The notes: generated from the letters alone by a model not told the origin. A stretch of DNA of 64,000 nt from an uncultured virus (IMG/VR IMGVR_UViG_3300011337_000167) (IMGVR_UViG_3300011337_000167), one strand, 5' to 3'; positions 1 through 64,000 are shown, counted from the stretch's first letter. Numbers and translations are program-made.

Positions 1-1885
1 TCTCAAACATTGCGTTACCACCAGTAATATCACCTATCTTCATTAGGCGCTCACCTTCAGCAACTTCAGCAAGACCCTTAGCAATATCACCACGGCGACC
101 TCTAAGTCCTTCTTGACGAGCTATCATTCCTGGCAATGTTCTTCTCCCTGCTCTAGCAGCCGCACTTCCTACTGGACCTGCTTCACCAGCTAACTCAAGA
201 CCAAACTGTAGCAAATCATATCCTCTAGCCTGCTTCTCAGCATCTCCTAGGGCGGCTTGTTCTTTTGTATAGAACTCTCCTAATGCAGCTTTGGGTGCAC
301 CTACACCAGCGGCTTCACGTTGTTGCTTATAAAACTCAGCGTACTTTTTACGAGCATCAAGATCTTTTTGTAAACGGTTTGCCTCAGCTTCATCTAAGTC
401 TACTTGGCTACCATCAGGGCCAGCAAAAGCCACGATACCGCCACTAGCGGCACTTAATGTATCCATTGCTCCAGCAGGGGCGGCGGGTAAACCAACTCGC
501 TCCGTAACAGGGGTAGGTAGACCACGTTGATCTTGAGCTATGGACTGTTGGGCTTGTGCTTCAGCCTGCTCTCTAATCTTTTGCTCTTGTAGTATCTGTA
601 GCGCCATGGCACGAATTTCTTCGCTAGGGCTAGTTTGCGCAACACGGCTTAACTCCTCAGCATCCATCATCATTAGTTTTTGACGGATACCACGTACTAC
701 TCCGCTATCTGGATTAGCCTGAACCATCCCTTTATTAGCGTAGCCTGCAACACCGCCAGAAGCTAAGCCTTTGATAGTTCCTCCCTCTGCAAACAAACCA
801 GCTTGTCTTGCACCAGCTGCACCAGCTAAAAGACCAAGACCTTGATTAAGTCCAGAAGGTTGAGCTTGATATGTTTGCGTAGTAGTTGCTTGCATTGGTA
901 AGCCACGCAACATATTTGACATAAAGCCAAGCTGCATGAGTGGGTACTGCTGTTGTGTAGCGTAGTCTTGGATAGCTTGATTAATCTTGGCTTGCTCAAG
1001 GGCTTGTTGCTCTTTACCCATCTGGGACTGCATACCAATAATATCTCTTTGTGCACCCAACCGAGCACCGCCTAATTGTCCTAGCTGACTAGCCATTTGA
1101 CCAAACTGACCTAAGCCTTGAAGTCCAGCCTGTTGACCCTGTAAACCTAATTGAGCGCCAAACTGTTGTTGGCGTTGTGCATCTTCAAATGCTTTTTGTG
1201 ACCCAGTAGCAGCAATACCTTGCAGTTGGCTACCTAGTGAACGTTCTGCCTCAGCTTCCATAATAGCTTGGCGACTACCACCAAACGCACCAGCACCAAT
1301 AGCTTGTCTAGCCCGCATCGGGGCAGCCATTTGATAATCCCGTAACGCCTGTGACTTTTGATAGTCCACCACGTTTTGCATGTAAGGTGACATGTAACCT
1401 TGCATAGCCCTTGGATCTTGAGCTTGTTGTGCAAATTGTTGCCCAGCACCAGCCATTTGTCCTGATAAACCTAAAGCCCCAAGACCTGCTAAGCCAGTCA
1501 TTTGAGTAGCTTGACCGTATTCACCAGGAACTTGCAACTGCCCAGTAGCTTGTTGCGCTTGCTGTTGCATCGGGCTAAAGCCCGCAAAATAATTGTTTAC
1601 GTCAGTGCTATATGGTTTGTACGGCCTAAAGCCAGTAATGTCATAACCACCCTCTGCAGTAGGAGTGCCTTCAAATAACTGTTTCTGGGTAGCCCCCAGC
1701 ATTGTGGTTACATATGGCTTTGCGTACTCAGGGATATTAGTATTGTAAGTAGTTGATTGAGTTGGTTGGCTACCACCCCCACCGCCACCTCCGCCATAAA
1801 TGCGTCCACCGCCAACTTTATTAACGGTAACGGAATCTCCTAGGGGCTCCCCTAGGGCATATAACTGACGGCGTGAATAATTCAT
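1..1885 (-). CDS. Putative internal virion/ejection protein (runs off window)
   Basis: ATG at 1885 (MNYSRRQLYALGEP...), open to window edge so absent from ORF track; Gln/Ala/Gly-rich; position after tail genes. Confidence 0.6.
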   Translation of the reverse strand, partial: MNYSRRQLYALGEPLGDSVTVNKVGGGRIYGGGGGGGGSQPTQSTTYNTNIPEYAKPYVTTMLGATQKQLFEGTPTAEGGYDITGFRPYKPYSTDVNNYFAGFSPMQQQAQQATGQLQVPGEYGQATQMTGLAGLGALGLSGQMAGAGQQFAQQAQDPRAMQGYMSPYMQNVVDYQKSQALRDYQMAAPMRARQAIGAGAFGGSRQAIMEAEAERSLGSQLQGIAATGSQKAFEDAQRQQQFGAQLGLQGQQAGLQGLGQFGQMASQLGQLGGARLGAQRDIIGMQSQMGKEQQALEQAKINQAIQDYATQQQYPLMQLGFMSNMLRGLPMQATTTQTYQAQPSGLNQGLGLLAGAAGARQAGLFAEGGTIKGLASGGVAGYANKGMVQANPDSGVVRGIRQKLMMMDAEELSRVAQTSPSEEIRAMALQILQEQKIREQAEAQAQQSIAQDQRGLPTPVTERVGLPAAPAGAMDTLSAASGGIVAFAGPDGSQVDLDEAEANRLQKDLDARKKYAEFYKQQREAAGVGAPKAALGEFYTKEQAALGDAEKQARGYDLLQFGLELAGEAGPVGSAAARAGRRTLPGMIARQEGLRGRRGDIAKGLAEVAEGERLMKIGDITGGNAMFE

Positions 1886-1894
1886 AATTTTCCC

Positions 1895-2347
1895 TTACAA
1901 CATCTTAGTAAATATTTTATCTGTATGTTTGTATCCTAAATACTCAAACAACTTAGAATTGTCTAAATGTACTTTAGTGTGCATTACAACCCTATTTACT
2001 CCACGTTCTTTTAAAACTTGTTCAGCGTACTGAAACAACCTAATTCCTACTCGACCTTTTCTGTATTCTTTTTTAACAAAATACAAATCTTCAAAAGCCG
2101 TCAAACAATCTTTGTAGTGCAAATGAGGCTGGATGTAAAAAATAATATATCCAATTAACTCACCATCTGCCCTACAAGTAATAGTCCTTAATAAACCTGC
2201 TTCACCCATCTGCCTATAAGCATCATAGTTTGGATTGGCAGGGTAATCTTTTGTTACACATAACTCATCATAATGCTCAGGAAACAACTTTTCAAACTCT
2301 GGTATAAAGTCAAGCCCGTTGACGTCTTCATATACAAGTGTTGTCAT
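1895..2347 (-). CDS. GNAT-family acetyltransferase
   Basis: LYFVKKEYRKGRVGIRL acetyl-CoA motif A and LFEYLGY motif B. Confidence 0.8.
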   Translation of the reverse strand: MTTLVYEDVNGLDFIPEFEKLFPEHYDELCVTKDYPANPNYDAYRQMGEAGLLRTITCRADGELIGYIIFYIQPHLHYKDCLTAFEDLYFVKKEYRKGRVGIRLFQYAEQVLKERGVNRVVMHTKVHLDNSKLFEYLGYKHTDKIFTKML

Positions 2348-4110
2348 GCGGGCATATATCTAGCAGTTTTAACTGCAGGGGCTTGTTTCTTTTTACCAGT
2401 ACGAGCTTTGCGAATCCTATCCATCATGCCGTATAACTTTTTAGCACCAGCATCCGTAGAGCCATTGCCTAAATGCGATACAACATCAGCCGGGACAACA
2501 AACTCTCCATCAGCCAACCGTGCTGGCTGTTTTCCAGCAATAGAAGCAGGGATAGAATCAGACATACCATCCCCAGGTCCTTTAAGCATTCTTCCACCAT
2601 CGGAATAACCTCCTAGGTTGTAACGCATAGTGCCACCAGCAGCAGCTTCGGTAGTATCTTGAGTAGCACCGCTTATATCTCCTAAACCCTTAATAGCAGT
2701 CTTAGGGAGGGCTATAGGCTTAATACCAGCACTTTTACCAGCTTTGCCTAAACGAATCATAGCGGCTTCTAAAGCCGATTTTCTGGCTGTGTCTACGTCA
2801 GTATCTCTAAAAATACCTGTGCGTGGGATCCCAACGCTTTCTGGTAAATGCTCTATTCGTTCTTGCCCTTGTCTGTCTATATAGTCTTGTAACACATTAA
2901 CTTGACCTTTACTTCTATACCGGGCAATACCACCTTCAGCCATCAACATAGGGCTAGACCGCTCATAGGCTGGAACTTCGGATACCATCTCAGCACTTAC
3001 TGGACGCTGGGTTGGGGTAGCGTATTGGGTCTTATCAATCATGCCTTGGGGGTACAAACCACCTTGTGGGTTCATAGCCGTATTCATCATAGACATACGC
3101 TCTACGGGGCCGCCACCACCTTGTAACTGCATAATACCGCCTTGGGCTGCATATTTAGCTTGATAATACGGATTAGGTCTTGGAGCCTCGTAGGCTTGGT
3201 AGTTAGGGCTCATACGGAAGCCTTTTAGATACCTATCGTATTCATCCTCAGTATAACCAGCAGGTGGTTTTTGATCTTCAATCATTGAAGGTAAGAATGC
3301 ACTTCCTAATGTAAGAGCGTTGTCTTTAACAAACGAACCAGCAGCGCTTGGACTACTAAATACTTCTTTTATACCTCTGCTTACATTACCTGTTGTAGTA
3401 GCCCCCATAGCACCTTGAGCTCTACCAGCGGCACTAACGACATCTTGAGGGTTAACCCCAGGAGCATTTAAAGCACTTTGATATTGTTGTATAGCGCTTT
3501 CAGGTAAATTTTTAAGATTACCTAAAACATCCCTAGCTGACTGCATAGCAATAGATTGACTACTTGGTAGCCCACCTGCTGGCATATTAAAACCTGCGGT
3601 ACCCATTTCCCTAGCAAATTCGCTTGCGGGTATATTAGGATTAAGAGCTTGTAAATTAGCCGTTGCGCCTTCACCTAATCCTGATGTAATTGCTTGTTGT
3701 TGCATTTCTTTAAACGCATTTAAAGAGGCGTCGCCCGCTTGAGTTGCTAAAGCTTCTCCACCTAAAGTTCCTAAACTACTAGTTAAACCAGCACCACCAA
3801 AAGCACCTAAACCTGCCATGAGACCCTTGGTAATACTACCCGTAGCCAAACCATAGCCACCACCAACCAATAAAGCCGCCATAGGTGCACCTACGCCAGT
3901 AGCCGCAAGGGCTGCACCTGCTAATGTAGGAAGAAGCCTCTTTAAAAAACCTGCTTCTGCTAAACCTGTATTAGGGTTAATTGTTAGGGAACCACCGTGC
4001 GCCAAAGCTAAAGCCTGAAGACCTTTTATCTCACCCTTAGTCATATGGACTAATTCGGTGTCACCCCCACGACCATAGGAGGCTAAATGTTGGGCTGCTG
4101 CATGGCTCAT
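2344..4110 (-). CDS. Putative internal virion/ejection protein
   Basis: Likely start MSHAAAQHL at 4110; GRGGDTELVH N-terminus, Gly/Ala hydrophobic segments, C-terminal GPGDGMSDSIPA..LADGEFVVPADVVS motif common in such phage proteins. Confidence 0.6.
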   Translation of the reverse strand: MSHAAAQHLASYGRGGDTELVHMTKGEIKGLQALALAHGGSLTINPNTGLAEAGFLKRLLPTLAGAALAATGVGAPMAALLVGGGYGLATGSITKGLMAGLGAFGGAGLTSSLGTLGGEALATQAGDASLNAFKEMQQQAITSGLGEGATANLQALNPNIPASEFAREMGTAGFNMPAGGLPSSQSIAMQSARDVLGNLKNLPESAIQQYQSALNAPGVNPQDVVSAAGRAQGAMGATTTGNVSRGIKEVFSSPSAAGSFVKDNALTLGSAFLPSMIEDQKPPAGYTEDEYDRYLKGFRMSPNYQAYEAPRPNPYYQAKYAAQGGIMQLQGGGGPVERMSMMNTAMNPQGGLYPQGMIDKTQYATPTQRPVSAEMVSEVPAYERSSPMLMAEGGIARYRSKGQVNVLQDYIDRQGQERIEHLPESVGIPRTGIFRDTDVDTARKSALEAAMIRLGKAGKSAGIKPIALPKTAIKGLGDISGATQDTTEAAAGGTMRYNLGGYSDGGRMLKGPGDGMSDSIPASIAGKQPARLADGEFVVPADVVSHLGNGSTDAGAKKLYGMMDRIRKARTGKKKQAPAVKTARYMPA

Positions 4111-4159
4111 ATGGGCCTCACGGGGTTGAATTGATTGAAGTTTATCATTGTTATGCTCT

Positions 4160-4804
4160 CTATGGAAGCCTAGATACAAAGGACATCGTAGCCACCACAG
4201 ACTGCGTAGACGGCTTAGTTGGCGTGCCAGACGCAGCAAGATGTTGAATGGTTACATCTATTGTGGGTACAGACCAGTAAATCTCAACATAATCCCCCGC
4301 AGCCATACTTAGAAAATAGTTCCATCCAACAATTTGATGTCCATCCGTCCCTGCGTGTCTATTTGGGATAGAAACAAAGCCTGTTGATCCTGGGATGTCT
4401 ACCCCGTTTTGACGTAGCCAAATATAAACATCTTGGAAAGCAGTGTCTGTGTTTCGGAACTGTACGCTGAACTGTAGGTTGTATATACCTGCATTGGCTA
4501 CCGTGATCTCAGACGAGTTAATTGACACATTATTGGCAAAATCCGTAGTGTTGAATGTCATTAAGGTGGCTGTGTTTGCCACAGCAGTCTGGTCTTGGTC
4601 GCTAGAAAACGCCCCATATGGAAAACTAAGCCCACTACCGCCTGTAACGTCTAGCAACGATGCAAGGCTATTATCAATCTGGTTAAAGTACAGACGCAGG
4701 GCGTTATTAAGCTGGTCAATGTATTGCTGACGATAGTCTACTGGGGCTACCAGTAGGTTAGGCGCTTTTGGCGGACGAAGCGGGGTGTCTCTATAAACCG
4801 TCAT
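4160..4804 (-). CDS. Tail-associated protein with beta-sandwich C-terminus
   Basis: Coupled to upstream tail gene; GIYNLQFSVQ motif. Confidence 0.5.
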   Translation of the reverse strand: MTVYRDTPLRPPKAPNLLVAPVDYRQQYIDQLNNALRLYFNQIDNSLASLLDVTGGSGLSFPYGAFSSDQDQTAVANTATLMTFNTTDFANNVSINSSEITVANAGIYNLQFSVQFRNTDTAFQDVYIWLRQNGVDIPGSTGFVSIPNRHAGTDGHQIVGWNYFLSMAAGDYVEIYWSVPTIDVTIQHLAASGTPTKPSTQSVVATMSFVSRLP

Positions 4805-7023
4805 CTGCGACCATCATTCCTAATATCAATACGTGGGCTACCTAATTGCCAAGCCACACCTAGGGTAGTGGACTCAATCCTAAAGCTCATCTGGCGAGCC
4901 CGTATGCGGGTATAGACCTGACCATCAAACTCTTGCACGTCATAAGTACGTTGGTTTGTATAGTTCTGGGTACTGGCTACTTGTGGATTATCTGCAACAC
5001 CATAAGGCGCACCAGAGTTCCTACGAGGACGCACCGTCATTGTTACGTGGGGTTGGTTTGCGTTAGAGCCGTTAAAGGTCAAGTCGGGTAGTATGCGCCA
5101 GACAAACCCAAAGTTATGCCCATCACCAATGTCAAAGTCAGAAGATTGAATGAAAGCATCAATCGCTACTGGGGTTAACCCTGATACGTCATCAACTGCG
5201 GCTTCGTGGTACAGGATGCGGTTATTAACGCCGTCGGCTGCCATTGGATATTGACGCAGACCAGAATCAAGCCAAGCGGTGCGGTTCATTGTGCCGTACG
5301 ACCATACCCGCTCAAGGTAGTTGTAAATGATGTAGCTATCTACTGTATTACTGTTTTCAGAGCAATAGAACCACCACACTTCGCTATACGCTTCGTTAGA
5401 ACCAGCAAATACTTGAAAGGCTTGATCTTTGTTAATGTCGTCAAAAATAAACTGCCAGATAGCGCAGGGAAGGGTTTCAACACGACCAGAGTACATGAAG
5501 AACTTATCCGTACCCATCCAGTAGGTGATGTTGTTAATGGTTATTGCCGCATTAGGCGACATGATTGTGATGTTGTCCTGCAACAACTGGAAGCCCCAGA
5601 TGTAGGGTGGTCCTAGGTACTGCATAGAGTAAATAGCCGCATCAGACCAAACCAAGATCTCCTGACGGGTTGAGCGAGCCATAATAATGGTTGAGCCGAT
5701 GTTTAAGCGGTATTCACCTGACTGGTTGGTAGCGTCTGGCACCCACAGGAACGGGTTTTCTTGATCTGACCAGCGCACTAACAAGGGGTCAAATGTGCTA
5801 GTTGGGTTTGTTGGGTCGTATGGGTTTGAACCAAAGGCAAGCACAAAGCGTTGAATTGCCGAGCCAATAATTTGGTTGGTTTGATTTGGTACAAAGTCTT
5901 GATAGGTATAGGCAGTACCAGGAACCGTTGCACCTGAAGCTAAAGTACTTAACTCTACTGCCCGTGCGCTAACCCCAGTGCTTGCATCCCAGTAATAAAT
6001 AGCACCGCCCCGTGGGGCAATAATTAAGTCTTCACCAAAGTTATCGTTAGTCCAAAGGCGTAGCTGTTGTCCAATACCCACAGTAGCCGCAGTGCCCCAA
6101 CCCCGTACAGGAGCTACAGGCGTAGATACCACAACGGTTCCACCAGAAGCCGCAGTTGATGTGGTTGTAGAAGCTGTTATGGAGCTAATATTAATGGTGT
6201 AGGAATTGGCACCAGTTACTGTTACAGGGAAAGCTTTTTGAAGAATCAGTCGGTTTATACCGCATGGGTCAGATGCAATACTGACAAAATAGACGTAATC
6301 GCCTGTGGTTAAGCCATGCGCTGTTTGGGCAACTGTAAGGACTTGGATACCTGTAGACGTTGCTGTAAACGGATTAGTTAACGTAGTATTAATGTAGGAG
6401 GGCCAAGTACCAGCGCCCCAGCCAGTGCCAACCACAAACACATCTAAGCCAGTTTGAATTTGAAACGCCATGGTAATAGCCGTGCCACCACCGCCAGATA
6501 CCGTAGAAGTTGCTGCTGTAGCTACAGTAAACGTAAAGGTATCAAGGTCTACGTAGGTAATCTGATGCTCGGCATTTAGCTCGGTTGCGGGTATTCCACC
6601 TACGGCAGTAGCGCCACTAATGGTCACAAAATCGTTACTTATACCACCATAGTTAGCATAATTCACCGTAACTACATTAGAGCCATTTGTGGTGTAGATA
6701 ACATTGTTGGTGCTTGGGCTTGAAGAAGTTGTAAACGTAGCACGGATGGGGGTGATGTCGTTATATGCACCGCCTTGCTCAATATAGTATTTAAGATTAG
6801 TACCGACCCCTAATAAGTTAGCGCCTGATAACGTAACCCAGTTCCACATTGCTCGGCAAACACCTTGAAAAATGCTATTAGATAAACGGATCCAGCCACC
6901 AATTTTCTCAGGAAAACCAGAGCGAAAGCGCACTTTGTCGCAAGCATACCAACCACCCTCATTGGAGTAATCAGTGCCTTCTCGATTTACGCCTGGTCTA
7001 AATTGAAGTTTTTGTAATGGCAT
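4801..7023 (-). CDS. Tail tube/stabilisation protein (P22 gp10 / T7 gp12-like)
   Basis: 740 aa beta-rich, MPLQKLQFRPGVNRE start, VRWSDQE motif, synteny. Confidence 0.65.
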   Translation of the reverse strand: MPLQKLQFRPGVNREGTDYSNEGGWYACDKVRFRSGFPEKIGGWIRLSNSIFQGVCRAMWNWVTLSGANLLGVGTNLKYYIEQGGAYNDITPIRATFTTSSSPSTNNVIYTTNGSNVVTVNYANYGGISNDFVTISGATAVGGIPATELNAEHQITYVDLDTFTFTVATAATSTVSGGGGTAITMAFQIQTGLDVFVVGTGWGAGTWPSYINTTLTNPFTATSTGIQVLTVAQTAHGLTTGDYVYFVSIASDPCGINRLILQKAFPVTVTGANSYTINISSITASTTTSTAASGGTVVVSTPVAPVRGWGTAATVGIGQQLRLWTNDNFGEDLIIAPRGGAIYYWDASTGVSARAVELSTLASGATVPGTAYTYQDFVPNQTNQIIGSAIQRFVLAFGSNPYDPTNPTSTFDPLLVRWSDQENPFLWVPDATNQSGEYRLNIGSTIIMARSTRQEILVWSDAAIYSMQYLGPPYIWGFQLLQDNITIMSPNAAITINNITYWMGTDKFFMYSGRVETLPCAIWQFIFDDINKDQAFQVFAGSNEAYSEVWWFYCSENSNTVDSYIIYNYLERVWSYGTMNRTAWLDSGLRQYPMAADGVNNRILYHEAAVDDVSGLTPVAIDAFIQSSDFDIGDGHNFGFVWRILPDLTFNGSNANQPHVTMTVRPRRNSGAPYGVADNPQVASTQNYTNQRTYDVQEFDGQVYTRIRARQMSFRIESTTLGVAWQLGSPRIDIRNDGRR

Positions 7024-7031
7024 GGTTTACC

Positions 7032-7508
7032 CTAGGATAAAAATAAGGCACGTTCATCGTTTCTACGAATGACTAAGCCTTTTAGCACTTTACCGCCAGC
7101 GAGCGTATATTTCAAGAACTCTTCTGCCGCCCCTTCCATTTCACCCCGAATAACCTTTTGACGGAGGGTTGAGCGCTGTAGTGTTCCCAGACCAACATTA
7201 AAGCTAAAGCTAACAAGAGCATCGAACTGACCTTGAGTGAGCTTAACGGGACAGTAGCGCTCCACACCTCGTTCAAAGCGATTAAGATCGTCTCTAAGAA
7301 TGTCATCTACTTCCTCCATCGAAAAGGTACGGTCATCTTTATATTCAAGTGGGTAGGCATCCCGCTCTTCCATTTTTAACTGAGCCTGACGGGGATAAAG
7401 CACATGACCAACGCCCACCGTATGCAACTTGGCGGGACAGCGATATGGACGCTGGCGGACACCCTCGTGGTGTTTAATCATTTTGATGGCTTTATCGCTT
7501 ACTTTCAT
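7032..7508 (-). CDS. Endolysin, GH24 lysozyme
   Basis: HHEG..PYRCPA..TVGVGH, QFDALVSFSFNVG, GLVIRRNDE. Confidence 0.9.
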   Translation of the reverse strand: MKVSDKAIKMIKHHEGVRQRPYRCPAKLHTVGVGHVLYPRQAQLKMEERDAYPLEYKDDRTFSMEEVDDILRDDLNRFERGVERYCPVKLTQGQFDALVSFSFNVGLGTLQRSTLRQKVIRGEMEGAAEEFLKYTLAGGKVLKGLVIRRNDERALFLS

Positions 7509-7990
7509 TTCTTACTAAAGGCTTGAGTTCCAAACCAAAAAGAAACAATACTTGCCCAAATGATCTGGGTTTCGTTATCCCATAGGAGGTTAAGCGCTAC
7601 GTCAAACGACACTTCCCGATGAAAGGCAAACCAGAACCCAAAGATCTCGACAAACATAAACATGATGAACATCCCATAGGTAATGGCGGGCCTAACCATC
7701 GCTCTAGAATTAACCACCCACTGGGACGCACCCTTGCCTATCTCGATGTCGTGCTGGTACAAAGACGCTCTTTCTTCGGCTTGGGTCTGCATAGCGACCT
7801 GCTCGGTTCTGATCTCTTCGACATGGGCTTGGGCTTGGAAGCCTTTCTCCATCATTTGGAGTTCCCGTTCGGTCTGCAAACGAGCCATTTCCATCTCATG
7901 CTTCTTGTCGGCTTTGTCTTGGAAAAACCCTAGTAAATTAGGCAGCCCGCCCGATAGGAACGATATAAGGGTAGTAAATAGGGTAATCAT
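7505..7990 (-). CDS. Putative holin
   Basis: TM segments, VRPAITY and FWFG motifs, adjacent to lysozyme. Confidence 0.65.
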   Translation of the reverse strand: MITLFTTLISFLSGGLPNLLGFFQDKADKKHEMEMARLQTERELQMMEKGFQAQAHVEEIRTEQVAMQTQAEERASLYQHDIEIGKGASQWVVNSRAMVRPAITYGMFIMFMFVEIFGFWFAFHREVSFDVALNLLWDNETQIIWASIVSFWFGTQAFSKK

Positions 7991-8247
7991 TTCTTTCCTC
8001 TTTCTTCAAGGAGCTTGACCCGCACGTGCAGATCATGGATTTCTTTGTATAACTCTTCCCGCTGTTTTGCTCTACGCTCGGCTGAAATGGGGCTGTCAGT
8101 CGGTACGCCTTCAGAAGTAATTAGGGCTGGCATCTTGCCCTCAATTTGGGTAAGACGGGTTTGGAATGAGGACACTTGACCTAAAAGCCAAGCGATACAG
8201 GCTACCAAAATAGGGATGATTGCCTTTAAAACATCTTGCATATTCAT
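7987..8247 (-). CDS. Small membrane protein in lysis cluster
   Basis: N-terminal TM plus coiled coil, overlapping stop/start. Confidence 0.5.
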   Translation of the reverse strand: MNMQDVLKAIIPILVACIAWLLGQVSSFQTRLTQIEGKMPALITSEGVPTDSPISAERRAKQREELYKEIHDLHVRVKLLEERGKK

Positions 8248-8696
8248 TTTTTAGACCCCCATACCATGTAATAAGCTATCCATGCAGCTACTAAAAAACA
8301 CCAGAACTGCACCCATTTAACCTTTGACAACTCCGCATCAAAATACTTGCGGTCTTCCTTCTCTAGCTTCTCAATCTCCGTCTTGATGTCTATCAGCTTC
8401 TGCCACTCTTTTGTGCCGTACTGCTTGATAAAGTCAATCCGTAACTTATACTCCTCGTCCGTAATCTTCTTACGGTGTTTATATTCTTCAAGGGCTTTAA
8501 ATATCGCCCGTTCTTTCCTTAACTCTGCTTCTCTGCGCTCACGAATCTTGGCATTTGCCCGATCCTTTGCTACATCTACTGCTTCCTTCTGAACATCCTC
8601 GATGTTCTTACCAATTTCCCGCCCAGCCTCACGCCCAGTCTTAAGCCCCTCGCTGATCCCCTTGGCACCAGCCGCTAACCCCAGTTCGTCTGCCAT
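8244..8696 (-). CDS. Coiled-coil protein with C-terminal TM
   Basis: ORF coupled in operon. Confidence 0.5.
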   Translation of the reverse strand: MADELGLAAGAKGISEGLKTGREAGREIGKNIEDVQKEAVDVAKDRANAKIRERREAELRKERAIFKALEEYKHRKKITDEEYKLRIDFIKQYGTKEWQKLIDIKTEIEKLEKEDRKYFDAELSKVKWVQFWCFLVAAWIAYYMVWGSKK

Positions 8697-8714
8697 ATAT
8701 CACTATTTGCGCCT

Positions 8715-9806
8715 TTAGGTTTTGATGATGAAGTTAATACCAAGATACGGTGGCAGGTTGGCGTTGGTTGCGCTTGAACCTTCTGTGCTGTTTGTTCCTG
8801 ATGGGGTTCCAGCAGAAGTTGAAGTTGTATCTAATGCTACAGAACCGTTAAGATTTTCACCAATAAATGGGTTTGACAACATATACGGCGTTGCGTTATT
8901 ACTTTTACTTGTTTGGTTAAATGTTGTTGCGTGGTTATGGGTTCCAAGAGCATTACCTGTAAACGTATGGGTGTGGCTTACCAGCGTTGCATTTGCGCTA
9001 CCGCCTGTGGCTCCAATGGTTGTTCCGTAAGGCATGCGGTTGGTATAGTTTGGCACGTTAAACGTTGTAGACCCGTCACCAGAACCAAAAGTTGTACTTA
9101 CTATTGCAAACAACGCAGCATAGGTTGAACGAGATACGGCAGAGCCATCACACAATAAAAACCCACTTGGCGCTGAGGCAGTAGACCACATAACCAAGCC
9201 ACCAGTTGGCACCCCGTTAGCCAGCACAAAAGCCGTAGTCGCTATCTGGGTTGTATTAGTTCCAGCCGCAGCAGTCGGCGCTGTGGGAGTTCCTGTAAAA
9301 GCAGGTGAAACCGAGGATATAGCCCCTGAAAATACGCCCGTTGTGCCAGTCAAAGCGCCAGTAACGCCTAGAGTACCGTTAACCGTAAAGTTACCAACCG
9401 TGCCTGATAAAGCCGTGAAAAAATTAGTTCCGTCGCAGTAGACTGTGGTAGTGATGCCGTTTGGTATGACTACGCCTGTACCAGAAGCACCGATAATTTG
9501 CACCGCAAAGCCACCAGACGTGCTGTTTTTGATGGTATAAGTTTTTTCTACCAAGGGGGCGATTAGGTTGCGCTGGGCGGTGTTTGTGCCTGTTAGCACA
9601 ATAACTTGATTACGAGCCTCGTCTGACACCCCGTTAAAGTTAGTCATCGTGTAGTTAGCGTCAACCATGGTAATGGTCACAACGCCCGCAATGGCTTGTT
9701 CTATAAGGGTTCCTAGGTTGGTGTTGGTCGTTTGACCCCAGATACCAGACTGGTCGCCGTCACCGATTAACTCGATGCGTAATGAAGGTGAAAAGGTAGA
9801 TGCCAT
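8715..9806 (-). CDS. Tail fibre with tail-collar domain
   Basis: PSGFLLCDGSAVSRSTYAALF..FGSGDGSTTFNVP collar motif. Confidence 0.8.
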   Translation of the reverse strand: MASTFSPSLRIELIGDGDQSGIWGQTTNTNLGTLIEQAIAGVVTITMVDANYTMTNFNGVSDEARNQVIVLTGTNTAQRNLIAPLVEKTYTIKNSTSGGFAVQIIGASGTGVVIPNGITTTVYCDGTNFFTALSGTVGNFTVNGTLGVTGALTGTTGVFSGAISSVSPAFTGTPTAPTAAAGTNTTQIATTAFVLANGVPTGGLVMWSTASAPSGFLLCDGSAVSRSTYAALFAIVSTTFGSGDGSTTFNVPNYTNRMPYGTTIGATGGSANATLVSHTHTFTGNALGTHNHATTFNQTSKSNNATPYMLSNPFIGENLNGSVALDTTSTSAGTPSGTNSTEGSSATNANLPPYLGINFIIKT

Positions 9807-9822
9807 ATTAAGTCCTTACTCT

Positions 9823-10551
9823 TTATTCCTGCGTGTTATCAATTACCACCCAATTAGGATCTTGGCTATTTCCGATGTTCTGCCAAGTAACGCTTTGTGT
9901 ATTATTTATAGCTTGCCAAGTCACAGTCTGGTCATCATCAATTCTAAACCAACCACGGGCAATATGCGACTCCGTAATGGTCATTAACTCTTGTATTAAC
10001 GGGGCAAAATCAACCTGACCCGCAAAAGTGTCGGACAGAGTAAACGCCTCATTATTGACTACAACAATATCAATTAAGCCCGTATAGGCATCGGTGTAGG
10101 TAATCAGGTCTTCGACTGACGGGTTAAATGTTGCACTGCCACCATAAACATCGGTAAACGTAACGGTATCGGCATTATCTTGTGGGAAGTTACCTGTACC
10201 TGCGTATTCATCAGTTAGGGTTAGGGTTTCGGCATTAGTGCCAGCAAAGTCCACAGGTCCATCGTAAACGTCCGAGAAAGTAAAAGAGTCGTCTTGGGCA
10301 ACTAGTAAATCAGCAACACCAGCAGATTGGTCGTCTAATGAGTAGTTCTCTGAATTGGTAACAAAGAAATCAAAGGTTGTAGCACCGCCGTCAGAATCGG
10401 CTAGGGCAAAAGACTCATCATACAAACCTTGGAAAGCTACTTGAGCTGCATAAACGTCAGACAGGGTAAAGCTCTCAGCTAAGTCAACCGGGAAGGCTGT
10501 ACCCCCCAATGAAGCAAAGGGTGACTGGGCGAATGCTGAGATTCCGAACAT
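9823..10551 (-). CDS. Acidic repeat tail-associated protein
   Basis: MFGISAFAQSPFASL start, repeated E/D-x-F-T-L-S-D units. Confidence 0.55.
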   Translation of the reverse strand: MFGISAFAQSPFASLGGTAFPVDLAESFTLSDVYAAQVAFQGLYDESFALADSDGGATTFDFFVTNSENYSLDDQSAGVADLLVAQDDSFTFSDVYDGPVDFAGTNAETLTLTDEYAGTGNFPQDNADTVTFTDVYGGSATFNPSVEDLITYTDAYTGLIDIVVVNNEAFTLSDTFAGQVDFAPLIQELMTITESHIARGWFRIDDDQTVTWQAINNTQSVTWQNIGNSQDPNWVVIDNTQE

Positions 10552-11015
10552 TACTGTTTTATCTCAAGGAGGGTTATGGTTGAAACGGCACTACCTAATT
10601 GCACATATGCCGCAGAACCGCCTGATGGTGTTCTAAATTGTGTTTTATAAGTTGTTGATGATGTAGTGGCTGGTGAATCTAAATAAGCAGTGGAAACACT
10701 ACCAAAATAATTGGCTGTTCCTTCTCCCGTATTTCCGTCATCTTCTCCCATTTGCGCAATATTGGTTGCGCCTCTAAACAACCTTATAGATACTTGCTGA
10801 TTGCCTGCTTTTCCAACACCGTTTTGACTTACAATAACTAATATTTTGCTAGTTGCGCTAGTTGGAGTAATAGAAGCTGTTAGCCCAGTATCTGCATAAG
10901 TACTTGATGTGTTTGTTGTAAAAGTTGAGTAGGTCGCATTTACCGTCTGAATCACAGACCCCGTAGGCATGCCACTAGCTGGAACCCCAGTATCGCCACT
11001 TAGAATTAAAGGCAT
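10551..11015 (-). CDS. Tail fibre-associated protein
   Basis: GSVIQTV..ITPTSATSKILV..DSPATTSSTTYK motif. Confidence 0.6.
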   Translation of the reverse strand: MPLILSGDTGVPASGMPTGSVIQTVNATYSTFTTNTSSTYADTGLTASITPTSATSKILVIVSQNGVGKAGNQQVSIRLFRGATNIAQMGEDDGNTGEGTANYFGSVSTAYLDSPATTSSTTYKTQFRTPSGGSAAYVQLGSAVSTITLLEIKQ

Positions 11016-11018
11016 AAT

Positions 11019-11555
11019 TTACCCCACCAAGAAGCCACAGAAGTAGCCTGAGTTATCAATGATTACATTACCAGCAGGGCAATCCGTTTTAAATTGAACT
11101 GCATCGTTTACATTTAAGTAATATTGGAGAGAAATAATATAGGTAAGGTTTCCAGAGCTTACCCCAGAAGCGTCTGTATATGCACCTGCTCCTGAAAGAA
11201 TAGACCCATTAATAAACATGTTCATAGCAAAATATGCAAGGCCATTTCTACTAACCCATATTTTTGCAGTCAGACTATAAAATCCAGCAACTGGGGCTGT
11301 AAATGTATTTGTACTTGTGCTGTATGCAGAACCAATATTAGTAATGGCTGTATCAAAAGTAATTACAGTGCCACTAGGAACAGTCTGTACTCCAGTCTTT
11401 TTAGCGTAAAAAGCAGTGCGTAGTGGAGTAAGTGGCCTGCCAGAAGCGTCTAAAGTAAGCGAAGTCACCCCAGCATTTTGAAGCGCTATTGCGCCTGAGT
11501 TGTCAGGTGTAGTAATCAGACCAGACGAGGTTGAGGCGTTGATTGTTGTTGTCAT
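11019..11555 (-). CDS. C1q-like domain tail protein
   Basis: FTAPVAGFY and FCGFLV motifs. Confidence 0.65.
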   Translation of the reverse strand: MTTTINASTSSGLITTPDNSGAIALQNAGVTSLTLDASGRPLTPLRTAFYAKKTGVQTVPSGTVITFDTAITNIGSAYSTSTNTFTAPVAGFYSLTAKIWVSRNGLAYFAMNMFINGSILSGAGAYTDASGVSSGNLTYIISLQYYLNVNDAVQFKTDCPAGNVIIDNSGYFCGFLVG

Positions 11556-12076
11556 TATGCAGCCCTCAAAAGACAGCCGTTAAAGTAAGTGAAAGCTATA
11601 CCTGCATCTAATGCTTGCCCACCACGTATAAACCCATAGGCTTCAATGTAATCAGTAGAGCCATTGCAATACACAAGAGTATTTGCGGTAAATAAACCAG
11701 AAGTACCGTCAACGTTTCCAGTTGAAAACCCTTGCTTGTAACGGCTACCGTTTTTATAGATTGCCAAATTACCCGTAGTAAAAAATGCTCCTACTTGAAA
11801 TGCCGCATTTATTTGGTAATAGCCAGCAACGGTAGGGGTAAATGTAGAGTTTGCAAAGTTATTGTTTGTGTCAAATTCTTCTGTTTCAAATAACAGTTTT
11901 GTATATGTTGAAGAACCAAGCGTTTGACTGCCAGTTTTATAAGCACTAAACGCAGGGCCAGCTACGTTCAACGTACCAGACTGCGGAGCCAAAGTAATAG
12001 TAGTAGACCCCGAAACCGCTGGAGCTTGCAGAACCACAGAGCCCGATGTATCGCCAAGGATAGTCAAATTACTCAT
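11555..12076 (-). CDS. C1q-like domain tail protein
   Basis: PAFSAY, FTPTVAGYYQI motifs; start MSNLT. Confidence 0.65.
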   Translation of the reverse strand: MSNLTILGDTSGSVVLQAPAVSGSTTITLAPQSGTLNVAGPAFSAYKTGSQTLGSSTYTKLLFETEEFDTNNNFANSTFTPTVAGYYQINAAFQVGAFFTTGNLAIYKNGSRYKQGFSTGNVDGTSGLFTANTLVYCNGSTDYIEAYGFIRGGQALDAGIAFTYFNGCLLRAA

Positions 12077-12285
12077 AAAATTACCCACCTAGAACCTGAA
12101 GGAATTGTTACGCTGACGCCACTTGCGATTGTGATTGGTCCTGTAGACATAGCGCTTGAGCCAGCCGTAATTGTGTAGTTCGTGCTAATCGTTTGGGTAT
12201 TCTCGTATACAGGCACGGATGGAGCAAACGCAACAGTACCCGACCCACCACCAATCATCGCACTTTGGACTTTAGTTAATGGCAT
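12073..12285 (-). CDS. Small tail protein
   Basis: GPITIASGVSVTIPSGSRWVIL C-terminus. Confidence 0.6.
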   Translation of the reverse strand: MPLTKVQSAMIGGGSGTVAFAPSVPVYENTQTISTNYTITAGSSAMSTGPITIASGVSVTIPSGSRWVIL

Positions 12286-12488
12286 TAGGGTAGCTCCTTC
12301 ACATAGTCTTTAGCATCAGTCATCACATTCCCATCCGCATCAAGAAGTTGGGCTTCGTCAGCAAGGATTTCTTTCTTGAAGTTTGCGTAGTCGGTGTTGG
12401 CTTGGTCGAATGGGATGAAAGCGTTGTCGGATAAACGCTCTACGCAATTAACTTGTTTTGTGTCTGGTTGTATGCAAAGTTTATACAT
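12285..12488 (-). CDS. Tail fibre assembly-like small protein
   Basis: FIPFDQANTDY motif next to fibre gene. Confidence 0.55.
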   Translation of the reverse strand: MYKLCIQPDTKQVNCVERLSDNAFIPFDQANTDYANFKKEILADEAQLLDADGNVMTDAKDYVKELP

Positions 12489-12496
12489 GATATTCC

Positions 12497-13549
12497 TTAT
12501 AGTTCAATCGCAGCAGTATATGTAAAATAATAAGCTGTGCCTGCGGTTGCCGATGTGGAATAACCAACAAACCCGTCTGTATTTGGACCAAGATAATATC
12601 CACCTAAACCACCAGCAGCTCCTGTTGCTACATAAGTTACTGTTGGGTTTGCTCGTTTAGTTACTTTGAACACACCAGAATAAACACCATAGTTATCTGA
12701 ACTTCTTGAACCAGCACCAGTAATGCCAGTTTCATAATACCTCTGACACAAAGCCAATTCAGTTCCATAAGGTCTGTAATCAAAGCTAGTAGCTGTAGAG
12801 CCTACTTCGAGTTGAACTCCTGTGATGTAGAATGTTGCTCCGTTTGTTCCGACTACGGATGTTGCTCCTGTGGCTGATAAAACATTAATTGATTGCCAAG
12901 AGCCAGCAGTCCCACTTAAAGAAGAACCAACACCCATACCAAACCATAGATAAGCACCAGCACCATTTGTTGTGTAATAAGTTCCGCTAGTATCGCCAAC
13001 TATAGTTATTGATTTTTGTTCCCAAGTGTTTGCAGAAGAAATTGTGTATGTAAATGGGTATGAACGACCCACATCGCTAGATTCAATAGAGCCGCCAAAA
13101 GTCCCAGTTAAACTAGATTGAACCCAAAAAGATAAAGTAACTGTTTTAGCATTTGCAGTTCCCCAATTAAGGTCTGCCATGTTATAGCCTTCAATTGGCT
13201 GACCAATTGCATAGTAATCACTTGAACCTAATGAAGTTGTGGCTAATGAAGTAACTTTCAATGAATTAACAAATCCTGCTGGAGCAGTAGAACTTTGTTG
13301 CAATGAATATTTAGAAGCAGTTGAAGTTTGATAATTCCACCTATCTAATACATAAGTTCTAGCGGCAGTTGTTGTTGCAGTAACACTAGCACCAGCATTA
13401 CGCTGGTCAATCACCATCGCACCATTGATGATTCTGTTCTTGAACCCAGTCACGCCCGCAGTAGTACCTGTACCCCCACCAGTAGAGGCAAGAATACCAG
13501 TCGTACCTGCGTTAGTACCGAGAGCGCCTAAGTTAGCTGCTTGTGTCAT
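12497..13549 (-). CDS. Tail fibre protein
   Basis: FKNRIINGAM..GVQLEVGSTATSFDYRPYGTELALCQRYY motif. Confidence 0.75.
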   Translation of the reverse strand: MTQAANLGALGTNAGTTGILASTGGGTGTTAGVTGFKNRIINGAMVIDQRNAGASVTATTTAARTYVLDRWNYQTSTASKYSLQQSSTAPAGFVNSLKVTSLATTSLGSSDYYAIGQPIEGYNMADLNWGTANAKTVTLSFWVQSSLTGTFGGSIESSDVGRSYPFTYTISSANTWEQKSITIVGDTSGTYYTTNGAGAYLWFGMGVGSSLSGTAGSWQSINVLSATGATSVVGTNGATFYITGVQLEVGSTATSFDYRPYGTELALCQRYYETGITGAGSRSSDNYGVYSGVFKVTKRANPTVTYVATGAAGGLGGYYLGPNTDGFVGYSTSATAGTAYYFTYTAAIEL

Positions 13550-13773
13550 GCTGTTACTCCTAACGCTTTTAACTCGTCAAGTGTGGTTGCTTGGTCAGCT
13601 AGTTGGGTAATATCTCTAAGTCTTTGCTTTTTAGCTACGATTGCAGTTGTGTCTGCACCAGACTCTAATGCTCGTTGAAACGCAACATCTTGGGCTTCTA
13701 GCAAAGGTTTACGCTCTGCTCTTAGACGGTCTTTAGTAATTGCTTTGGCTTTGTTTAGATTAATCGTAATCAT
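13546..13773 (-). CDS. Tail fibre chaperone-like protein
   Basis: RAERKPLL..KQRLRDIT motif. Confidence 0.55.
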   Translation of the reverse strand: MITINLNKAKAITKDRLRAERKPLLEAQDVAFQRALESGADTTAIVAKKQRLRDITQLADQATTLDELKALGVTA

Positions 13774-14027
13774 GCTTGCTCCTTAACAGCTTGCTCTGCA
13801 AACCATGCGTCTGCTCCGATACCAACACCATCTGGGTTGCTAAAGTCAGCTTCCCAAGCATTAAAGAATTCGTTGTATTGCTCAGGTAAGTCTGCGGAAT
13901 CAACAACTTTATAAGGCACACCCGCTGGAACATCTTTGCGGCATACCTCTTCGATTGCTAGTTCGCCAGTTGGGTAAACCACGGCTACAGAACCGTTTTC
14001 TTGTGGGTAAATAATTACTTGTGCCAT
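13770..14027 (-). CDS. Tail fibre chaperone-like protein
   Basis: KDVPAGVPYKVV..FNAWE motif. Confidence 0.55.
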   Translation of the reverse strand: MAQVIIYPQENGSVAVVYPTGELAIEEVCRKDVPAGVPYKVVDSADLPEQYNEFFNAWEADFSNPDGVGIGADAWFAEQAVKEQA

Positions 14028-14036
14028 GTTTATTCC

Positions 14037-15290
14037 TTATCTGACCGCCATGAACCAAAACTGAACAGGGTCTTCAATAGTTGCTGAATCGTTAAGCATC
14101 GTATAAAAACGAGCAGAAGTCGTAAATTGATTATATGTGCCTGAATTGTTTAAACACATCAATACAGGTCGTTGTGTTGCACTATTTCTGCGACCCATTC
14201 CTAACATAGTGTAATTTGCATCAGGGAATGTAAACGAATAATTGACTGTGTAATCACCAGTTCCGTTTCTAGTTACAGAAGAAACCCCACCTGAAGCATT
14301 AATAGTTCCACTAGCACCAGCAAAATTTACCCATGCACGACATCCGTATGCAGTAGCTACTGAGCCGTAACCTGAGTTGAATTGAAGAAGTCCAGCAGAG
14401 GTAATACGAGCTTGCTCTGTGTTATTTGTTCCAAACACTAAGCCATTGTTATCTCGGTTATACATATAAGCAAGACCATCAGTAGCTTGAGCAAAATCAA
14501 CACCAGTTGAAGAACCACTGCTTACACGAACACTTGTAAATCCAGCATTTTTTACTTGCAGTCCACCACCAGCCGCAAATGTAGGACTACTAGTACCAAT
14601 ACCTACATTACCACTAGAGTCGATACGCATTGCCTCTGCACCGCCCTCAGAGAACGCTATTGTGTCCGCAGCGGGGAAAAAGATACCTGTGTTGGTATCG
14701 CCGTTGTTTGTAATTGAGGGGGTAGATGCAGAACCGTCGGCGAAGTTAATCGTTACGTCATTAGCGATGTTTGCGCTTGAGACTGCGCCTGCTGTGTTTG
14801 GTATGGCATTTAATACGCTGGACACCAAGAAAGACTCAACCGTTAATAAGTTACCCGCAGATGCGCCTGTGGCTAGGACTACTGTAGTGCCGTTTGTTGC
14901 TGTGTAGTCGGCTGAACCCAGCAGTACGCCATTGAGATAGACGTTAATAAATCCTACGGTGTAGCTTGGCGGTGTAAATGTAGTCTGGCTAGCAGTTGCT
15001 GTGAACTCGGTAACGGTTCTGTATGCTGTGGTTGTTACGCCTGTTACTGGGATACCAAGATAACGGCATGAGATGTTACCTGTACCGCTCGGAGGCGCAG
15101 CTGAGAATGTAATCGTGTTACCAACAACACCATATGTGCTTGGGTCTTGAAGAACGCCAGATACCGCTACAAGAACGTTAGTAACCCCAGCAGGAGCCAC
15201 CGACATTGTAAATGCCGTAGTAGAGCCGTTACCAGAAAATTGGTCGGTAACAAAAGCCGATTGGTATATGGGGTTTCCTATAATTGCCAA
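14037..15290 (-). CDS. Tail fibre protein (TTG start)
   Basis: FSGNGSTTAF, MRIDSSGNVGIGT, RAWVNF motifs; GGAG-6nt-TTG start inside HNH 3' end. Confidence 0.75.
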   Translation of the reverse strand: MAIIGNPIYQSAFVTDQFSGNGSTTAFTMSVAPAGVTNVLVAVSGVLQDPSTYGVVGNTITFSAAPPSGTGNISCRYLGIPVTGVTTTAYRTVTEFTATASQTTFTPPSYTVGFINVYLNGVLLGSADYTATNGTTVVLATGASAGNLLTVESFLVSSVLNAIPNTAGAVSSANIANDVTINFADGSASTPSITNNGDTNTGIFFPAADTIAFSEGGAEAMRIDSSGNVGIGTSSPTFAAGGGLQVKNAGFTSVRVSSGSSTGVDFAQATDGLAYMYNRDNNGLVFGTNNTEQARITSAGLLQFNSGYGSVATAYGCRAWVNFAGASGTINASGGVSSVTRNGTGDYTVNYSFTFPDANYTMLGMGRRNSATQRPVLMCLNNSGTYNQFTTSARFYTMLNDSATIEDPVQFWFMAVR

Positions 15291-15727
15291 AATAAACTCC
15301 GATACGCTTTAGTTTTGCGGAAGTTTTTGCAAGTTATGCACATACGAGTCTTTCTATCCGTATTAGGGTTGAGCTTCCAATAAGTATTCTTTTCAGTAAA
15401 CTCATGCCCGTGTTTACAATACGTAACCAGTCGTTGTGGGTTCAATACCCCCCGCAATCCACGCTGAACATTTATCTTATGCGTAACTGCTTCTAAATGC
15501 TCTGGGTTAACGCATGCTGGGTTTCTACATAAATGGTCTAAGTGCATATTATCTGGTATTTGACCCTTAAATGCCACATATGCTAGGCGATGCGCATACA
15601 TAGATTTGCCTTGATATGGTGTTCTACCATAGCCAGCCGTAGTTAGCTTGCGATTCCATACCCAGCAACCATTATCTGCTGGTGTAGAGCAAGACTTTAT
15701 GCGGTCAGGTAAAGATGCGTATGGCAT
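15278..15727 (-). mobile_element. Free-standing HNH homing endonuclease
   Basis: CWVW..YAHRLAY..LDHLCRNPACVNPEHLEAVT..N plus C-terminal CKHGHEF zinc motif. Confidence 0.85.
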
Positions 15728-15730
15728 TAT

Positions 15731-16498
15731 TCAAAAGAAAGCTGTCACAATAATTACACCGGAACCGCCGTTTCCACCAGTTAACCCACCAAAAGATCCA
15801 CCAGCGCCACCAGCACCTACAGCATAAGAGTATGTAGCGGCTGGAGACGTTATATAAAACTCACAGTAGCCGCCAGCACCACCACCGCCAGCACCATAAG
15901 GTTGTCCTGAGTTTGATCCGCCGCCAGCACCGCCACCACCGCCCGTATTAGGTTTACCCGACTGTCCACTAACATTGTTTGAACCACCTTGCCCACGGCC
16001 CTCGCCACCAAAAGCAGACGCACCACCATTTCCACCCCAAGCCCCTGTGTTGGGAACTGCGTTAGGGCCCCCATCGCCGCCTTGTAAGGCTAAACCTACA
16101 GCTCCCGAAGGGAGAGCAGCAGTTCCACCATTACCACCATTATCATTTACTATTCCAGCACCACCACCACCAGCAAGACCGCCAGAGCCAAATGTAGTGT
16201 TCCCGCCGCCAGCACCATTACCTGCGGAAGAGTTAGCGGCGGTTCCACCGCCACCGCCACCACCAACCATTTTTACATATAAATAACGGCAGTTACTAGG
16301 TGTTGTATACGTCCCAGAGCCAGATGTATAAATAGTTATTTGAGGCGCACTTCCAGTAATTATTGGAGATGTAATAGTAGGCGAAGTAATAGTAGGTGAA
16401 GTAATAGTAGGTGAAGACTGTGTGCCACCATTAATTACTGGGCTAGTCAGCGTAAGCGGAGCGTCTAAACCTTTTTGATTTACTGTGGAGATGGGCAT
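15731..16498 (-). CDS. Glycine-rich tail protein
   Basis: VGGGGGGG..GGSGVIIV glycine-rich domain. Confidence 0.7.
   Translation of the reverse strand: MPISTVNQKGLDAPLTLTSPVINGGTQSSPTITSPTITSPTITSPIITGSAPQITIYTSGSGTYTTPSNCRYLYVKMVGGGGGGGTAANSSAGNGAGGGNTTFGSGGLAGGGGAGIVNDNGGNGGTAALPSGAVGLALQGGDGGPNAVPNTGAWGGNGGASAFGGEGRGQGGSNNVSGQSGKPNTGGGGGAGGGSNSGQPYGAGGGGAGGYCEFYITSPAATYSYAVGAGGAGGSFGGLTGGNGGSGVIIVTAFF
16371..16415. repeat. 3x 15-bp tandem repeat GTAATAGTAGGYGAA (SPTIT)
   Basis: Seen directly. Confidence 0.85.
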
Positions 16499-17826
16499 TA
16501 TGCGACTCCTTTTAATGCTTGAACTTCTGCTTTAGTTGCGTCTAGTTCTGCTTTAAGTTCTTGGATTGCAGCGGTTAGTGTAGCCACAAGGAAAGAGGTG
16601 TCAATGCCTTGATATTTAGGTCTTGTTTGCTCGTTGCCTTCTTCGTCAATATATGTTTCAACAGCATCCTTTTCACCAGTTACGCAATCAGGCACTACTG
16701 CTTGTAGTTCGTGAGCAATAAAGCCTTGACCATTAGAGCCATCTACTTTCCATGTATAAGTTACAGGTTTAAGTTGTGCGACTTTAGCCAAAGCACCTGT
16801 CATTGGTGCAATGTTTTCTTTAAGTCGATAGTCGGATGAAGTAACATAAGCAGTAGCACTAAGTGTATTTGTAATGCTACCTACTTGACTGCCGTTTCTA
16901 TAAAACAGAACATAATTTTCTGTTGCGGAAGTTGAACGCAATTCATTAAAAAGCATTGGTTCAATACCAGCACTACCATTGGCAGTTAAAACAAGTCTTT
17001 GTGTACCACTAGGGCTTGAAGTTCCACCGATAAAAAGAGTGCCAGCAGAGTTAATACGCATACGCTCTGTAGCAAGGGTAGAAAAACCAAGCATATCGTT
17101 ATTAGGTCTAAATAAGCCAGTACCATATGCAGTTGTATCGCCTGTAATAGCTATTGCTTGGTTTGTTCCGCTACCATTTACTCTTCCTCTAACAATTAAA
17201 TAGCTATTGTCGCCACCTGTAGAGCTTTGCCTACCGACATACACAGTTTTATTTGCAGTATCTACAACTAAATCACCAGCAGTAACTCCAGCAGAGCTTG
17301 AAGAAACATCTAGCTTTCCAGTAGGACTAGCCGTACCAATCCCAACATTACCACTAGAGTCAATACGCATACGCTCTGTTCTAGAAGCAGTGCCACCGTT
17401 ATATAGTGCTATTCCTTCTGCAGTGCCTACAGTGACCCGACCTAAACCTGTAACGTAGTCAACAATCACCCCATCAACAAATGAGTTACCAAAGTCGCCC
17501 TCGGCTAAGTACCCGCCAGTAGCTCTGATGTCACCAATAACGGTTGGGTCTTGGGAGATGGCTTGGTAAGTCGTAATCAGACTTGTGTACTCAACCCAGA
17601 TGTTGTTTGTGCCAGATAACGGTGCGCTAGAGAATGTAATTGCATTACCAGCTACGGTAAAACTTGAACTTGGGTTTTGGATAACGTTGTCAATAGCAAC
17701 AATCACCTGCGCCACAGAAGCAATAGGGCGTGATAGCGTAAACGTTACAGTAACGCCATCACCATTGAAGTAATCAATAGCTGGGGTAAATCCTTGGTTC
17801 TCAACAGTATTGCCGATGTATGCCAT
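16498..17826 (-). CDS. Tail fibre with S74 autocleaving chaperone domain
   Basis: TSSDYRLKENI, GFIAHELQ, C-terminal coiled coil. Confidence 0.85.
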   Translation of the reverse strand: MAYIGNTVENQGFTPAIDYFNGDGVTVTFTLSRPIASVAQVIVAIDNVIQNPSSSFTVAGNAITFSSAPLSGTNNIWVEYTSLITTYQAISQDPTVIGDIRATGGYLAEGDFGNSFVDGVIVDYVTGLGRVTVGTAEGIALYNGGTASRTERMRIDSSGNVGIGTASPTGKLDVSSSSAGVTAGDLVVDTANKTVYVGRQSSTGGDNSYLIVRGRVNGSGTNQAIAITGDTTAYGTGLFRPNNDMLGFSTLATERMRINSAGTLFIGGTSSPSGTQRLVLTANGSAGIEPMLFNELRSTSATENYVLFYRNGSQVGSITNTLSATAYVTSSDYRLKENIAPMTGALAKVAQLKPVTYTWKVDGSNGQGFIAHELQAVVPDCVTGEKDAVETYIDEEGNEQTRPKYQGIDTSFLVATLTAAIQELKAELDATKAEVQALKGVA

Positions 17827-17827
17827 A

Positions 17828-18154
17828 TTAGGTCGCAGTCAAAGCAGAAACAAACGCATCACAAGAAGTCGCTGTACCAGCAACAACAGTCAACGAATCA
17901 CTAGTCTTCATAACCACACGGTTGCCTTGGATCACCTCAAGCGAACCACCAACAGGCACAGTAGCTTGATAGACGAGGTAGTAGTTCACTGAACTACGAG
18001 TAATGTAGGCACTAACTGTAATTGGGCTTGCCCCTGTATTTGCTAGGATAAGGCTTGATACCGCAACAGTGCCCGAAGCAATTGATGAGATAGCAGTTGA
18101 GCCAGACGTACTAACGTTCTTTACCGCATAGGAATTGTTTGAATAAGTTGGCAT
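17828..18154 (-). CDS. Virion structural protein
   Basis: ORF in structural operon. Confidence 0.5.
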   Translation of the reverse strand: MPTYSNNSYAVKNVSTSGSTAISSIASGTVAVSSLILANTGASPITVSAYITRSSVNYYLVYQATVPVGGSLEVIQGNRVVMKTSDSLTVVAGTATSCDAFVSALTAT

Positions 18155-18155
18155 A

Positions 18156-18737
18156 TTAACCCATCATAAAAGATAAAAAGTACGCATCGTCAGGAGTGGC
18201 GGCTGTGTTGGCTGCCCATGTTGGGGCTGTGCCATTTGAAGTAAGGATATAACCGTTAGCACCAAGCGTTAATTTGTCCAAAGAAGTTGTGGTGTTTGCA
18301 AAGAGCATATCGCCCACTGCATAACTAGAAATACCAGTACCGCCGTAAACCGCACCAATCGTAGTGGCGTTCCAAGTTCCTGAACTAATTGTGCCCAGTG
18401 CAGATACATTATTAGACGCATCAAGGTTTACAGACTGCTCAGACGGATAGGTAACAAAGACTGTCTGGACACCAGTAGAAAAGTTAATTAGCGCAGTAGT
18501 GCCTAGGCTATTGGATAAAACAGTAGTACGAGCAAGAGTCGGTCCAGTAGTTGAGTACGTACCAATTCCGACTTCCCAGTTGTTACCGCCTTGGTCAGCA
18601 ATCGTGTAGAACGTAGTATTCCCGTTGCCAATAACGGCAAACGATTGGAAACCTAGAGCCGCCCCTAGTAAGGTAACAGCACCAGTACCTGGAGCAGCGG
18701 CTGTTTCTTGGACACGATCTGCTAAAACCAGAGCCAT
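18156..18737 (-). CDS. Tail protein
   Basis: MALVLADRVQET..WEVGIGTY motif. Confidence 0.6.
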   Translation of the reverse strand: MALVLADRVQETAAAPGTGAVTLLGAALGFQSFAVIGNGNTTFYTIADQGGNNWEVGIGTYSTTGPTLARTTVLSNSLGTTALINFSTGVQTVFVTYPSEQSVNLDASNNVSALGTISSGTWNATTIGAVYGGTGISSYAVGDMLFANTTTSLDKLTLGANGYILTSNGTAPTWAANTAATPDDAYFLSFMMG

Positions 18738-18747
18738 TTATAGCTCC

Positions 18748-19341
18748 TTAGCCAGCGGCAGATAGGGTGTACGTAACGTTGATGGTATCGCCAGAAGTAA
18801 CTGTTTTAGAACCAGCCGTAAACGCACCGATACTAAATAGTGTGCCTGTGGTGTTATCAATCGCTGTAGATCCACCCACGTTAATGAACGCACCGTAAAC
18901 AGTACCCGAACTAGTCATGCTAAACACGACAGCGGCACTTGTTGCCAAAACGGAAGGGTTTGCGGTTGTAGCTGCTGAAAAACTTGGGGTCTTGCGTGTA
19001 CCAGAGTACGTAGGGGCATTTGCACCGCCAACTTCAAACCAACCAGCATGGCTAGCTTGAGTATCTGCATAAGCAGGAGTAAACGTAGCTGAACCATTAG
19101 CGCCTCCTAAGCCCATAACAATAGCGCCACCGCCTGTATTGCCAAAGTAAGAGTCCATTAAGTTCTTACGACCTACGTTGGTGGTAAGGTTTTCAATAGT
19201 GTCAGACCACTTTTCAACGCCGTTAGCGTCATAGCATGTAGCTACATATACGCCTTCTAAGCCTACAGTCTCAACAGCCCCACCACCAAAACAAGCGGTT
19301 GCCGCAGTAATGTCGCCAAATTTTGTTATTTCGGAACTCAT
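18748..19341 (-). CDS. Tail-associated structural protein
   Basis: GDTINVTY C-terminus, synteny. Confidence 0.55.
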   Translation of the reverse strand: MSSEITKFGDITAATACFGGGAVETVGLEGVYVATCYDANGVEKWSDTIENLTTNVGRKNLMDSYFGNTGGGAIVMGLGGANGSATFTPAYADTQASHAGWFEVGGANAPTYSGTRKTPSFSAATTANPSVLATSAAVVFSMTSSGTVYGAFINVGGSTAIDNTTGTLFSIGAFTAGSKTVTSGDTINVTYTLSAAG

Positions 19342-19350
19342 AAATACTCC

Positions 19351-19773
19351 TTATGTAAATCTAATAATGGCGTTTGTTGCGTCCGCCGTTGGGAAAGTTA
19401 CAGTAAACGTATTAGTAGCTGTTTTATCTGAACCAAAATCTAACACCGCAACTGCCGCATTTGTAGTGCTATTGTAGATCAAGGCACCTCTAGCAGTAAA
19501 GCTAGCGGGGTTCCAAGTAGTGTTCTGAAACGATATATACGCTACCTGATCTGTAGTCGCAGGAACAATAGGAGTTAGGGTATTACCCCCAGCCGTATAG
19601 CCTGTACCCGTTATTTCATTGGTTGTTGTGTAAATTAGGGTTTCGTAGGATAAATTAGCAAGTGCCGTATACAGGGCTATCTTATATACGTACGAAGTGC
19701 CAGCAGCAAAGTTCTCCAACCCGCTTAAGCAGTTCTTTTTAAATACCGTACATTGACCTTGTTGAATAGGCAT
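19351..19773 (-). CDS. Tail-associated structural protein
   Basis: KIALYT..GYTAGG..ARGALIYN motif. Confidence 0.6.
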   Translation of the reverse strand: MPIQQGQCTVFKKNCLSGLENFAAGTSYVYKIALYTALANLSYETLIYTTTNEITGTGYTAGGNTLTPIVPATTDQVAYISFQNTTWNPASFTARGALIYNSTTNAAVAVLDFGSDKTATNTFTVTFPTADATNAIIRFT

Positions 19774-20687
19774 TATGGGTTAACCTTAATCTTTGCTTGC
19801 CCATCCCTGTAGGCATCACCACGCTCAAGACCTGTACCAAGACGGTTGAGCTGCGACATGGCATCTTGAAATTGCTTTTCGTAATAAGCGACCATATCCT
19901 GCTCACCTTTTTGGAACAGAATAGCTTCACGTAATGAGCCATATAGCAAGCAGGGGTCGTAGTTATCGCCAAGCCAGCTTGTACCAAGGGTGTTATCAAC
20001 CGCCGTAACAGTAAAAGCAAAGCCAGAGCCAGTACCCCCAAGGTTCGTTGTAGAGGCTGAAACAACGTCACCAACCACATAAAAGTTACCAAGATTGTTA
20101 AAGCGGACGTTCGTAACTACGTTGCCAGATACCGTAATATTAGCCGTTGCGCCCGCTCCAGAACCGCCTGTAATAGGCACGTTACTGTACAAGTTGTTGA
20201 TATAGCCAGATCCTGCCGTGATAGTTCCCGCAGAAATAGCCCCCTGCACAATTGATGTAGGGTAGTAATAGTAGTGAAGCTCAACGTTATAACTAGAGTC
20301 TGGGGTAGGTCCTAGAATAAAAGACAGTTCGTTAGTGTTCGTGTACTGAGACCCAAACAAAGCATAGTACTTAGGCAACCCTGTATCTGTAGGCTGTGGG
20401 TACGATTCACGAATAAAGTTAACATCTTTGTTAAGCAAATAGTCATAGCTTCCGTCGGCTTTAATCACTGCCATTGAAAAACTAGACAGGTAGTCATTTG
20501 GGCAACTTAAGTACTTATTACTAGCCGTAAGCGTACCTGTCACGTTTTTACGTAACGACGGTATTTGAACTGTGTTGTATATCCGCTCTTCTGCTTGACG
20601 GACAAAAGTAGATATATTCTCTACGAACAGTTGTTCGCTAGACTCCGCATAGTCCTGAACGGCTTGATATAGCTGAACGTAATTCAC
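19773..20687 (-). CDS. Head-tail adaptor / tail tubular A-like protein
   Basis: AEERIYN, GLPKYYA, LGPTPD, LLYGSL motifs with internal beta insertion. Confidence 0.6.
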   Translation of the reverse strand: MNYVQLYQAVQDYAESSEQLFVENISTFVRQAEERIYNTVQIPSLRKNVTGTLTASNKYLSCPNDYLSSFSMAVIKADGSYDYLLNKDVNFIRESYPQPTDTGLPKYYALFGSQYTNTNELSFILGPTPDSSYNVELHYYYYPTSIVQGAISAGTITAGSGYINNLYSNVPITGGSGAGATANITVSGNVVTNVRFNNLGNFYVVGDVVSASTTNLGGTGSGFAFTVTAVDNTLGTSWLGDNYDPCLLYGSLREAILFQKGEQDMVAYYEKQFQDAMSQLNRLGTGLERGDAYRDGQAKIKVNP

Positions 20688-20956
20688 TAGCCCATCTTCC
20701 CACTAGACATTCTGCCTTTAGTTGCAGCACCAGCACCACGCATCTCAATCTTGCCGTACTGATCTACAGGCTTGCCATTACCTTTACTAATCCCGTCAAC
20801 TGAGATATTCATAGTCGCCATTTCTTGTGCGCCAGTCATACCTTTAGAAGTTAACCCCTTAGCAGAGATTGTTTTGCCCTTCATGGTATGGGGAGGAGCA
20901 TAGACTTTAGCCTCTCCAACTTCTTTACCCATTACTTTTTTAGAATAATTAGCCAT
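20687..20956 (-). CDS. Small Lys/Gly-rich protein
   Basis: Coupled ORF, RGAGAATKG motif. Confidence 0.6.
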   Translation of the reverse strand: MANYSKKVMGKEVGEAKVYAPPHTMKGKTISAKGLTSKGMTGAQEMATMNISVDGISKGNGKPVDQYGKIEMRGAGAATKGRMSSGKMG

Positions 20957-21159
20957 TATCGACCTCTTCCAGCGGTTTTCCGCATACCTTGATTAGCAAC
21001 ACGGGCTAAGTTACGGCCCATTTTTTTCATAGCCATAGAGCTAACGCCATGTTTAGCGGTTTTAGCCTTCATACCTAGAACTTTAGGACCATCATTACCT
21101 AGATTTGTACCTTCGGTCTTGCCTTTTTTAGCAATCCCATCTGCGTCTTTCTTAAACAT
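20956..21159 (-). CDS. Small basic protein
   Basis: RBS AGGAG; ADGIAKKGKT motif. Confidence 0.6.
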   Translation of the reverse strand: MFKKDADGIAKKGKTEGTNLGNDGPKVLGMKAKTAKHGVSSMAMKKMGRNLARVANQGMRKTAGRGR

Positions 21160-21169
21160 TTTTAACTCC

Positions 21170-21598
21170 TTAAGTTGTCGTTACCGTTACATTACCTACT
21201 TGCCCTTGTGAAATCAAGTAATTTGGTGTTAAACCATCATCATCTGCTCTTGACCCCCCAACAGGGTTCCAACTCCACTGAAATACTCTACTACCGCCTT
21301 CTGGATACCCAACACCCTGTAAGGTGGGAGCATTTGTTTCATTAATCTGTAAACCGCTATTGCCAGACTGCAAATAACTAACATCAGGTCTTGGCTCTCG
21401 TACCGCTTGTGGATCATTTACTGGATACAAACCTAACGACAACTGAGGCTGATCTGGATCCCAACAGCTAGGGCAAACCTTAATGTTCTTTATTTGTTGT
21501 TTAATAACTAGCTTTCTAAGCTCCTTTAACTTGTACCGCTGACCGCATCGGTCGCATTCGGCAATTGCAAATTTGCCACTACTAAATTTATTAGGCAT
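21170..21598 (-). CDS. Zn-binding head completion-like protein
   Basis: CDRCG and CPSCWD, PQAVREPRPD. Confidence 0.55.
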   Translation of the reverse strand: MPNKFSSGKFAIAECDRCGQRYKLKELRKLVIKQQIKNIKVCPSCWDPDQPQLSLGLYPVNDPQAVREPRPDVSYLQSGNSGLQINETNAPTLQGVGYPEGGSRVFQWSWNPVGGSRADDDGLTPNYLISQGQVGNVTVTTT

Positions 21599-22527
21599 TA
21601 TGAATAGAACGTATTACGAGGAACAAAACGAATAGCGGCCTTCTCCCTATCTTCGTCCGCAGCCAATTGAAACTGTTGTTCGTACTCTGTTTTAAGCATA
21701 GGGATCCGTCCAGGATCAACGCCAGGCAGCTTACTGCTTAAGTAATATGCCAATCCAGCCACCATACAAGGGATAAAACGGAACGGAATATCCTGTGTGC
21801 GCACACCCGTACCGCCGTCTTGAATACGACGCATACGGTAATAAACTAAAGTAAATTGGTTGCCTGGTGGGTTAGGGGTAGGCCAAACATTAATAGAAGG
21901 AAGTTGATTGTTAAACACACTTGCCGCTGTTGAATGAGACGCAGCTGTGGTGCCGTTCTGACCACGCCAAGCGTTAAGTATTTGATTTCCAACAATATTT
22001 TGATAACCAATGGTCTCGTTGTCAATATTGATAAAACCTTGAGTTGGAAGATTAGCAGCATTCGCTAGGGTAATTGTGGTGTCAGAAGCGTTAATCCCAC
22101 CGTTTAAAGTTGTTTGGGCAACGGAAGAACTACCCCCACTCTGGCGATTAACCCACATCTGAATAGGACGTCCGTTGGTATTCTTATTTGGGATCGTAAT
22201 ATAAGTAGACTCACTAATACGGCTTAAATTGATGTCAATTTGATTAGACTGGCTACCGTTATTTGTACGAGTTACAGCATCTAAAATATCAATTGTATCC
22301 ACAGGCAAGGCATAAATAGCCTGATTTGTGTTCATAACAATTTGGCCCTGCTCAACCGTCCACAAGTTAATGCCACGGTTTGCCCACTCAATAGTAAGCA
22401 AGTTCAAAGACCGTCGTGCAGTCCTAAAGTCATAGCCAGATCGAACTTCTAAACCACAACGCTCAAACGCCTCCTCAATGAGGTCGTTCATGTCTAGATT
22501 AAAAGCTGTGGTACCTGTAGTAGTCAT
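21598..22527 (-). CDS. Head-tail connector protein
   Basis: IEEAFERCG..ARRSLNLL..WANRGINLW, VWPTP, GLAYYL. Confidence 0.6.
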   Translation of the reverse strand: MTTTGTTAFNLDMNDLIEEAFERCGLEVRSGYDFRTARRSLNLLTIEWANRGINLWTVEQGQIVMNTNQAIYALPVDTIDILDAVTRTNNGSQSNQIDINLSRISESTYITIPNKNTNGRPIQMWVNRQSGGSSSVAQTTLNGGINASDTTITLANAANLPTQGFINIDNETIGYQNIVGNQILNAWRGQNGTTAASHSTAASVFNNQLPSINVWPTPNPPGNQFTLVYYRMRRIQDGGTGVRTQDIPFRFIPCMVAGLAYYLSSKLPGVDPGRIPMLKTEYEQQFQLAADEDREKAAIRFVPRNTFYS

Positions 22528-22871
22528 ATCTTCCTATACGGTTTTACTTTTGCTTTTACTGTTTTTGGCTGGGGCACGAACTGTTTTCCCTGTGCTTTTC
22601 CTTGCCGTTTTGCCCGTGTTGTTGCTGCGTACTCTTGTGGGCTTAACGCTTGTATTGCTCTTTTTGGCAGGTATCGCTCCCCCGTCTCGGACGACTTCTT
22701 CCCTGACTTGGTTGTCCACTCTTGGTCGCCCCAAGCTTTTAAAGAACGTTGCGATGCGGCTAAACCACCCCCCGCCATCTTCTTCTTTTTGCTGGCGCAA
22801 TGGGCTTTCTCCGAGAACCCCTTTGGACTCTCGCAGTTGATCGACTTTTTGCGCTTGTCTGACCATTTCAC
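22524..22871 (-). CDS. Small basic protein
   Basis: Coupled ORF. Confidence 0.6.
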   Translation of the reverse strand: MKWSDKRKKSINCESPKGFSEKAHCASKKKKMAGGGLAASQRSLKAWGDQEWTTKSGKKSSETGERYLPKRAIQALSPQEYAATTRAKRQGKAQGKQFVPQPKTVKAKVKPYRKI

Positions 22872-23140
22872 TTGTAGCCCCCGCCTTTTTCTTTATAGCG
22901 TTTAGCTAAAAGTTGAGCTTTCCGAGCAGACCATTGACCCGCTGCTGTACCATGCGTAGCCGATGCTTTAATACGATTAAATAAAGCCTTACGCATACCA
23001 GGTTTCGTATAGTTACCAGCTTTGTTAACCGTACCGCCCTCTTTATATTGTGTAAAGTCCGTATCATCTCTGCGAGCTTTTTTCTTACCACCAGGTATTT
23101 TAGAAGGATTAATGGCACCCATGCCACGACTTGGTCTCAT
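22868..23140 (-). CDS. Small basic protein
   Basis: GQWSARKAQ motif. Confidence 0.6.
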   Translation of the reverse strand: MRPSRGMGAINPSKIPGGKKKARRDDTDFTQYKEGGTVNKAGNYTKPGMRKALFNRIKASATHGTAAGQWSARKAQLLAKRYKEKGGGYK

Positions 23141-23502
23141 GCTCTAGTCCTTCCTCTAATTGCAATACCATCAGCCCGTTTAGAAGCACTAACTTTACCG
23201 CCAGCTTTAAACGGCTTGTCTAAACCCTTCATACCACTAAAATCTCCACCGCCAGGACTGCCAGTAGGCTTAGATAGTCTGCCCATATCTTGCAGTCTTT
23301 CAGCATAGGTGCGTGGGCTTTCAGCTTTAACTTTTGCCTTGTGCTCTTCTGCCATTTTACTTGCTTCAGCCTTAGCCCGATTCGATTTAGCTTTTTCTAA
23401 ATCTGCGTCAAACTGACCAGGACCATGCTTTGGCTTGGCTGGATACTTCTCCTGCCCATCACCGCTAGTCTTTTTAGAAGGATCTACAGGCTCAATTGGC
23501 AT
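23137..23502 (-). CDS. Small basic protein
   Basis: SASKRADGIAIRGRT C-terminus. Confidence 0.6.
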   Translation of the reverse strand: MPIEPVDPSKKTSGDGQEKYPAKPKHGPGQFDADLEKAKSNRAKAEASKMAEEHKAKVKAESPRTYAERLQDMGRLSKPTGSPGGGDFSGMKGLDKPFKAGGKVSASKRADGIAIRGRTRA

Positions 23503-23928
23503 TTAGCAAGCCTTGCCGCCTGATTTCATCTTAATCATTGTGCCTTTGGTTTTACCTTTAACTTCAATACCGCCACCTTTTGCCATATTGTGCATACGCT
23601 TCTCATGGCCTTTGACAGCCTTGGCAGCTACCGTTTTCATCATTGGCTTATCTTTGGCAATGTCTGAATGCGCCATACCGCCGTGTTTCATGCCTTTTTT
23701 GGCAGGAATAACTCCTTTAGCCATAAGAACGTCAGCTTTAGTTACTTTGCCGTCTTTGTTTTTATCTGGAAATTTTTTCATGGTACCGCCTTCCTTAAAA
23801 GTTTTGCCTTTATCGGCTTTGTTAAACTCCCGCCCCACGGACTGTGGGATCCCAACCTTCTTGGCAAACGCAGGATTATTTGCGACTGCCGCCATCAAAT
23901 TGTGTTGCTTCTTGCTAGTACTAGGCAT
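23503..23928 (-). CDS. Small basic protein
   Basis: MPSTSKKQH start, DKNKDGKVT EF-hand-like loop. Confidence 0.6.
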   Translation of the reverse strand: MPSTSKKQHNLMAAVANNPAFAKKVGIPQSVGREFNKADKGKTFKEGGTMKKFPDKNKDGKVTKADVLMAKGVIPAKKGMKHGGMAHSDIAKDKPMMKTVAAKAVKGHEKRMHNMAKGGGIEVKGKTKGTMIKMKSGGKAC

Positions 23929-24163
23929 TTATTTTGCCTTGAATAAGTTGGTCAATTTTGCTTTCAAGCTTGTTAAAGCGCTGGTCAATGTGCTGCATAA
24001 TGCGATCAACTTCTGCTTGAGTAACGTTATCACGAGCTACCTCCTCACGAGTTTTATTTAATAGGATGTTAAGACGCTGTATTTCCGAAGCCTTATCATG
24101 CCCAATATAGGCAAGAACACCAAGTAAAGCGGTTAGCACTATATTCCACAGCATCATTTCCAT
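23921..24163 (-). CDS. Small membrane/coiled-coil protein
   Basis: N-terminal TM, LNKTREE. Confidence 0.55.
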   Translation of the reverse strand: MEMMLWNIVLTALLGVLAYIGHDKASEIQRLNILLNKTREEVARDNVTQAEVDRIMQHIDQRFNKLESKIDQLIQGKINA

Positions 24164-24387
24164 TACACTATCCGCCCTTTAGTCTTGCCTTTAATAGCAC
24201 AACCATCGGCACGTTTAGAAGCTGAACCGACCATACCGCCTTTGGCTTTTTTAACAGGTTCAGGTTTTGGTTCTTTCTTTTTCTCAGGTCCAAAAATTTT
24301 GTCCCGTAGCTTAACCATGGGGTTAGCTTCGTTTTCTTCCCGCTCAAGGCGATCTACCATTTCTTGTGGCAACTCATCTTTTTTCAT
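24163..24387 (-). CDS. Small basic protein
   Basis: SASKRADGCAIKGKTKG C-terminus. Confidence 0.6.
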   Translation of the reverse strand: MKKDELPQEMVDRLEREENEANPMVKLRDKIFGPEKKKEPKPEPVKKAKGGMVGSASKRADGCAIKGKTKGRIV

Positions 24388-24704
24388 ACCATCTTCCCTT
24401 TAGTTTTGCCACGTACTTCACAGCCACCACCACGCACGGCTCCGCCTTCTTTGCAGTTCCAAGCCCGTAGGGACTTGTTGATGCGGCTATCTGGATCGTT
24501 AGCAGTTTTAGCTGAAGTTAATTTACGCTTCATACCCTTCATGCGGGCGCAGAACGAATCCCGTCTTGAACCACCCTCTGGCTGTGGACGCTTAAGTCCA
24601 GGCTTGCCAGGATTGGCTGCATTGTAGGAAGCCCTGCCCTTGGCGTTTAAACCACCAGCAGGGTTCTTACCTTCTTTGCGAGTCCAAGCAGGAGTCTTAG
24701 CCAT
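24384..24704 (-). CDS. Small basic protein
   Basis: SFCARM..SLRAWNC motif; start MAKTPAW. Confidence 0.65.
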   Translation of the reverse strand: MAKTPAWTRKEGKNPAGGLNAKGRASYNAANPGKPGLKRPQPEGGSRRDSFCARMKGMKRKLTSAKTANDPDSRINKSLRAWNCKEGGAVRGGGCEVRGKTKGKMV

Positions 24705-25011
24705 AAAATACAACAACCGATGAAGTGGTTGTTACAGTTCCATGCAAATCGGTCTCAACTAAAATACCTTCGCCTGGAATAATGACGCTATATGCGCCAG
24801 CATTTGCCACGGCTGGTGTATTTAAAGTTAAAAGGATTGGTCCACCGCTACCACCGTCTCTAAATACGACAGAACCCGCAGTAGCCCCTGGTATTACATA
24901 GAGGCTTTTTATACGGATACGTCCTAAATTTTGAGGGCTTCCAGCATTATTGGTAACTTGTCCAGTCGCAGTTAGCGGTGCTGACGCTTGTACATCTGAT
25001 TGCATACCCAT
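24697..25011 (-). CDS. Virion structural protein
   Basis: IPGEGIL..VVFYG motif. Confidence 0.55.
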   Translation of the reverse strand: MGMQSDVQASAPLTATGQVTNNAGSPQNLGRIRIKSLYVIPGATAGSVVFRDGGSGGPILLTLNTPAVANAGAYSVIIPGEGILVETDLHGTVTTTSSVVVFYG

Positions 25012-25043
25012 AATTAATCTCCTATATTAGGGTTAACCCTTAA

Positions 25044-25583
25044 TTAAGAAGTAGCAAATGGTGTTGCAACAGTGCCTGAACCTAGTACTGTACCTGTAAC
25101 CATGTACTTGTTTGCAGCAATCGCAACAATTTTTACACAAGTACCAGCGACTCCGCCAGTGGTTGTCCCGTTTAAGTTAATAAAGTCGTCACTTGCGCCA
25201 GCTACAAAACCTACGGCTGCACCAGAAGTGTCGGTGTCAATGGACAATACAGAGCCTACATACTTGTCTGTGCCGTCAGTGCCGATCTTTAGTGATGAAG
25301 TAGCGATTGTGGTTGGAACCCAGATGGTATATACAACACCTTGATTATTGGCGGTGCTTGGATCTTGACCAGGACCAGAAGTGGTTGGGTTTGTAGATAC
25401 GTTAATAGCAGGTAGGGTTAGGGTTAAAGTAGCCGCTAAAGTACCACCTACAGAAATAATACGTCCACCGTGAGCCTCTGGGCTTAGGGTAGTGTCAGCT
25501 GTAATTGCAACAACAGATGCTGGACCTAGTTGATAAATGCCGCCCAATGAACGAATTGGACCTTGGAATGTGGATCGTGCCAT
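25044..25583 (-). CDS. Capsid-associated fibre/decoration protein
   Basis: MARSTFQGPIRS start, directly downstream of capsid gene. Confidence 0.5.
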   Translation of the reverse strand: MARSTFQGPIRSLGGIYQLGPASVVAITADTTLSPEAHGGRIISVGGTLAATLTLTLPAINVSTNPTTSGPGQDPSTANNQGVVYTIWVPTTIATSSLKIGTDGTDKYVGSVLSIDTDTSGAAVGFVAGASDDFINLNGTTTGGVAGTCVKIVAIAANKYMVTGTVLGSGTVATPFATS

Positions 25584-25589
25584 GATAAT

Positions 25590-25662
25590 TCTCCATACAA
25601 AGTTAGCTTATTAATCGTGTATGCGTCTGCTGGGGCAGTTTAATAAGCGTGTTTCCCAGTTT
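25590..25662 (-). ncRNA. Candidate structured RNA downstream of gpT-like capsid gene (Mu-gpT-DE-like)
   Basis: 9-bp stem 25606-14/25640-48 plus two pseudoknot pairings; location matches the Mu-gpT-DE motif class. Confidence 0.5.
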
Positions 25663-25686
25663 CAATAATCTTACTACAAACAAATT

Positions 25687-25713
25687 AAAAAAGGGGAGTT
25701 TTTGGCTCCCCTC
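25687..25713 (-). terminator. Rho-independent terminator after capsid gene
   Basis: AGGGGAG/CTCCCCT stem followed by T run on minus strand. Confidence 0.7.
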
Positions 25714-25717
25714 TTCT

Positions 25718-26629
25718 TTATGCGCCTTGCGAACCCCACATTCCTAGTGGATCCGAGAATCCGAAGGAATAACGCTCACGAGACTTGTAACGGACGTTAC
25801 CAGTATCAAAGTCACCGTCCATGCTGTTGCTCAAAGGAGTACGAACAAAATGCTTCATACCATTAGGAACATCAGTACAGAGGAAGTAAGCATTGGAATC
25901 GGTCAGGTAGTTATTAACTGTATAACCTTCTGGGATCGAACCATTGTTTACGATGGCGTTGATATCGTTGTCAGTTGTACCAACACGCAATTGAGTTTCG
26001 AGCAAACGAGTTGCAACGAACTGTAGTGCAGGTGGAACAATTAACTTACGTGGTTTAGCAGCGATTAACAAGCCACGCTCGTCTGTCCAAGCAGCGATCT
26101 GAATAACTGCGGCTTCCAAAGAAGTCTCATTCAAATCAGCCATTGTGGACTGAGTATTGCTGTTAGTGCCACCAGAAACCAATGGATGTGCGGTGCTAAA
26201 TAAAGCCACACCGTCACCACCAGCATATACGCCAGCAGAGAAACCGTTGTTTAGAACGGAAGCTGCCTTAGTTTGCTTGGTGTATGCCATAGCACGAGCC
26301 AAAGCCTTGGTATAACGAGCGGATAAGCTGTCATACAAGTTGTCCTCGATTGCCTCTTCCGTTAGGGAGAAGCCAAGGGCGATGGTCTCATGGTTATAGC
26401 GAGCTGTGAAAGCCTCTTGTGCATTGTCATAAGCGATGGCAGAACCTTCGTTTTTGACTGGTGCAGCGGAGAAGCCAGACAGTTTTGTTTCTTCTTCGAA
26501 CGAACGCTCAGAGGTCTCAGTTTCATAGATCTCTTTATGTTGTTCACCATACGTTGCGTACTCTAAGCCAAACAAAGCGTTTAAGCCTGGAAGCAACTCT
26601 TTCAGTAGTTGTGCACGTGAAATAGCCAT
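25718..26629 (-). CDS. Major capsid protein (Mu gpT-like)
   Basis: MAISRAQLLKELLPGLNALFG, GGDGVALF, RYKSRERYSFG. Confidence 0.85.
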   Translation of the reverse strand: MAISRAQLLKELLPGLNALFGLEYATYGEQHKEIYETETSERSFEEETKLSGFSAAPVKNEGSAIAYDNAQEAFTARYNHETIALGFSLTEEAIEDNLYDSLSARYTKALARAMAYTKQTKAASVLNNGFSAGVYAGGDGVALFSTAHPLVSGGTNSNTQSTMADLNETSLEAAVIQIAAWTDERGLLIAAKPRKLIVPPALQFVATRLLETQLRVGTTDNDINAIVNNGSIPEGYTVNNYLTDSNAYFLCTDVPNGMKHFVRTPLSNSMDGDFDTGNVRYKSRERYSFGFSDPLGMWGSQGA

Positions 26630-26641
26630 TTTCTAAGCTCC

Positions 26642-27250
26642 TTATACGCCAGTTGAGTTGTTGTACTGGTGCATAGTCGCATTTATCTTAACGATAAACT
26701 CAACGAATGTATCAGTGCCAGTTGCAGTCTCTCTAACCACATCAATAATACGAATAGGTAGAGTATTAGTAGTAGCTTGTGTTCCTTCATCAATCGCAAC
26801 TTTGGAGTTACCAGTAGTGGTAGAACCAGCGTTTTGAATTAGAGCAATGTTGTTACCGATGGCAGAAATGCCCATGCCAGCAACAGTTGTTCCTGAAGAA
26901 CAAGAAACTACTTGGAACAGCGTATCAGGATCGTCTGCAACCACGGCAAAAATCTTGGTTCCAGATTTGATTGACTGACTTGCTGGGTAAAACTGCTGTT
27001 GTTGTACTTGACCAGTAGAACTATTGGTGAAACTAACACCTAAAAACACACCGCAAGGCGTGGCAGTAGTTGTGCCAGTGTCTTTCTCAATTGTTCCATC
27101 GGAAATACGTTTTACTAAATCACCATAAAAAATGTTTGTAGCATAGCCACTTGCAATTTCCATTTGACGAGTTGCTCCCGCAAAGACTTGTCCGCCAATT
27201 AAATTAACGGGTCTTAGTCCATACGGTGCGTCTACGGTTGGATAAGCCAT
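26642..27250 (-). CDS. Putative capsid decoration/minor capsid protein
   Basis: PYGLRPV, IFYGDLV, DDPD motifs, upstream of capsid. Confidence 0.55.
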   Translation of the reverse strand: MAYPTVDAPYGLRPVNLIGGQVFAGATRQMEIASGYATNIFYGDLVKRISDGTIEKDTGTTTATPCGVFLGVSFTNSSTGQVQQQQFYPASQSIKSGTKIFAVVADDPDTLFQVVSCSSGTTVAGMGISAIGNNIALIQNAGSTTTGNSKVAIDEGTQATTNTLPIRIIDVVRETATGTDTFVEFIVKINATMHQYNNSTGV

Positions 27251-27269
27251 ATTAAGCTCCTAAATAAAA

Positions 27270-27716
27270 TTAACCTTTACCAAAAGTTGTCGTGGACTTG
27301 CTCTCTTTAAAGAGCGGCATCCTTGGGTCACTTTGGCGCATAAGGCTACTGTCTACAGCTTCCATCTGATTTTCTGTTTGCTTTTGGTAATGTGCATTAC
27401 GTTGAGCAACAAACTCTTCTGGAGTCTTGCAAAGCAATAACCCGCCAATCTCAATATTGTCCTTAAAGCGACTATTGGGATCAACTAGCAGTTGAAACTT
27501 GGGTTGTTCTTCTAACGCTACAGGCTCCCAACCTTCTCTTAGTTTCCCAGAGAGATTGCGAGGGTCCGCCTGATTCAACGTTGAAGTACGAATCCATCTA
27601 TACGCATACCCAGCCTGTTTGTCAGGCTCAGGGAGCAATTCTGCTGGCGCCCACTGCTTTGGACGTTCGCTTGTTGCACGGGTATCTAGTTCGCGAGCAA
27701 GTTTATTTGTAGTCAT
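27270..27716 (-). CDS. Conserved head-module protein
   Basis: YRWIR..EGWEPV..GGLLLCK. Confidence 0.6.
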   Translation of the reverse strand: MTTNKLARELDTRATSERPKQWAPAELLPEPDKQAGYAYRWIRTSTLNQADPRNLSGKLREGWEPVALEEQPKFQLLVDPNSRFKDNIEIGGLLLCKTPEEFVAQRNAHYQKQTENQMEAVDSSLMRQSDPRMPLFKESKSTTTFGKG

Positions 27717-27717
27717 G

Positions 27718-28713
27718 TTAAGCCTCCAGTTTTTGCATTTCACGAGCATATTGCTCAGGGGTCAAACCAAGTTTTTTGGCAATAGCCACTTGACTTGCTT
27801 TTAGCACAATTCTTTTTGACGCCGTGCTACGCGTTGCTGGTGCAACTACTGGTGCTGATCTACTTTCATTGCGCTGACTGGGCTTGTCGCCCCCAACCTG
27901 CGTTTCTACTTCTAATTCGTCCGAAAAATTTTCGGGAAATCGTTTGCGCATAGTGCTATCTATACGTTTGAAATACTCTTCGGTACCAATATAACCTTTA
28001 CCAAATTCTTTTTCAAGCTTTGCATGCGTACCCAAAGCCAAGGCAGTCATCTCTTCATCAGGCCCATACCAAGAGTTTTTATCAAGCCACTTAGCAGTTA
28101 ACGGGTCGATCTTCGGACTTTCTTGAGTCTGAGTCGTTTGTTGTGCTATTTGTACATCATCTTCTTGAATTTGTAAAGAAGGTTTAAAGTTTTTAGCTCT
28201 GTCTTGTTTTAAGCTAGCTTCTGTTAATTTTTGCTGAGCTTCAACAATTCGATCTGTATCTCCCGAGTCATATGCGTCACGATAGACTCGTTTTGCCATT
28301 TCTAACTCTGTGTCAGCAGCATTTTGTACAGTTTCAATATAAGTTTTTTCGCCATCACTATATTGTTTCTTAAGTCTTTGATTTTCTTGAGAAATTTGTT
28401 GTGCAAATCGAATTGCCTCTTCTTTTTCTCTTTCTGCTGCCTCTTTAACACGACGCTCATCATGCCAAGCTTTTTTCATTTGCTCAAGACGCATTTTTAC
28501 CTTATTGGAATACTCCATAAGGTTGTCATCATCAAGTTCTTTTTTTATTTCGTCAGGCAACGGTTTAGCTTGCCTATCTTCTACTGGAGTATCGTCCTCA
28601 ATTTCTACAGCAAATTCTTCAGTTTCTGCTGTTTTTGCTTCTGTATCTAAGGGTTTACCCTTATCTTCTGCTTCGTGAGGAAATTTAAAGTCATCTTTTT
28701 GAATTTCAGCCAT
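27718..28713 (-). CDS. Putative scaffolding protein
   Basis: Acidic coiled coil, C-terminal AKKLGLTPEQYA, between portal and capsid. Confidence 0.65.
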   Translation of the reverse strand: MAEIQKDDFKFPHEAEDKGKPLDTEAKTAETEEFAVEIEDDTPVEDRQAKPLPDEIKKELDDDNLMEYSNKVKMRLEQMKKAWHDERRVKEAAEREKEEAIRFAQQISQENQRLKKQYSDGEKTYIETVQNAADTELEMAKRVYRDAYDSGDTDRIVEAQQKLTEASLKQDRAKNFKPSLQIQEDDVQIAQQTTQTQESPKIDPLTAKWLDKNSWYGPDEEMTALALGTHAKLEKEFGKGYIGTEEYFKRIDSTMRKRFPENFSDELEVETQVGGDKPSQRNESRSAPVVAPATRSTASKRIVLKASQVAIAKKLGLTPEQYAREMQKLEA

Positions 28714-28723
28714 GTTTTATCTC

Positions 28724-29134
28724 CTAAACAAATTTACGTTTAATACCACGAGGATCTTGGACTACAGCCTCAACAGAGTCATCATTAATAATACGAAACT
28801 CACGGTCATGGATAACTAATCTTGTACCAGCATTAGGACGCACCAAAATAAAATCGCCTTTTTTGCACCAAGGCCCATTAGGAAACCTTGTTTTATCTTG
28901 ATAACAATCTGGACCCATATCAACTACAAATAAAACCGTAGTTAATAATTCGTCATGTCGACGGGTTTCATCAGCTTTAATAAGACCGCTGTCAAAAGCT
29001 TCTTCAGCCTCTGGAATTGCGCAAAGTATCCTATACCCTTGAGGTATAGGGAGTTGTTTGGCTTTTTCTTCTGCTTCTTTATGCAAAACTGTACTTAAAT
29101 CTACTGCTTTTTCCAAATCAATGACGTTAGTCAT
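28724..29134 (-). CDS. groES: GroES-like co-chaperonin
   Basis: PQGYRIL, VDMGPD, KKGDFIL, RIINDDSVEAVV. Confidence 0.75.
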   Translation of the reverse strand: MTNVIDLEKAVDLSTVLHKEAEEKAKQLPIPQGYRILCAIPEAEEAFDSGLIKADETRRHDELLTTVLFVVDMGPDCYQDKTRFPNGPWCKKGDFILVRPNAGTRLVIHDREFRIINDDSVEAVVQDPRGIKRKFV

Positions 29135-29321
29135 CAGCGTTCTCCAGATTTTTTGCGAGGTCTAGTAAATATGACTCAGCAGTAAGAAGGCCTCGTATCT
29201 CACCACAAAGTGCGCGATATTCTGCGTAATCCTTAGCTGCGCCACTGGAAACGGCTTCAGCTATTTGGTTGCGCTTATCTCTGTACTGTTTAAGCAGTAC
29301 CTCAAGCGTTTTGTCCATCAA
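29127..29321 (-). CDS. Small conserved protein after portal
   Basis: YRALCGEIRGL motif. Confidence 0.6.
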   Translation of the reverse strand: MMDKTLEVLLKQYRDKRNQIAEAVSSGAAKDYAEYRALCGEIRGLLTAESYLLDLAKNLENADD

Positions 29322-31771
29322 TCACCTTTCTTTTGCGCCTTTTTATAGGCGATGTCTGCACCAATCTTCAAACCTTCCAACTCCATCTTAGCTTCTAGGT
29401 CGGCTTTATCTTTGGCTACTTTAGCTCCAACTTGCATACCAGCAATTTCTTTTTGTGCTTCTATACGATCACGTTCAATTTGAAGTTGATCTTCTTTAGC
29501 TGCTGCATCAACTTGAAGTTTTTGTTGCTTAAGTTGCAGGTCTGCTTGCTTCAGTTGTAATTCCATCTGTTGCATTTGGACCAGTGGGTCTTGCGCCGCT
29601 TGGGCGTTTTGTTGCGCTTGCGCTTCTTGCTGATTCTGTTGCAAGAGCTGTTGTGTTGCTTGAGCAGCGAGTTGCGAGATTCTGACTTCCAAATGCTCTG
29701 GAATGCCTTCCTCTTCGTATTGTTCGTTATCAGGTGGAAGCTCCATGCCCATACGCATTTCCATCTGCTTACGATATTCATAGCCAATGTGTTCATTAAC
29801 ATGAGCCATCATAGCGGCCTGTATCTGTTGTGCCATTGGGTTCATACCAACCAATTGTTGAATCTTAGGATCTTGCATTGCACCCATATGCACCGCAATA
29901 TGAGCTTGATGGTCCTGATAAAGGAAAGCCTTGACAGGCTTCATCATTAGAACGTTTTGATTCTCAGTAACAGGATCCATTGGTTTTCTGTCGTCTTGAG
30001 ACGGCACAAGCTTTGAATAATTTTTGATACCCAACACGTCTAACATCTGACGATGTAAGAGTGGAAGATCATAGAGCTGTGGTGCAGTTTGAGCGAGTTG
30101 TAGAGCTGCTTGATATTGCACTACTTTTTGCGACATAGTAGCCGCGTTGGGGTCTGATACAGGTATGACGTTTACTTGGTCATAGTCTGATTTCTTAGCT
30201 CTACGACTGCCTTCAATTGGCTCATAGGCATATTCATCAGGGGTATAGTCTGCAATAATTTTCTTTAAGAGCCGGAACTCCTGCTTCATTGCATAGTGAA
30301 TACGAGCCTGTACTGCACTCATTACTTTTAATGTTCTTTCTAATATCGCAAGCGTGGTTCCCACTGGCGAATTAGCAGACATGTCGCTAACTTTCATATC
30401 TGCTGCTGCAGCAAAACGTCTTCCTTCGTCAATGATTTGATTCATCAACTGATACAAAGTCTGACTTGGTTCCTTATATGGAAGAGGCAAGATGTTATCC
30501 CGCATAGTCCCACTAGGTACATCAACGTCTCTGAACTCTCCAGGAGCTATCGGCGTGTCGTCGCCTTTAACCCGTAAGCCCCTCGTTTTGAACCCCCCTG
30601 GAAGATTAGAAAGAGTACCAGCATCAACAAGCTGACGAAGAATGCTAGTACCAGACTTAGCAAAAGCCCCAATGAGGTGAATAAGACCAAAACAATAAAA
30701 ACCAAAACCTGGAATATAACCGTAATGAACGAAGTGGTTACGTTTCGCATGCGTATCATCATCTGGCTCCCAGTTACGTCGAATTGCAAGAATATTACTT
30801 GTTCCTTTTTCAATAGTAACTACATAAGGAAGAGCAATACCTGTTAGTTTGCCTTTGTCATCTTTATGCTCGTGACCAGGAAGATCTAAACTAACATGCA
30901 TCTCAAGAAGTTTAAAGCGATCATCCGATGTAGCTCTAAAGCCCATCTTCTCAGCAATTTTCTTCTCTACTTCGTCTAACGCATTAACGGGATCACCCAA
31001 GTCAACTTCACGATAGAAACCTGCGACTTGCAACTTAATTAACTCATTCTTGGTCTTGCGCATCACGTGCGTGACCCGCTCAGAAGTTTCAATATTACTA
31101 GAGCCGTAAGGAACAACGATGTCTTCTGCAGGTACAAATATAGATGCTTGACGCTCTAGATTTGGATCGTAATAAACTTTCTTAAACGCATTACCCGATA
31201 GACCTAAGCCCCATAACATGCGCTCATGTTCAGGTCTGTATTCCTTCATTACATCTGTTAGCTGGTAGTTCATGTCTTCTTTGACACGTTCTGCCGCATC
31301 TTTTTTCTCTGGCGTCTCACGACCAATGATTTCAATCTTTACAGGACCTGCTGCTGGAAAAGTCTCCATCATGGTTTCTGATTGGAACTTCACCAGTGCT
31401 TCAGAGAGGAGGGGGTGATATACACCACAGGCGCCTTCCCATGGTTCTGTGCGTTCTTCAATCTTCATACCGAGTAGCTCTAAGCCATCGACATAAGTCT
31501 GCATCCAGTCTTTACGAGAAGAGACGTCATCATCAAAATCACTAATTAAATCATTAGCTAAAGATTGAAGGTCTTGCTCGCTCATGTCCTCTGCAAGATT
31601 TGCACCAAAGTCTTCTTCGTCTTCGCCTTTTTCTATTCTTAGAATAGGCATTCCATCAATACCAATTTCAATGGACTCTGGATCTTCAATAGCAATTTCA
31701 ATAGGCATTTCTTCCATGGCTAATTGATCCATGCCTAACGGTGCTTGATATAAACCTTTTTCTATTGCCAT
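29318..31771 (-). CDS. Portal protein
   Basis: 817 aa after TerL, HPLLSEA, GNAFKKVYYD, Gln-rich C-terminal barrel. Confidence 0.85.
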   Translation of the reverse strand: MAIEKGLYQAPLGMDQLAMEEMPIEIAIEDPESIEIGIDGMPILRIEKGEDEEDFGANLAEDMSEQDLQSLANDLISDFDDDVSSRKDWMQTYVDGLELLGMKIEERTEPWEGACGVYHPLLSEALVKFQSETMMETFPAAGPVKIEIIGRETPEKKDAAERVKEDMNYQLTDVMKEYRPEHERMLWGLGLSGNAFKKVYYDPNLERQASIFVPAEDIVVPYGSSNIETSERVTHVMRKTKNELIKLQVAGFYREVDLGDPVNALDEVEKKIAEKMGFRATSDDRFKLLEMHVSLDLPGHEHKDDKGKLTGIALPYVVTIEKGTSNILAIRRNWEPDDDTHAKRNHFVHYGYIPGFGFYCFGLIHLIGAFAKSGTSILRQLVDAGTLSNLPGGFKTRGLRVKGDDTPIAPGEFRDVDVPSGTMRDNILPLPYKEPSQTLYQLMNQIIDEGRRFAAAADMKVSDMSANSPVGTTLAILERTLKVMSAVQARIHYAMKQEFRLLKKIIADYTPDEYAYEPIEGSRRAKKSDYDQVNVIPVSDPNAATMSQKVVQYQAALQLAQTAPQLYDLPLLHRQMLDVLGIKNYSKLVPSQDDRKPMDPVTENQNVLMMKPVKAFLYQDHQAHIAVHMGAMQDPKIQQLVGMNPMAQQIQAAMMAHVNEHIGYEYRKQMEMRMGMELPPDNEQYEEEGIPEHLEVRISQLAAQATQQLLQQNQQEAQAQQNAQAAQDPLVQMQQMELQLKQADLQLKQQKLQVDAAAKEDQLQIERDRIEAQKEIAGMQVGAKVAKDKADLEAKMELEGLKIGADIAYKKAQKKGD

Positions 31772-31780
31772 AGTTGTGCC

Positions 31781-33316
31781 TTATACGTTGTAGTACCCTT
31801 TGTGCTTACGTGATCTAAACGCCATTGGCTCGTCTTCATAATCAGATTCCAATGATACAAAGCCACCACGCCTGAATCTTAACAGGGCTTGTGACATGCT
31901 GTCTACTAAGTCATCATGCTCTCCACTAGGAAAAGATGCAACTTCTTCTATAAGTTCTTCCGCCCAGTGTGTTTGAGGAACCCAGACTTTTCCAGAAGCA
32001 AATATGTCTGCTACCGCATTTAGACGAGCAATCTTGTCATTGCCCTTGCTGGGGGTGAACTCTTGGACAGGAATACCCATTGCCCTAAGCTCAAATATTA
32101 AGGGAGACCCTGCCGCCTTGGCTTCGACAATCATAGCGTCTGGTTCCCACTCTTTATATTCTTCATAAGCCTTTTGTTTTAATTCTGGAAACTCCATACG
32201 GCGTTTAAATGCATTTAATAGGATGATATTAGCGCCAGGAACCCCTACCGCATTGTCCCGATAGAACACACCCCACGTTGTACAGGCTGAATAGTCTGCC
32301 CTTTCTGACTTTAAGAACGCCGTATCCCACGACTGGATGACAAATTCACAGCTAGGAGGGCTATCTTGGTCCCAAATCTGCCACCATTCCCGTTTGACGA
32401 TTGCCGAGACGTCAGAAGTAGGTGCTTGCATGTACTGAGCCTGCCATTTACCCGCTGGAAGCTCATTTTTGAGGGCTAAAAGCTCTGTTTGGCTCCAAAA
32501 TTCAGGCCAAAGTGGCTGTCCATCGTCAAAAATAGCTGGAAACTCAATAAGTTTCCATCCCTCGCCCTCTCTTTGAGCATCTGCTTTGATAACTTGACCC
32601 GTTAAGTCCTTCTTAGACCACCGGGTCATCACAATAATGATCGCCCCACCCGGTTGCAGACGCTGTCTTGGACCCGATGTGTACCATTCGTAGGTCTTAT
32701 CGTAGATTTCTGGGTTAGTTTCGGCTATTGTGGCTTCTTGTTCTGAATGCGGGTCGTCAATAATGAGTATATCTGCGCCCTTACCAGTGACCGCTCCACC
32801 AACACCGATTGCAAAGTAATCTCCACCCTTATTAGTTGCCCAACGGCCTGCGGCTTTGCTATCTGCTTGGAGCCCAACTCCCGGAAATATTGACTTGTAT
32901 ATGTCTGAGTCGACCAAATTACGGACTTTGCGTCCGAAGCCCACAGCAAGCTCAGCGGTATGGGAGGTTTGAATAACTTTCTTCTGAGGAAATTTGCCCA
33001 GAAACCAAGCAGGAAGGAGGTAACTAGCAAATTCAGATTTTGTATGCCTAGGGGGCATATTGATAATAAGTCTCTTACACGTTCCATTTGCTACCTCCTC
33101 AAATGCGGCTGCCATATCCTTGTGGTGGCGACCTTCTATGAACACAGGCCAGACCTTCTTTACAAACGACATGAAGCGAATCTGCGCCAACTCTTTGTTT
33201 TGAAGCTTTTCTAATAACTCTAAGTCCTCTGCGAGCTTTAGCTGCTCCGCTTCAGACAACATAGGAAGAATCTTGGGTATATCTTTAAGGGATATGGTAT
33301 CGAGGAGGCTACTCAT
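31781..33316 (-). CDS. terL: Terminase large subunit
   Basis: NMPPRHTKS Walker A, IIDD Walker B, SWDTA and HDDLVDS nuclease motifs. Confidence 0.92.
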   Translation of the reverse strand: MSSLLDTISLKDIPKILPMLSEAEQLKLAEDLELLEKLQNKELAQIRFMSFVKKVWPVFIEGRHHKDMAAAFEEVANGTCKRLIINMPPRHTKSEFASYLLPAWFLGKFPQKKVIQTSHTAELAVGFGRKVRNLVDSDIYKSIFPGVGLQADSKAAGRWATNKGGDYFAIGVGGAVTGKGADILIIDDPHSEQEATIAETNPEIYDKTYEWYTSGPRQRLQPGGAIIIVMTRWSKKDLTGQVIKADAQREGEGWKLIEFPAIFDDGQPLWPEFWSQTELLALKNELPAGKWQAQYMQAPTSDVSAIVKREWWQIWDQDSPPSCEFVIQSWDTAFLKSERADYSACTTWGVFYRDNAVGVPGANIILLNAFKRRMEFPELKQKAYEEYKEWEPDAMIVEAKAAGSPLIFELRAMGIPVQEFTPSKGNDKIARLNAVADIFASGKVWVPQTHWAEELIEEVASFPSGEHDDLVDSMSQALLRFRRGGFVSLESDYEDEPMAFRSRKHKGYYNV

Positions 33317-33335
33317 ATTTATTTTTAATTAGCCC

Positions 33336-33959
33336 TCACTTTTTGCCTTCAGGCTCGTCTACCGTCGCTTCTGCGTTTACCTCTACTGGAGTACCCATAT
33401 CTACCACACCCAGGACGTCGTCTAAGGTATCTGCGCTCATAGTGTTCTCTGGGGTTATATCTCTAGCATTCAGTAGGCGCTTGACCCGCTCCTTAATAGC
33501 GTCTTCTAGATCGGATGAGTTTTTGTAGGTCACGGTCACTTCGGAACGCTCTGTAAATAAGGCTATATCGGAGTGCTTACCTAGGAGCTCTAATGCTTTG
33601 AGTTCAAACCGGGGGTCCCCACAGTTCGCTAGCTCTAGTAGCTTATTGGTAAGCGCCGCACGAACGTCGCTCATCTCGGCGGCTATACGCCCGCTATATA
33701 CACGCAAAAATTCTCGTGCAGCAAATGCAACGGGTGGGGACGCTAGAGCGCCTTTGTTCTGAGTCTTTACGGCTTTATCTAAAAGACCTGCCGTTTTTAC
33801 TGCGTCTTCTTGGGTGATCTCAGGTGGCGGACCTAGCTGGTCTAGGAGATCTTGGGTGTTAGCAACGACTGCGAGTTCTTCCGCAAAAGACGACGTCTCT
33901 ACATCCGCCGTGTCGTACGGAGGAGGAATGTCCTTGGTAGGCTCAATATTAATTGTCAT
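33336..33959 (-). CDS. Putative terminase small subunit
   Basis: Upstream of TerL; LKALELLGK motif. Confidence 0.6.
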   Translation of the reverse strand: MTINIEPTKDIPPPYDTADVETSSFAEELAVVANTQDLLDQLGPPPEITQEDAVKTAGLLDKAVKTQNKGALASPPVAFAAREFLRVYSGRIAAEMSDVRAALTNKLLELANCGDPRFELKALELLGKHSDIALFTERSEVTVTYKNSSDLEDAIKERVKRLLNARDITPENTMSADTLDDVLGVVDMGTPVEVNAEATVDEPEGKK

Positions 33960-33999
33960 TGCAGGGCGTAATACAAATAAATGCGCTCCAGTTTCCCGC

Positions 34000-34029
34000 A
34001 ATATAACACAACAAAAATAAAAGGAGCAA
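34000..34029 (-). promoter_or_regulatory. Putative promoter of packaging/structural arm
   Basis: TTGCTC-18-TATATT with extended TG on minus strand. Confidence 0.4.
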
Positions 34030-34120
34030 TAGGTGGGGTACTTGCGGGCCTAGATATGTGAAGCCAAATCCGCTTTCCCCCGTGCTCACGTGAAGAGCAA
34101 GAAAATTATATTTGAAAAAT

Positions 34121-34138
34121 ATACCCCCCGGGGGGTAT
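34121..34138. repeat. Perfect 18-bp palindrome ATACCCCCCGGGGGGTAT
   Basis: Seen directly. Confidence 0.85.
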
Positions 34139-34169
34139 TGAAATAAAAAAGGTAAGGGGGGTGTTTCTG

Positions 34170-34185
34170 TGTTCCACGTGGAACA
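34170..34185. promoter_or_regulatory. parS: parS-like site TGTTCCACGTGGAACA
   Basis: Perfect 16-bp palindrome matching chromosomal parS consensus. Confidence 0.7.
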
Positions 34186-34406
34186 AAACTTGTGGATATT
34201 TAAGTAGGGGGAGGGGGGTTAAGCTACGGTAGACGTATGAGAACGGGGAAAGTGAGGGTGAAATTTTAAAGTTGTGTATCTCTTGTGCAAATTAGTGAGT
34301 ATAGGTGGACTAACAATCCTTTTTTTAATTTTGGGGTGGTGGGGTCGCATGGCTCGCCACGTCCTAACATTGTTAGGGGTAGGGGGTATTTATAGTTTCC
34401 ATAGAG

Positions 34407-34436
34407 TTGAAAATGTAACACAAAATGCTGTATAAT
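34407..34436 (+). promoter_or_regulatory. Sigma70 early promoter P1
   Basis: TTGAAA-18-TATAAT. Confidence 0.7.
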
Positions 34437-34601
34437 AAACTCAAGCAAGCGAAATCTTGCGAGGGCTTCAAGGGTTGAACTAGGTGGGGATCGAATCCCA
34501 CGTGACTTGCGAAGTGACCGCTTTGACCTAGGGGGTGACAGCCCTAGCGAGTGCGAAGTCAGCCAGTAGTTTTCTTTTAACTTTCTTTCTAAGGAATAAT
34601 C

Positions 34602-35129
34602 ATGGATCAAGTATTTGATGTTGCTGATTTAATTACTGCTATCGAGCAAGCCCGTGTTAATGTTGCTGAGGGTTTGCGTGGCGCTTATGGCGCTAAGGTT
34701 GCATATGCTGGTTTGCTCAATCAAAAATGGGCAAGTTTTGACTGGTTTGAACTTAATCACAATGATTCAAGTGATGAGGGCAAAGCAGTAAGGAAAGAGA
34801 AAGAGGCTTTTTACGAAGTCTTAAAGGGTGAGCAACACTCAAACCCCCACAAGATTTGGGGTGACATTCGTAAATACGCTAAGACCGATCGCTATGGCAA
34901 GCCAGTAGTTGATGGCGAGCAAGGCGAGGGTGGCGAGGGTGGCGAGCAAGGCAGTGACAACGCCAAGCATAATCGTTCACCCCAGTTGCGTAACCTTGAG
35001 GAACTTACCGCATTATTCAAGTTCAATCGTCGCCAAGATTCATTGAGTGACGAACTCAAGCAATGCCAAGCATATATCGCCAAGGCATTGGAATCGTTAG
35101 GTGTCAATGTAACAATGATTGGCGACTAA
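34602..35129 (+). CDS. Early protein, paralog A
   Basis: RBS AAGGA; clear paralogy with 36447-36962. Confidence 0.85.
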   Translation: MDQVFDVADLITAIEQARVNVAEGLRGAYGAKVAYAGLLNQKWASFDWFELNHNDSSDEGKAVRKEKEAFYEVLKGEQHSNPHKIWGDIRKYAKTDRYGKPVVDGEQGEGGEGGEQGSDNAKHNRSPQLRNLEELTALFKFNRRQDSLSDELKQCQAYIAKALESLGVNVTMIGD

Positions 35130-35136
35130 CATTGTT

Positions 35137-35167
35137 AGGGGGGTGCAGTTTGCCCCCCTCTTTCTTT
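35137..35167 (+). terminator. Putative terminator
   Basis: G-rich/C-rich hairpin then TTTCTTT. Confidence 0.5.
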
Positions 35168-35190
35168 CTCTTACTTTAATAGGTGCAATT

Positions 35191-35403
35191 ATGATTAAGC
35201 CAATATTTACCCATGACTGTGATACCTGTAAATTTTTAGGTCATGTTTTAACAGTAAATGGTAATGCTGATGTTTACTACTCATGTGACTCAAGAGAAAA
35301 TTATCGTAACCTGATTTTTAGGTATAGCGATGAACCCGCAGATTACAGTCATGTCGGAACTGAACGAACTAAGTATTTATTTGATTTTGAATTTTGTTTA
35401 TAA
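35191..35403 (+). CDS. Small early protein
   Basis: AGGT RBS, HDCDTCKFLG motif. Confidence 0.65.
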   Translation: MIKPIFTHDCDTCKFLGHVLTVNGNADVYYSCDSRENYRNLIFRYSDEPADYSHVGTERTKYLFDFEFCL

Positions 35404-35428
35404 GCCACCCATGCGGTGGCTTTTTTTT
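35403..35428 (+). terminator. Rho-independent terminator
   Basis: AGCCACC-CATGC-GGTGGCT then T run. Confidence 0.8.
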
Positions 35429-35607
35429 GCCCTTGCCCTAACAATGTTAGGGCTTTTTTGTTTCCATCATTTTCCAAAAATGATAGTTCTTAGAAGGGTG
35501 GTAGTCCTAACCCGATTTTTTCCAAGTTTTACCTCGTTGGAAATGATAGTTCTTAGAAGAGTGGTAGCCCATAAGGCAGTCCTAACAATGTTAGGCTTCT
35601 TGCAAAA

Positions 35608-35981
35608 CTTTTCTTATAATAGAAGCCTTTGAAATCAAGGACTTGCGTGTATTATAAGAAAACCAAAAACAAAATCTTACAATATAAAAGTCTTTGTAAT
35701 CAAGGACTTGCAGGGGTTTTTGGGGGTATTATAAGAAAACTGAGAAAATTGAGTGAGCAGGGTCTCGAACGAGGTCTTCACGCAGTGCATTTCTTACATT
35801 AGCAAAGGCAAATCCTCTGGGGGTATATAATTTTTTTTATTTTCTTATTTTCTTATATTATCTATTTTTCTCCTCTCCAAGCCTTATACCTATTCACTTT
35901 TATATTATAAGAAATATCGTAAGAAAAACCTCCACTTTTCTTATATTACCCCCATTTTTCTTATTTTGATTTCTTATATTA
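35608..35981. repeat. AT-rich tract with TTTCTTATWWT repeats and two IHF-consensus sites (origin-like)
   Basis: AATCAAGGACTTG at 35633 and 35698; GTATTATAAGAAAAC twice; many TTCTTA/TAAGAA units. Confidence 0.55.
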
Positions 35982-35995
35982 AGTTTCCACGCACC

Positions 35996-36024
35996 TTGAA
36001 TATTCTCTTATTTTGTGTTATAAT
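35996..36024 (+). promoter_or_regulatory. Sigma70 early promoter P2
   Basis: TTGAAT-17-TATAAT with TG extension. Confidence 0.8.
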
Positions 36025-36054
36025 GTAATCTCAATACAACGAAAGGAATATAAA

Positions 36055-36252
36055 ATGCAAATGACAGACAAAATAAAAAAAGTAATCGAGTGGGGTTTTC
36101 AGTATGACTCTGAGAAAAATGTGTTCTTCCGTTTTGCACCTGAAAATTATGTCGAAGTGTGGAGGGACGATATTTCTTCTGATTGGATTGTGTTTTATTT
36201 AGATGGACAACCAACGCATGATTACTTCATCAAATGGGAGTTGTTTGCCTAA
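36055..36252 (+). CDS. Small early protein
   Basis: AAAGGA RBS after P2. Confidence 0.6.
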   Translation: MQMTDKIKKVIEWGFQYDSEKNVFFRFAPENYVEVWRDDISSDWIVFYLDGQPTHDYFIKWELFA

Positions 36253-36313
36253 ATGGGGAGAGCCTAACAATGTTAGGTTCATTCCTAGAAATTAAAAAAT
36301 CTAGACAGAATAC

Positions 36314-36342
36314 TTGATTTATCCCTTATTTTGTGTTATACT
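36314..36342 (+). promoter_or_regulatory. Sigma70 early promoter P3
   Basis: TTGATT-17-TATACT with TG extension. Confidence 0.8.
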
Positions 36343-36446
36343 ATACTCATAGTAAAAAATAAGAAATGCAGTTGCAGTAGGAGTCAGTTAGGTTCTCCAA
36401 CCAACCTAACAATGTTAGGCAGTATCCAAAACAAGGAGTATTAAAC

Positions 36447-36962
36447 ATGGAATTTATCGCTAATCAAGATGTAGAAGTAATCGTATCCCAAAAGCGTCAA
36501 GGTGCAATTGACGCACAGGCTAGCACTTATGGTGCTAATGTGGAATACGCAGGGGCATTGAACTTGAAGTTCGAGTTCGATTGGTTCGAGTTGCAACACA
36601 ACGACAGTTCGGACGAAGGCAAGGCAGTCCGCAAAGAAAAGACCTTGTTCTTTGAAGGCTTGAAAGAAATCGGGCATTCCAACCCGTCCAAAGTTTGGAA
36701 AGATGTGCGAGATTACGGCAGAGAAAACCGCTACGGCAAACCCGTTGTGCCTACCGCAGAAGGTGCAGATGGTGAGTCCGAGTCCGAAGGGGACGCAAAG
36801 CATAATCGTTCCCCTGAGTTGCGGAACATGGAGGAGTTGCTAGCCCTCTATAAGTTCAACCGCAGACAGGAGTCCCTCTCCCCCAAGATCACCAAGGTGC
36901 AACAAAAGATTGGTGAAGCCTTGCAAGAGATGGGAGTTGATCTCCATATGATCGCAGACTAA
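36447..36962 (+). CDS. Early protein, paralog B
   Basis: AAGGAG RBS; paralog of 34602-35129. Confidence 0.85.
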   Translation: MEFIANQDVEVIVSQKRQGAIDAQASTYGANVEYAGALNLKFEFDWFELQHNDSSDEGKAVRKEKTLFFEGLKEIGHSNPSKVWKDVRDYGRENRYGKPVVPTAEGADGESESEGDAKHNRSPELRNMEELLALYKFNRRQESLSPKITKVQQKIGEALQEMGVDLHMIAD

Positions 36963-36980
36963 TTCTGCCCAACCCCAACC

Positions 36981-37004
36981 AACCCTGCTACGGCAGGGTT
37001 TTTT
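36981..37004 (+). terminator. Rho-independent terminator
   Basis: AACCCTGC-TACG-GCAGGGTT then T run. Confidence 0.8.
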
Positions 37005-37145
37005 ATTTGCCCACGACCTAACAATGTTAGGTCAGACTTTTTGTCATTCGGCTCTCGCCGAAATGACAGTTCCTAGAAAGGTGGTAGCCCATGGGGAATT
37101 CCCTAAAAGTGCGTGGGAACGAGGGTTCAATTCTAGCCAAAAAAC

Positions 37146-37174
37146 TTGATCTGGTCAGTAATTTGTGTTATAAT
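37146..37174 (+). promoter_or_regulatory. Sigma70 early promoter P4
   Basis: TTGATC-17-TATAAT with TG extension. Confidence 0.8.
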
Positions 37175-37259
37175 ATAAGATATATATGAGAATAAAAATT
37201 CGCCCTCATTTTATTTTTTGCAACCCCCTAACAATGTTAGGTCTAACAAGGAGAAGTGT

Positions 37260-37355
37260 ATGAAGTTCATGGATAGCGACATCTTTGCAGTTGCTTTAAT
37301 TGTGTTCACAGTTTTGTTTGTGCTGGTTCATGTCATTTTGTATCTAACCAAATAG
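37260..37355 (+). CDS. 31-aa membrane peptide
   Basis: AAGGAG RBS; MKFMDSDIFAVALIVFTVLFVLVHVILYLTK. Confidence 0.55.
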   Translation: MKFMDSDIFAVALIVFTVLFVLVHVILYLTK

Positions 37356-37364
37356 GAGGTAGTC

Positions 37365-37517
37365 ATGCGTGTAATCGTTATTTTTGAATATAAGGGTATC
37401 CCTGCTGATGGTGAGCAGGCAGATCAAATTGTTGAGGTTGTCGGCAAGGCTTGCGAATCCATGGGTAATGAAGTGGGTGCAGGTGCTTGTTTTGTTGAAG
37501 ATGTTGAGTGGGACTAA
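37365..37517 (+). CDS. 50-aa acidic early protein
   Basis: AGGAGGT RBS; MRVIVIFEYKG...EDVEWD. Confidence 0.6.
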   Translation: MRVIVIFEYKGIPADGEQADQIVEVVGKACESMGNEVGAGACFVEDVEWD

Positions 37518-37532
37518 ACAGGAGACCTAACA

Positions 37533-37736
37533 ATGTTATATGGCTTTGATTGTGAATGTGGCTTGGAGATACCGATTGGCAGACTTGACCTAGGGTATAC
37601 GACATGCCTAAAGTGTGGCGACATTGAGGCAAAGCGTGTAAAGCATATTGTGCAAATCCCGTATTCCAAGGGTGCGTATCAATATATCCACAACCCACAA
37701 GACTTATGTTTTACCAACCCAAAGAGGACAACATGA
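37533..37736 (+). CDS. DksA/TraR-like zinc-finger small protein
   Basis: CECG.EIP..RL.LGY.TC..C. Confidence 0.55.
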   Translation: MLYGFDCECGLEIPIGRLDLGYTTCLKCGDIEAKRVKHIVQIPYSKGAYQYIHNPQDLCFTNPKRTT

Positions 37737-37942
37737 CCGAAGAAGAGATTGCGTTGATACGAGGTATCGAGCAGGTAGATGTAAGCCTTACCGATATTGC
37801 GATAACCAAAGGGCATGCCTATGCACAGGGATACAACACTTACATAGGGAAAATTGAAGATCGAGAAGGCTATATGTATCTTAAGCAAGGCTACACAGAC
37901 GGCTTTCTTGCAGGGTTCGCACACAGAATGGGGGGTGGATAA
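37733..37942 (+). CDS. Small early protein
   Basis: GAGG RBS, coupled. Confidence 0.55.
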   Translation: MTEEEIALIRGIEQVDVSLTDIAITKGHAYAQGYNTYIGKIEDREGYMYLKQGYTDGFLAGFAHRMGGG

Positions 37943-38125
37943 ATGGCGACGCATTACAAGGGACATAGGATTGCTGAGTTGTTGGAGGATATTGATAGGC
38001 TCAGTAAGGAGTTGGAAGAGAACCGAGATTCTCTTGAAAACGAGGTGCAAGCGATTAGGGCTATTGAAGCAGAAACATTGCTCGCTATCGCCAAGGCTAA
38101 ATTAACCGCATTACAAGGAGAGTGA
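37943..38125 (+). CDS. Small coiled-coil protein
   Basis: Adjacent in operon. Confidence 0.55.
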   Translation: MATHYKGHRIAELLEDIDRLSKELEENRDSLENEVQAIRAIEAETLLAIAKAKLTALQGE

Positions 38126-38126
38126 T

Positions 38127-38354
38127 ATGACTAGATGGCATGGAGTGCCCGAAGGGGTGAAGTGGGAAAAAGGCAGTTCGATTGAGGATATTACGCTAGA
38201 CGCACAAGACGAGTTTTATGTGTTCGACGAAGAGAATGGCAACATCTTTTTGGACGATGACCGCTTGGTCTTTTGCGAAGGATTCAATCGTGGGCAAGAG
38301 GCTATGCGTGCCAAAGTCCTAACAATGTTAGGGGAGATGAAAGATGGGGTATAG
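38127..38354 (+). CDS. Small acidic protein
   Basis: AAGGAG RBS. Confidence 0.6.
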   Translation: MTRWHGVPEGVKWEKGSSIEDITLDAQDEFYVFDEENGNIFLDDDRLVFCEGFNRGQEAMRAKVLTMLGEMKDGV

Positions 38355-38868
38355 GTCTCAGGTGGCAGGTTGCATTAGCGTGGACAGGGAGGAAAGGCAC
38401 GACGAGCAAGGCAAATCATACAGCTACTACGATAAGGCTAAGTTCAAAGAGATGGTTGGCTTTATCAAGTTGTCTCGGTTTTGGGAGTTGTGGAATGGCA
38501 AAGCTGATTCTGATTCGTTCGGGTGGAAAGATGGTGCGTTCATTCTTTACGGCTCGGATTGGAAGTGGTATCCCGACTACGACGATGTAAAAGCGTGGGA
38601 CGAGTTGTGGGAGAGCATGCAAAAGGTTGAGGGTATAAGTGGGTATTTTGTGCGAGTAGGGGAAGAGCAGGCAGACATTGAGGAGATGGAGTTTGGAGAC
38701 GACCCATGCACCGACTACTTCCACGCATTTAGTGCTATGCAGTTTGATGGAGATTCTTTTTTAGGAAAGCGAGATACAGATGATGAAGAAAACCAAGCAG
38801 AGCAAGCACCGACCAATCCGCAAGAGAAATCCTGTGGTGGTAGCGTTGCTCAGTCAGCCCAAGCGTAA
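38344..38868 (+). CDS. Acidic early protein
   Basis: MGYRSQV..WKWY..FVRVGEE motif. Confidence 0.7.
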   Translation: MGYRSQVAGCISVDREERHDEQGKSYSYYDKAKFKEMVGFIKLSRFWELWNGKADSDSFGWKDGAFILYGSDWKWYPDYDDVKAWDELWESMQKVEGISGYFVRVGEEQADIEEMEFGDDPCTDYFHAFSAMQFDGDSFLGKRDTDDEENQAEQAPTNPQEKSCGGSVAQSAQA

Positions 38869-38939
38869 TGCAGGGCGACACGGGCGGAATCCTAACAATG
38901 TTAGGTCTAAGCAAGTAAATATAACGGAGGAATAAACAA

Positions 38940-39872
38940 ATGTATGGACACCAAAGAAACTCGGGCATACCCCATATTAACGACTACGCTACTGCGTTAA
39001 AGTTATGGGAAGATACCAAGCCTATTCGTGGTAGGGCGGTAGATACAAGACCACTAGGTCATCGTCGCAACGACCACTACTTAATTAACTTCAAGCCTGA
39101 AGGTGCGGTAGAGTGCATTCTCTACAAGACTCCTGTCGTAATCTTTTGGGAGAACGGAGATGTAGTCCTCCGCCACGATGGATATAACAGCGTATCCACA
39201 TGCAACTTTATTGGTGAGGTGCTAGGTATCCATAGTTCGATCTTTAACTACAACACCTTAGTTGGTTTTGGTGGTAAGGACTATATCGTGCCTATCGAGG
39301 GCTTGACCATTAGACGCAATCACAATTGGGTATACGAGCCTGTGAATCCTACCCCTGTGATAGGACATGCTCTTGATCGCAAAGGGGCTAACAATGTTAG
39401 GGTGCGGTATCACCCCTTTTACTCCTACTTGAGTAGTATGTGTAGGCTTAAAGCTGGCAGCGACTATCCGCAAACCGAGATGTATCGGGTGTTTGGCAAG
39501 ACCGAGGGTAAGTATCCAAGACCAAAGATGCCTGCTGATCTGAGCCATGACGAACGCAATGGGTGGGAGGACTCCGTCAAACTGTTCTTTAACTTGATTA
39601 CAGATACCAAAGAAGAGACAAAGAACGACTCGTTCTACAAAGCGATCTTGCAAATGGCTTATTCGTTTGGCATAACCAAGTGGGGTAATGGTAGTGAAAC
39701 CGAAGGCTATGTGCTACATGAGAAGAAAGCATTGAAAGCTTTTGATGAGTTGATTATTGGCTTTCATCGTTTTGAGACGCTAAAAGAAAAGGTGCTACCC
39801 GAGGGTGTCGTGCGTAAAGATTCCAACGGGAAATACTTTAGAGGCGGTTGGAAGAGGTTGCACAACAAGTGA
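38940..39872 (+). CDS. Early hypothetical protein
   Basis: GGAGG RBS, 310 aa. Confidence 0.75.
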   Translation: MYGHQRNSGIPHINDYATALKLWEDTKPIRGRAVDTRPLGHRRNDHYLINFKPEGAVECILYKTPVVIFWENGDVVLRHDGYNSVSTCNFIGEVLGIHSSIFNYNTLVGFGGKDYIVPIEGLTIRRNHNWVYEPVNPTPVIGHALDRKGANNVRVRYHPFYSYLSSMCRLKAGSDYPQTEMYRVFGKTEGKYPRPKMPADLSHDERNGWEDSVKLFFNLITDTKEETKNDSFYKAILQMAYSFGITKWGNGSETEGYVLHEKKALKAFDELIIGFHRFETLKEKVLPEGVVRKDSNGKYFRGGWKRLHNK

Positions 39873-39937
39873 GCTTGATGAGCTTCTCGTAAAGTGCTAC
39901 CCCGTATCCAAATATATGCAAGCTTTGGCTAGAAAAC

Positions 39938-39966
39938 TTGATTTAGTCAATAAATTGTGTTATAAT
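39938..39966 (+). promoter_or_regulatory. Sigma70 early promoter P5
   Basis: TTGATT-17-TATAAT with TG extension. Confidence 0.8.
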
Positions 39967-40079
39967 ATAGTATATATTAAATAATAAAAATGAGTTTAAT
40001 AGTAGTAAGTTGTGGAGCACCCTAACAATGTTAGGTCTATTGCAGTAGATGTAATTCAATTAACAAGGAGAAACTTAGT

Positions 40080-41147
40080 ATGGCTGAATTAAATTTTGGT
40101 AAAACAGTAACGCTTGCCCAAGCGTCAAACATTATTCTTTCCACCCCGATGAACCGCTACTTCTTAAGAGGCGAGCCAGGGATCGGCAAATCGTCTCTGC
40201 TTAAGTCGTTATCAGCAAGCCTGCCTGACCATGAGGTGTCTTACATTGATGTGCCTAACATGGACTTGGGTGATATTGCTATGCCCGTCATTGATCGGGA
40301 GACAAAGACTACTGCCTACTACCCTAACAGTAGATTCAAAATCCATCTGGGTAAACCCGTCATAACAATGTTAGATGAGTATACGAAAGGTGCTGATCCC
40401 ATTAAGAACATGTTGCACCCAATGCTCGAGGTGGCTAACCCAAGGCTCGGTGATATTACTTTGCACCCCGATAGCATTACTTTCCTAACAGGTAATCTCT
40501 CAAGCGACGGCGTAGGCGATAGCCTTAAGGCTCATAGTATGAATCGTATTATCCCTTTGCATGTGAGCAAGCCTGATGCAGACCAATGGATTGCGTGGGC
40601 TATTGAGAACAATATTGCCCCCGAGGTGATTGCGTGGGTTCGTCAATTCCCCCATGCCCTAGCCTCTTACCTTGATTCGAGTCAGTCGGATAACCCATAC
40701 ATTTTCAATCCAAAGAAAGTGCAGTCAGCGTTCGTCTCTCCTCGTAGTCTAGAACGAGTATCTAACATTGTTAGGGTGCGGTCTAAATTGGATAGCGATA
40801 GCTTGATATGTGCAATGAGTGGTGCGGTAGGTGAGTCAGCCTCTCGTGATATGCAAGCATACATAGAGTTCTCGGATCAGCTTCCAACTTGGGAGTCTGT
40901 GATTGCAAATCCAAAGACGGCTCATGTTCCCGAGTCAGCAGGTGCATGTGCAATTATTGTGTTCGGTGCAATCGCTAAGGTGGATAAGCAAACAATGCCT
41001 AAGTTCATGGAATACATTGAGAGATTCCAAGCCGAGTGGCAAGCATGCTTTGCTATCAATATCGCCAAGTCTCCAACCAAACAACAGATTGCTTTCAGTT
41101 CATCGAAGTTTGCTGATTGGGTGCAGAAGAACGAGGACTTGCTGTAA
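40080..41147 (+). CDS. MoxR-like AAA+ ATPase
   Basis: GEPGIGKS Walker A, MLDE Walker B, TGN sensor, SPRS. Confidence 0.85.
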   Translation: MAELNFGKTVTLAQASNIILSTPMNRYFLRGEPGIGKSSLLKSLSASLPDHEVSYIDVPNMDLGDIAMPVIDRETKTTAYYPNSRFKIHLGKPVITMLDEYTKGADPIKNMLHPMLEVANPRLGDITLHPDSITFLTGNLSSDGVGDSLKAHSMNRIIPLHVSKPDADQWIAWAIENNIAPEVIAWVRQFPHALASYLDSSQSDNPYIFNPKKVQSAFVSPRSLERVSNIVRVRSKLDSDSLICAMSGAVGESASRDMQAYIEFSDQLPTWESVIANPKTAHVPESAGACAIIVFGAIAKVDKQTMPKFMEYIERFQAEWQACFAINIAKSPTKQQIAFSSSKFADWVQKNEDLL

Positions 41148-41308
41148 TGGCTAGGGGAGTTAAGGGTAGTGGAGTATCCCGAGAGTCTATCCGACAGATG
41201 CAGAAGAACGCTTTGCGTAGAGCAAGGCGGTTGCTAGCCAAGCGTGGGTATAAAGCGGAAGACTTTTTTGATGTGTGGACAACAAGGAGAACTAACAATG
41301 TTAGGTAA
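41147..41308 (+). CDS. Small basic protein resembling sigma70 region 4.2
   Basis: TAATG coupling; GVSRESIRQMQKNALRRAR. Confidence 0.5.
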   Translation: MARGVKGSGVSRESIRQMQKNALRRARRLLAKRGYKAEDFFDVWTTRRTNNVR

Positions 41309-42515
41309 TAGCGAAGTAGTAGTAAAGGATAAAGAGGAACGCAGATTGAGCAAGGTGAAAATCTCCATCATGCGTAACCCCAAGTTTGCTTTGTGGTCTG
41401 GTCTTATGACTGTTGGCAAGACTAGCGTAGTGGAAGACATTCCAAGTGCATGCACTAACGGCAGAGATGAGCAGTATGGTCGTGAGTTCATTAAGAAGTT
41501 GGACGACAAAGAGTTGGCATTCGTGGTGTTGCATGAGACATTGCACAAAGCGTATCGACACATGATTACATGGAAGAGATTGCATGACGAGGATCATAGA
41601 CTTGCAAACCTTGCGTGTGATTATGTAATCAACCTTCAGCTAGTAGATATGGACAAGGACGAGTTGCTACTTGCCATGCCTAAGCGTCCTGATGGTAAGC
41701 CACTAGGTGCAATCGACGAACGCTTCAGAGGAATAACGCTAAGCAAATCTTTGACATTCTTAAGGAAGAGCAAGACGAAGGCGGTGGCGGTAGCGGTGGT
41801 GGCGAGGGATTCGACGAGCATGATTGGGAAGGTGCGGAAGGCTCTAAGCGAAGAGGAGAAGAAACAGTTAGAGAAGGAGGTCGATCAGGCTATTCGTCAA
41901 GGGATTATTGCCGAGCAGAAAGTTGTAGGCAAAGGCGGTGGTCGCATGGGTCGAGACCTAGCTGATCTAGTTGAACCCAAGGTGGATTGGCGAGAGGTGT
42001 TGCGTGAATTTGTTAAAGCTACATGTAATGCAAAAGACACAAGTTCGTGGCGACGAGTTAATCGTAGATATTTATCGGGTGATATCTATATGCCTAGCTT
42101 AATAGGTGAAAGAGTTGGGCATCTGGTGATTGGCATTGATACGAGTGGCTCGGTAGGTAATAAGGAACTTGGTGAATTCTTATCCGAAGTGCAGTCGATT
42201 GCGAAAGATGTTCACCCCGATAAAGTCGATCTCATTTATTGGGACGGCGAAGTTGCGGGGCATGAGGAGTATTCCTCTAGTCAAGTAGATTCAATCATTG
42301 ATTCAACCAAACCCAAGGGTGGTGGTGGCACTGATCCTACTTGCGTAATGGAATACATGAAAGAGAAAGCGATCAAGCCCGAGGCAATCATCATGCTTAC
42401 TGACGGCTACATCGGTAATTGGGGAGACGAGTGGAATGCACCGATTCTATGGACTATTGTTGGCAACAACAGAGATTATGCCCCTGTGGGTAAAACGATA
42501 CATGTTAAGGACTAA
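41298..42515 (+). CDS. Metallopeptidase-like plus vWA protein (DUF2201-type)
   Basis: HETLH, NLACDYVIN, IDTSGS MIDAS, GGGTD, LTDG. Confidence 0.85.
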   Translation: MLGNSEVVVKDKEERRLSKVKISIMRNPKFALWSGLMTVGKTSVVEDIPSACTNGRDEQYGREFIKKLDDKELAFVVLHETLHKAYRHMITWKRLHDEDHRLANLACDYVINLQLVDMDKDELLLAMPKRPDGKPLGAIDERFRGITLSKSLTFLRKSKTKAVAVAVVARDSTSMIGKVRKALSEEEKKQLEKEVDQAIRQGIIAEQKVVGKGGGRMGRDLADLVEPKVDWREVLREFVKATCNAKDTSSWRRVNRRYLSGDIYMPSLIGERVGHLVIGIDTSGSVGNKELGEFLSEVQSIAKDVHPDKVDLIYWDGEVAGHEEYSSSQVDSIIDSTKPKGGGGTDPTCVMEYMKEKAIKPEAIIMLTDGYIGNWGDEWNAPILWTIVGNNRDYAPVGKTIHVKD

Positions 42516-42519
42516 TCCT

Positions 42520-42762
42520 ATGGCTAAAGTAATTGTTGAATTTGGGTATGACAAAGCGTATGTAATGGAGGCTGACAAAGCCCTAACATTGTTAGACCTA
42601 ATGAAAGATGCAGAAGTGTTCAAAGAGAATTGGAGATCGAGTGATAAGGGTGGCAACACCTTTCACATCTACCCCCAAGAGAAGGAGTTGTGCAGTATGA
42701 AAGTATTGAGTAGCAATATGTATTCAATGGCAAGACTAGCAGGCAAACCTGAATCAAACTAA
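42520..42762 (+). CDS. Hypothetical protein
   Basis: AAGGA RBS. Confidence 0.6.
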   Translation: MAKVIVEFGYDKAYVMEADKALTLLDLMKDAEVFKENWRSSDKGGNTFHIYPQEKELCSMKVLSSNMYSMARLAGKPESN

Positions 42763-42777
42763 CGAGGAGAAGCAAAC

Positions 42778-43635
42778 ATGAGTATTTCATCTAGTGCAGT
42801 ATTGGTAGAACTAAACATAAGTGTTTGGACTGCCAACAAGTTGGACAAGGGTGCAACCGAGGCGGTGCTTAGCAATAACTCAGCAAGCAAAGACTCAGCC
42901 CAAGTGCGTAAGAACTTAATGGCAGGAACGGACAAGCGTAAAAAGATCTCTGACTACGCTGCTAAGGCTAGGCTCTACCACAATCAGACTACGCTATCGT
43001 GGTCGGACAAAGGTGCGAGGCTACTGCCTACTAGCCTGTTCTTAGACTACAAGTCAAACATGAATGTGTATCAGAAGAACATGAACACCATGATCGAGGA
43101 CTTCTATGTGAACTATGCAGACTTGATTGACTTGGCAAAACATCACATGGGTGATCTCTTCAACCCTTATGACTATCCAAGTATCGAGGAGTTGCGGAGT
43201 AAGTTTGGATTCCGCTTGGTATTCTCTCCGTTGCCCGAGGGTGGGGACTTCCGTCTCGACATTCCCAAGGCAGACATGGAAGAACTAGGTGAGCAGTATG
43301 AGTCAGCGTTCAACGACAGGCTCAAAGATGCTATGCGTGAACCATGGGAGAAGCTACACAAAACTCTTACCCATATTTCAGAAAAGCTAACCGATGTAGA
43401 GGGTGATGACGAGACCAAGAAGAGGTATCACGATACCCTGATTACTAATGCTCAGGAGTTGTGCGGACTGCTATCTCACTTGAACGTAACGAAAGACCCA
43501 CTACTCGAGAATGCCCGCCGTTCCCTTGAACTAACAATGTTAGGGGTTGACATCGAGGCGATCAAGGAAAGCCCTGATGTGCGTAGTAGCGTGAAGGCAA
43601 AGGTTGATGACATTCTTAGTAAGTTTGATTGGTAA
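42778..43635 (+). CDS. Conserved protein associated with AAA/vWA modules (DUF3150-like)
   Basis: LNISVW, TLSW..G.RLLP, DYPSIEELRSKF. Confidence 0.55.
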   Translation: MSISSSAVLVELNISVWTANKLDKGATEAVLSNNSASKDSAQVRKNLMAGTDKRKKISDYAAKARLYHNQTTLSWSDKGARLLPTSLFLDYKSNMNVYQKNMNTMIEDFYVNYADLIDLAKHHMGDLFNPYDYPSIEELRSKFGFRLVFSPLPEGGDFRLDIPKADMEELGEQYESAFNDRLKDAMREPWEKLHKTLTHISEKLTDVEGDDETKKRYHDTLITNAQELCGLLSHLNVTKDPLLENARRSLELTMLGVDIEAIKESPDVRSSVKAKVDDILSKFDW

Positions 43636-43646
43636 GGAGATAACTA

Positions 43647-44483
43647 ATGACGTATGCAAATATTGAATTGAAAGAGCATGACCGCTTTGGTGATGGGATT
43701 AAACGACGAGCAACGATTGATCCGTTCCTCAAAGACTTAATCGAGCAATTAGCTTTGAAGTATCCACAATGGACATTCGTAGAGACAAGTGCTACTGCTA
43801 TGGCAAGCGATAAAACGTATGTTGCTCACCGCTTTGACATTAAGGATAAGCGAGAGACCCTAGGCACAATCGACAAAGACTACTCTAGTAACGGTTATCG
43901 GTATCGTATTGACAATCATCGCATTGAAAGTATGCGTGAACGTGGTTGTGGTATGAAAACGATTCACCTTAACAAGGCAATCAAGCATGTAGATAAATTC
44001 TTTAGTAGGAAAAGTGTAAGTGAAAAACTTGCAGAGGCTACGCTAAAGGTAGGACAAGTTGTGGGGCAGATAGCTAACGAGAAAGAGTGGGCTTTGCGAC
44101 ATACATGGAACTCGTTGGAGACACCTATTAAACAGTTTGTAACTAATAATTACCAACAGTTTATGGATAGTCTAGTAGACAAATCTAGTATTGCTATACA
44201 GCTTGAGCAATTCCCTAAGCAGTTAGAGGAAGAGAGATCGGTGGATCACATGAAAGACATGTTGGCGAAAGGCAACGCTTTTGTTGTGTTCATAGATGGT
44301 ATACACTATTCTGTGCAAAAGGGCAAAGACCCTTTACAAATAAAAGAGAGTGATGAGTTGCCTGACTTTATGCGTAGGGCGATAGGGCTACTCAAGTTAG
44401 TTGAAGATAATCAAGTAGTTAGTGGAGTAGGTTTGCGTGTCAACGAATCTACTTTCTTAGTATTACCTAACAATGTTAGTTAA
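43647..44483 (+). CDS. Hypothetical protein
   Basis: AAGGAG RBS, 278 aa. Confidence 0.7.
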   Translation: MTYANIELKEHDRFGDGIKRRATIDPFLKDLIEQLALKYPQWTFVETSATAMASDKTYVAHRFDIKDKRETLGTIDKDYSSNGYRYRIDNHRIESMRERGCGMKTIHLNKAIKHVDKFFSRKSVSEKLAEATLKVGQVVGQIANEKEWALRHTWNSLETPIKQFVTNNYQQFMDSLVDKSSIAIQLEQFPKQLEEERSVDHMKDMLAKGNAFVVFIDGIHYSVQKGKDPLQIKESDELPDFMRRAIGLLKLVEDNQVVSGVGLRVNESTFLVLPNNVS

Positions 44484-44493
44484 GGAGAAGATT

Positions 44494-44709
44494 ATGTTTA
44501 ATAAAAAACGACATGTATTCATAGTAGATGATTCACCTAGACAAGAAAGGATAACGTCTATGGCTTTAGATAAAGACTCAAAGTTTAAGTGGACTACGGG
44601 TGCTGACGTATTAAGAACGTGGAAAAAGCATGGGTTTGTTCCACCTACTGAATACCGAGATGACTACTTGTTTAAGTTAAATCGTGATGCTAACAAACCA
44701 ACAGAATGA
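44494..44709 (+). CDS. Small protein
   Basis: AAGGAG RBS; TWKKHGFVPP. Confidence 0.6.
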   Translation: MFNKKRHVFIVDDSPRQERITSMALDKDSKFKWTTGADVLRTWKKHGFVPPTEYRDDYLFKLNRDANKPTE

Positions 44710-44718
44710 GAGGAGAGT

Positions 44719-44925
44719 ATGAATGAAGTAACCATAAAACGAAGCAGAGGCAGAGGCAAAGGAATGAAGCCTGCAATGGTTTACCTACCTGTGCGTATCA
44801 GCCAAGAAGTAGCAGATTTTTTCAACGCTTACCCTAACAAGAGTGCAAAGATTAGGGAAGTATTAGCTAGTTATGTTCAACAACATGGAGAAACAAATGA
44901 GAAAGAAACTCACCAAAAGCAGTAA
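44719..44925 (+). CDS. Putative ribbon-helix-helix DNA-binding protein
   Basis: RGRGKG..LPVRISQEVADFF..SAKIREVL pattern. Confidence 0.5.
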   Translation: MNEVTIKRSRGRGKGMKPAMVYLPVRISQEVADFFNAYPNKSAKIREVLASYVQQHGETNEKETHQKQ

Positions 44926-45358
44926 AGTAATTCGTTACATCAAGAAGAACCCAAATGCCAAGGCGAAAGAAGTGTCGCAGGTAACAGGAGTTCCGATTGC
45001 TAGCGTGTATCAAACCGCTTACAAAGTGCGAAAGCAAATGCGTGAAGGTATGGCTAAAGTGCAGATGACCGCCCTATCGCCTAAGCGTGCCGCAAGTAAA
45101 ACTACTAGGGGTATGAAAGTAATAGCAACTTACACGAGCAACAAGAGCATTAAGTCTGACATGGTCAACCACCCACCGCACTACAAGGCAGGGGGTATTG
45201 AGACGATTGATTTCATTGAAGCTAAGAACCTAGGGTATAACCTAGGTAATGTAGTGAAGTATGTAAGTCGTGCCGATTTGAAAGGCAATAAGTTGGAAGA
45301 CTTACAGAAAGCTAAATGGTATTTGGATCGGGCTATTAGTAATCTTAGCAAGACCTAA
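44897..45358 (+). CDS. HTH plus DUF3310-like protein
   Basis: N-terminal HTH pattern; VNHPPHY..GNVVKY..EDLQKAKWYL. Confidence 0.75.
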   Translation: MRKKLTKSSKVIRYIKKNPNAKAKEVSQVTGVPIASVYQTAYKVRKQMREGMAKVQMTALSPKRAASKTTRGMKVIATYTSNKSIKSDMVNHPPHYKAGGIETIDFIEAKNLGYNLGNVVKYVSRADLKGNKLEDLQKAKWYLDRAISNLSKT

Positions 45359-45516
45359 CAATGTTAGGGGGCAGTTTGATTATAGATAGAACCTAGTAGC
45401 CTTGTAGATGCGAATGATTTTGTCTTCAGCTAGTTTGCCCCGATACTTTATGGCTAGCTGAATCCTTGTTAACTCTGAGGGTGGCAGAGAATCTACATCT
45501 CCACCCATTTTTCTCC

Positions 45517-45544
45517 TTGACAAAGTCCAACACCATGTTATTAT
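45517..45544 (+). promoter_or_regulatory. Sigma70 promoter of replication genes
   Basis: TTGACA-16-TATTAT with TG extension. Confidence 0.6.
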
Positions 45545-45550
45545 GGTGGC

Positions 45551-45880
45551 ATGGCACTAACTCCCGAAAAGAAAGTTAAAGACAAATGCGTCAAGCTACT
45601 TAAGGCTTACGACGCTTATTACTTTTTCCCTGCTACCCATGGTTATGGACGTAGCGGTGTGCCTGATATTATTTGTTGCATTGCAGGAAAATTTGTAGCT
45701 ATTGAGTGCAAGGCAGGCGACAATAAGCCTACTGCATTACAAGAAAAAGAAATGGCAGACATTCGTAAACAGGGTGGAATTGCCGTCGTAATAAATGAAA
45801 GCAACCTAACATTGTTAGAGGGATTGCTAAAAGATTTAACAGGGGCTAACGACGAGGAGGACATAGATGGCAGATGTTGA
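45551..45880 (+). CDS. VRR-NUC nuclease
   Basis: PE.KVK, GVPD, IECKA, PTALQ. Confidence 0.85.
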   Translation: MALTPEKKVKDKCVKLLKAYDAYYFFPATHGYGRSGVPDIICCIAGKFVAIECKAGDNKPTALQEKEMADIRKQGGIAVVINESNLTLLEGLLKDLTGANDEEDIDGRC

Positions 45881-46274
45881 AATGAACAAAGGGGTTCAGA
45901 TATTACTTGAACGCATGAACAGTAACCCCGATGAATTTATCCCTACCCTACGAGATGGGTATCCTCCAAAATGGCGAGACATTCTCCTCTCTATTGAGAT
46001 GCGAACCAATGGGGGTAAGGAATACAAAGATCAGTTGCCGTTCCTAAACGACAAAGAAGTCAAAGCCCTATGGGAGAAGATGCAGAGCTTGCAAGGCGAG
46101 CTGTTTACTAAGCGAGTTATGGATACCCTGCTACGTGATGCCCATGATTTTGAAATACTTGAAACCATGAAGCAGTTGCCCCTACTGCTAGAGGAGTTGG
46201 AGAGGCATTCTCCTGCGGAACTATCATCTCTTTCTCGGCAAGTCGCAGGCGGTAGGCTCAAAAAAATAAAATGA
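45867..46274 (+). CDS. Hypothetical protein
   Basis: GGAGGA RBS, coupled. Confidence 0.6.
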   Translation: MADVEMNKGVQILLERMNSNPDEFIPTLRDGYPPKWRDILLSIEMRTNGGKEYKDQLPFLNDKEVKALWEKMQSLQGELFTKRVMDTLLRDAHDFEILETMKQLPLLLEELERHSPAELSSLSRQVAGGRLKKIK

Positions 46275-48094
46275 AAATTTTTTGTTTAGACTTTGAGACC
46301 TATTACTCTCAAACCTTCTCCCTTAGCAAAATTACCACGGAAGAGTACGTCCGTAGCCCTGAGTTTGAAACCATCGGGGTGGCGGTGTGCGAACAAGGGA
46401 GCGCTCCTACTTGGTTTAGTGGTACTAAAGCAGATACAAAGAAGTTTTTGGATAGCTTTGAACTCAACAAGCATCTCGTGATAGCCCACAACGCTATGTT
46501 TGACATGGCTATCCTTAATTGGCAGTTTGATATAAGACCCAAGGGTATTGCTGATACTTTATCAATGGCAAGAGCCATACATGGCACGGAGGTTGGCGGT
46601 AGCCTTGCTAAGTTGGCGGAACACTATGGACTTGGAGTAAAAGGCACAGAAGTCTTACAAGCACAAGGTAAACGTCGGATTGACTTTAATGCGCAGGACT
46701 TGGCACAGTATGGCGAGTATTGCAAAAACGATGTGGTGCTTACGATGGGTTTGTTTGAGCAACTAAGTGCGGGCTTTCCTCCTAGTGAGTTACGACTTAT
46801 TGACCTGACTATCCGTATGTTTACTGAGCCTAGCCTATGGCTTGACGGCAACATGCTACATGACCATTTAGCTGAAGTACGGCAGAGGAAAGAAAGTTTA
46901 CTAGCAAGTATCGAGAAAGAAAAAGAGCACTTGATGAGTAACGACAAGTTTGCCGAGTTACTTATTGCACAGGGCATAGAACCCCCAACTAAAATTAGTC
47001 CTGCAACAGGTAAAGAGGCATGGGCATTTGCCAAGACCGATGAAGGGTTTAAGGAACTACTTGAACATGAGAACGAAGTGGTGCAATTATTAGCATCAGC
47101 GCGCTTAGGAGTGAAGTCAACCATTGAAGAAACAAGGACTGAACGCTTTATTGAAATAGCGCAGCGAGGCTTATTCCCCATACCACTACGCTACTATGCA
47201 GCTCATACAGGTCGTTGGGGCGGTGATGACAAGGTAAACCTACAAAACTTACCACGAGGCTCAATCCTCAAAGATGCAATTATGGCTCCCCCCGGGCACG
47301 TCGTTGTGGACTCTGACTCTAGTCAAATAGAAGCAAGAACGCTAGCGTGGCTGGCTGAACAGAATGATTTAGTGGATGCGTTTGAAAGGGGCGAAGATGT
47401 ATACAGAATCATGGCGTCGTCTATCTATAACAAGGCAACTGAAGAAATTAGCAAGGACGAAAGGTTCGTTGGTAAGACGACGATATTGGGATGTGGCTAC
47501 GGCATGGGGAGTGCGAAATTCAAAGCGCAACTCAAGACGTTCAACGTGGATATTGAGGAGGAGGAAGCCACACGTATTATTAAAGTCTACCGCCAAACTT
47601 ATGATTGGATTCCGCAACTATGGAATCAAGCTAACAAAGCACTAGATGCAATACTTAACAACCAAACTGCGACGCTTGGCAAGGTAGATGTCCTGCAAGT
47701 AGAGGGCAGAAGAGGCATTCGATTGCCAAACGGACTGTATATGAAGTACCCAAACCTACGCAAGATGCGTAACGAGCAGGGTAAGGACGAGTATGTCTAC
47801 GATATCAAGAAAGGCAAAGCAGTTGTGCCTAACAGGATATATGGTGGGAAAGTTATTGAGAACGTCTGCCAAGCGTTAGCCCGAATCATCGTTGGTGAGC
47901 AGATGCTACAAGTAGCTAAAAAATATAAAGTGGTAATGACTGTGCATGATGCGATTGCTTGCGTAATACCTGAACAAGAATCGGAAGCTGGTCAAGAGTA
48001 TGTGGAGATGTGTATGAAGATGCGACCCAAGTGGGCACAAGACCTGCCGTTGAGTTGCGAGTCAGGAATGGGGAGAAGTTATGGCGATTGCTAA
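46271..48094 (+). CDS. Family A DNA polymerase with 3'-5' exonuclease
   Basis: DFET, AHNAMFD, HTGRW, DSSQIEAR, KTTILGCGYG, VHD. Confidence 0.92.
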   Translation: MKIFCLDFETYYSQTFSLSKITTEEYVRSPEFETIGVAVCEQGSAPTWFSGTKADTKKFLDSFELNKHLVIAHNAMFDMAILNWQFDIRPKGIADTLSMARAIHGTEVGGSLAKLAEHYGLGVKGTEVLQAQGKRRIDFNAQDLAQYGEYCKNDVVLTMGLFEQLSAGFPPSELRLIDLTIRMFTEPSLWLDGNMLHDHLAEVRQRKESLLASIEKEKEHLMSNDKFAELLIAQGIEPPTKISPATGKEAWAFAKTDEGFKELLEHENEVVQLLASARLGVKSTIEETRTERFIEIAQRGLFPIPLRYYAAHTGRWGGDDKVNLQNLPRGSILKDAIMAPPGHVVVDSDSSQIEARTLAWLAEQNDLVDAFERGEDVYRIMASSIYNKATEEISKDERFVGKTTILGCGYGMGSAKFKAQLKTFNVDIEEEEATRIIKVYRQTYDWIPQLWNQANKALDAILNNQTATLGKVDVLQVEGRRGIRLPNGLYMKYPNLRKMRNEQGKDEYVYDIKKGKAVVPNRIYGGKVIENVCQALARIIVGEQMLQVAKKYKVVMTVHDAIACVIPEQESEAGQEYVEMCMKMRPKWAQDLPLSCESGMGRSYGDC

Positions 48095-49085
48095 TAGTCA
48101 CATATACGGGGAAGATAGAAACAAACTATACCCAATTGCATCAATTGGGTTTACTAAAGACATTTATCCAAACGTTAAAAGTGCAATTCAAAATATTGAA
48201 ATAAAAAACAAACTACTTAATGCGTTTACTGATTTTGTTAAGTTAGCACAACAAGGTAAGTGTTTTGATGTTCATTTTGATGCCCATAAAGAAAAGTCAA
48301 AAGAACTTATTGACTGCATACTTGAGCACCCTAAAATAATAGTTGAACGTGACTTTCTTGGTAGTCGTAGCCCAATTTATGACACAGCAGTTAGCGCAAT
48401 TGAGTCGCTTGGAGAAATACGTCTTCCTTTTCCAAAAATAACAATAATAGGAGGAGAAAGAGTAAATAAAGATTTCCCTGATGAAACAGACGAAATCATA
48501 GTGCAAGATGGCTCAGTCAATCTTTTGTATTCTTTTTTTCTAACGCAAGATCAAGATCGCATAACAATAAATGCTTTATTTAGTAAACCAAATGAAATAG
48601 GGAAGAATTATTTTATAGCCCATTGTGTACTACATTTTGTAGAGGGCAAACTTAAACTGTCTAAGCCGTTCGTTGCTCGTAAACATAAATACGAGCTTGC
48701 GGAACCTGAAACCATGGACAACATGTCCTACCTCGCAATTATTGCTGTATATATGTTAACCATAGCAGGTGGTGATATGTATGTATCTGCCCCTACCCCC
48801 GATGAAATTGCCGTTAATAAAAAACGTATTAATAAAGGTAAGAAACCTTTGATTGAGTTTAGGTTAATTACAGTTGATGGTAAAAAGTCAGCTTTGCCAT
48901 CTATACCACAGGGCACACATGCCTCACCAAGATTGCATTGGAGACGTGGTCATTGGCGCATTATGAAGAAGTCAGGCAAAAAAGTATGGATTGACCCGAT
49001 GCTAGTGGGTGACGAAGAAAACGGCAAGATCATCAAAGACTATGCCGTAGGTAATTACGAGGAGAAAGAACGTGTACATCATTAA
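48081..49085 (+). CDS. Hypothetical protein, AT-rich
   Basis: 334 aa, C-terminal SPRLHWRRGHWR. Confidence 0.7.
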   Translation: MAIANSHIYGEDRNKLYPIASIGFTKDIYPNVKSAIQNIEIKNKLLNAFTDFVKLAQQGKCFDVHFDAHKEKSKELIDCILEHPKIIVERDFLGSRSPIYDTAVSAIESLGEIRLPFPKITIIGGERVNKDFPDETDEIIVQDGSVNLLYSFFLTQDQDRITINALFSKPNEIGKNYFIAHCVLHFVEGKLKLSKPFVARKHKYELAEPETMDNMSYLAIIAVYMLTIAGGDMYVSAPTPDEIAVNKKRINKGKKPLIEFRLITVDGKKSALPSIPQGTHASPRLHWRRGHWRIMKKSGKKVWIDPMLVGDEENGKIIKDYAVGNYEEKERVHH

Positions 49086-49232
49086 AGATGAGAACGGTGA
49101 AGTTATGCGCATAGTGGGTAGGCAAGAAGAGGCAAGACATATTGTGCAACAGCGTGAAGGCTGGACTTTTAAATGCGTACGCAAAGTCGTACGTAAGATA
49201 GTAGAAGGGTATAAATTTGAGGAGGCATTATT

Positions 49233-49541
49233 TTGAAAAAACTGTTAACGGTTCTTTTGTTTGTCCCAACTATTGCACTAGGTGGAGTAGTTGCTACTCT
49301 GCCCAATCAAGCGGGTGGAAAGATTGTACTAACCGATGAAGAGTGCAGATATGCGGGAGAAATATATACAGCCCTACGCAAGTCGTATAACTACGGCAGT
49401 TCAGGTAGTACAAGCGACGGGTGCTGGTATTTAGATGATGAAACTGTTGTAGTTATTTGGAAACAGAGTAACGGACAGGCAAGCACAAAACGATATCCAG
49501 TAGAAAACTTTGACATCCGCAAGCGGGGTAAAAACTTATGA
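49233..49541 (+). CDS. Signal-peptide protein
   Basis: GGAGG RBS, TTG start, KKLLTVLLF signal, NQAGGKIVLT. Confidence 0.6.
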   Translation: MKKLLTVLLFVPTIALGGVVATLPNQAGGKIVLTDEECRYAGEIYTALRKSYNYGSSGSTSDGCWYLDDETVVVIWKQSNGQASTKRYPVENFDIRKRGKNL

Positions 49542-49707
49542 TCGTCACAATACTTAACCTGTTTGCTCTGTTTGTTGCCGTGTTTGCGGTGCTAATATTT
49601 GTGGTAGTGTTTACATTCTTTTTATTTATTATGTTTGCTTGTGTGTATATTGGATGGATAGAGATTAGGTCAATGCCGTTAACTGACGTTTGGGAGAAAA
49701 TTAAAAA

Positions 49708-49941
49708 ATGACAACTTGGACTACCGAAGACCGTAAAAATTCAGCACCTCCACACGTTGTAGATAGTGGTGCCAGTTACGAGCCTATTCCGTTTGCGGGC
49801 ATAGTAGCCATTGATGACCAAGAAGATTTAGAACAAATGTTACGACACCAGTTGCATATAGTTACTGAGCAATTAGCTACGGTACAAGCCGAGTGCCAAC
49901 GACTACGAAATAAACTAAGAGAGGCGGGTATAAATGACTGA
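49708..49941 (+). CDS. Hypothetical protein
   Basis: GGAG RBS. Confidence 0.55.
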   Translation: MTTWTTEDRKNSAPPHVVDSGASYEPIPFAGIVAIDDQEDLEQMLRHQLHIVTEQLATVQAECQRLRNKLREAGIND

Positions 49942-50143
49942 AGAAGATAAAGGCATGCTACGTGATATATTTGCGGGCTTGGCTATGAACGGATGGATTA
50001 TTAACGGGGATTATTCTAAAGAAGAAATACCCCAAATGGCATATATCATGGCTGATGCCATGATGGAAACTAGAGATAAAGGAGAAGAACTTGGAATTGC
50101 AGCAGTTAAACCTAGAAAGCGATATCTTAGAAAAGGTACTTGA
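49934..50143 (+). CDS. Conserved small phage protein
   Basis: LRDIFAGLAM..AY.MADAM. Confidence 0.7.
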   Translation: MTEEDKGMLRDIFAGLAMNGWIINGDYSKEEIPQMAYIMADAMMETRDKGEELGIAAVKPRKRYLRKGT

Positions 50144-50304
50144 TCGTGGAAAGAAATATTGCTCGAGCTGTACTAGTTATAAGCCTGATATTGGTGGTCA
50201 AGTGCTTGTTGTTGGTAGTCGGCATAGACCAATTCGACGATGGAAGTGTGCTCACTGCCTAGCAAAGATTTCACAAGCTAAATACTCATCAAAGAAAAAA
50301 TAAT

Positions 50305-50976
50305 ATGCCAGCATGGTCATACAGTAGTTTAAAAACATTTCAACAATGCCCGAAGAAGTATTACCATCTTAAGGTAGCCAAGGATGTAAAGGATGATGGT
50401 AGTGAAGCTACTGTGTATGGCAAAGAGCTACATAAAGTTGCTGAGGACTACATCAAAGATGGCACACCCATCCCCCCACAGTTTGCGTTTATTCAAGATA
50501 CAGTAGATGCGCTTAAGAGAATACCAGGTGAAAAGCATACTGAAATTGAACTAGGTGTATCTAATAAAGGTGGCAGACTTAATCCTTGTGGGTTCTACGA
50601 TAAAGATGCGTGGTATCGGGGTATTGCTGACTTGCTGATTGTTAATGGCGACGAAGGCTACCTAGTGGATTACAAGAGCAGTAAGAATGCAAAGTACGCT
50701 GACTTAAAACAGTTGGATTTACTAGCGGGTGCGGTATTTGCTCATTTCCCAGAACTTAAAACGCTTAAGTCTGCTTTGATATTTGTAGTTAGTAATGAGT
50801 TTGTAAACAAAGAACACAGTTCAATGCACAAGATGGCTTACTTTGAGCATGTGCGATTTGATTTAGAACGGCTTGAAACAGCCCTAAAAACGGGTGTATG
50901 GAACGCAGTAGCGGGTCCGTTGTGTGGGTGGTGTCCCGTCAAGACTTGTCATAATTATAGGGAGAGACGCAAATGA
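50305..50976 (+). CDS. PD-(D/E)XK exonuclease
   Basis: WSYSSL..CP, G.ELH, GIADL, VDYKS, C-terminal CGWCP..C. Confidence 0.85.
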   Translation: MPAWSYSSLKTFQQCPKKYYHLKVAKDVKDDGSEATVYGKELHKVAEDYIKDGTPIPPQFAFIQDTVDALKRIPGEKHTEIELGVSNKGGRLNPCGFYDKDAWYRGIADLLIVNGDEGYLVDYKSSKNAKYADLKQLDLLAGAVFAHFPELKTLKSALIFVVSNEFVNKEHSSMHKMAYFEHVRFDLERLETALKTGVWNAVAGPLCGWCPVKTCHNYRERRK

Positions 50977-51386
50977 GCTTCAGTAAAGGAGTTACAAAAG
51001 AAAAAGGAAAACAAACCCCAAAAGACGCTTGGGATTACATTAGGGGCGAACATGAAATATGCCATTGCTCTTACCCTAGTTGTCGTAATAGAAAAATAAC
51101 TAGAGACCAAGATGCTGTGTCTTGGGACATAGTGCATATAGCAAAAGATCAATTTGAATTTAACTTATCCCCATTAGCAAAACTAGCAGTAGTTGCTAAC
51201 CCAAAAATTACGGATAGGGGTGAAGAATGGGGAGATTATTTTGTTACTTTATCTATGCATGCGGAATGCGCTGCAGAATGGGGTATGCACTTGATTAAAG
51301 ACGCCCTTGAGAGCCATAATGTAGGGACTAAACTTCGTAAGGAAAAACCTCAAAATGCCATACGTGAACAAACCAAGACCATATAA
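50973..51386 (+). CDS. Hypothetical protein
   Basis: Coupled ORF, Cys/His residues. Confidence 0.55.
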   Translation: MSFSKGVTKEKGKQTPKDAWDYIRGEHEICHCSYPSCRNRKITRDQDAVSWDIVHIAKDQFEFNLSPLAKLAVVANPKITDRGEEWGDYFVTLSMHAECAAEWGMHLIKDALESHNVGTKLRKEKPQNAIREQTKTI

Positions 51387-51639
51387 AAAAGAATACGAAC
51401 AGTATCAGGGTAAACCCGAACAAATAAAGAATAGGGCTAAACGTAACACAGCCCGTGCGGAGCTAATGAAAGAAGGAAAGGTACACAAGGGTGATGGAAA
51501 AGACGTCGATCATGCAAAACCTCTCAGCAAGGGGGGAACAAGTGCTAGGGGTAATCTCAAGGTTAAACCCGCTAGCAAGAACAGATCATTCAGTAGGAAC
51601 TCAGACCACTCCGTCAAACGGAATGCAAGCAAGAAATAG
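51355..51639 (+). CDS. Small HNH protein
   Basis: DVDH.KPLSKGG..N..NR. Confidence 0.7.
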   Translation: MPYVNKPRPYKKEYEQYQGKPEQIKNRAKRNTARAELMKEGKVHKGDGKDVDHAKPLSKGGTSARGNLKVKPASKNRSFSRNSDHSVKRNASKK

Positions 51640-53017
51640 CATCCTAACGGATTACAACTGGCCTGGTAAACATAAGCCTTTTGCACACCAAAAGCAAACT
51701 TCTGAGTTCTTAACGCTTAACCGCAAGGCTTTCTGCTTTAACGAGCAGGGCACAGGTAAAACGGCTAGCGTAATATGGGCAGCTGACTACCTATTGAACC
51801 TAGGCGTTATCCGTCGTGTGCTTGTAATTTGCCCCTTATCTATTATGAGGTCGGCATGGCAACAGGACTTATTTAAGTTTGCGATTCACCGCACATGCGA
51901 TATAGCCCATGGTAGCCCAGTACAACGCAAAAAAATACTTGCCAACAATGCTGAGTTTGTCATTATTAACTTTGATGGGGTAGACATCGTCAAAGAAGAA
52001 GTCCTAAAAGGTGGGTTTGACCTAATCGTAGTAGATGAGGCAAGTGCCTACAAAAATGCACAAACAACCCGTTGGAAGACGCTCAGAGACATAGCCGCCC
52101 AAGTTAAGGGTATGTGGATGCTTACTGGTACTCCAGCAGCACAATCCCCCGTAGACGCATTTGGCCTCGCTAAGCTTATTAATCCTAATAACACCCCTAA
52201 ATTTTATGGTCAGTTCCGTGACCAAGTTATGTTCAAGGTAGGTACTTATCGTTGGATACCAAAACCCCAAGCCCAATCCGTTGTACATAAAGTGTTACAA
52301 CCTGCTATTCGGTTTGAGAAAGATCAATGCCTAGACCTACCTGATGTAACTTTTGTAGAACGGGATGCCCCGCTTACCCCCCAGCAAATAAAGTATTACA
52401 AAATACTCAAACAACAAATGTTGATACATGCAGATGGAGAGCAAGTTACTTCAGTAAACGCAGCTACCAACATCAACAAGCTACTGCAGATCTCTGGCGG
52501 TGCGGTATATACCGATACTAAAGAAGTCATACAGTTTGACGTATCCAACCGCTTACGGGTTATTGAAGAGGTTATTAACGAAGCTTCACATAAGGTCCTG
52601 GTGTTTGTTCCATTTACTCATACTATAGAACTACTAAGAACTTATTTAACCGCAGCTAATATTACTTGTGAAGTCATTAATGGGCAAGTGCCTGTAAATA
52701 AAAGGCACGACATAATCAAAGACTTCCAAGAGACCGATAACACTAGGGTCTTGATAATACAACCCCAAGCAGCATCTCACGGGTTAACACTAACAGCTGC
52801 TAATGTAATCATTTGGTATGCTCCTGTGACTAGCGTGGAAACATACTTGCAAGCTAATGCACGTATTAACCGCCCGGGGCAGAAGAACCCCATGACCATT
52901 GTGCATATCAAAGGAAGTGAAGTAGAAGCAAAGCTATACAGAATGTTACAAAATAATATAGATAGCCACACAAAAATAATTGACTTATATAGACAAGAAA
53001 TTGAAGATATAGCTTGA
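51623..53017 (+). CDS. SNF2-family helicase
   Basis: QGTGKT, DEAS, LTGTP, GLTLT, QANARINRPGQ; start approximate. Confidence 0.9.
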   Translation: MQARNSILTDYNWPGKHKPFAHQKQTSEFLTLNRKAFCFNEQGTGKTASVIWAADYLLNLGVIRRVLVICPLSIMRSAWQQDLFKFAIHRTCDIAHGSPVQRKKILANNAEFVIINFDGVDIVKEEVLKGGFDLIVVDEASAYKNAQTTRWKTLRDIAAQVKGMWMLTGTPAAQSPVDAFGLAKLINPNNTPKFYGQFRDQVMFKVGTYRWIPKPQAQSVVHKVLQPAIRFEKDQCLDLPDVTFVERDAPLTPQQIKYYKILKQQMLIHADGEQVTSVNAATNINKLLQISGGAVYTDTKEVIQFDVSNRLRVIEEVINEASHKVLVFVPFTHTIELLRTYLTAANITCEVINGQVPVNKRHDIIKDFQETDNTRVLIIQPQAASHGLTLTAANVIIWYAPVTSVETYLQANARINRPGQKNPMTIVHIKGSEVEAKLYRMLQNNIDSHTKIIDLYRQEIEDIA

Positions 53018-53041
53018 CATTGTCAAAGTCATTGGTATACT
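53014..53041 (+). promoter_or_regulatory. Sigma70 promoter with palindromic -35
   Basis: TTGACA-16-TATACT; TTGACATTGTCAA. Confidence 0.65.
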
Positions 53042-53069
53042 AGTGGTTCGTAGTTAGAAGGAGCTAAAA

Positions 53070-53477
53070 ATGAGTGATGTAGAAGTTATAGCAACAGACA
53101 AGCTTGCCGAGATTTATATAAAGATTAGAGACAAGCGAGCTGAGCTAAAGGAGAAGTTCGAGCAACAAGATGAAGAGCTCAAGGCTCAACAAGACTTGCT
53201 TGCAGAAAAAATGCTTGACGTATGTCGTGATAACAATGCTGACAGCATCAAGACACCAGCAGGGACAATTATTCGTAAAGTGGATACACGGTACTGGACG
53301 ACTGATTGGGATTCTATGTATCAGTTCATACAAGAACATGATGCCTACCCCCTGCTCGAGAAAAGATTGCATCAAACCAATCTTAAGCAGTTTCTCGAAG
53401 AGAATCCAAATCTGTTACCTGCTGGTTTACAAGCAGACAGTAAATACACCGTGGTCGTTAGAAGGAGCAAAGCATGA
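53070..53477 (+). CDS. Conserved replication-module protein
   Basis: YIKIRD, DW..MY.FI, LLEKR, P.G. Confidence 0.7.
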   Translation: MSDVEVIATDKLAEIYIKIRDKRAELKEKFEQQDEELKAQQDLLAEKMLDVCRDNNADSIKTPAGTIIRKVDTRYWTTDWDSMYQFIQEHDAYPLLEKRLHQTNLKQFLEENPNLLPAGLQADSKYTVVVRRSKA

Positions 53478-54349
53478 GTAATATTTCTATTTTTCAGCAA
53501 CAAAACTCAGTAGCAACTAATCGTGAGGTTAGTGAATTATCTAAAGCCCTAGCGGATAGTGGGGGCGGTACTAGTCGTCGTATCACCATGGCTAAGGGTG
53601 TATTTCGTAGGATCGTAAACGGCAAAGAAGCTGGTAAGGTTAAAGATGGTTTCCTAAATGTCATCATTATTAATGCACTACCAAAAGTATCTCGTCAGTT
53701 CTACGCTACTGCGTTTGACCCTGATGCAGCCCCAACTCTACCTGACTGCTGGTCTAATTTAGGTGATGTACCTGATCCCAAAGCCGCTAACGCTCAGTCC
53801 ACAAGTTGCGCTACCTGCCCACAAAACATTGATGGTTCTGGTACTAATGGCAAAGGTCGTGCATGCCGATTCAATCGTCGTATTGCCTTGTTGCTTGAAA
53901 ACGATATGAGTGGTGACATCTACCAATTTAATATTCCTGCCAAGTCTTTATTTGGTAAGGGTGTTGGTAATACGCATCCGTTTGAGAGTTACACTAAGTT
54001 TTTGCCAGCCAATGGCGAGAGCATTGATCGCATCATTACTCAGATTAGCTTTGATGAGAATGAGACCGCTGATGTGCTGAAGTTTACCCCCGTGCGTCAT
54101 TTGACCGACGAAGAGATTGATGTAGTCGAAGCAGCTCAAGCTACTCAAGAGTCCAAGCGGGTTATTCAGTTGACTGTAGCTCAGCAAGACGGTGTTGTTA
54201 AGTTGCCACCAGCAGCTAAAGCAGTTCCTGAAGCCGAGGCTGAAGTAGTTGAAGAGCCTGTTGTTAAACGAGCTAAGAAAGCTGAAGTGCCTCCCGCTGC
54301 ACCTAAAGCAAAGTTAGCAGATGTCGTTAACGCTTGGTCGGATAACTAA
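53474..54349 (+). CDS. Putative ssDNA-binding/annealing protein
   Basis: PDCWS..CATCPQN..GSG..ACR zinc motif, position in replication module. Confidence 0.55.
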   Translation: MSNISIFQQQNSVATNREVSELSKALADSGGGTSRRITMAKGVFRRIVNGKEAGKVKDGFLNVIIINALPKVSRQFYATAFDPDAAPTLPDCWSNLGDVPDPKAANAQSTSCATCPQNIDGSGTNGKGRACRFNRRIALLLENDMSGDIYQFNIPAKSLFGKGVGNTHPFESYTKFLPANGESIDRIITQISFDENETADVLKFTPVRHLTDEEIDVVEAAQATQESKRVIQLTVAQQDGVVKLPPAAKAVPEAEAEVVEEPVVKRAKKAEVPPAAPKAKLADVVNAWSDN

Positions 54350-54351
54350 TA

Positions 54352-54588
54352 ATGAGCTACGGCTATAGTGCTAAAACTATAGAGCTTAACAAGAAAGCTG
54401 GTAATACTAGGCTTGGGGTTGCGCTGGGTAGAGCTGCAATAAAAAAGGGTGTATCGGTTGCTGATATAGCAGAGATGTTAAATGTTAGTCGGCAGACGGT
54501 ATACAACTGGTTTATTGGGGCATACGATCCTAAGCCGGAGCTATCTAAAAGTATCACCAAGCTTATAGCTAATAGACTTAGTAAGTAA
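54352..54588 (+). CDS. XRE/Cro-type HTH regulator
   Basis: SVADIAEMLNVSRQTVYNWF.G. Confidence 0.8.
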   Translation: MSYGYSAKTIELNKKAGNTRLGVALGRAAIKKGVSVADIAEMLNVSRQTVYNWFIGAYDPKPELSKSITKLIANRLSK

Positions 54589-54610
54589 TAAAAAGCATCA
54601 CCGGAAGGTG

Positions 54611-54636
54611 AGGGGGGATTAGTCCCCCCTTTTTTC
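54611..54636 (+). terminator. Rho-independent terminator
   Basis: GGGGGA-TTAG-TCCCCC then T run. Confidence 0.7.
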
Positions 54637-54656
54637 CCCCTAACAACGAGACGAGA

Positions 54657-57497
54657 ATGGCAAATATAGACCTACTAAACAGAGTGCAAAGCCCCAATGG
54701 GTGGCTGACCGTGCTCGGCTTAAAAGGTAAATCTGCTATACAAGAGCTTGTTCAAACACGAGAAGAATTCGATAAGCACGTAGAAGACTTTCTGTCTAAG
54801 GGCAGAGATGTTTATTTTGGTGTCGCTAAGTTTGAGACCGACTTAAACCGCAAGAAAGAGAATGTAAAAGACCTCAAAGCATTTTGGCTTGACTTGGATT
54901 GTGGTGAAGCAAAAGCAGAAGTAAATCCAAAAACAAACCGCCCCGATGGTTATATTGACCAAGTAGCAGGTCTTCAAGCTCTACAAGATTTCTGCAAATT
55001 AATCGGATTACCCAAGCCTTTACTTGTTAATTCAGGTAGGGGCATCCATGCGTACTGGCCTCTTACTAAACCTATTACTCGGGAAGAATGGGAACCAGTT
55101 GCTAATCGTTTGAACGAACTATGCGTATTGCATAACCTTTATGTCGATGCAAGTGTATTTGAGATAGCCCGAGTGCTTAGAGTGCCCGGAACATTAAACT
55201 TTAAAGATAATCCACCTAAACCAGTAGAAGTAATTTCAGATGCACCCGATGTAGATTACGAGGCATTTAAGAACCTTTTGGGTGTTAAAGAAGCACCAAA
55301 GAAACCTACTGCACCCAAAGAGTTAAGTGAGTTACAAAAAGCCATGGCTGCTAATACCGTATCTCGGTTTAGCAAAATTATGATTCGCAGTGCAAATGGC
55401 GAAGGGTGCGCACAATTACTGTATCAGTATCAAAATCAAGAGTCTGTATCCGAACCTATGTGGTTCAATGCGTTATCCATTGCACACCGATGCGTGGACA
55501 GAGAGACTGCAATCCATAAGATTTCAGAGAATCACCCTGAATATTCACCCGAGAATACGGAGGAAAAAGCAAGCCATACAGCGTTTGCTCAGCGTTGCAG
55601 TACGTTTGAGAAAAATAACCCAGGTGGTTGTGAAGGTTGCCAATGGAAGGGACGCATCGGTTCTCCTATTGCATTAGGCAGAGAAATAGTTAAAGCAGAA
55701 GATACAGAAGTCCACGACACACAAGAGATAGAAGATGCGGTTACATACAAAATACCTTCTTTCCCGTTCCCATACTTCCGTGGGAAGAACGGTGGCATCT
55801 ACATCACTATTAAAGATGAAGAGGAATCAGAACCAATTTGTGTATACGAACACGATTTGTATGTTGTAAAGCGTATGCACGATCCAGACCCTGCGGTTGG
55901 AGAACTTGTATTACTACGTTTGCATTTACCTAAAGACGGTGTGCGGGAGTTTACGATTCCGCTTTCTACCGTAGCAGTAAAAGAAAGATTACGTGAAGCG
56001 TTGTCAACAAAAGGCGTCGCTGGGATGCCAAAGCAGATGGATCAGTTGATGGCGTTTTTAATGTTATTTATTAAAGAGTTGCAATATAAAGGAAGGGCAG
56101 AATTAATGAGGACACAATTTGGCTGGGTGGATAAGAACAGCAAGTTTATTATTGGCGATAGAGAGATTAGCAAAGACGGCACATTCCACAGCCCACCTTC
56201 TGCAAACACAAGGCAGTTCACCGAAGTTATGCACCCCATGGGTACGCTAGAGAAATGGAAGGAAGTGTTTAATCTGTATGGCGCCCCTGGATTAGAACCC
56301 CATGCGTTTGCTGCGCTTACTGCGTTTGGCGCGCCGCTTCTTAAGTTTACTGGTCATAGCGGAGCAATCATAAACCTGATTCACAAAGAGTCAGGCACAG
56401 GTAAATCTACTGCTTTGTATATGTGTAATAGCGTGTACGGACACCCTGATAGGCTAGCTGGAATTTGGAAAGACACCCTAGCCGCCAAGATGTTGCATAT
56501 AGGCATTATGAATAACCTGCCGTTTACGATTGATGAGATTACCAACATTAGCCCTGCCGAGTTTTCTACGCTGGCTTATAGCATGTCACAAGGTCGTGGT
56601 GCTAATAGGTCTAGGTCAGATAAAAACGAGATGCGTATTAACAACACCACTTGGCAGACCATATCGTTGGCTAGTTCAAACGCTAGTTTCTACGAGAAGT
56701 TAGGGGTGCACAAGAACAGTCCGGATGGTGAGAGCATGCGCCTATTAGAGTATCAGATACATCCAAGCAATATTATCCCTGTACATGTGGCTAAGGAGAT
56801 GTTCGACCACCAACTTAAAGAAAATTATGGGCATGCTGGGGACATCTATTGCAGTTACTTAGTTAATAACTTAGAAGATACGGTCAGCAACTTGTTGGCT
56901 ATCCAGCAGAAGATTGATAAAGAGATGCGCCTAACCAGCAAAGAGCGTTTTTGGTCTGCTGCTATTGCTTGTAATATTACAGGCGGTTTGGTTGCCCGTA
57001 TGCTTGGGTTGCATGACTACGATATGAAGGCTATTTATGCTTGGTCTATGCAGATGCTTTCCACAGTACGGCAAGACATCGCACCTCCAGCTAATAACGC
57101 CGCAGCTATTATTGGTGACTACATTAACCGTAATATTCAAAATATGTTGGTTGTAAACAACGAAGTAGACAAGCGTACTAATATGCACTCGGCACCCGTA
57201 CAGGAGCCAAGAGGCGAGCTAAGGATACGCTACGAACCCGATACTAAGATGATGTACATCGTAGCCAAAGACTTTAAAAAGGATTGTGTGGAGTCACAAG
57301 CCCCATACAAAGAGACTCTTAACGAGCTAAAAGCTCGAGGTGTTTACACAAAAGCCGATACTAAGCAGATGTCCAAAGGCATGCGTGTTACATCTCCGGG
57401 GGTGCATGCATTGTTTTTTGACTGCTCTGTGCCTGATTTTATTGACATGGATGCGGTCGTAGCGCCGATTATCGAAAATGTTAGTAGAGAAGATTAG
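54657..57497 (+). CDS. Primase (RepB'-like) fused to DUF927-type helicase
   Basis: WLDLD, NSGRGIHAYW, RVLRVPGT.N; SGTGKST, IDE. Confidence 0.85.
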   Translation: MANIDLLNRVQSPNGWLTVLGLKGKSAIQELVQTREEFDKHVEDFLSKGRDVYFGVAKFETDLNRKKENVKDLKAFWLDLDCGEAKAEVNPKTNRPDGYIDQVAGLQALQDFCKLIGLPKPLLVNSGRGIHAYWPLTKPITREEWEPVANRLNELCVLHNLYVDASVFEIARVLRVPGTLNFKDNPPKPVEVISDAPDVDYEAFKNLLGVKEAPKKPTAPKELSELQKAMAANTVSRFSKIMIRSANGEGCAQLLYQYQNQESVSEPMWFNALSIAHRCVDRETAIHKISENHPEYSPENTEEKASHTAFAQRCSTFEKNNPGGCEGCQWKGRIGSPIALGREIVKAEDTEVHDTQEIEDAVTYKIPSFPFPYFRGKNGGIYITIKDEEESEPICVYEHDLYVVKRMHDPDPAVGELVLLRLHLPKDGVREFTIPLSTVAVKERLREALSTKGVAGMPKQMDQLMAFLMLFIKELQYKGRAELMRTQFGWVDKNSKFIIGDREISKDGTFHSPPSANTRQFTEVMHPMGTLEKWKEVFNLYGAPGLEPHAFAALTAFGAPLLKFTGHSGAIINLIHKESGTGKSTALYMCNSVYGHPDRLAGIWKDTLAAKMLHIGIMNNLPFTIDEITNISPAEFSTLAYSMSQGRGANRSRSDKNEMRINNTTWQTISLASSNASFYEKLGVHKNSPDGESMRLLEYQIHPSNIIPVHVAKEMFDHQLKENYGHAGDIYCSYLVNNLEDTVSNLLAIQQKIDKEMRLTSKERFWSAAIACNITGGLVARMLGLHDYDMKAIYAWSMQMLSTVRQDIAPPANNAAAIIGDYINRNIQNMLVVNNEVDKRTNMHSAPVQEPRGELRIRYEPDTKMMYIVAKDFKKDCVESQAPYKETLNELKARGVYTKADTKQMSKGMRVTSPGVHALFFDCSVPDFIDMDAVVAPIIENVSRED

Positions 57498-57672
57498 TTA
57501 TAACGTCAACTGGAAAAACTTTAAGACAGGGTATTCAATCTTCATACCTTGCCTTGATCCTGACGTTGCTAAGAAAGACATTCTGCGTGTTACAAAAAGA
57601 CTGAAGATGGAAGTTTTGTTTAAAGTAGTAATAGAAGAAGGTGTAAAAGGTTTACGCATCTGGAGAATTTAA
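57478..57672 (+). CDS. Small conserved protein
   Basis: GYSIFIPC..GLRIWR. Confidence 0.65.
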   Translation: MLVEKISYNVNWKNFKTGYSIFIPCLDPDVAKKDILRVTKRLKMEVLFKVVIEEGVKGLRIWRI

Positions 57673-57762
57673 CTATACTCGAGCACAGAACAGCTCGTCT
57701 GTTTCTCCTCGGAAGTTAGCTCCTTCCACACTCTTTGCCCCCGCCTCGTGCGGGGGTTTTTT
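57651..57762 (+). ncRNA. Candidate ~75-nt sRNA with own promoter and terminator
   Basis: TTTACG-17-TATACT (57651-57679), two hairpins, terminator 57738-57762. Confidence 0.5.
57738..57762 (+). terminator. Terminator at convergence of arms
   Basis: CCCCCGC-CTCGT-GCGGGGG-TTTTTT. Confidence 0.8.
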
Positions 57763-60700
57763 ATTTGTACTGCGGAGAACGAGTGCCTTCTACTAATGGG
57801 TAGACAAATGGAGCTTCTTTATCTGAGACAGATAACCCTTGATATGCTTTGCCACGACGCTCAGCACGAGACTGCAACGACTTACTAACTGTTTCACCAT
57901 TAATGGCTAGCATTGCATTCTTAGTATTAAATTTATCTATTTCTTCTAATATCTTGTCAATCTTGTCGTCATCATCCTGACGCACTGCAATATCTAAACG
58001 ATTTAATATATTTTGTTTTTCTCTGTTTATCTCTGTCACTATCTGTTTAGCCATAAAGTTAGCCTTTTGTACTTGCGCCACTTCGGTGCTTCCAAAGCCT
58101 AAAGTTTGTGCAAGCAGTTTGCCTGTTGTGTAGAACTCTGGGTTCATCAACTCATCACCTTTAGTAGTAGTTGCGCCTTCGCTCTTTAGCCTCATTGAGG
58201 TTAAACCACCTCTAAGCCACGCTGGAGAAAGTTTTTCAAAAGCCCTACTAACCTGCCCATTATTCCAATCGTCGTAAGCACCTGCAAAATTTGCACCCAC
58301 GCTACCAATTGGACCAGTCCAACTAAACGCAAAGTTTATAAATGCTTGACGAGAAGTTTCTGCAGGAGCATCACTTCTAAACCACAACCCATCTAAAGAA
58401 GTAGAAGTACCTACGTTTAAATCGGTATAAGCAGATATTGGACCCATTTCAACACCACGAGATAACGTAGCAGCTTGCTCTTCAGTTAAGTTAAAGAAGT
58501 TAGCTAGACTGCTATCGGGACCAAAGTAGCTAGGAATAAACGAATTTCTAAACCATAAGTCTAAGCTGCGTTTACCAAGGGGATTACCTTCGTCGTCTTC
58601 GTCGTAGTCTTCGTCTTCTTCATCTCGAAGTAGTTCACGCATACCTTCTGCCATACCCATAATAAAGCTATATAAAGGGAAACCTGTAACACCAGCAAAT
58701 AGACCAGTCATACCCAGTGTGCCAAAGAACTTAATAGCCGCTTCTTTCTTTTCTTCTTTATTCAATAATGGCAGCATGCCGTAGAAGTTACGTACTAAAT
58801 ACGATGTCATCTGTAGCGGGTAGGTCAAGAACTGGAATGCTAAGCGTCCAGCAGCACTCTTCATTGGGGGCGGTTTGTTGTATTGAGTGTAGTTAAATAA
58901 AGCATCGTAGGTTAGCTTTAGGGCTCTTTTAGTAGCTGCATCAAACGCAGCCTTGTCGTCCATACCCTTTTGCTTTGCGTCTGCGTAAGCTAGTTCAAAA
59001 CTGGACATGAACATAATTTCACGAGAAATACGCTCAGCGTGGTGGAATGCGCCACCCATTAAATTAAATGTAAACCTAGTCCCTCTTTCTACTAAACCTT
59101 GATAACGAGTACTGGGGGCTGCAGCCATTGCCGTCATATCCCCTGCATAGGTAGACATAAATATATCTTTGTCATTGGCAAAGTTCCAAGCGTCTTTTAG
59201 TACTTTTCTGTACGCTAAATTTTTGTGTTCGTTTACGTACTTAGAGTCATTAATAGATGGCTGACCCCACGAAGTTACTACGTTTCCGTTCTCGTCTTTT
59301 TTAGTTGTGCCAAATTTATTCCATAAAGCACCATACCTAGCAGCAGTTGCAGTAGCTTTGCCAATACCAAACTCAGCCCCAAGGGTAGGTAAGCCAACAA
59401 TCGGTAGCTGGGTCATCTGTACTAATGCAGATTTAGGAGAAGTCAGAAGCCAATAGAACACAAACTTATTACCAATGGAAGCAACTTGATCCCAATCAAG
59501 CCCTTCTTCAGGCACTGTGGGAGTAATTTCATTAATAGCTCGGTTACTAACTTCTCTAATAATAGTAGCTAGCTTTAGCTTATCCGGATTTTGCTGTATC
59601 TCTGCATATGCAGCAGCTATGCCATTGCGAATCTTATCTGAGTACTTTAGTCGAGCTAGCTGATTAGCAGCGGTATGCTGGCTAACAATAAAGTTGCGGA
59701 TTGCATCGGCACTAAAACCAGTCTTGCCTTGGCGGTGTACAAACTTACGACGGATGTCCTTATCTGGTAGAGTCATCAAGTACATTTGATAGATATTGTC
59801 TTTAACAGCATCAATATCCGACATCTTGTTTTTATCTAACATTGCAAAGATTTCTTTAAGCATATCGCTAGATTCAATATGTTTTTCTCTTAGTTTGCGA
59901 ATGTCATTTCCAATATCTATGTCGCCATCGGCAATCATCTGGTCTTTAGTACGCTTGTCCCCAGCTTTATTAAGTTCAGCAACACGGGCTTCAATGGCGT
60001 TGTTACGAGCAACTTCCCCTTCAAACATATAGAACTCGCCACTCTTGCCCTTGCCTACGCTAAACCAGAAGTTACCATAACGCATTAATGGGAAATAAAC
60101 CTCAAGTTGTTTAGCTTCTTGGAAAGTTTTAGTAATAGCCGCAATTAATTTGCCTTTTGGAGTAGACGCATCGTTAATATCTCCAGGTACGTTAGAAGCC
60201 GCAATCTTTTCTTTTAGCAACTGCTCATGCGTGTCAAAGGTTTTTTTGTAGCTATCTTTAGCCATCTTATATATGGCATGCCCTTCGCCTTTTCCAAATT
60301 TACCTAACTGCTCCCAACCACCCATGGTGTATTTCTCACCAGTAACAGGGTTGTTATAAGCGCCGCCTTCATACACTAATTTAATTGCTGCAGTGCGCTC
60401 AGTTCTTTGTTTTTTAAGGTTAGGTAAAGTTTTAGGGTCCGTAGACGGATTAAGAATGTCATTTTCAATGCGCTGTAACTTAGGATCATTCTTTATAGCG
60501 GTTGCCGCATCGGGGTGTTTAGTAGGGTCTACCTCTAACAAAGTAGATGCGTTAATTAAATCCGCAAGTATATTGCCGCCTTCTTCGTATTTTTCATTAA
60601 AGTTAATCCAAGCAGGAGTTTTTTCAGCAAGCTCACGGATCATTTGCACCCGCATGCCAGCCATGTCGTCTACAGCGTTGTTAATGACTTTTAGGTTATT

Positions 60701-63700
60701 AATTTTGTCCCCAGCTATGCGGGTAATGTCTTCTGTTGTAAAAGCTTTTAACGCAAGCTTTAATTTGGTAACACTTATAGCACCATAAATAGCCTTCATC
60801 AAACGAATAGCATCGCTGGCATTTCTAACCTGCATTATTAACTCGCCAATTGAACCGTTTAATGTGGAGTTTCTATTAGATAATCGAATCTTTCTAAGCA
60901 AAGTTTCTACAAGTTTTAATTGCTTAGGTGGTTTAGGTGCTTTTGGCGGTGCAGGTTGTTTTGCTTTGGCTGCTACTGGTTCCCCAGGAACCGTTACTTC
61001 TGGCATTGGTGCAGCTAGCAGCTTATTTGTAACAATAATCAAATCTTGGAGAGCAGAAGTATGCTTCTCGTCCATACTAAACAACTGACGTATGCTTTGT
61101 ACAAATTTATTAAATAGCCTATCAACAAAATTAGGCGGAGCACCTGCAAGTACACCTGGAGAAAGAAGTAAAAATTCTTGCATAGCAGGCAAAGACATGC
61201 CGTAAGCCACAAACTCTTTAACGTCAGTAAAAGCGTCATTAGGTATTTCTAGCATTTCTGGGGTGAGTAAACCTAAATTGCCAGTCTCCAAAGCTTGAGC
61301 AAAGAGAGCATCATAGTTATCTTTTGCCCGTATCATCAAAGCCATAAGCTCTGCCACTGGACGCAAAGAATTAGGAATAGGTTTCTTTGCTTCTCTTAAT
61401 TCTAGATAGGCATTAATACGGGCAACGGTTGCAGCGTGTAAAGCTTCGTGTAACACAACAGTATTGTTAATACCGCCGCTACGCATTACATAAATAGTAT
61501 TTCTGTCAGGTACATATAAACCTGCTGCTCCCATCATTTTGTCTCGTAGGAATGCAGTAGGCATATCGTCTGCACTATCTACTACAACAAACTTAACTCC
61601 GTTAAGGAAAGGGAGTAACCGTCTAGCTAGTATTTTTTCAAAGGGGTTGCCGTTATTAGCAATCCAACTTACTGCGCTTCGTGCGTTATTGTATTTTTCA
61701 AAGACAGTGTTATCCTGCCCATTAGTAGATTCTGACATTTGGGCACGGCTAGGTGCGCCTATTCTTTGCTTAGCCTCGTATCTTAGTTTACCTAACTCAC
61801 GTTCTTGCGGGTCAGCTTTCTCTAATGCTGCAGTTGCTCTAGTACCTGCGGTTTTTTTCTTTTGGTTGGGGTCAACGGATAAACCATATGCAACCGATAG
61901 AGCATCTATGCGTTCTTGCCTTAAACCATACAAAATATCCTGAGCTTCTTTCTCACTGGCAGAGCGTTCAAGAATAGCGGCTTCGTCAACTGTTTGAGCT
62001 AAAGTTTTTTCGGCTTTAGCAATTGCATTGATAGCATCCCGTCCAGAAGCTATTTGCTGTTTTTTAGTCGCAGCGGCAGCGGCTATTTGTTCTGGAGTTT
62101 TTGCAGCGGCTGGTCTGCCACGAGGTTTGCCTGTTTTGACTGGGGGTGCTGAAGGTGTTACTTCAGTTGTTGTAGTTGGTTGCCCAGTAAGTTCTGCAAC
62201 CCTTTTGTCTCTTCTTGGTTGGCTTTCTTTAGTAAAAGCATCCCATTCATCATCTATTTTTTGCAGCAATTCTTTAGCTTTTCTGGTCTCTTCACTAGTT
62301 TGTGCTCTTTTAACTTTTAAGTCTGCAGCGTTTCTTCTTTTCTCTAGCTTTTTAAGTGTTTGTAAATCTTCTTCCGCAGTAGGCTCTACAGAAGTAGTGG
62401 TAGGTGCACCCATACCAGCCGCAACTTGTTTTTGCCGTAAGCTTTCTGTAGCGGCAGCGGTTGCTTGCTCGTCGGTTAAGTTGTATTTAACTTTTAAGTC
62501 TGCAGCTAGTGTATTGAGTTCAGTTCCTTCTCCGCCTCCAACAGCAGTAGTAGTTGTGCCAGCTGCTGCCAGGTCTCCTCCGGTAGTGTCAATAGCTCCC
62601 GTGTCGGTTTCGCTTGGTTTGCCAGGCACAGAAACGCCTGGTTGATCTGCTCCACCGATAGTTGATTCAGTTCCATCTAATAGCCCTCCTTGCAAAATAG
62701 CATCGCCTGCAACGGCGTAGGCTTCTTGTTCAGTATATGGTTGATTTGTATCTGGATTAACTGAAGCCTTTAGCTTCTCAACAGTCTCATTAAACTGCTG
62801 ACCTAAATTGTCTAAAGCACCAGGGGCATTAAGCTTATCAAGGATTTTCTTTTGATCTTCAACGGCTTTAGCTTCTGCTTCTCTTTTAGCAATTGTAGAT
62901 GGCAAGCGCTCATAAGCCTCACGTCCACCAAATGCTGCTGTCTCTAATAAACTAGTTGGACCTTCACCAACGGCTTCCATAAGGACTTGCCCAGGCTTTT
63001 TAATCTCTCCTTCGGTAGCAAGTTGAGCAGCTGCTTCACCACCAGCTCCGCTAATTACTTGTGCGGCGGGTTGGGCTACACCGATATTGACCGCTTCTTT
63101 TGCTACTTGGTTCTTTATTACTGTCTTAGGCACAAGCAATTTACCAGCTAATCCAGCAGCAGCCGTATCTACAGCGCCAATAATAGAAGCCCTTGTCATT
63201 GCATGCTCGTAAGCTTTAGCAAATAAAGTTGGATCATTTAACGCTTTATTAACAGCGGCAGGGTCTTTTACATTTACCCCTTGCTCTTGGAAGTATTCTG
63301 TAATACCCGAAGATAACTCACTAGCAAAGCTAGTACTACCCATAGCCATTGCACCAACTCTAGGATTACGGGTTACTGCGCCTAATACAAGTGCAGGTAC
63401 TAGTTGTGGGACGCTCTCTAAGGACACGCTAGCCATGACACCCAAAGGATCAACTTGGAACGCATCAAATGCTTGCCGTGCCGTCTTTACATCAGACAAA
63501 GCTTCTATCGTAGGTCTTTTTCTATATTGAGCAGCTTCAGCCTGGGTCTCCATTAGCTTTTGTTGAGATTGAGCTTGAGCGCCCTGTAACTCTTTAAGTC
63601 TAGCTTCTGCCGCTTCTGGTGTTAGTGGTCTGCCAAGAGGGTCTGTAGCCTTACCTTCTCGGATTAAATTGATTTCGTTTTGAATGTTGGCAACTTGAAC

Positions 63701-64000
63701 ACCAGGCAATATTCCTTTTGCAGCTGCATAGCCAGACTTTAACGGGTCAGTTATACGTTGTAAGAACGGTACTTCTCTTTCGTACTTTGCAGTCTCTTCT
63801 GCTAATTGTTTCTTTTGTTGCTCAGTTAACCCTGTGCTTGGTTGTACTGTAGGTTCAGCTTGGGTTGTTACTTCTTCTGGGCTAAGTATGGGTGCAGTTA
63901 CAGAAGCAGGGGCGGCTTTAGGTTTATCTTTAGAAAGAAGATGAGTCAATATCTCAGTATCAGGAACGCCTGCTTCCCTAGCCCCAGCTAAGTTGTACTT
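57761..64000 (-). CDS. Very large virion/ejection (polyvalent-like) protein, 5' end off window
   Basis: >2062 aa open to window edge; VVLHEALH zincin-like motif; helical C-terminal half. Confidence 0.7.
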   Translation of the reverse strand, partial: KYNLAGAREAGVPDTEILTHLLSKDKPKAAPASVTAPILSPEEVTTQAEPTVQPSTGLTEQQKKQLAEETAKYEREVPFLQRITDPLKSGYAAAKGILPGVQVANIQNEINLIREGKATDPLGRPLTPEAAEARLKELQGAQAQSQQKLMETQAEAAQYRKRPTIEALSDVKTARQAFDAFQVDPLGVMASVSLESVPQLVPALVLGAVTRNPRVGAMAMGSTSFASELSSGITEYFQEQGVNVKDPAAVNKALNDPTLFAKAYEHAMTRASIIGAVDTAAAGLAGKLLVPKTVIKNQVAKEAVNIGVAQPAAQVISGAGGEAAAQLATEGEIKKPGQVLMEAVGEGPTSLLETAAFGGREAYERLPSTIAKREAEAKAVEDQKKILDKLNAPGALDNLGQQFNETVEKLKASVNPDTNQPYTEQEAYAVAGDAILQGGLLDGTESTIGGADQPGVSVPGKPSETDTGAIDTTGGDLAAAGTTTTAVGGGEGTELNTLAADLKVKYNLTDEQATAAATESLRQKQVAAGMGAPTTTSVEPTAEEDLQTLKKLEKRRNAADLKVKRAQTSEETRKAKELLQKIDDEWDAFTKESQPRRDKRVAELTGQPTTTTEVTPSAPPVKTGKPRGRPAAAKTPEQIAAAAATKKQQIASGRDAINAIAKAEKTLAQTVDEAAILERSASEKEAQDILYGLRQERIDALSVAYGLSVDPNQKKKTAGTRATAALEKADPQERELGKLRYEAKQRIGAPSRAQMSESTNGQDNTVFEKYNNARSAVSWIANNGNPFEKILARRLLPFLNGVKFVVVDSADDMPTAFLRDKMMGAAGLYVPDRNTIYVMRSGGINNTVVLHEALHAATVARINAYLELREAKKPIPNSLRPVAELMALMIRAKDNYDALFAQALETGNLGLLTPEMLEIPNDAFTDVKEFVAYGMSLPAMQEFLLLSPGVLAGAPPNFVDRLFNKFVQSIRQLFSMDEKHTSALQDLIIVTNKLLAAPMPEVTVPGEPVAAKAKQPAPPKAPKPPKQLKLVETLLRKIRLSNRNSTLNGSIGELIMQVRNASDAIRLMKAIYGAISVTKLKLALKAFTTEDITRIAGDKINNLKVINNAVDDMAGMRVQMIRELAEKTPAWINFNEKYEEGGNILADLINASTLLEVDPTKHPDAATAIKNDPKLQRIENDILNPSTDPKTLPNLKKQRTERTAAIKLVYEGGAYNNPVTGEKYTMGGWEQLGKFGKGEGHAIYKMAKDSYKKTFDTHEQLLKEKIAASNVPGDINDASTPKGKLIAAITKTFQEAKQLEVYFPLMRYGNFWFSVGKGKSGEFYMFEGEVARNNAIEARVAELNKAGDKRTKDQMIADGDIDIGNDIRKLREKHIESSDMLKEIFAMLDKNKMSDIDAVKDNIYQMYLMTLPDKDIRRKFVHRQGKTGFSADAIRNFIVSQHTAANQLARLKYSDKIRNGIAAAYAEIQQNPDKLKLATIIREVSNRAINEITPTVPEEGLDWDQVASIGNKFVFYWLLTSPKSALVQMTQLPIVGLPTLGAEFGIGKATATAARYGALWNKFGTTKKDENGNVVTSWGQPSINDSKYVNEHKNLAYRKVLKDAWNFANDKDIFMSTYAGDMTAMAAAPSTRYQGLVERGTRFTFNLMGGAFHHAERISREIMFMSSFELAYADAKQKGMDDKAAFDAATKRALKLTYDALFNYTQYNKPPPMKSAAGRLAFQFLTYPLQMTSYLVRNFYGMLPLLNKEEKKEAAIKFFGTLGMTGLFAGVTGFPLYSFIMGMAEGMRELLRDEEDEDYDEDDEGNPLGKRSLDLWFRNSFIPSYFGPDSSLANFFNLTEEQAATLSRGVEMGPISAYTDLNVGTSTSLDGLWFRSDAPAETSRQAFINFAFSWTGPIGSVGANFAGAYDDWNNGQVSRAFEKLSPAWLRGGLTSMRLKSEGATTTKGDELMNPEFYTTGKLLAQTLGFGSTEVAQVQKANFMAKQIVTEINREKQNILNRLDIAVRQDDDDKIDKILEEIDKFNTKNAMLAINGETVSKSLQSRAERRGKAYQGLSVSDKEAPFVYPLVEGTRSPQYK

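Follow-up and report, generated by a model that had tools for sequence, protein, structure and literature searches.

In the temperate actinophage phiC31, which has a known repressor gene, one phage repressor binds the conserved inverted repeats (CIRs): highly conserved 17-bp elements present in many intergenic copies near the promoters of the early region. Among plasmids, RK2 carries 12 OB sites. OB, the site of KorB, is palindromic over 13 bp around an odd central base (TTTAGCGGCTAAA, contained in the quoted OB oligonucleotide) and is present in many identical copies, many of them far from the promoters controlled, and KorB is a CTP-dependent sliding clamp of the ParB family (PMC11790492). 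Cluster A mycobacteriophages (L5, Bxb1, Trixie) carry stoperators, tens of near-identical 13-bp sites per genome, mostly outside promoters, where the bound repressor blocks elongation; they are asymmetric, oriented with transcription, distributed genome-wide in temperate phages and bound by a monomeric two-domain repressor, and their motifs differ between related phages, tracking repressor distance (PMC6550527, PMC9283540). In T4-type phages, PeSL, a composite motif of promoter and stem-loop terminator, is described as a repeat that borders small variable early genes at the end points of insertions, deletions and replacements (PMC2839356, PMC4122927).

The window analysed here is the whole stretch of 64,000 nucleotides from the uncultured freshwater phage IMGVR_UViG_3300011337_000167; it covers all but ~544 nt of a circular map of ~64.5 kb. 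An earlier, sequence-only reading of this DNA had listed 21 copies of a palindrome confined to the early region, and a genome-wide scan bore this out: CTAACAWTGTTAG was found in 19 perfect and two one-mismatch copies (37527 and 40362), all within 34364-45818. Exact CCTAACAWTGTTAGG occurs 11 times in the window (0.00 expected from 100 shuffles), and CTAACANTGTTAG with at most one mismatch gave 22 matches, against 0.26 expected from shuffles (largest count, 2); 21 of these fall in the early block and the sole match outside it, with one mismatch, is at 15969. No further copy was found in a near-identical record (G001) that spans the missing 544 nt. The palindrome-bearing block measures 11.5 kb (18% of the genome); the copies are confined to the early genes, all lying within this + strand block with copy-to-copy gaps of 142 to 1291 nt (Table 1). 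A recount of the central base (A in 16 copies, T in 5) agreed with the earlier reading, as did the presence of ATG 37533 and ATG 41298 inside copies, of the TAA stops of 34602-35129 and 44873-45358 inside others, and of intragenic copies in two codon phases (ITMLD, LTLL and LTML versus NNVR and NIVR). The reported contact with an AAA+ Walker B was also found: copy 40362 encodes VITMLDE, which we take to be the Walker B stretch of the AAA+ ATPase.

Table 1. Coordinates of the palindrome copies, promoter-like sites and candidate binders in the window
Feature	Position	Strand	Context
Copy 1, CTAACATTGTTAG (15-mer perfect)	34364..34376	.	between divergent predicted promoters
Copy 2, centre T	35126..35138	.	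contains TAA stop of p175a; followed by terminator-like 35137-35159
Copy 3	35438..35450	.	intergenic, just 3' of terminator-like 35402-35422
Copy 4	35582..35594	.	intergenic, or within doubtful ORF 35330-35632
Copy 5	36264..36276	.	begins 12 nt past stop of 36013-36252; upstream of promoter-like 36314-36342
Copy 6	36406..36418	.	5' leader of p175b, 28 nt before ATG 36447
Copy 7	37018..37030	.	3' of terminator-like 36981-37000
Copy 8	37228..37240	.	19 nt before ATG 37260, in the 5' leader that follows promoter-like 37146-37174
Copy 9, CTAACAATGTTAT, one mismatch	37527..37539	.	internal ATG 37533 starts zinc-ribbon protein p67
Copy 10	38319..38331	.	3' end of 38127-38354; 12 nt before ATG 38344
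Copy 11	38892..38904	.	intergenic; 35 nt before ATG 38940 (p310)
Copy 12	39388..39400	.	within p310; encodes NNVR
Copy 13	40022..40034	.	5' leader of MoxR-like ATPase, downstream of promoter-like 39938-39966
Copy 14, ATAACAATGTTAG, one mismatch	40362..40374	.	within ATPase; encodes ITMLD
Copy 15, centre T	40762..40774	.	within ATPase; encodes SNIVR
Copy 16	41292..41304	.	internal ATG 41298 starts DUF2201/VWA protein
Copy 17, centre T	42583..42595	.	within 42436-42762
Copy 18	43531..43543	.	within DUF3150-like protein 42778-43635
Copy 19	44467..44479	.	over last codons of 43647-44483; 3 nt before next gene's SD
Copy 20	45355..45367	.	contains TAA stop of 44873-45358
Copy 21, centre T	45806..45818	.	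within endonuclease gene 45551-45880
First early promoter-like site, TTGAAA-18-TATAAT	34407..34436	+	consensus match
Further promoter-like sites	35996-36024, 36314-36342, 37146-37174, 39938-39966, 45517-45544		consensus matches
p175a	34602..35129	+	first early gene; candidate palindrome binder
p175b	36447..36962	+	p175a paralogue (54% identity)
p68	44719..44925	+	ribbon-helix-helix protein, basic N-terminal arm
HTH-like/DUF3310 protein	44873..45358	+	N-terminal helix-turn-helix-like region, C-terminal DUF3310 domain

Promoters and terminators were assigned as consensus matches only; TG precedes the -10 in most of the promoter-like sites, and the promoter layout of the early block recurs in relatives. 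Most copies lie outside predicted promoters, in leaders and junctions. Copy 1 precedes the -35 element of that first promoter-like site (34407-34436) by ~30 nt, a position kept in 17 of the 18 relatives displayed (exception: L060), and copy 21 is the last before DNA polymerase A (46271-48094). Three of the 21 copies are found +47 to +70 downstream of predicted promoters, at variable distance (copy 6 spans roughly +58 to +70 if transcription starts where 36314-36342 predicts), and a T run is present at two copies; copy 3 plus its own T run also scores as terminator-like. When 734 distinct sites were compared with random positions, 15% overlapped a start codon (random, 2%) and 19% ended 10-30 nt before one (random, 4%). 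Of 745 sites, 117 provide a gene's start codon through their internal ATG, the SD then preceding the palindrome, as at copies 9 and 16; 198 sites are intragenic. The 16 A : 5 T bias of the window is explained by this use of the internal ATG, the central base being without bias in intragenic sites (A 88 : T 85) and in other gaps (79 : 75).

A recurrent palindrome of the same family, with one dominant variant each, was found in 76 of 80 related loci, carried by a large family of uncultured freshwater phages. The variants are genome-specific: CTAACA half-sites occur with spacers of 1, 2 or 3 nt, ATAACA half-sites with spacers of 1 or 2 nt and CTGACA half-sites with a 2-nt spacer. Nearly all relatives have a site immediately before the ATPase start, which takes the variant typical of the phage concerned. 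The sharpest comparison is that of L085 (20 two-nt sites) with L089 (16 one-nt sites), whose ATPases are 98.3% and DUF3150 proteins 97.2% identical: sites at homologous positions differ by the spacer, and at one of them ~95 nt of context are identical except for one SNP and a single-base indel that falls within the palindrome. Similarly, L058 and L057 differ in motif class with ATPases 99.4% identical. Within the ATPase gene, sites are maintained through synonymous codon choice: the SNIV(R/K) codons read TCTAACATTGTTAG in most phages of the 1-nt class, and AGCAACATCGTC, TCCAACATCGTC and similar in CTG2, CTA3, motif-less and several 2-nt phages, and the PVITMLDEY codons form the palindrome in ~35 one-nt phages and read ATAACTATGCTCG in the 2-nt phages L033 and L035. 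Sites are nearly all-or-none (616 distinct perfect sites versus ~57 with one mismatch at positions 2-6). Taken together, the all-or-none sites, the synonymous codons and the one-base indel between near-identical phages support a phage-specific, sequence-specific factor that would act in trans. The recoding of SNIVR and PVITMLDEY in most phages of other classes upholds the earlier proposal that selection acts on the nucleic acid and not on the peptide, and the concerted variant switches do the same for its phage-specific recognition factor. Two observations weigh against such a factor. L068 carries blocks of two variants and two hybrid sites, a mosaic which indicates at least temporary tolerance of non-cognate sites, and several 2-nt phages retain a site of the 1-nt type within the ATPase gene and another ahead of the first promoter. 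In the distant cyanophage MinM2, the same gene-junction positions are occupied by an unrelated palindrome, GGTTCAG-N-CTGAACC, in ~21 copies.

Such a factor could in principle read either nucleic acid. Were early mRNA the target, the short hairpin or sequence beside ribosome-binding sites would be read by an endoribonuclease or RNA-binding protein of the phage, and translation would be repressed or polycistronic early transcripts cut at gene junctions. The restriction of every copy to the + strand early block, the use of the internal ATG as start codon and the 43% of distinct sites that overlap a start codon or end at most 50 nt before it (random, 10%) suit this explanation, as do the strand bias retained in leaders (AA 40 : TT 9; AC 14 : GT 0) and the MinM2 sites, which sit between stop codon and SD with a one-sided TCC flank. 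However, two MinM2 sites are in the oppositely oriented late block, and the innermost A...T (G...C in MinM2) is symmetric though it could not pair across a 1-nt loop. G-U tolerance was not apparent (9 G-T versus 7 A-C among one-mismatch sites), complementarity of the flanks beyond the motif was at chance (0.33 versus 0.31, and 0.19 versus 0.23), and the RNA hairpins were weak (z-scores of -0.83 to +0.32) and missing from the minimum-energy fold in two of six contexts. These results, with the unbiased central base of intragenic sites and of sites in other gaps and with the first site lying upstream of the first predicted promoter, favour recognition on DNA, and action on the mRNA appears unlikely.

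The sites are most likely operators or roadblocks in 5' leaders and gene junctions that control the early genes. More specifically, and with somewhat better than even confidence, they would be DNA operators for a phage-encoded protein of two-fold symmetry that roadblocks the early module. Early transcription would begin from sigma-70-type promoters read by host RNA polymerase; the phage factor, whose target duplex would be CTAACAATGTTAG, would then fill ~20 sites, some in 5' leaders, some over the first or last codons of genes and some within the longer early genes, and once bound would block both the elongating polymerase and access to gene starts. The early module, which ends shortly before the gene for DNA polymerase, could thus be shut off or throttled as one block, and the site upstream of the first early promoter may provide feedback on the factor's own expression. 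Of the overall interpretation offered by the sequence-only reading, selection at the nucleic-acid level and a phage factor are retained; its silencing by roadblocks is a putative effect that fits the positions downstream of three predicted early promoters and in ribosome-binding regions. Its alternative role, in organising or protecting a genome end, is without support, because the map is circular and no terminus was found.

The leading candidate binder is the p175 family, which can be proposed only tentatively, the evidence being mixed. Of 25 loci whose upstream region is fully covered, 22 have a member; the whole contigs of L077 and L042, both almost without sites, lack p175, and the contig of L051 has a distant member. 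L041 has p175 and four perfect sites and L042 lacks p175 and has one perfect site, with ATPases 99% identical. In the otherwise near-identical L085 and L089, which differ in motif class, p175 is exchanged for a distant family member, and likewise in L058 and L057; other small left-end genes are exchanged along with it in the swapped pairs. The homodimer model of p175 scored 0.78 (best of three controls, 0.01), a mark reached by 20 of 30 proteins solved as same-chain pairs and by 1 of 23 single-chain structures, and at least 74% of contacts agreed between runs, with partner pLDDT of at least 78; the modelling supports, without proving, a symmetric homodimer. The p175 model (pLDDT 79.8) had no convincing structural match, no known DNA-binding fold was found in any candidate binder, and p175a is net acidic by count from its sequence. 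Subtypes of p175 do not map one-to-one onto motif classes: the 1-nt class occurs with long and short subtypes alike, L048 and L054 have a common ATAACA-1 motif and very different p175 proteins, and the window has two paralogues and one motif. Two other proteins were considered. The p68 orthologues of L040 and L043 match BrnA_antitoxin PF14384 (E 3.3e-7 and 1.6e-3, respectively); a binder's DNA-reading strand would be expected to change with the site, and p68 was rejected as specificity determinant, being 98.6% identical in L057 (CTAACA, 1 nt) and L075 (CTGACA, 2 nt) and also present in the motif-less L077 and L078. The HTH-like/DUF3310 protein was rejected as spacing determinant.

An improbable explanation is that the palindromes serve mainly as recombination points, shared stop and start junctions letting early cassettes be swapped or lost between related phages, a role proposed for the PeSL motifs of T4-type phages. 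Similarity ends fall within 15 nt of a copy in 61 of 635 cases (9.6%; random, 5.6%), but this enrichment is modest and expected for anything at gene boundaries. Variant contigs from public runs diverge at or beside copies (35451, 37527, 40036, 40774 and 45821), insertions are concentrated at the left end and in the ATPase-VWA gap, and the L068 mosaic joins blocks with different variants; yet this explanation accounts neither for the 198 intragenic sites kept by codon choice nor for a concerted one-base spacer switch in otherwise identical context, and no recombinase was detected among the proteins scanned. Recombination at the sites is more likely a side effect than a selected function.

It is less probable still that a host protein (a global regulator or nucleoid protein) binds the sites and that the variants reflect different hosts. 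Covariation pinpointed no phage-encoded binder, as a host factor would predict, but spacer or half-site varies between phages whose core proteins are 98-99% identical, one conserved host factor would not be expected to go with altered half-sites and spacer changes of 1 to 3 nt, and where the motif is lost a phage gene is lost too. The remotest explanation is that the palindromes are hairpin promoters of the coliphage N4 type, used by an RNA polymerase that the phage injects. A 6-bp stem with a 3-nt loop resembles N4 early promoters, and the phage does carry N4-like MoxR and VWA genes and a 2118-aa virion-type protein, with many copies placed 10-30 nt ahead of a start codon, but no polymerase domain was found in that protein by PHROGs, Pfam or PDB sequence search, strong sigma-70-type predicted promoters precede the early genes, the 117 sites that contain the start codon, with the SD before them, do not lie upstream of a transcribed leader, the 198 intragenic sites do not fit, and the element is directionless.

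With operators on DNA as the preferred reading, the locus can be set against the systems described above. No ParB-like Pfam or PHROG match was found among the + and - strand proteins scanned (not every small ORF), and neither an integrase nor a known repressor family was detected in this phage. Like KorB OB, the element is a 13-bp odd-centred palindrome in many identical copies, here in a phage early region and not in a plasmid backbone; like the phiC31 CIRs, it is an inverted repeat with many early-region copies. Unlike PeSL, it is a bare 13-15 bp palindrome with many copies inside genes; of all 21 copies, 3 follow a promoter-like site and 2 carry a T run. The stoperator analogy drawn by the sequence-only reading is apt for the logic and fails on symmetry and genome-wide spread: the sites here are palindromic, without strand bias outside start codons, gathered as 21 copies within 11.5 kb and varied by spacer length, but, as in the mycobacteriophages, they lie mostly outside (predicted) promoters, in leaders and junctions, and their variants track phage lineage.

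The 15-mer CCTAACAWTGTTAGG was found 11 times in the window, against 0.00 occurrences expected (100 shuffles), and the 13-mer core CTAACANTGTTAG was matched with at most one mismatch 22 times (0.26 expected). Twenty-one of these core matches lay within 34364-45818 (19 perfect copies, and one-mismatch copies at 37527 and 40362), separated by gaps of 142 to 1291 nt; the sole match outside, at 15969, carried one mismatch. In the near-identical record G001, the initial 14.25 kb equal window positions 49779-64000, so the map is circular (~64.5 kb) and the window is short of only ~544 nt; an extra copy was sought in G001 and none was found. The motif scan of the window and G001 therefore bore out the sequence-only reading, which had confined 21 copies to the early region, and its placement of copies over two start codons, over two stop codons and in two intragenic reading phases held, as did its count of central bases (A 16, T 5). 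Separately, a lone 13-bp palindrome of the same architecture with other arms (TTGACATTGTCAA) was seen at 53014-53026, where the SNF2 helicase gene ends, and the same word was also found in the related locus L048. Three tandem 15-nt units (GTAATAGTAGGYGAA) were seen at 16371-16410 on the + strand, within a - strand gene of the tail-fibre region. No Rfam family was found in the window.

The gene setting is specified in the table. The palindromes end immediately upstream of the DNA polymerase A gene, and neither an RNA polymerase gene nor an integrase was found among the proteins scanned.

Features of the window and their positions
Feature	Position	Strand	Remark
Structural genes	1 to 34001	-	
Portal	29318-31771	-	
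Large terminase	31781-33316	-	
Early block	from 34602	+	many small unannotated genes
p175a	34602-35129		first early protein family
p175b	36447-36962		paralogue of p175a
p67	37533-37736		67 aa
MoxR-like ATPase	40080-41147	+	
DUF2201/VWA protein	41298-42515	+	
DUF3150-like protein	42778-43635	+	
DUF3310 protein, then small endonuclease	between DUF3150-like gene and DNA polymerase A	+	
p68	44719-44925		
DNA polymerase A	46271-48094	+	remaining replication genes after

By consensus matching, six strong sigma-70-type promoter-like sites were predicted in the early block, most with TG ahead of the -10 element. Copies 36406, 37228 and 40022 lie in 5' leaders, at +47 to +70 from three predicted promoters, copy 34364 is flanked by divergent promoter-like sites and precedes the first predicted early promoter, and several sites in the window come after predicted promoters or terminators. 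A sigma-70 promoter within the palindrome itself was rejected: no consistent -10 or -35 partner was present across the 21 contexts. Upstream of the first palindrome, a conserved non-coding layout was observed in the window (34290-34362) and in relatives, made up of a single half-site (GGACTAACAATCC), one T run and one G-rich stretch (TTTTGGGGTGGTGGGG); its role may be that of an origin or a packaging signal. A ATTTATTGTTTCC-like box lies between the first palindrome and the first predicted promoter. Between the ATPase and VWA genes (41147-41298 in the window), relatives have 13 to 1920 nt of sequence with differing small genes inside; this gap is an insertion hotspot with palindromes at its borders. 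The early products p310 and p278 had no match in Pfam, in a PDB sequence search or in the ESM Atlas. On the - strand, a 2118-aa protein (window 57761-64000; 7983-14339 in the related locus L093) carries an LPD39 domain and a DarB-like C-terminal half, and its first ~1200 residues had no match.

Related loci were obtained from an ATPase search of IMG/VR, which returned 426 related stretches; 80 of these were fetched as the comparison set. Of the 80 loci, 76 carry three or more copies of a palindrome belonging to this family (exceptions: L042, L066, L077 and L078, among which L066 has CTAAC-N3-GTTAG six times), and a single variant dominates each genome. Equivalent sites, the check proposed by the sequence-only reading, are present in related phages in genome-specific variants. 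We assigned class labels over the 80 loci and the window: CTA1 (CTAACA, 1 nt spacer; 42 loci), CTA2 (CTAACA, 2 nt; 18 loci), ATA1 (ATAACA, 1 nt; 5 loci), CTA3 (CTAACA, 3 nt; 3 loci), CTG2 (CTGACA, 2 nt; 2 loci) and ATA2 (ATAACA, 2 nt; 1 locus), with almost no sites in 3 loci and a mixed or unclear class in 7. In nearly all loci the ATPase start is preceded, at 33-58 nt, by a site that is always in the phage's own variant. Locus L051 also contains, beside few CTAACA-N3-TGTTAG sites, a second, non-palindromic AAAACCTTACAATACA-like repeat that occurs 10-14 times over the whole locus.

Among the distinct sites of relatives, 616 were perfect and 57 carried one mismatch at positions 2-6; the outermost position alone was loose (146 mismatches). 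The ATPase peptide SNIV(R/K) is encoded as TCTAACATTGTTAG in most 1-nt-class phages and by other codons in CTG2, CTA3, motif-less and several 2-nt phages. Likewise, the codons for PVITMLDEY contain a site in ~35 one-nt phages and read ATAACTATGCTCG in the 2-nt phages L033 and L035. This recoding of the same peptides without the site in other classes supports selection on the nucleic acid, not the peptide; the earlier proposal had placed that selection on the DNA. The closest comparison was between L085 (20 sites, every spacer 2 nt) and L089 (16 sites, every spacer 1 nt), whose ATPases are 98.3% identical, whose DUF3150 proteins are 97.2% identical and whose sites occupy homologous positions; at one position, ~95 nt of context are identical except for one extra base within the palindrome and one SNP. 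Such concerted, genome-wide retuning is unexplained by structure alone or by a host factor, and is explained by a phage-encoded reader. The palindromes are genome-specific sites under strong nucleotide-level selection across the whole phage family.

Recognition could involve the DNA or its transcript. Single mismatches were of the G-U type (+ strand RNA) in 9 cases and of the A-C type in 7, so that G-U was not favoured, and the complementarity of flanking bases outside the motif was no greater than column frequencies predict. RNA hairpins were weak (centroid energy about -5 kcal/mol, z-scores -0.83 to +0.32), and the hairpin was missing from the best fold in two of six contexts; the innermost palindrome pair remains symmetric, though it is unable to pair across a one-base loop. 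Moreover, of the 18 relatives displayed, 17 (all but L060) have their first site upstream of the leading promoter-like site of the early block, and in three 2-nt phages this site nevertheless keeps a 1-nt spacer. Because of these results, a symmetric dimer that reads double-stranded DNA is favoured. The 16:5 excess of central A arises because the central-A palindrome contains ATG: the 117 start-codon-overlapping sites among 745 distinct sites include A 60 : T 0 and AA 53 : TT 0, and intragenic sites are balanced (A 88 : T 85). Stop triplets occur in both arms as well, in one frame (TAA left, TAG right), so the element is in addition a compact stop-and-start junction; an upstream stop is overlapped by 127 of the 711 sites that have one. 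A residual leader bias (AA 40 : TT 9) has no explanation in these terms and keeps recognition of the element in mRNA alive as an alternative.

The palindromes might instead be points of cassette exchange. Similarity with relatives ends at copies in 61 of 635 cases (5.6% expected), a modest enrichment, variant contigs in public runs diverge from the window at copies, and L068 is a mosaic of blocks with two variants plus two hybrid sites. From these breakpoints and this mosaic, the common junction sequence probably also aids cassette exchange, and a comparable role has been proposed for PeSLs (PMC2839356, PMC4122927). Exchange is more likely a side effect; it leaves the intragenic sites and the concerted switch of variant unaccounted for. 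N4-like hairpin promoters, a host factor as the binder and plain terminators all fit poorly.

Operators of a phage regulator controlling the early block are the most likely identity of the palindromes, and the p175 family is the best lead for the binder, a tentative one that we hold to be possible rather than probable. The two paralogues in the window are 54% identical, two p175 subfamilies are linked by profile comparison (97.9% probability), and a member was found in 22 of the 25 loci with full upstream cover. The family is absent from the L077 (44 kb) and L042 (34 kb) contigs, both almost without sites; a distant member was found in the L051 contig. Where motifs differ between close relatives, p175 can differ as well: the p175 genes of L085 and L089 are barely alignable, that of L085 is 98.3% identical to that of L052 (both 2-nt class), and L058 (CTGACA, 2 nt) and L057 (CTAACA, 1 nt) have 99.4% identical ATPases and p175 proteins of different subfamilies. 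Similarly, L041 and L042 have 99% identical ATPases; L041 has p175 and four perfect sites, and L042 has neither p175 nor a site upstream of the ATPase. At 6511-7668 in L042, the half-site-like word CATAACATT occurs nine times (0.26 expected), with five occurrences arranged as direct repeats within ~110 nt; this looks like an iteron-like array at the place expected for p175.

A p175 homodimer was predicted with a score of 0.78 (best of three controls 0.01), a mark attained by 20 of the 30 proteins solved as one-chain pairs and by 1 of the 23 single-chain ones; runs agreed in at least 74% of contacts, with partner pLDDT of at least 78. The predicted dimer supports a putative binder role. The model is all-helical and had no convincing match in the PDB (Foldseek, VIA-align; best Z 7.1, a helical protein) or BFVD. 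This fold result weighs against p175, as do several further points: p175a is net acidic by our count, subfamilies and motif classes do not correspond one-to-one (L048 and L054 share a motif and have very different p175 proteins), other small genes move with p175 in swapped segments, and the more than 1000 clusters of the family are all unnamed.

Recognisable DNA-binding features were present in two early-block proteins. The ribbon-helix-helix protein p68 (BrnA_antitoxin matches in orthologues, a basic KKRGRGKGKKP arm) is conserved in 69 loci, and the DUF3310 protein has a helix-turn-helix-like region at its N-terminus. Both were rejected as the determinant, being near-identical in phages of different class and present in motif-less phages. 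The zinc-ribbon protein p67 (CxxC...CxxC), conserved in 51 loci, was rejected since these include motif-less phages; we take it to resemble DksA/TraR-type proteins, which bind RNA polymerase. The small ORFs that L085 has in common with L052 appear to be acidic, Cys-rich or spurious. Identity tables and a residual covariation test over 13 families gave no clear signal for a binder (best: DUF3310 +4.1 points, p108 +3.0).

Isolates were also compared. Synechococcus phage MinM2 (OQ594354.1) is distantly related (terminase 49% identical, DUF3150 30%), and its locus at 2197-38560 contains ~21 copies of an unrelated palindrome, (TCC)GGTTCAG-N-CTGAACC, with a one-sided TCC flank. Nearly all copies directly follow a stop codon in a short gap and precede the next SD by ~10 nt; the gap ahead of the MoxR gene is one example. 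Two copies are in the late block, which has the opposite orientation: one between TerL and portal, the other in the gap that follows GroES. HMMs built from the larger gene families (at least 8 members) among the 60 largest detected only MoxR, VWA and DUF3150 as shared families in MinM2, other matches being antisense shadows of terminase and portal genes, and p175 showed no similarity to MinM2's first early gene. DSL-LC04, related through its terminase only, shares just the structural module; neither the MoxR/VWA module nor a recurrent palindrome was found in it. No GenBank phage matched the region in a megablast search. The phage family was present in seven studies among public runs, none of the listed runs being RNA. 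A narrow literature search on isolate names and generic terms returned nothing relevant, and the element may already have been described elsewhere.

As to function, the sites show a strong association with gene starts: 15% of sites overlap a start codon (2% of random positions) and 19% end 10-30 nt before one (4%); since longer genes have internal copies, every stretch of the early block is near some site. The simplest mechanism would be that an early-made protein binds all the palindromes and halts the host polymerase, perhaps also ribosome loading, so that the early block would be turned down as a unit and the replication genes past 46 kb would escape. A more specific reading, which we consider rather unlikely, is that p175 is a new family of symmetric DNA-binding dimers whose spacing and half-site preference would define specificity groups, and that when a p175 gene is gained by recombination, ~20 operators would be retuned by single-base indels and synonymous changes. 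If true, this would be an immunity-group-like system in phages without sign of lysogeny, and it may settle how co-infections involving close relatives turn out.

Near-identical phages that differ by one base at ~20 sites, with intragenic sites that come and go via synonymous codons, form a natural experiment on the co-change of a regulator and its sites. In lakes and rivers these phages are abundant, and their early genes are almost entirely unannotated; the binder's identity would explain early-gene control and, for p175, name a family of more than 1000 clusters in freshwater viromes, all unnamed (hypothetical). The binder could also yield orthogonal operator-regulator pairs that differ in spacing alone. 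The proposed block of polymerase at many sites follows the logic of stoperators (PMC6550527), and the proposed shut-down follows the same logic as KorB at OB sites (PMC11790492). The palindrome system is a new form of an already known type of system.
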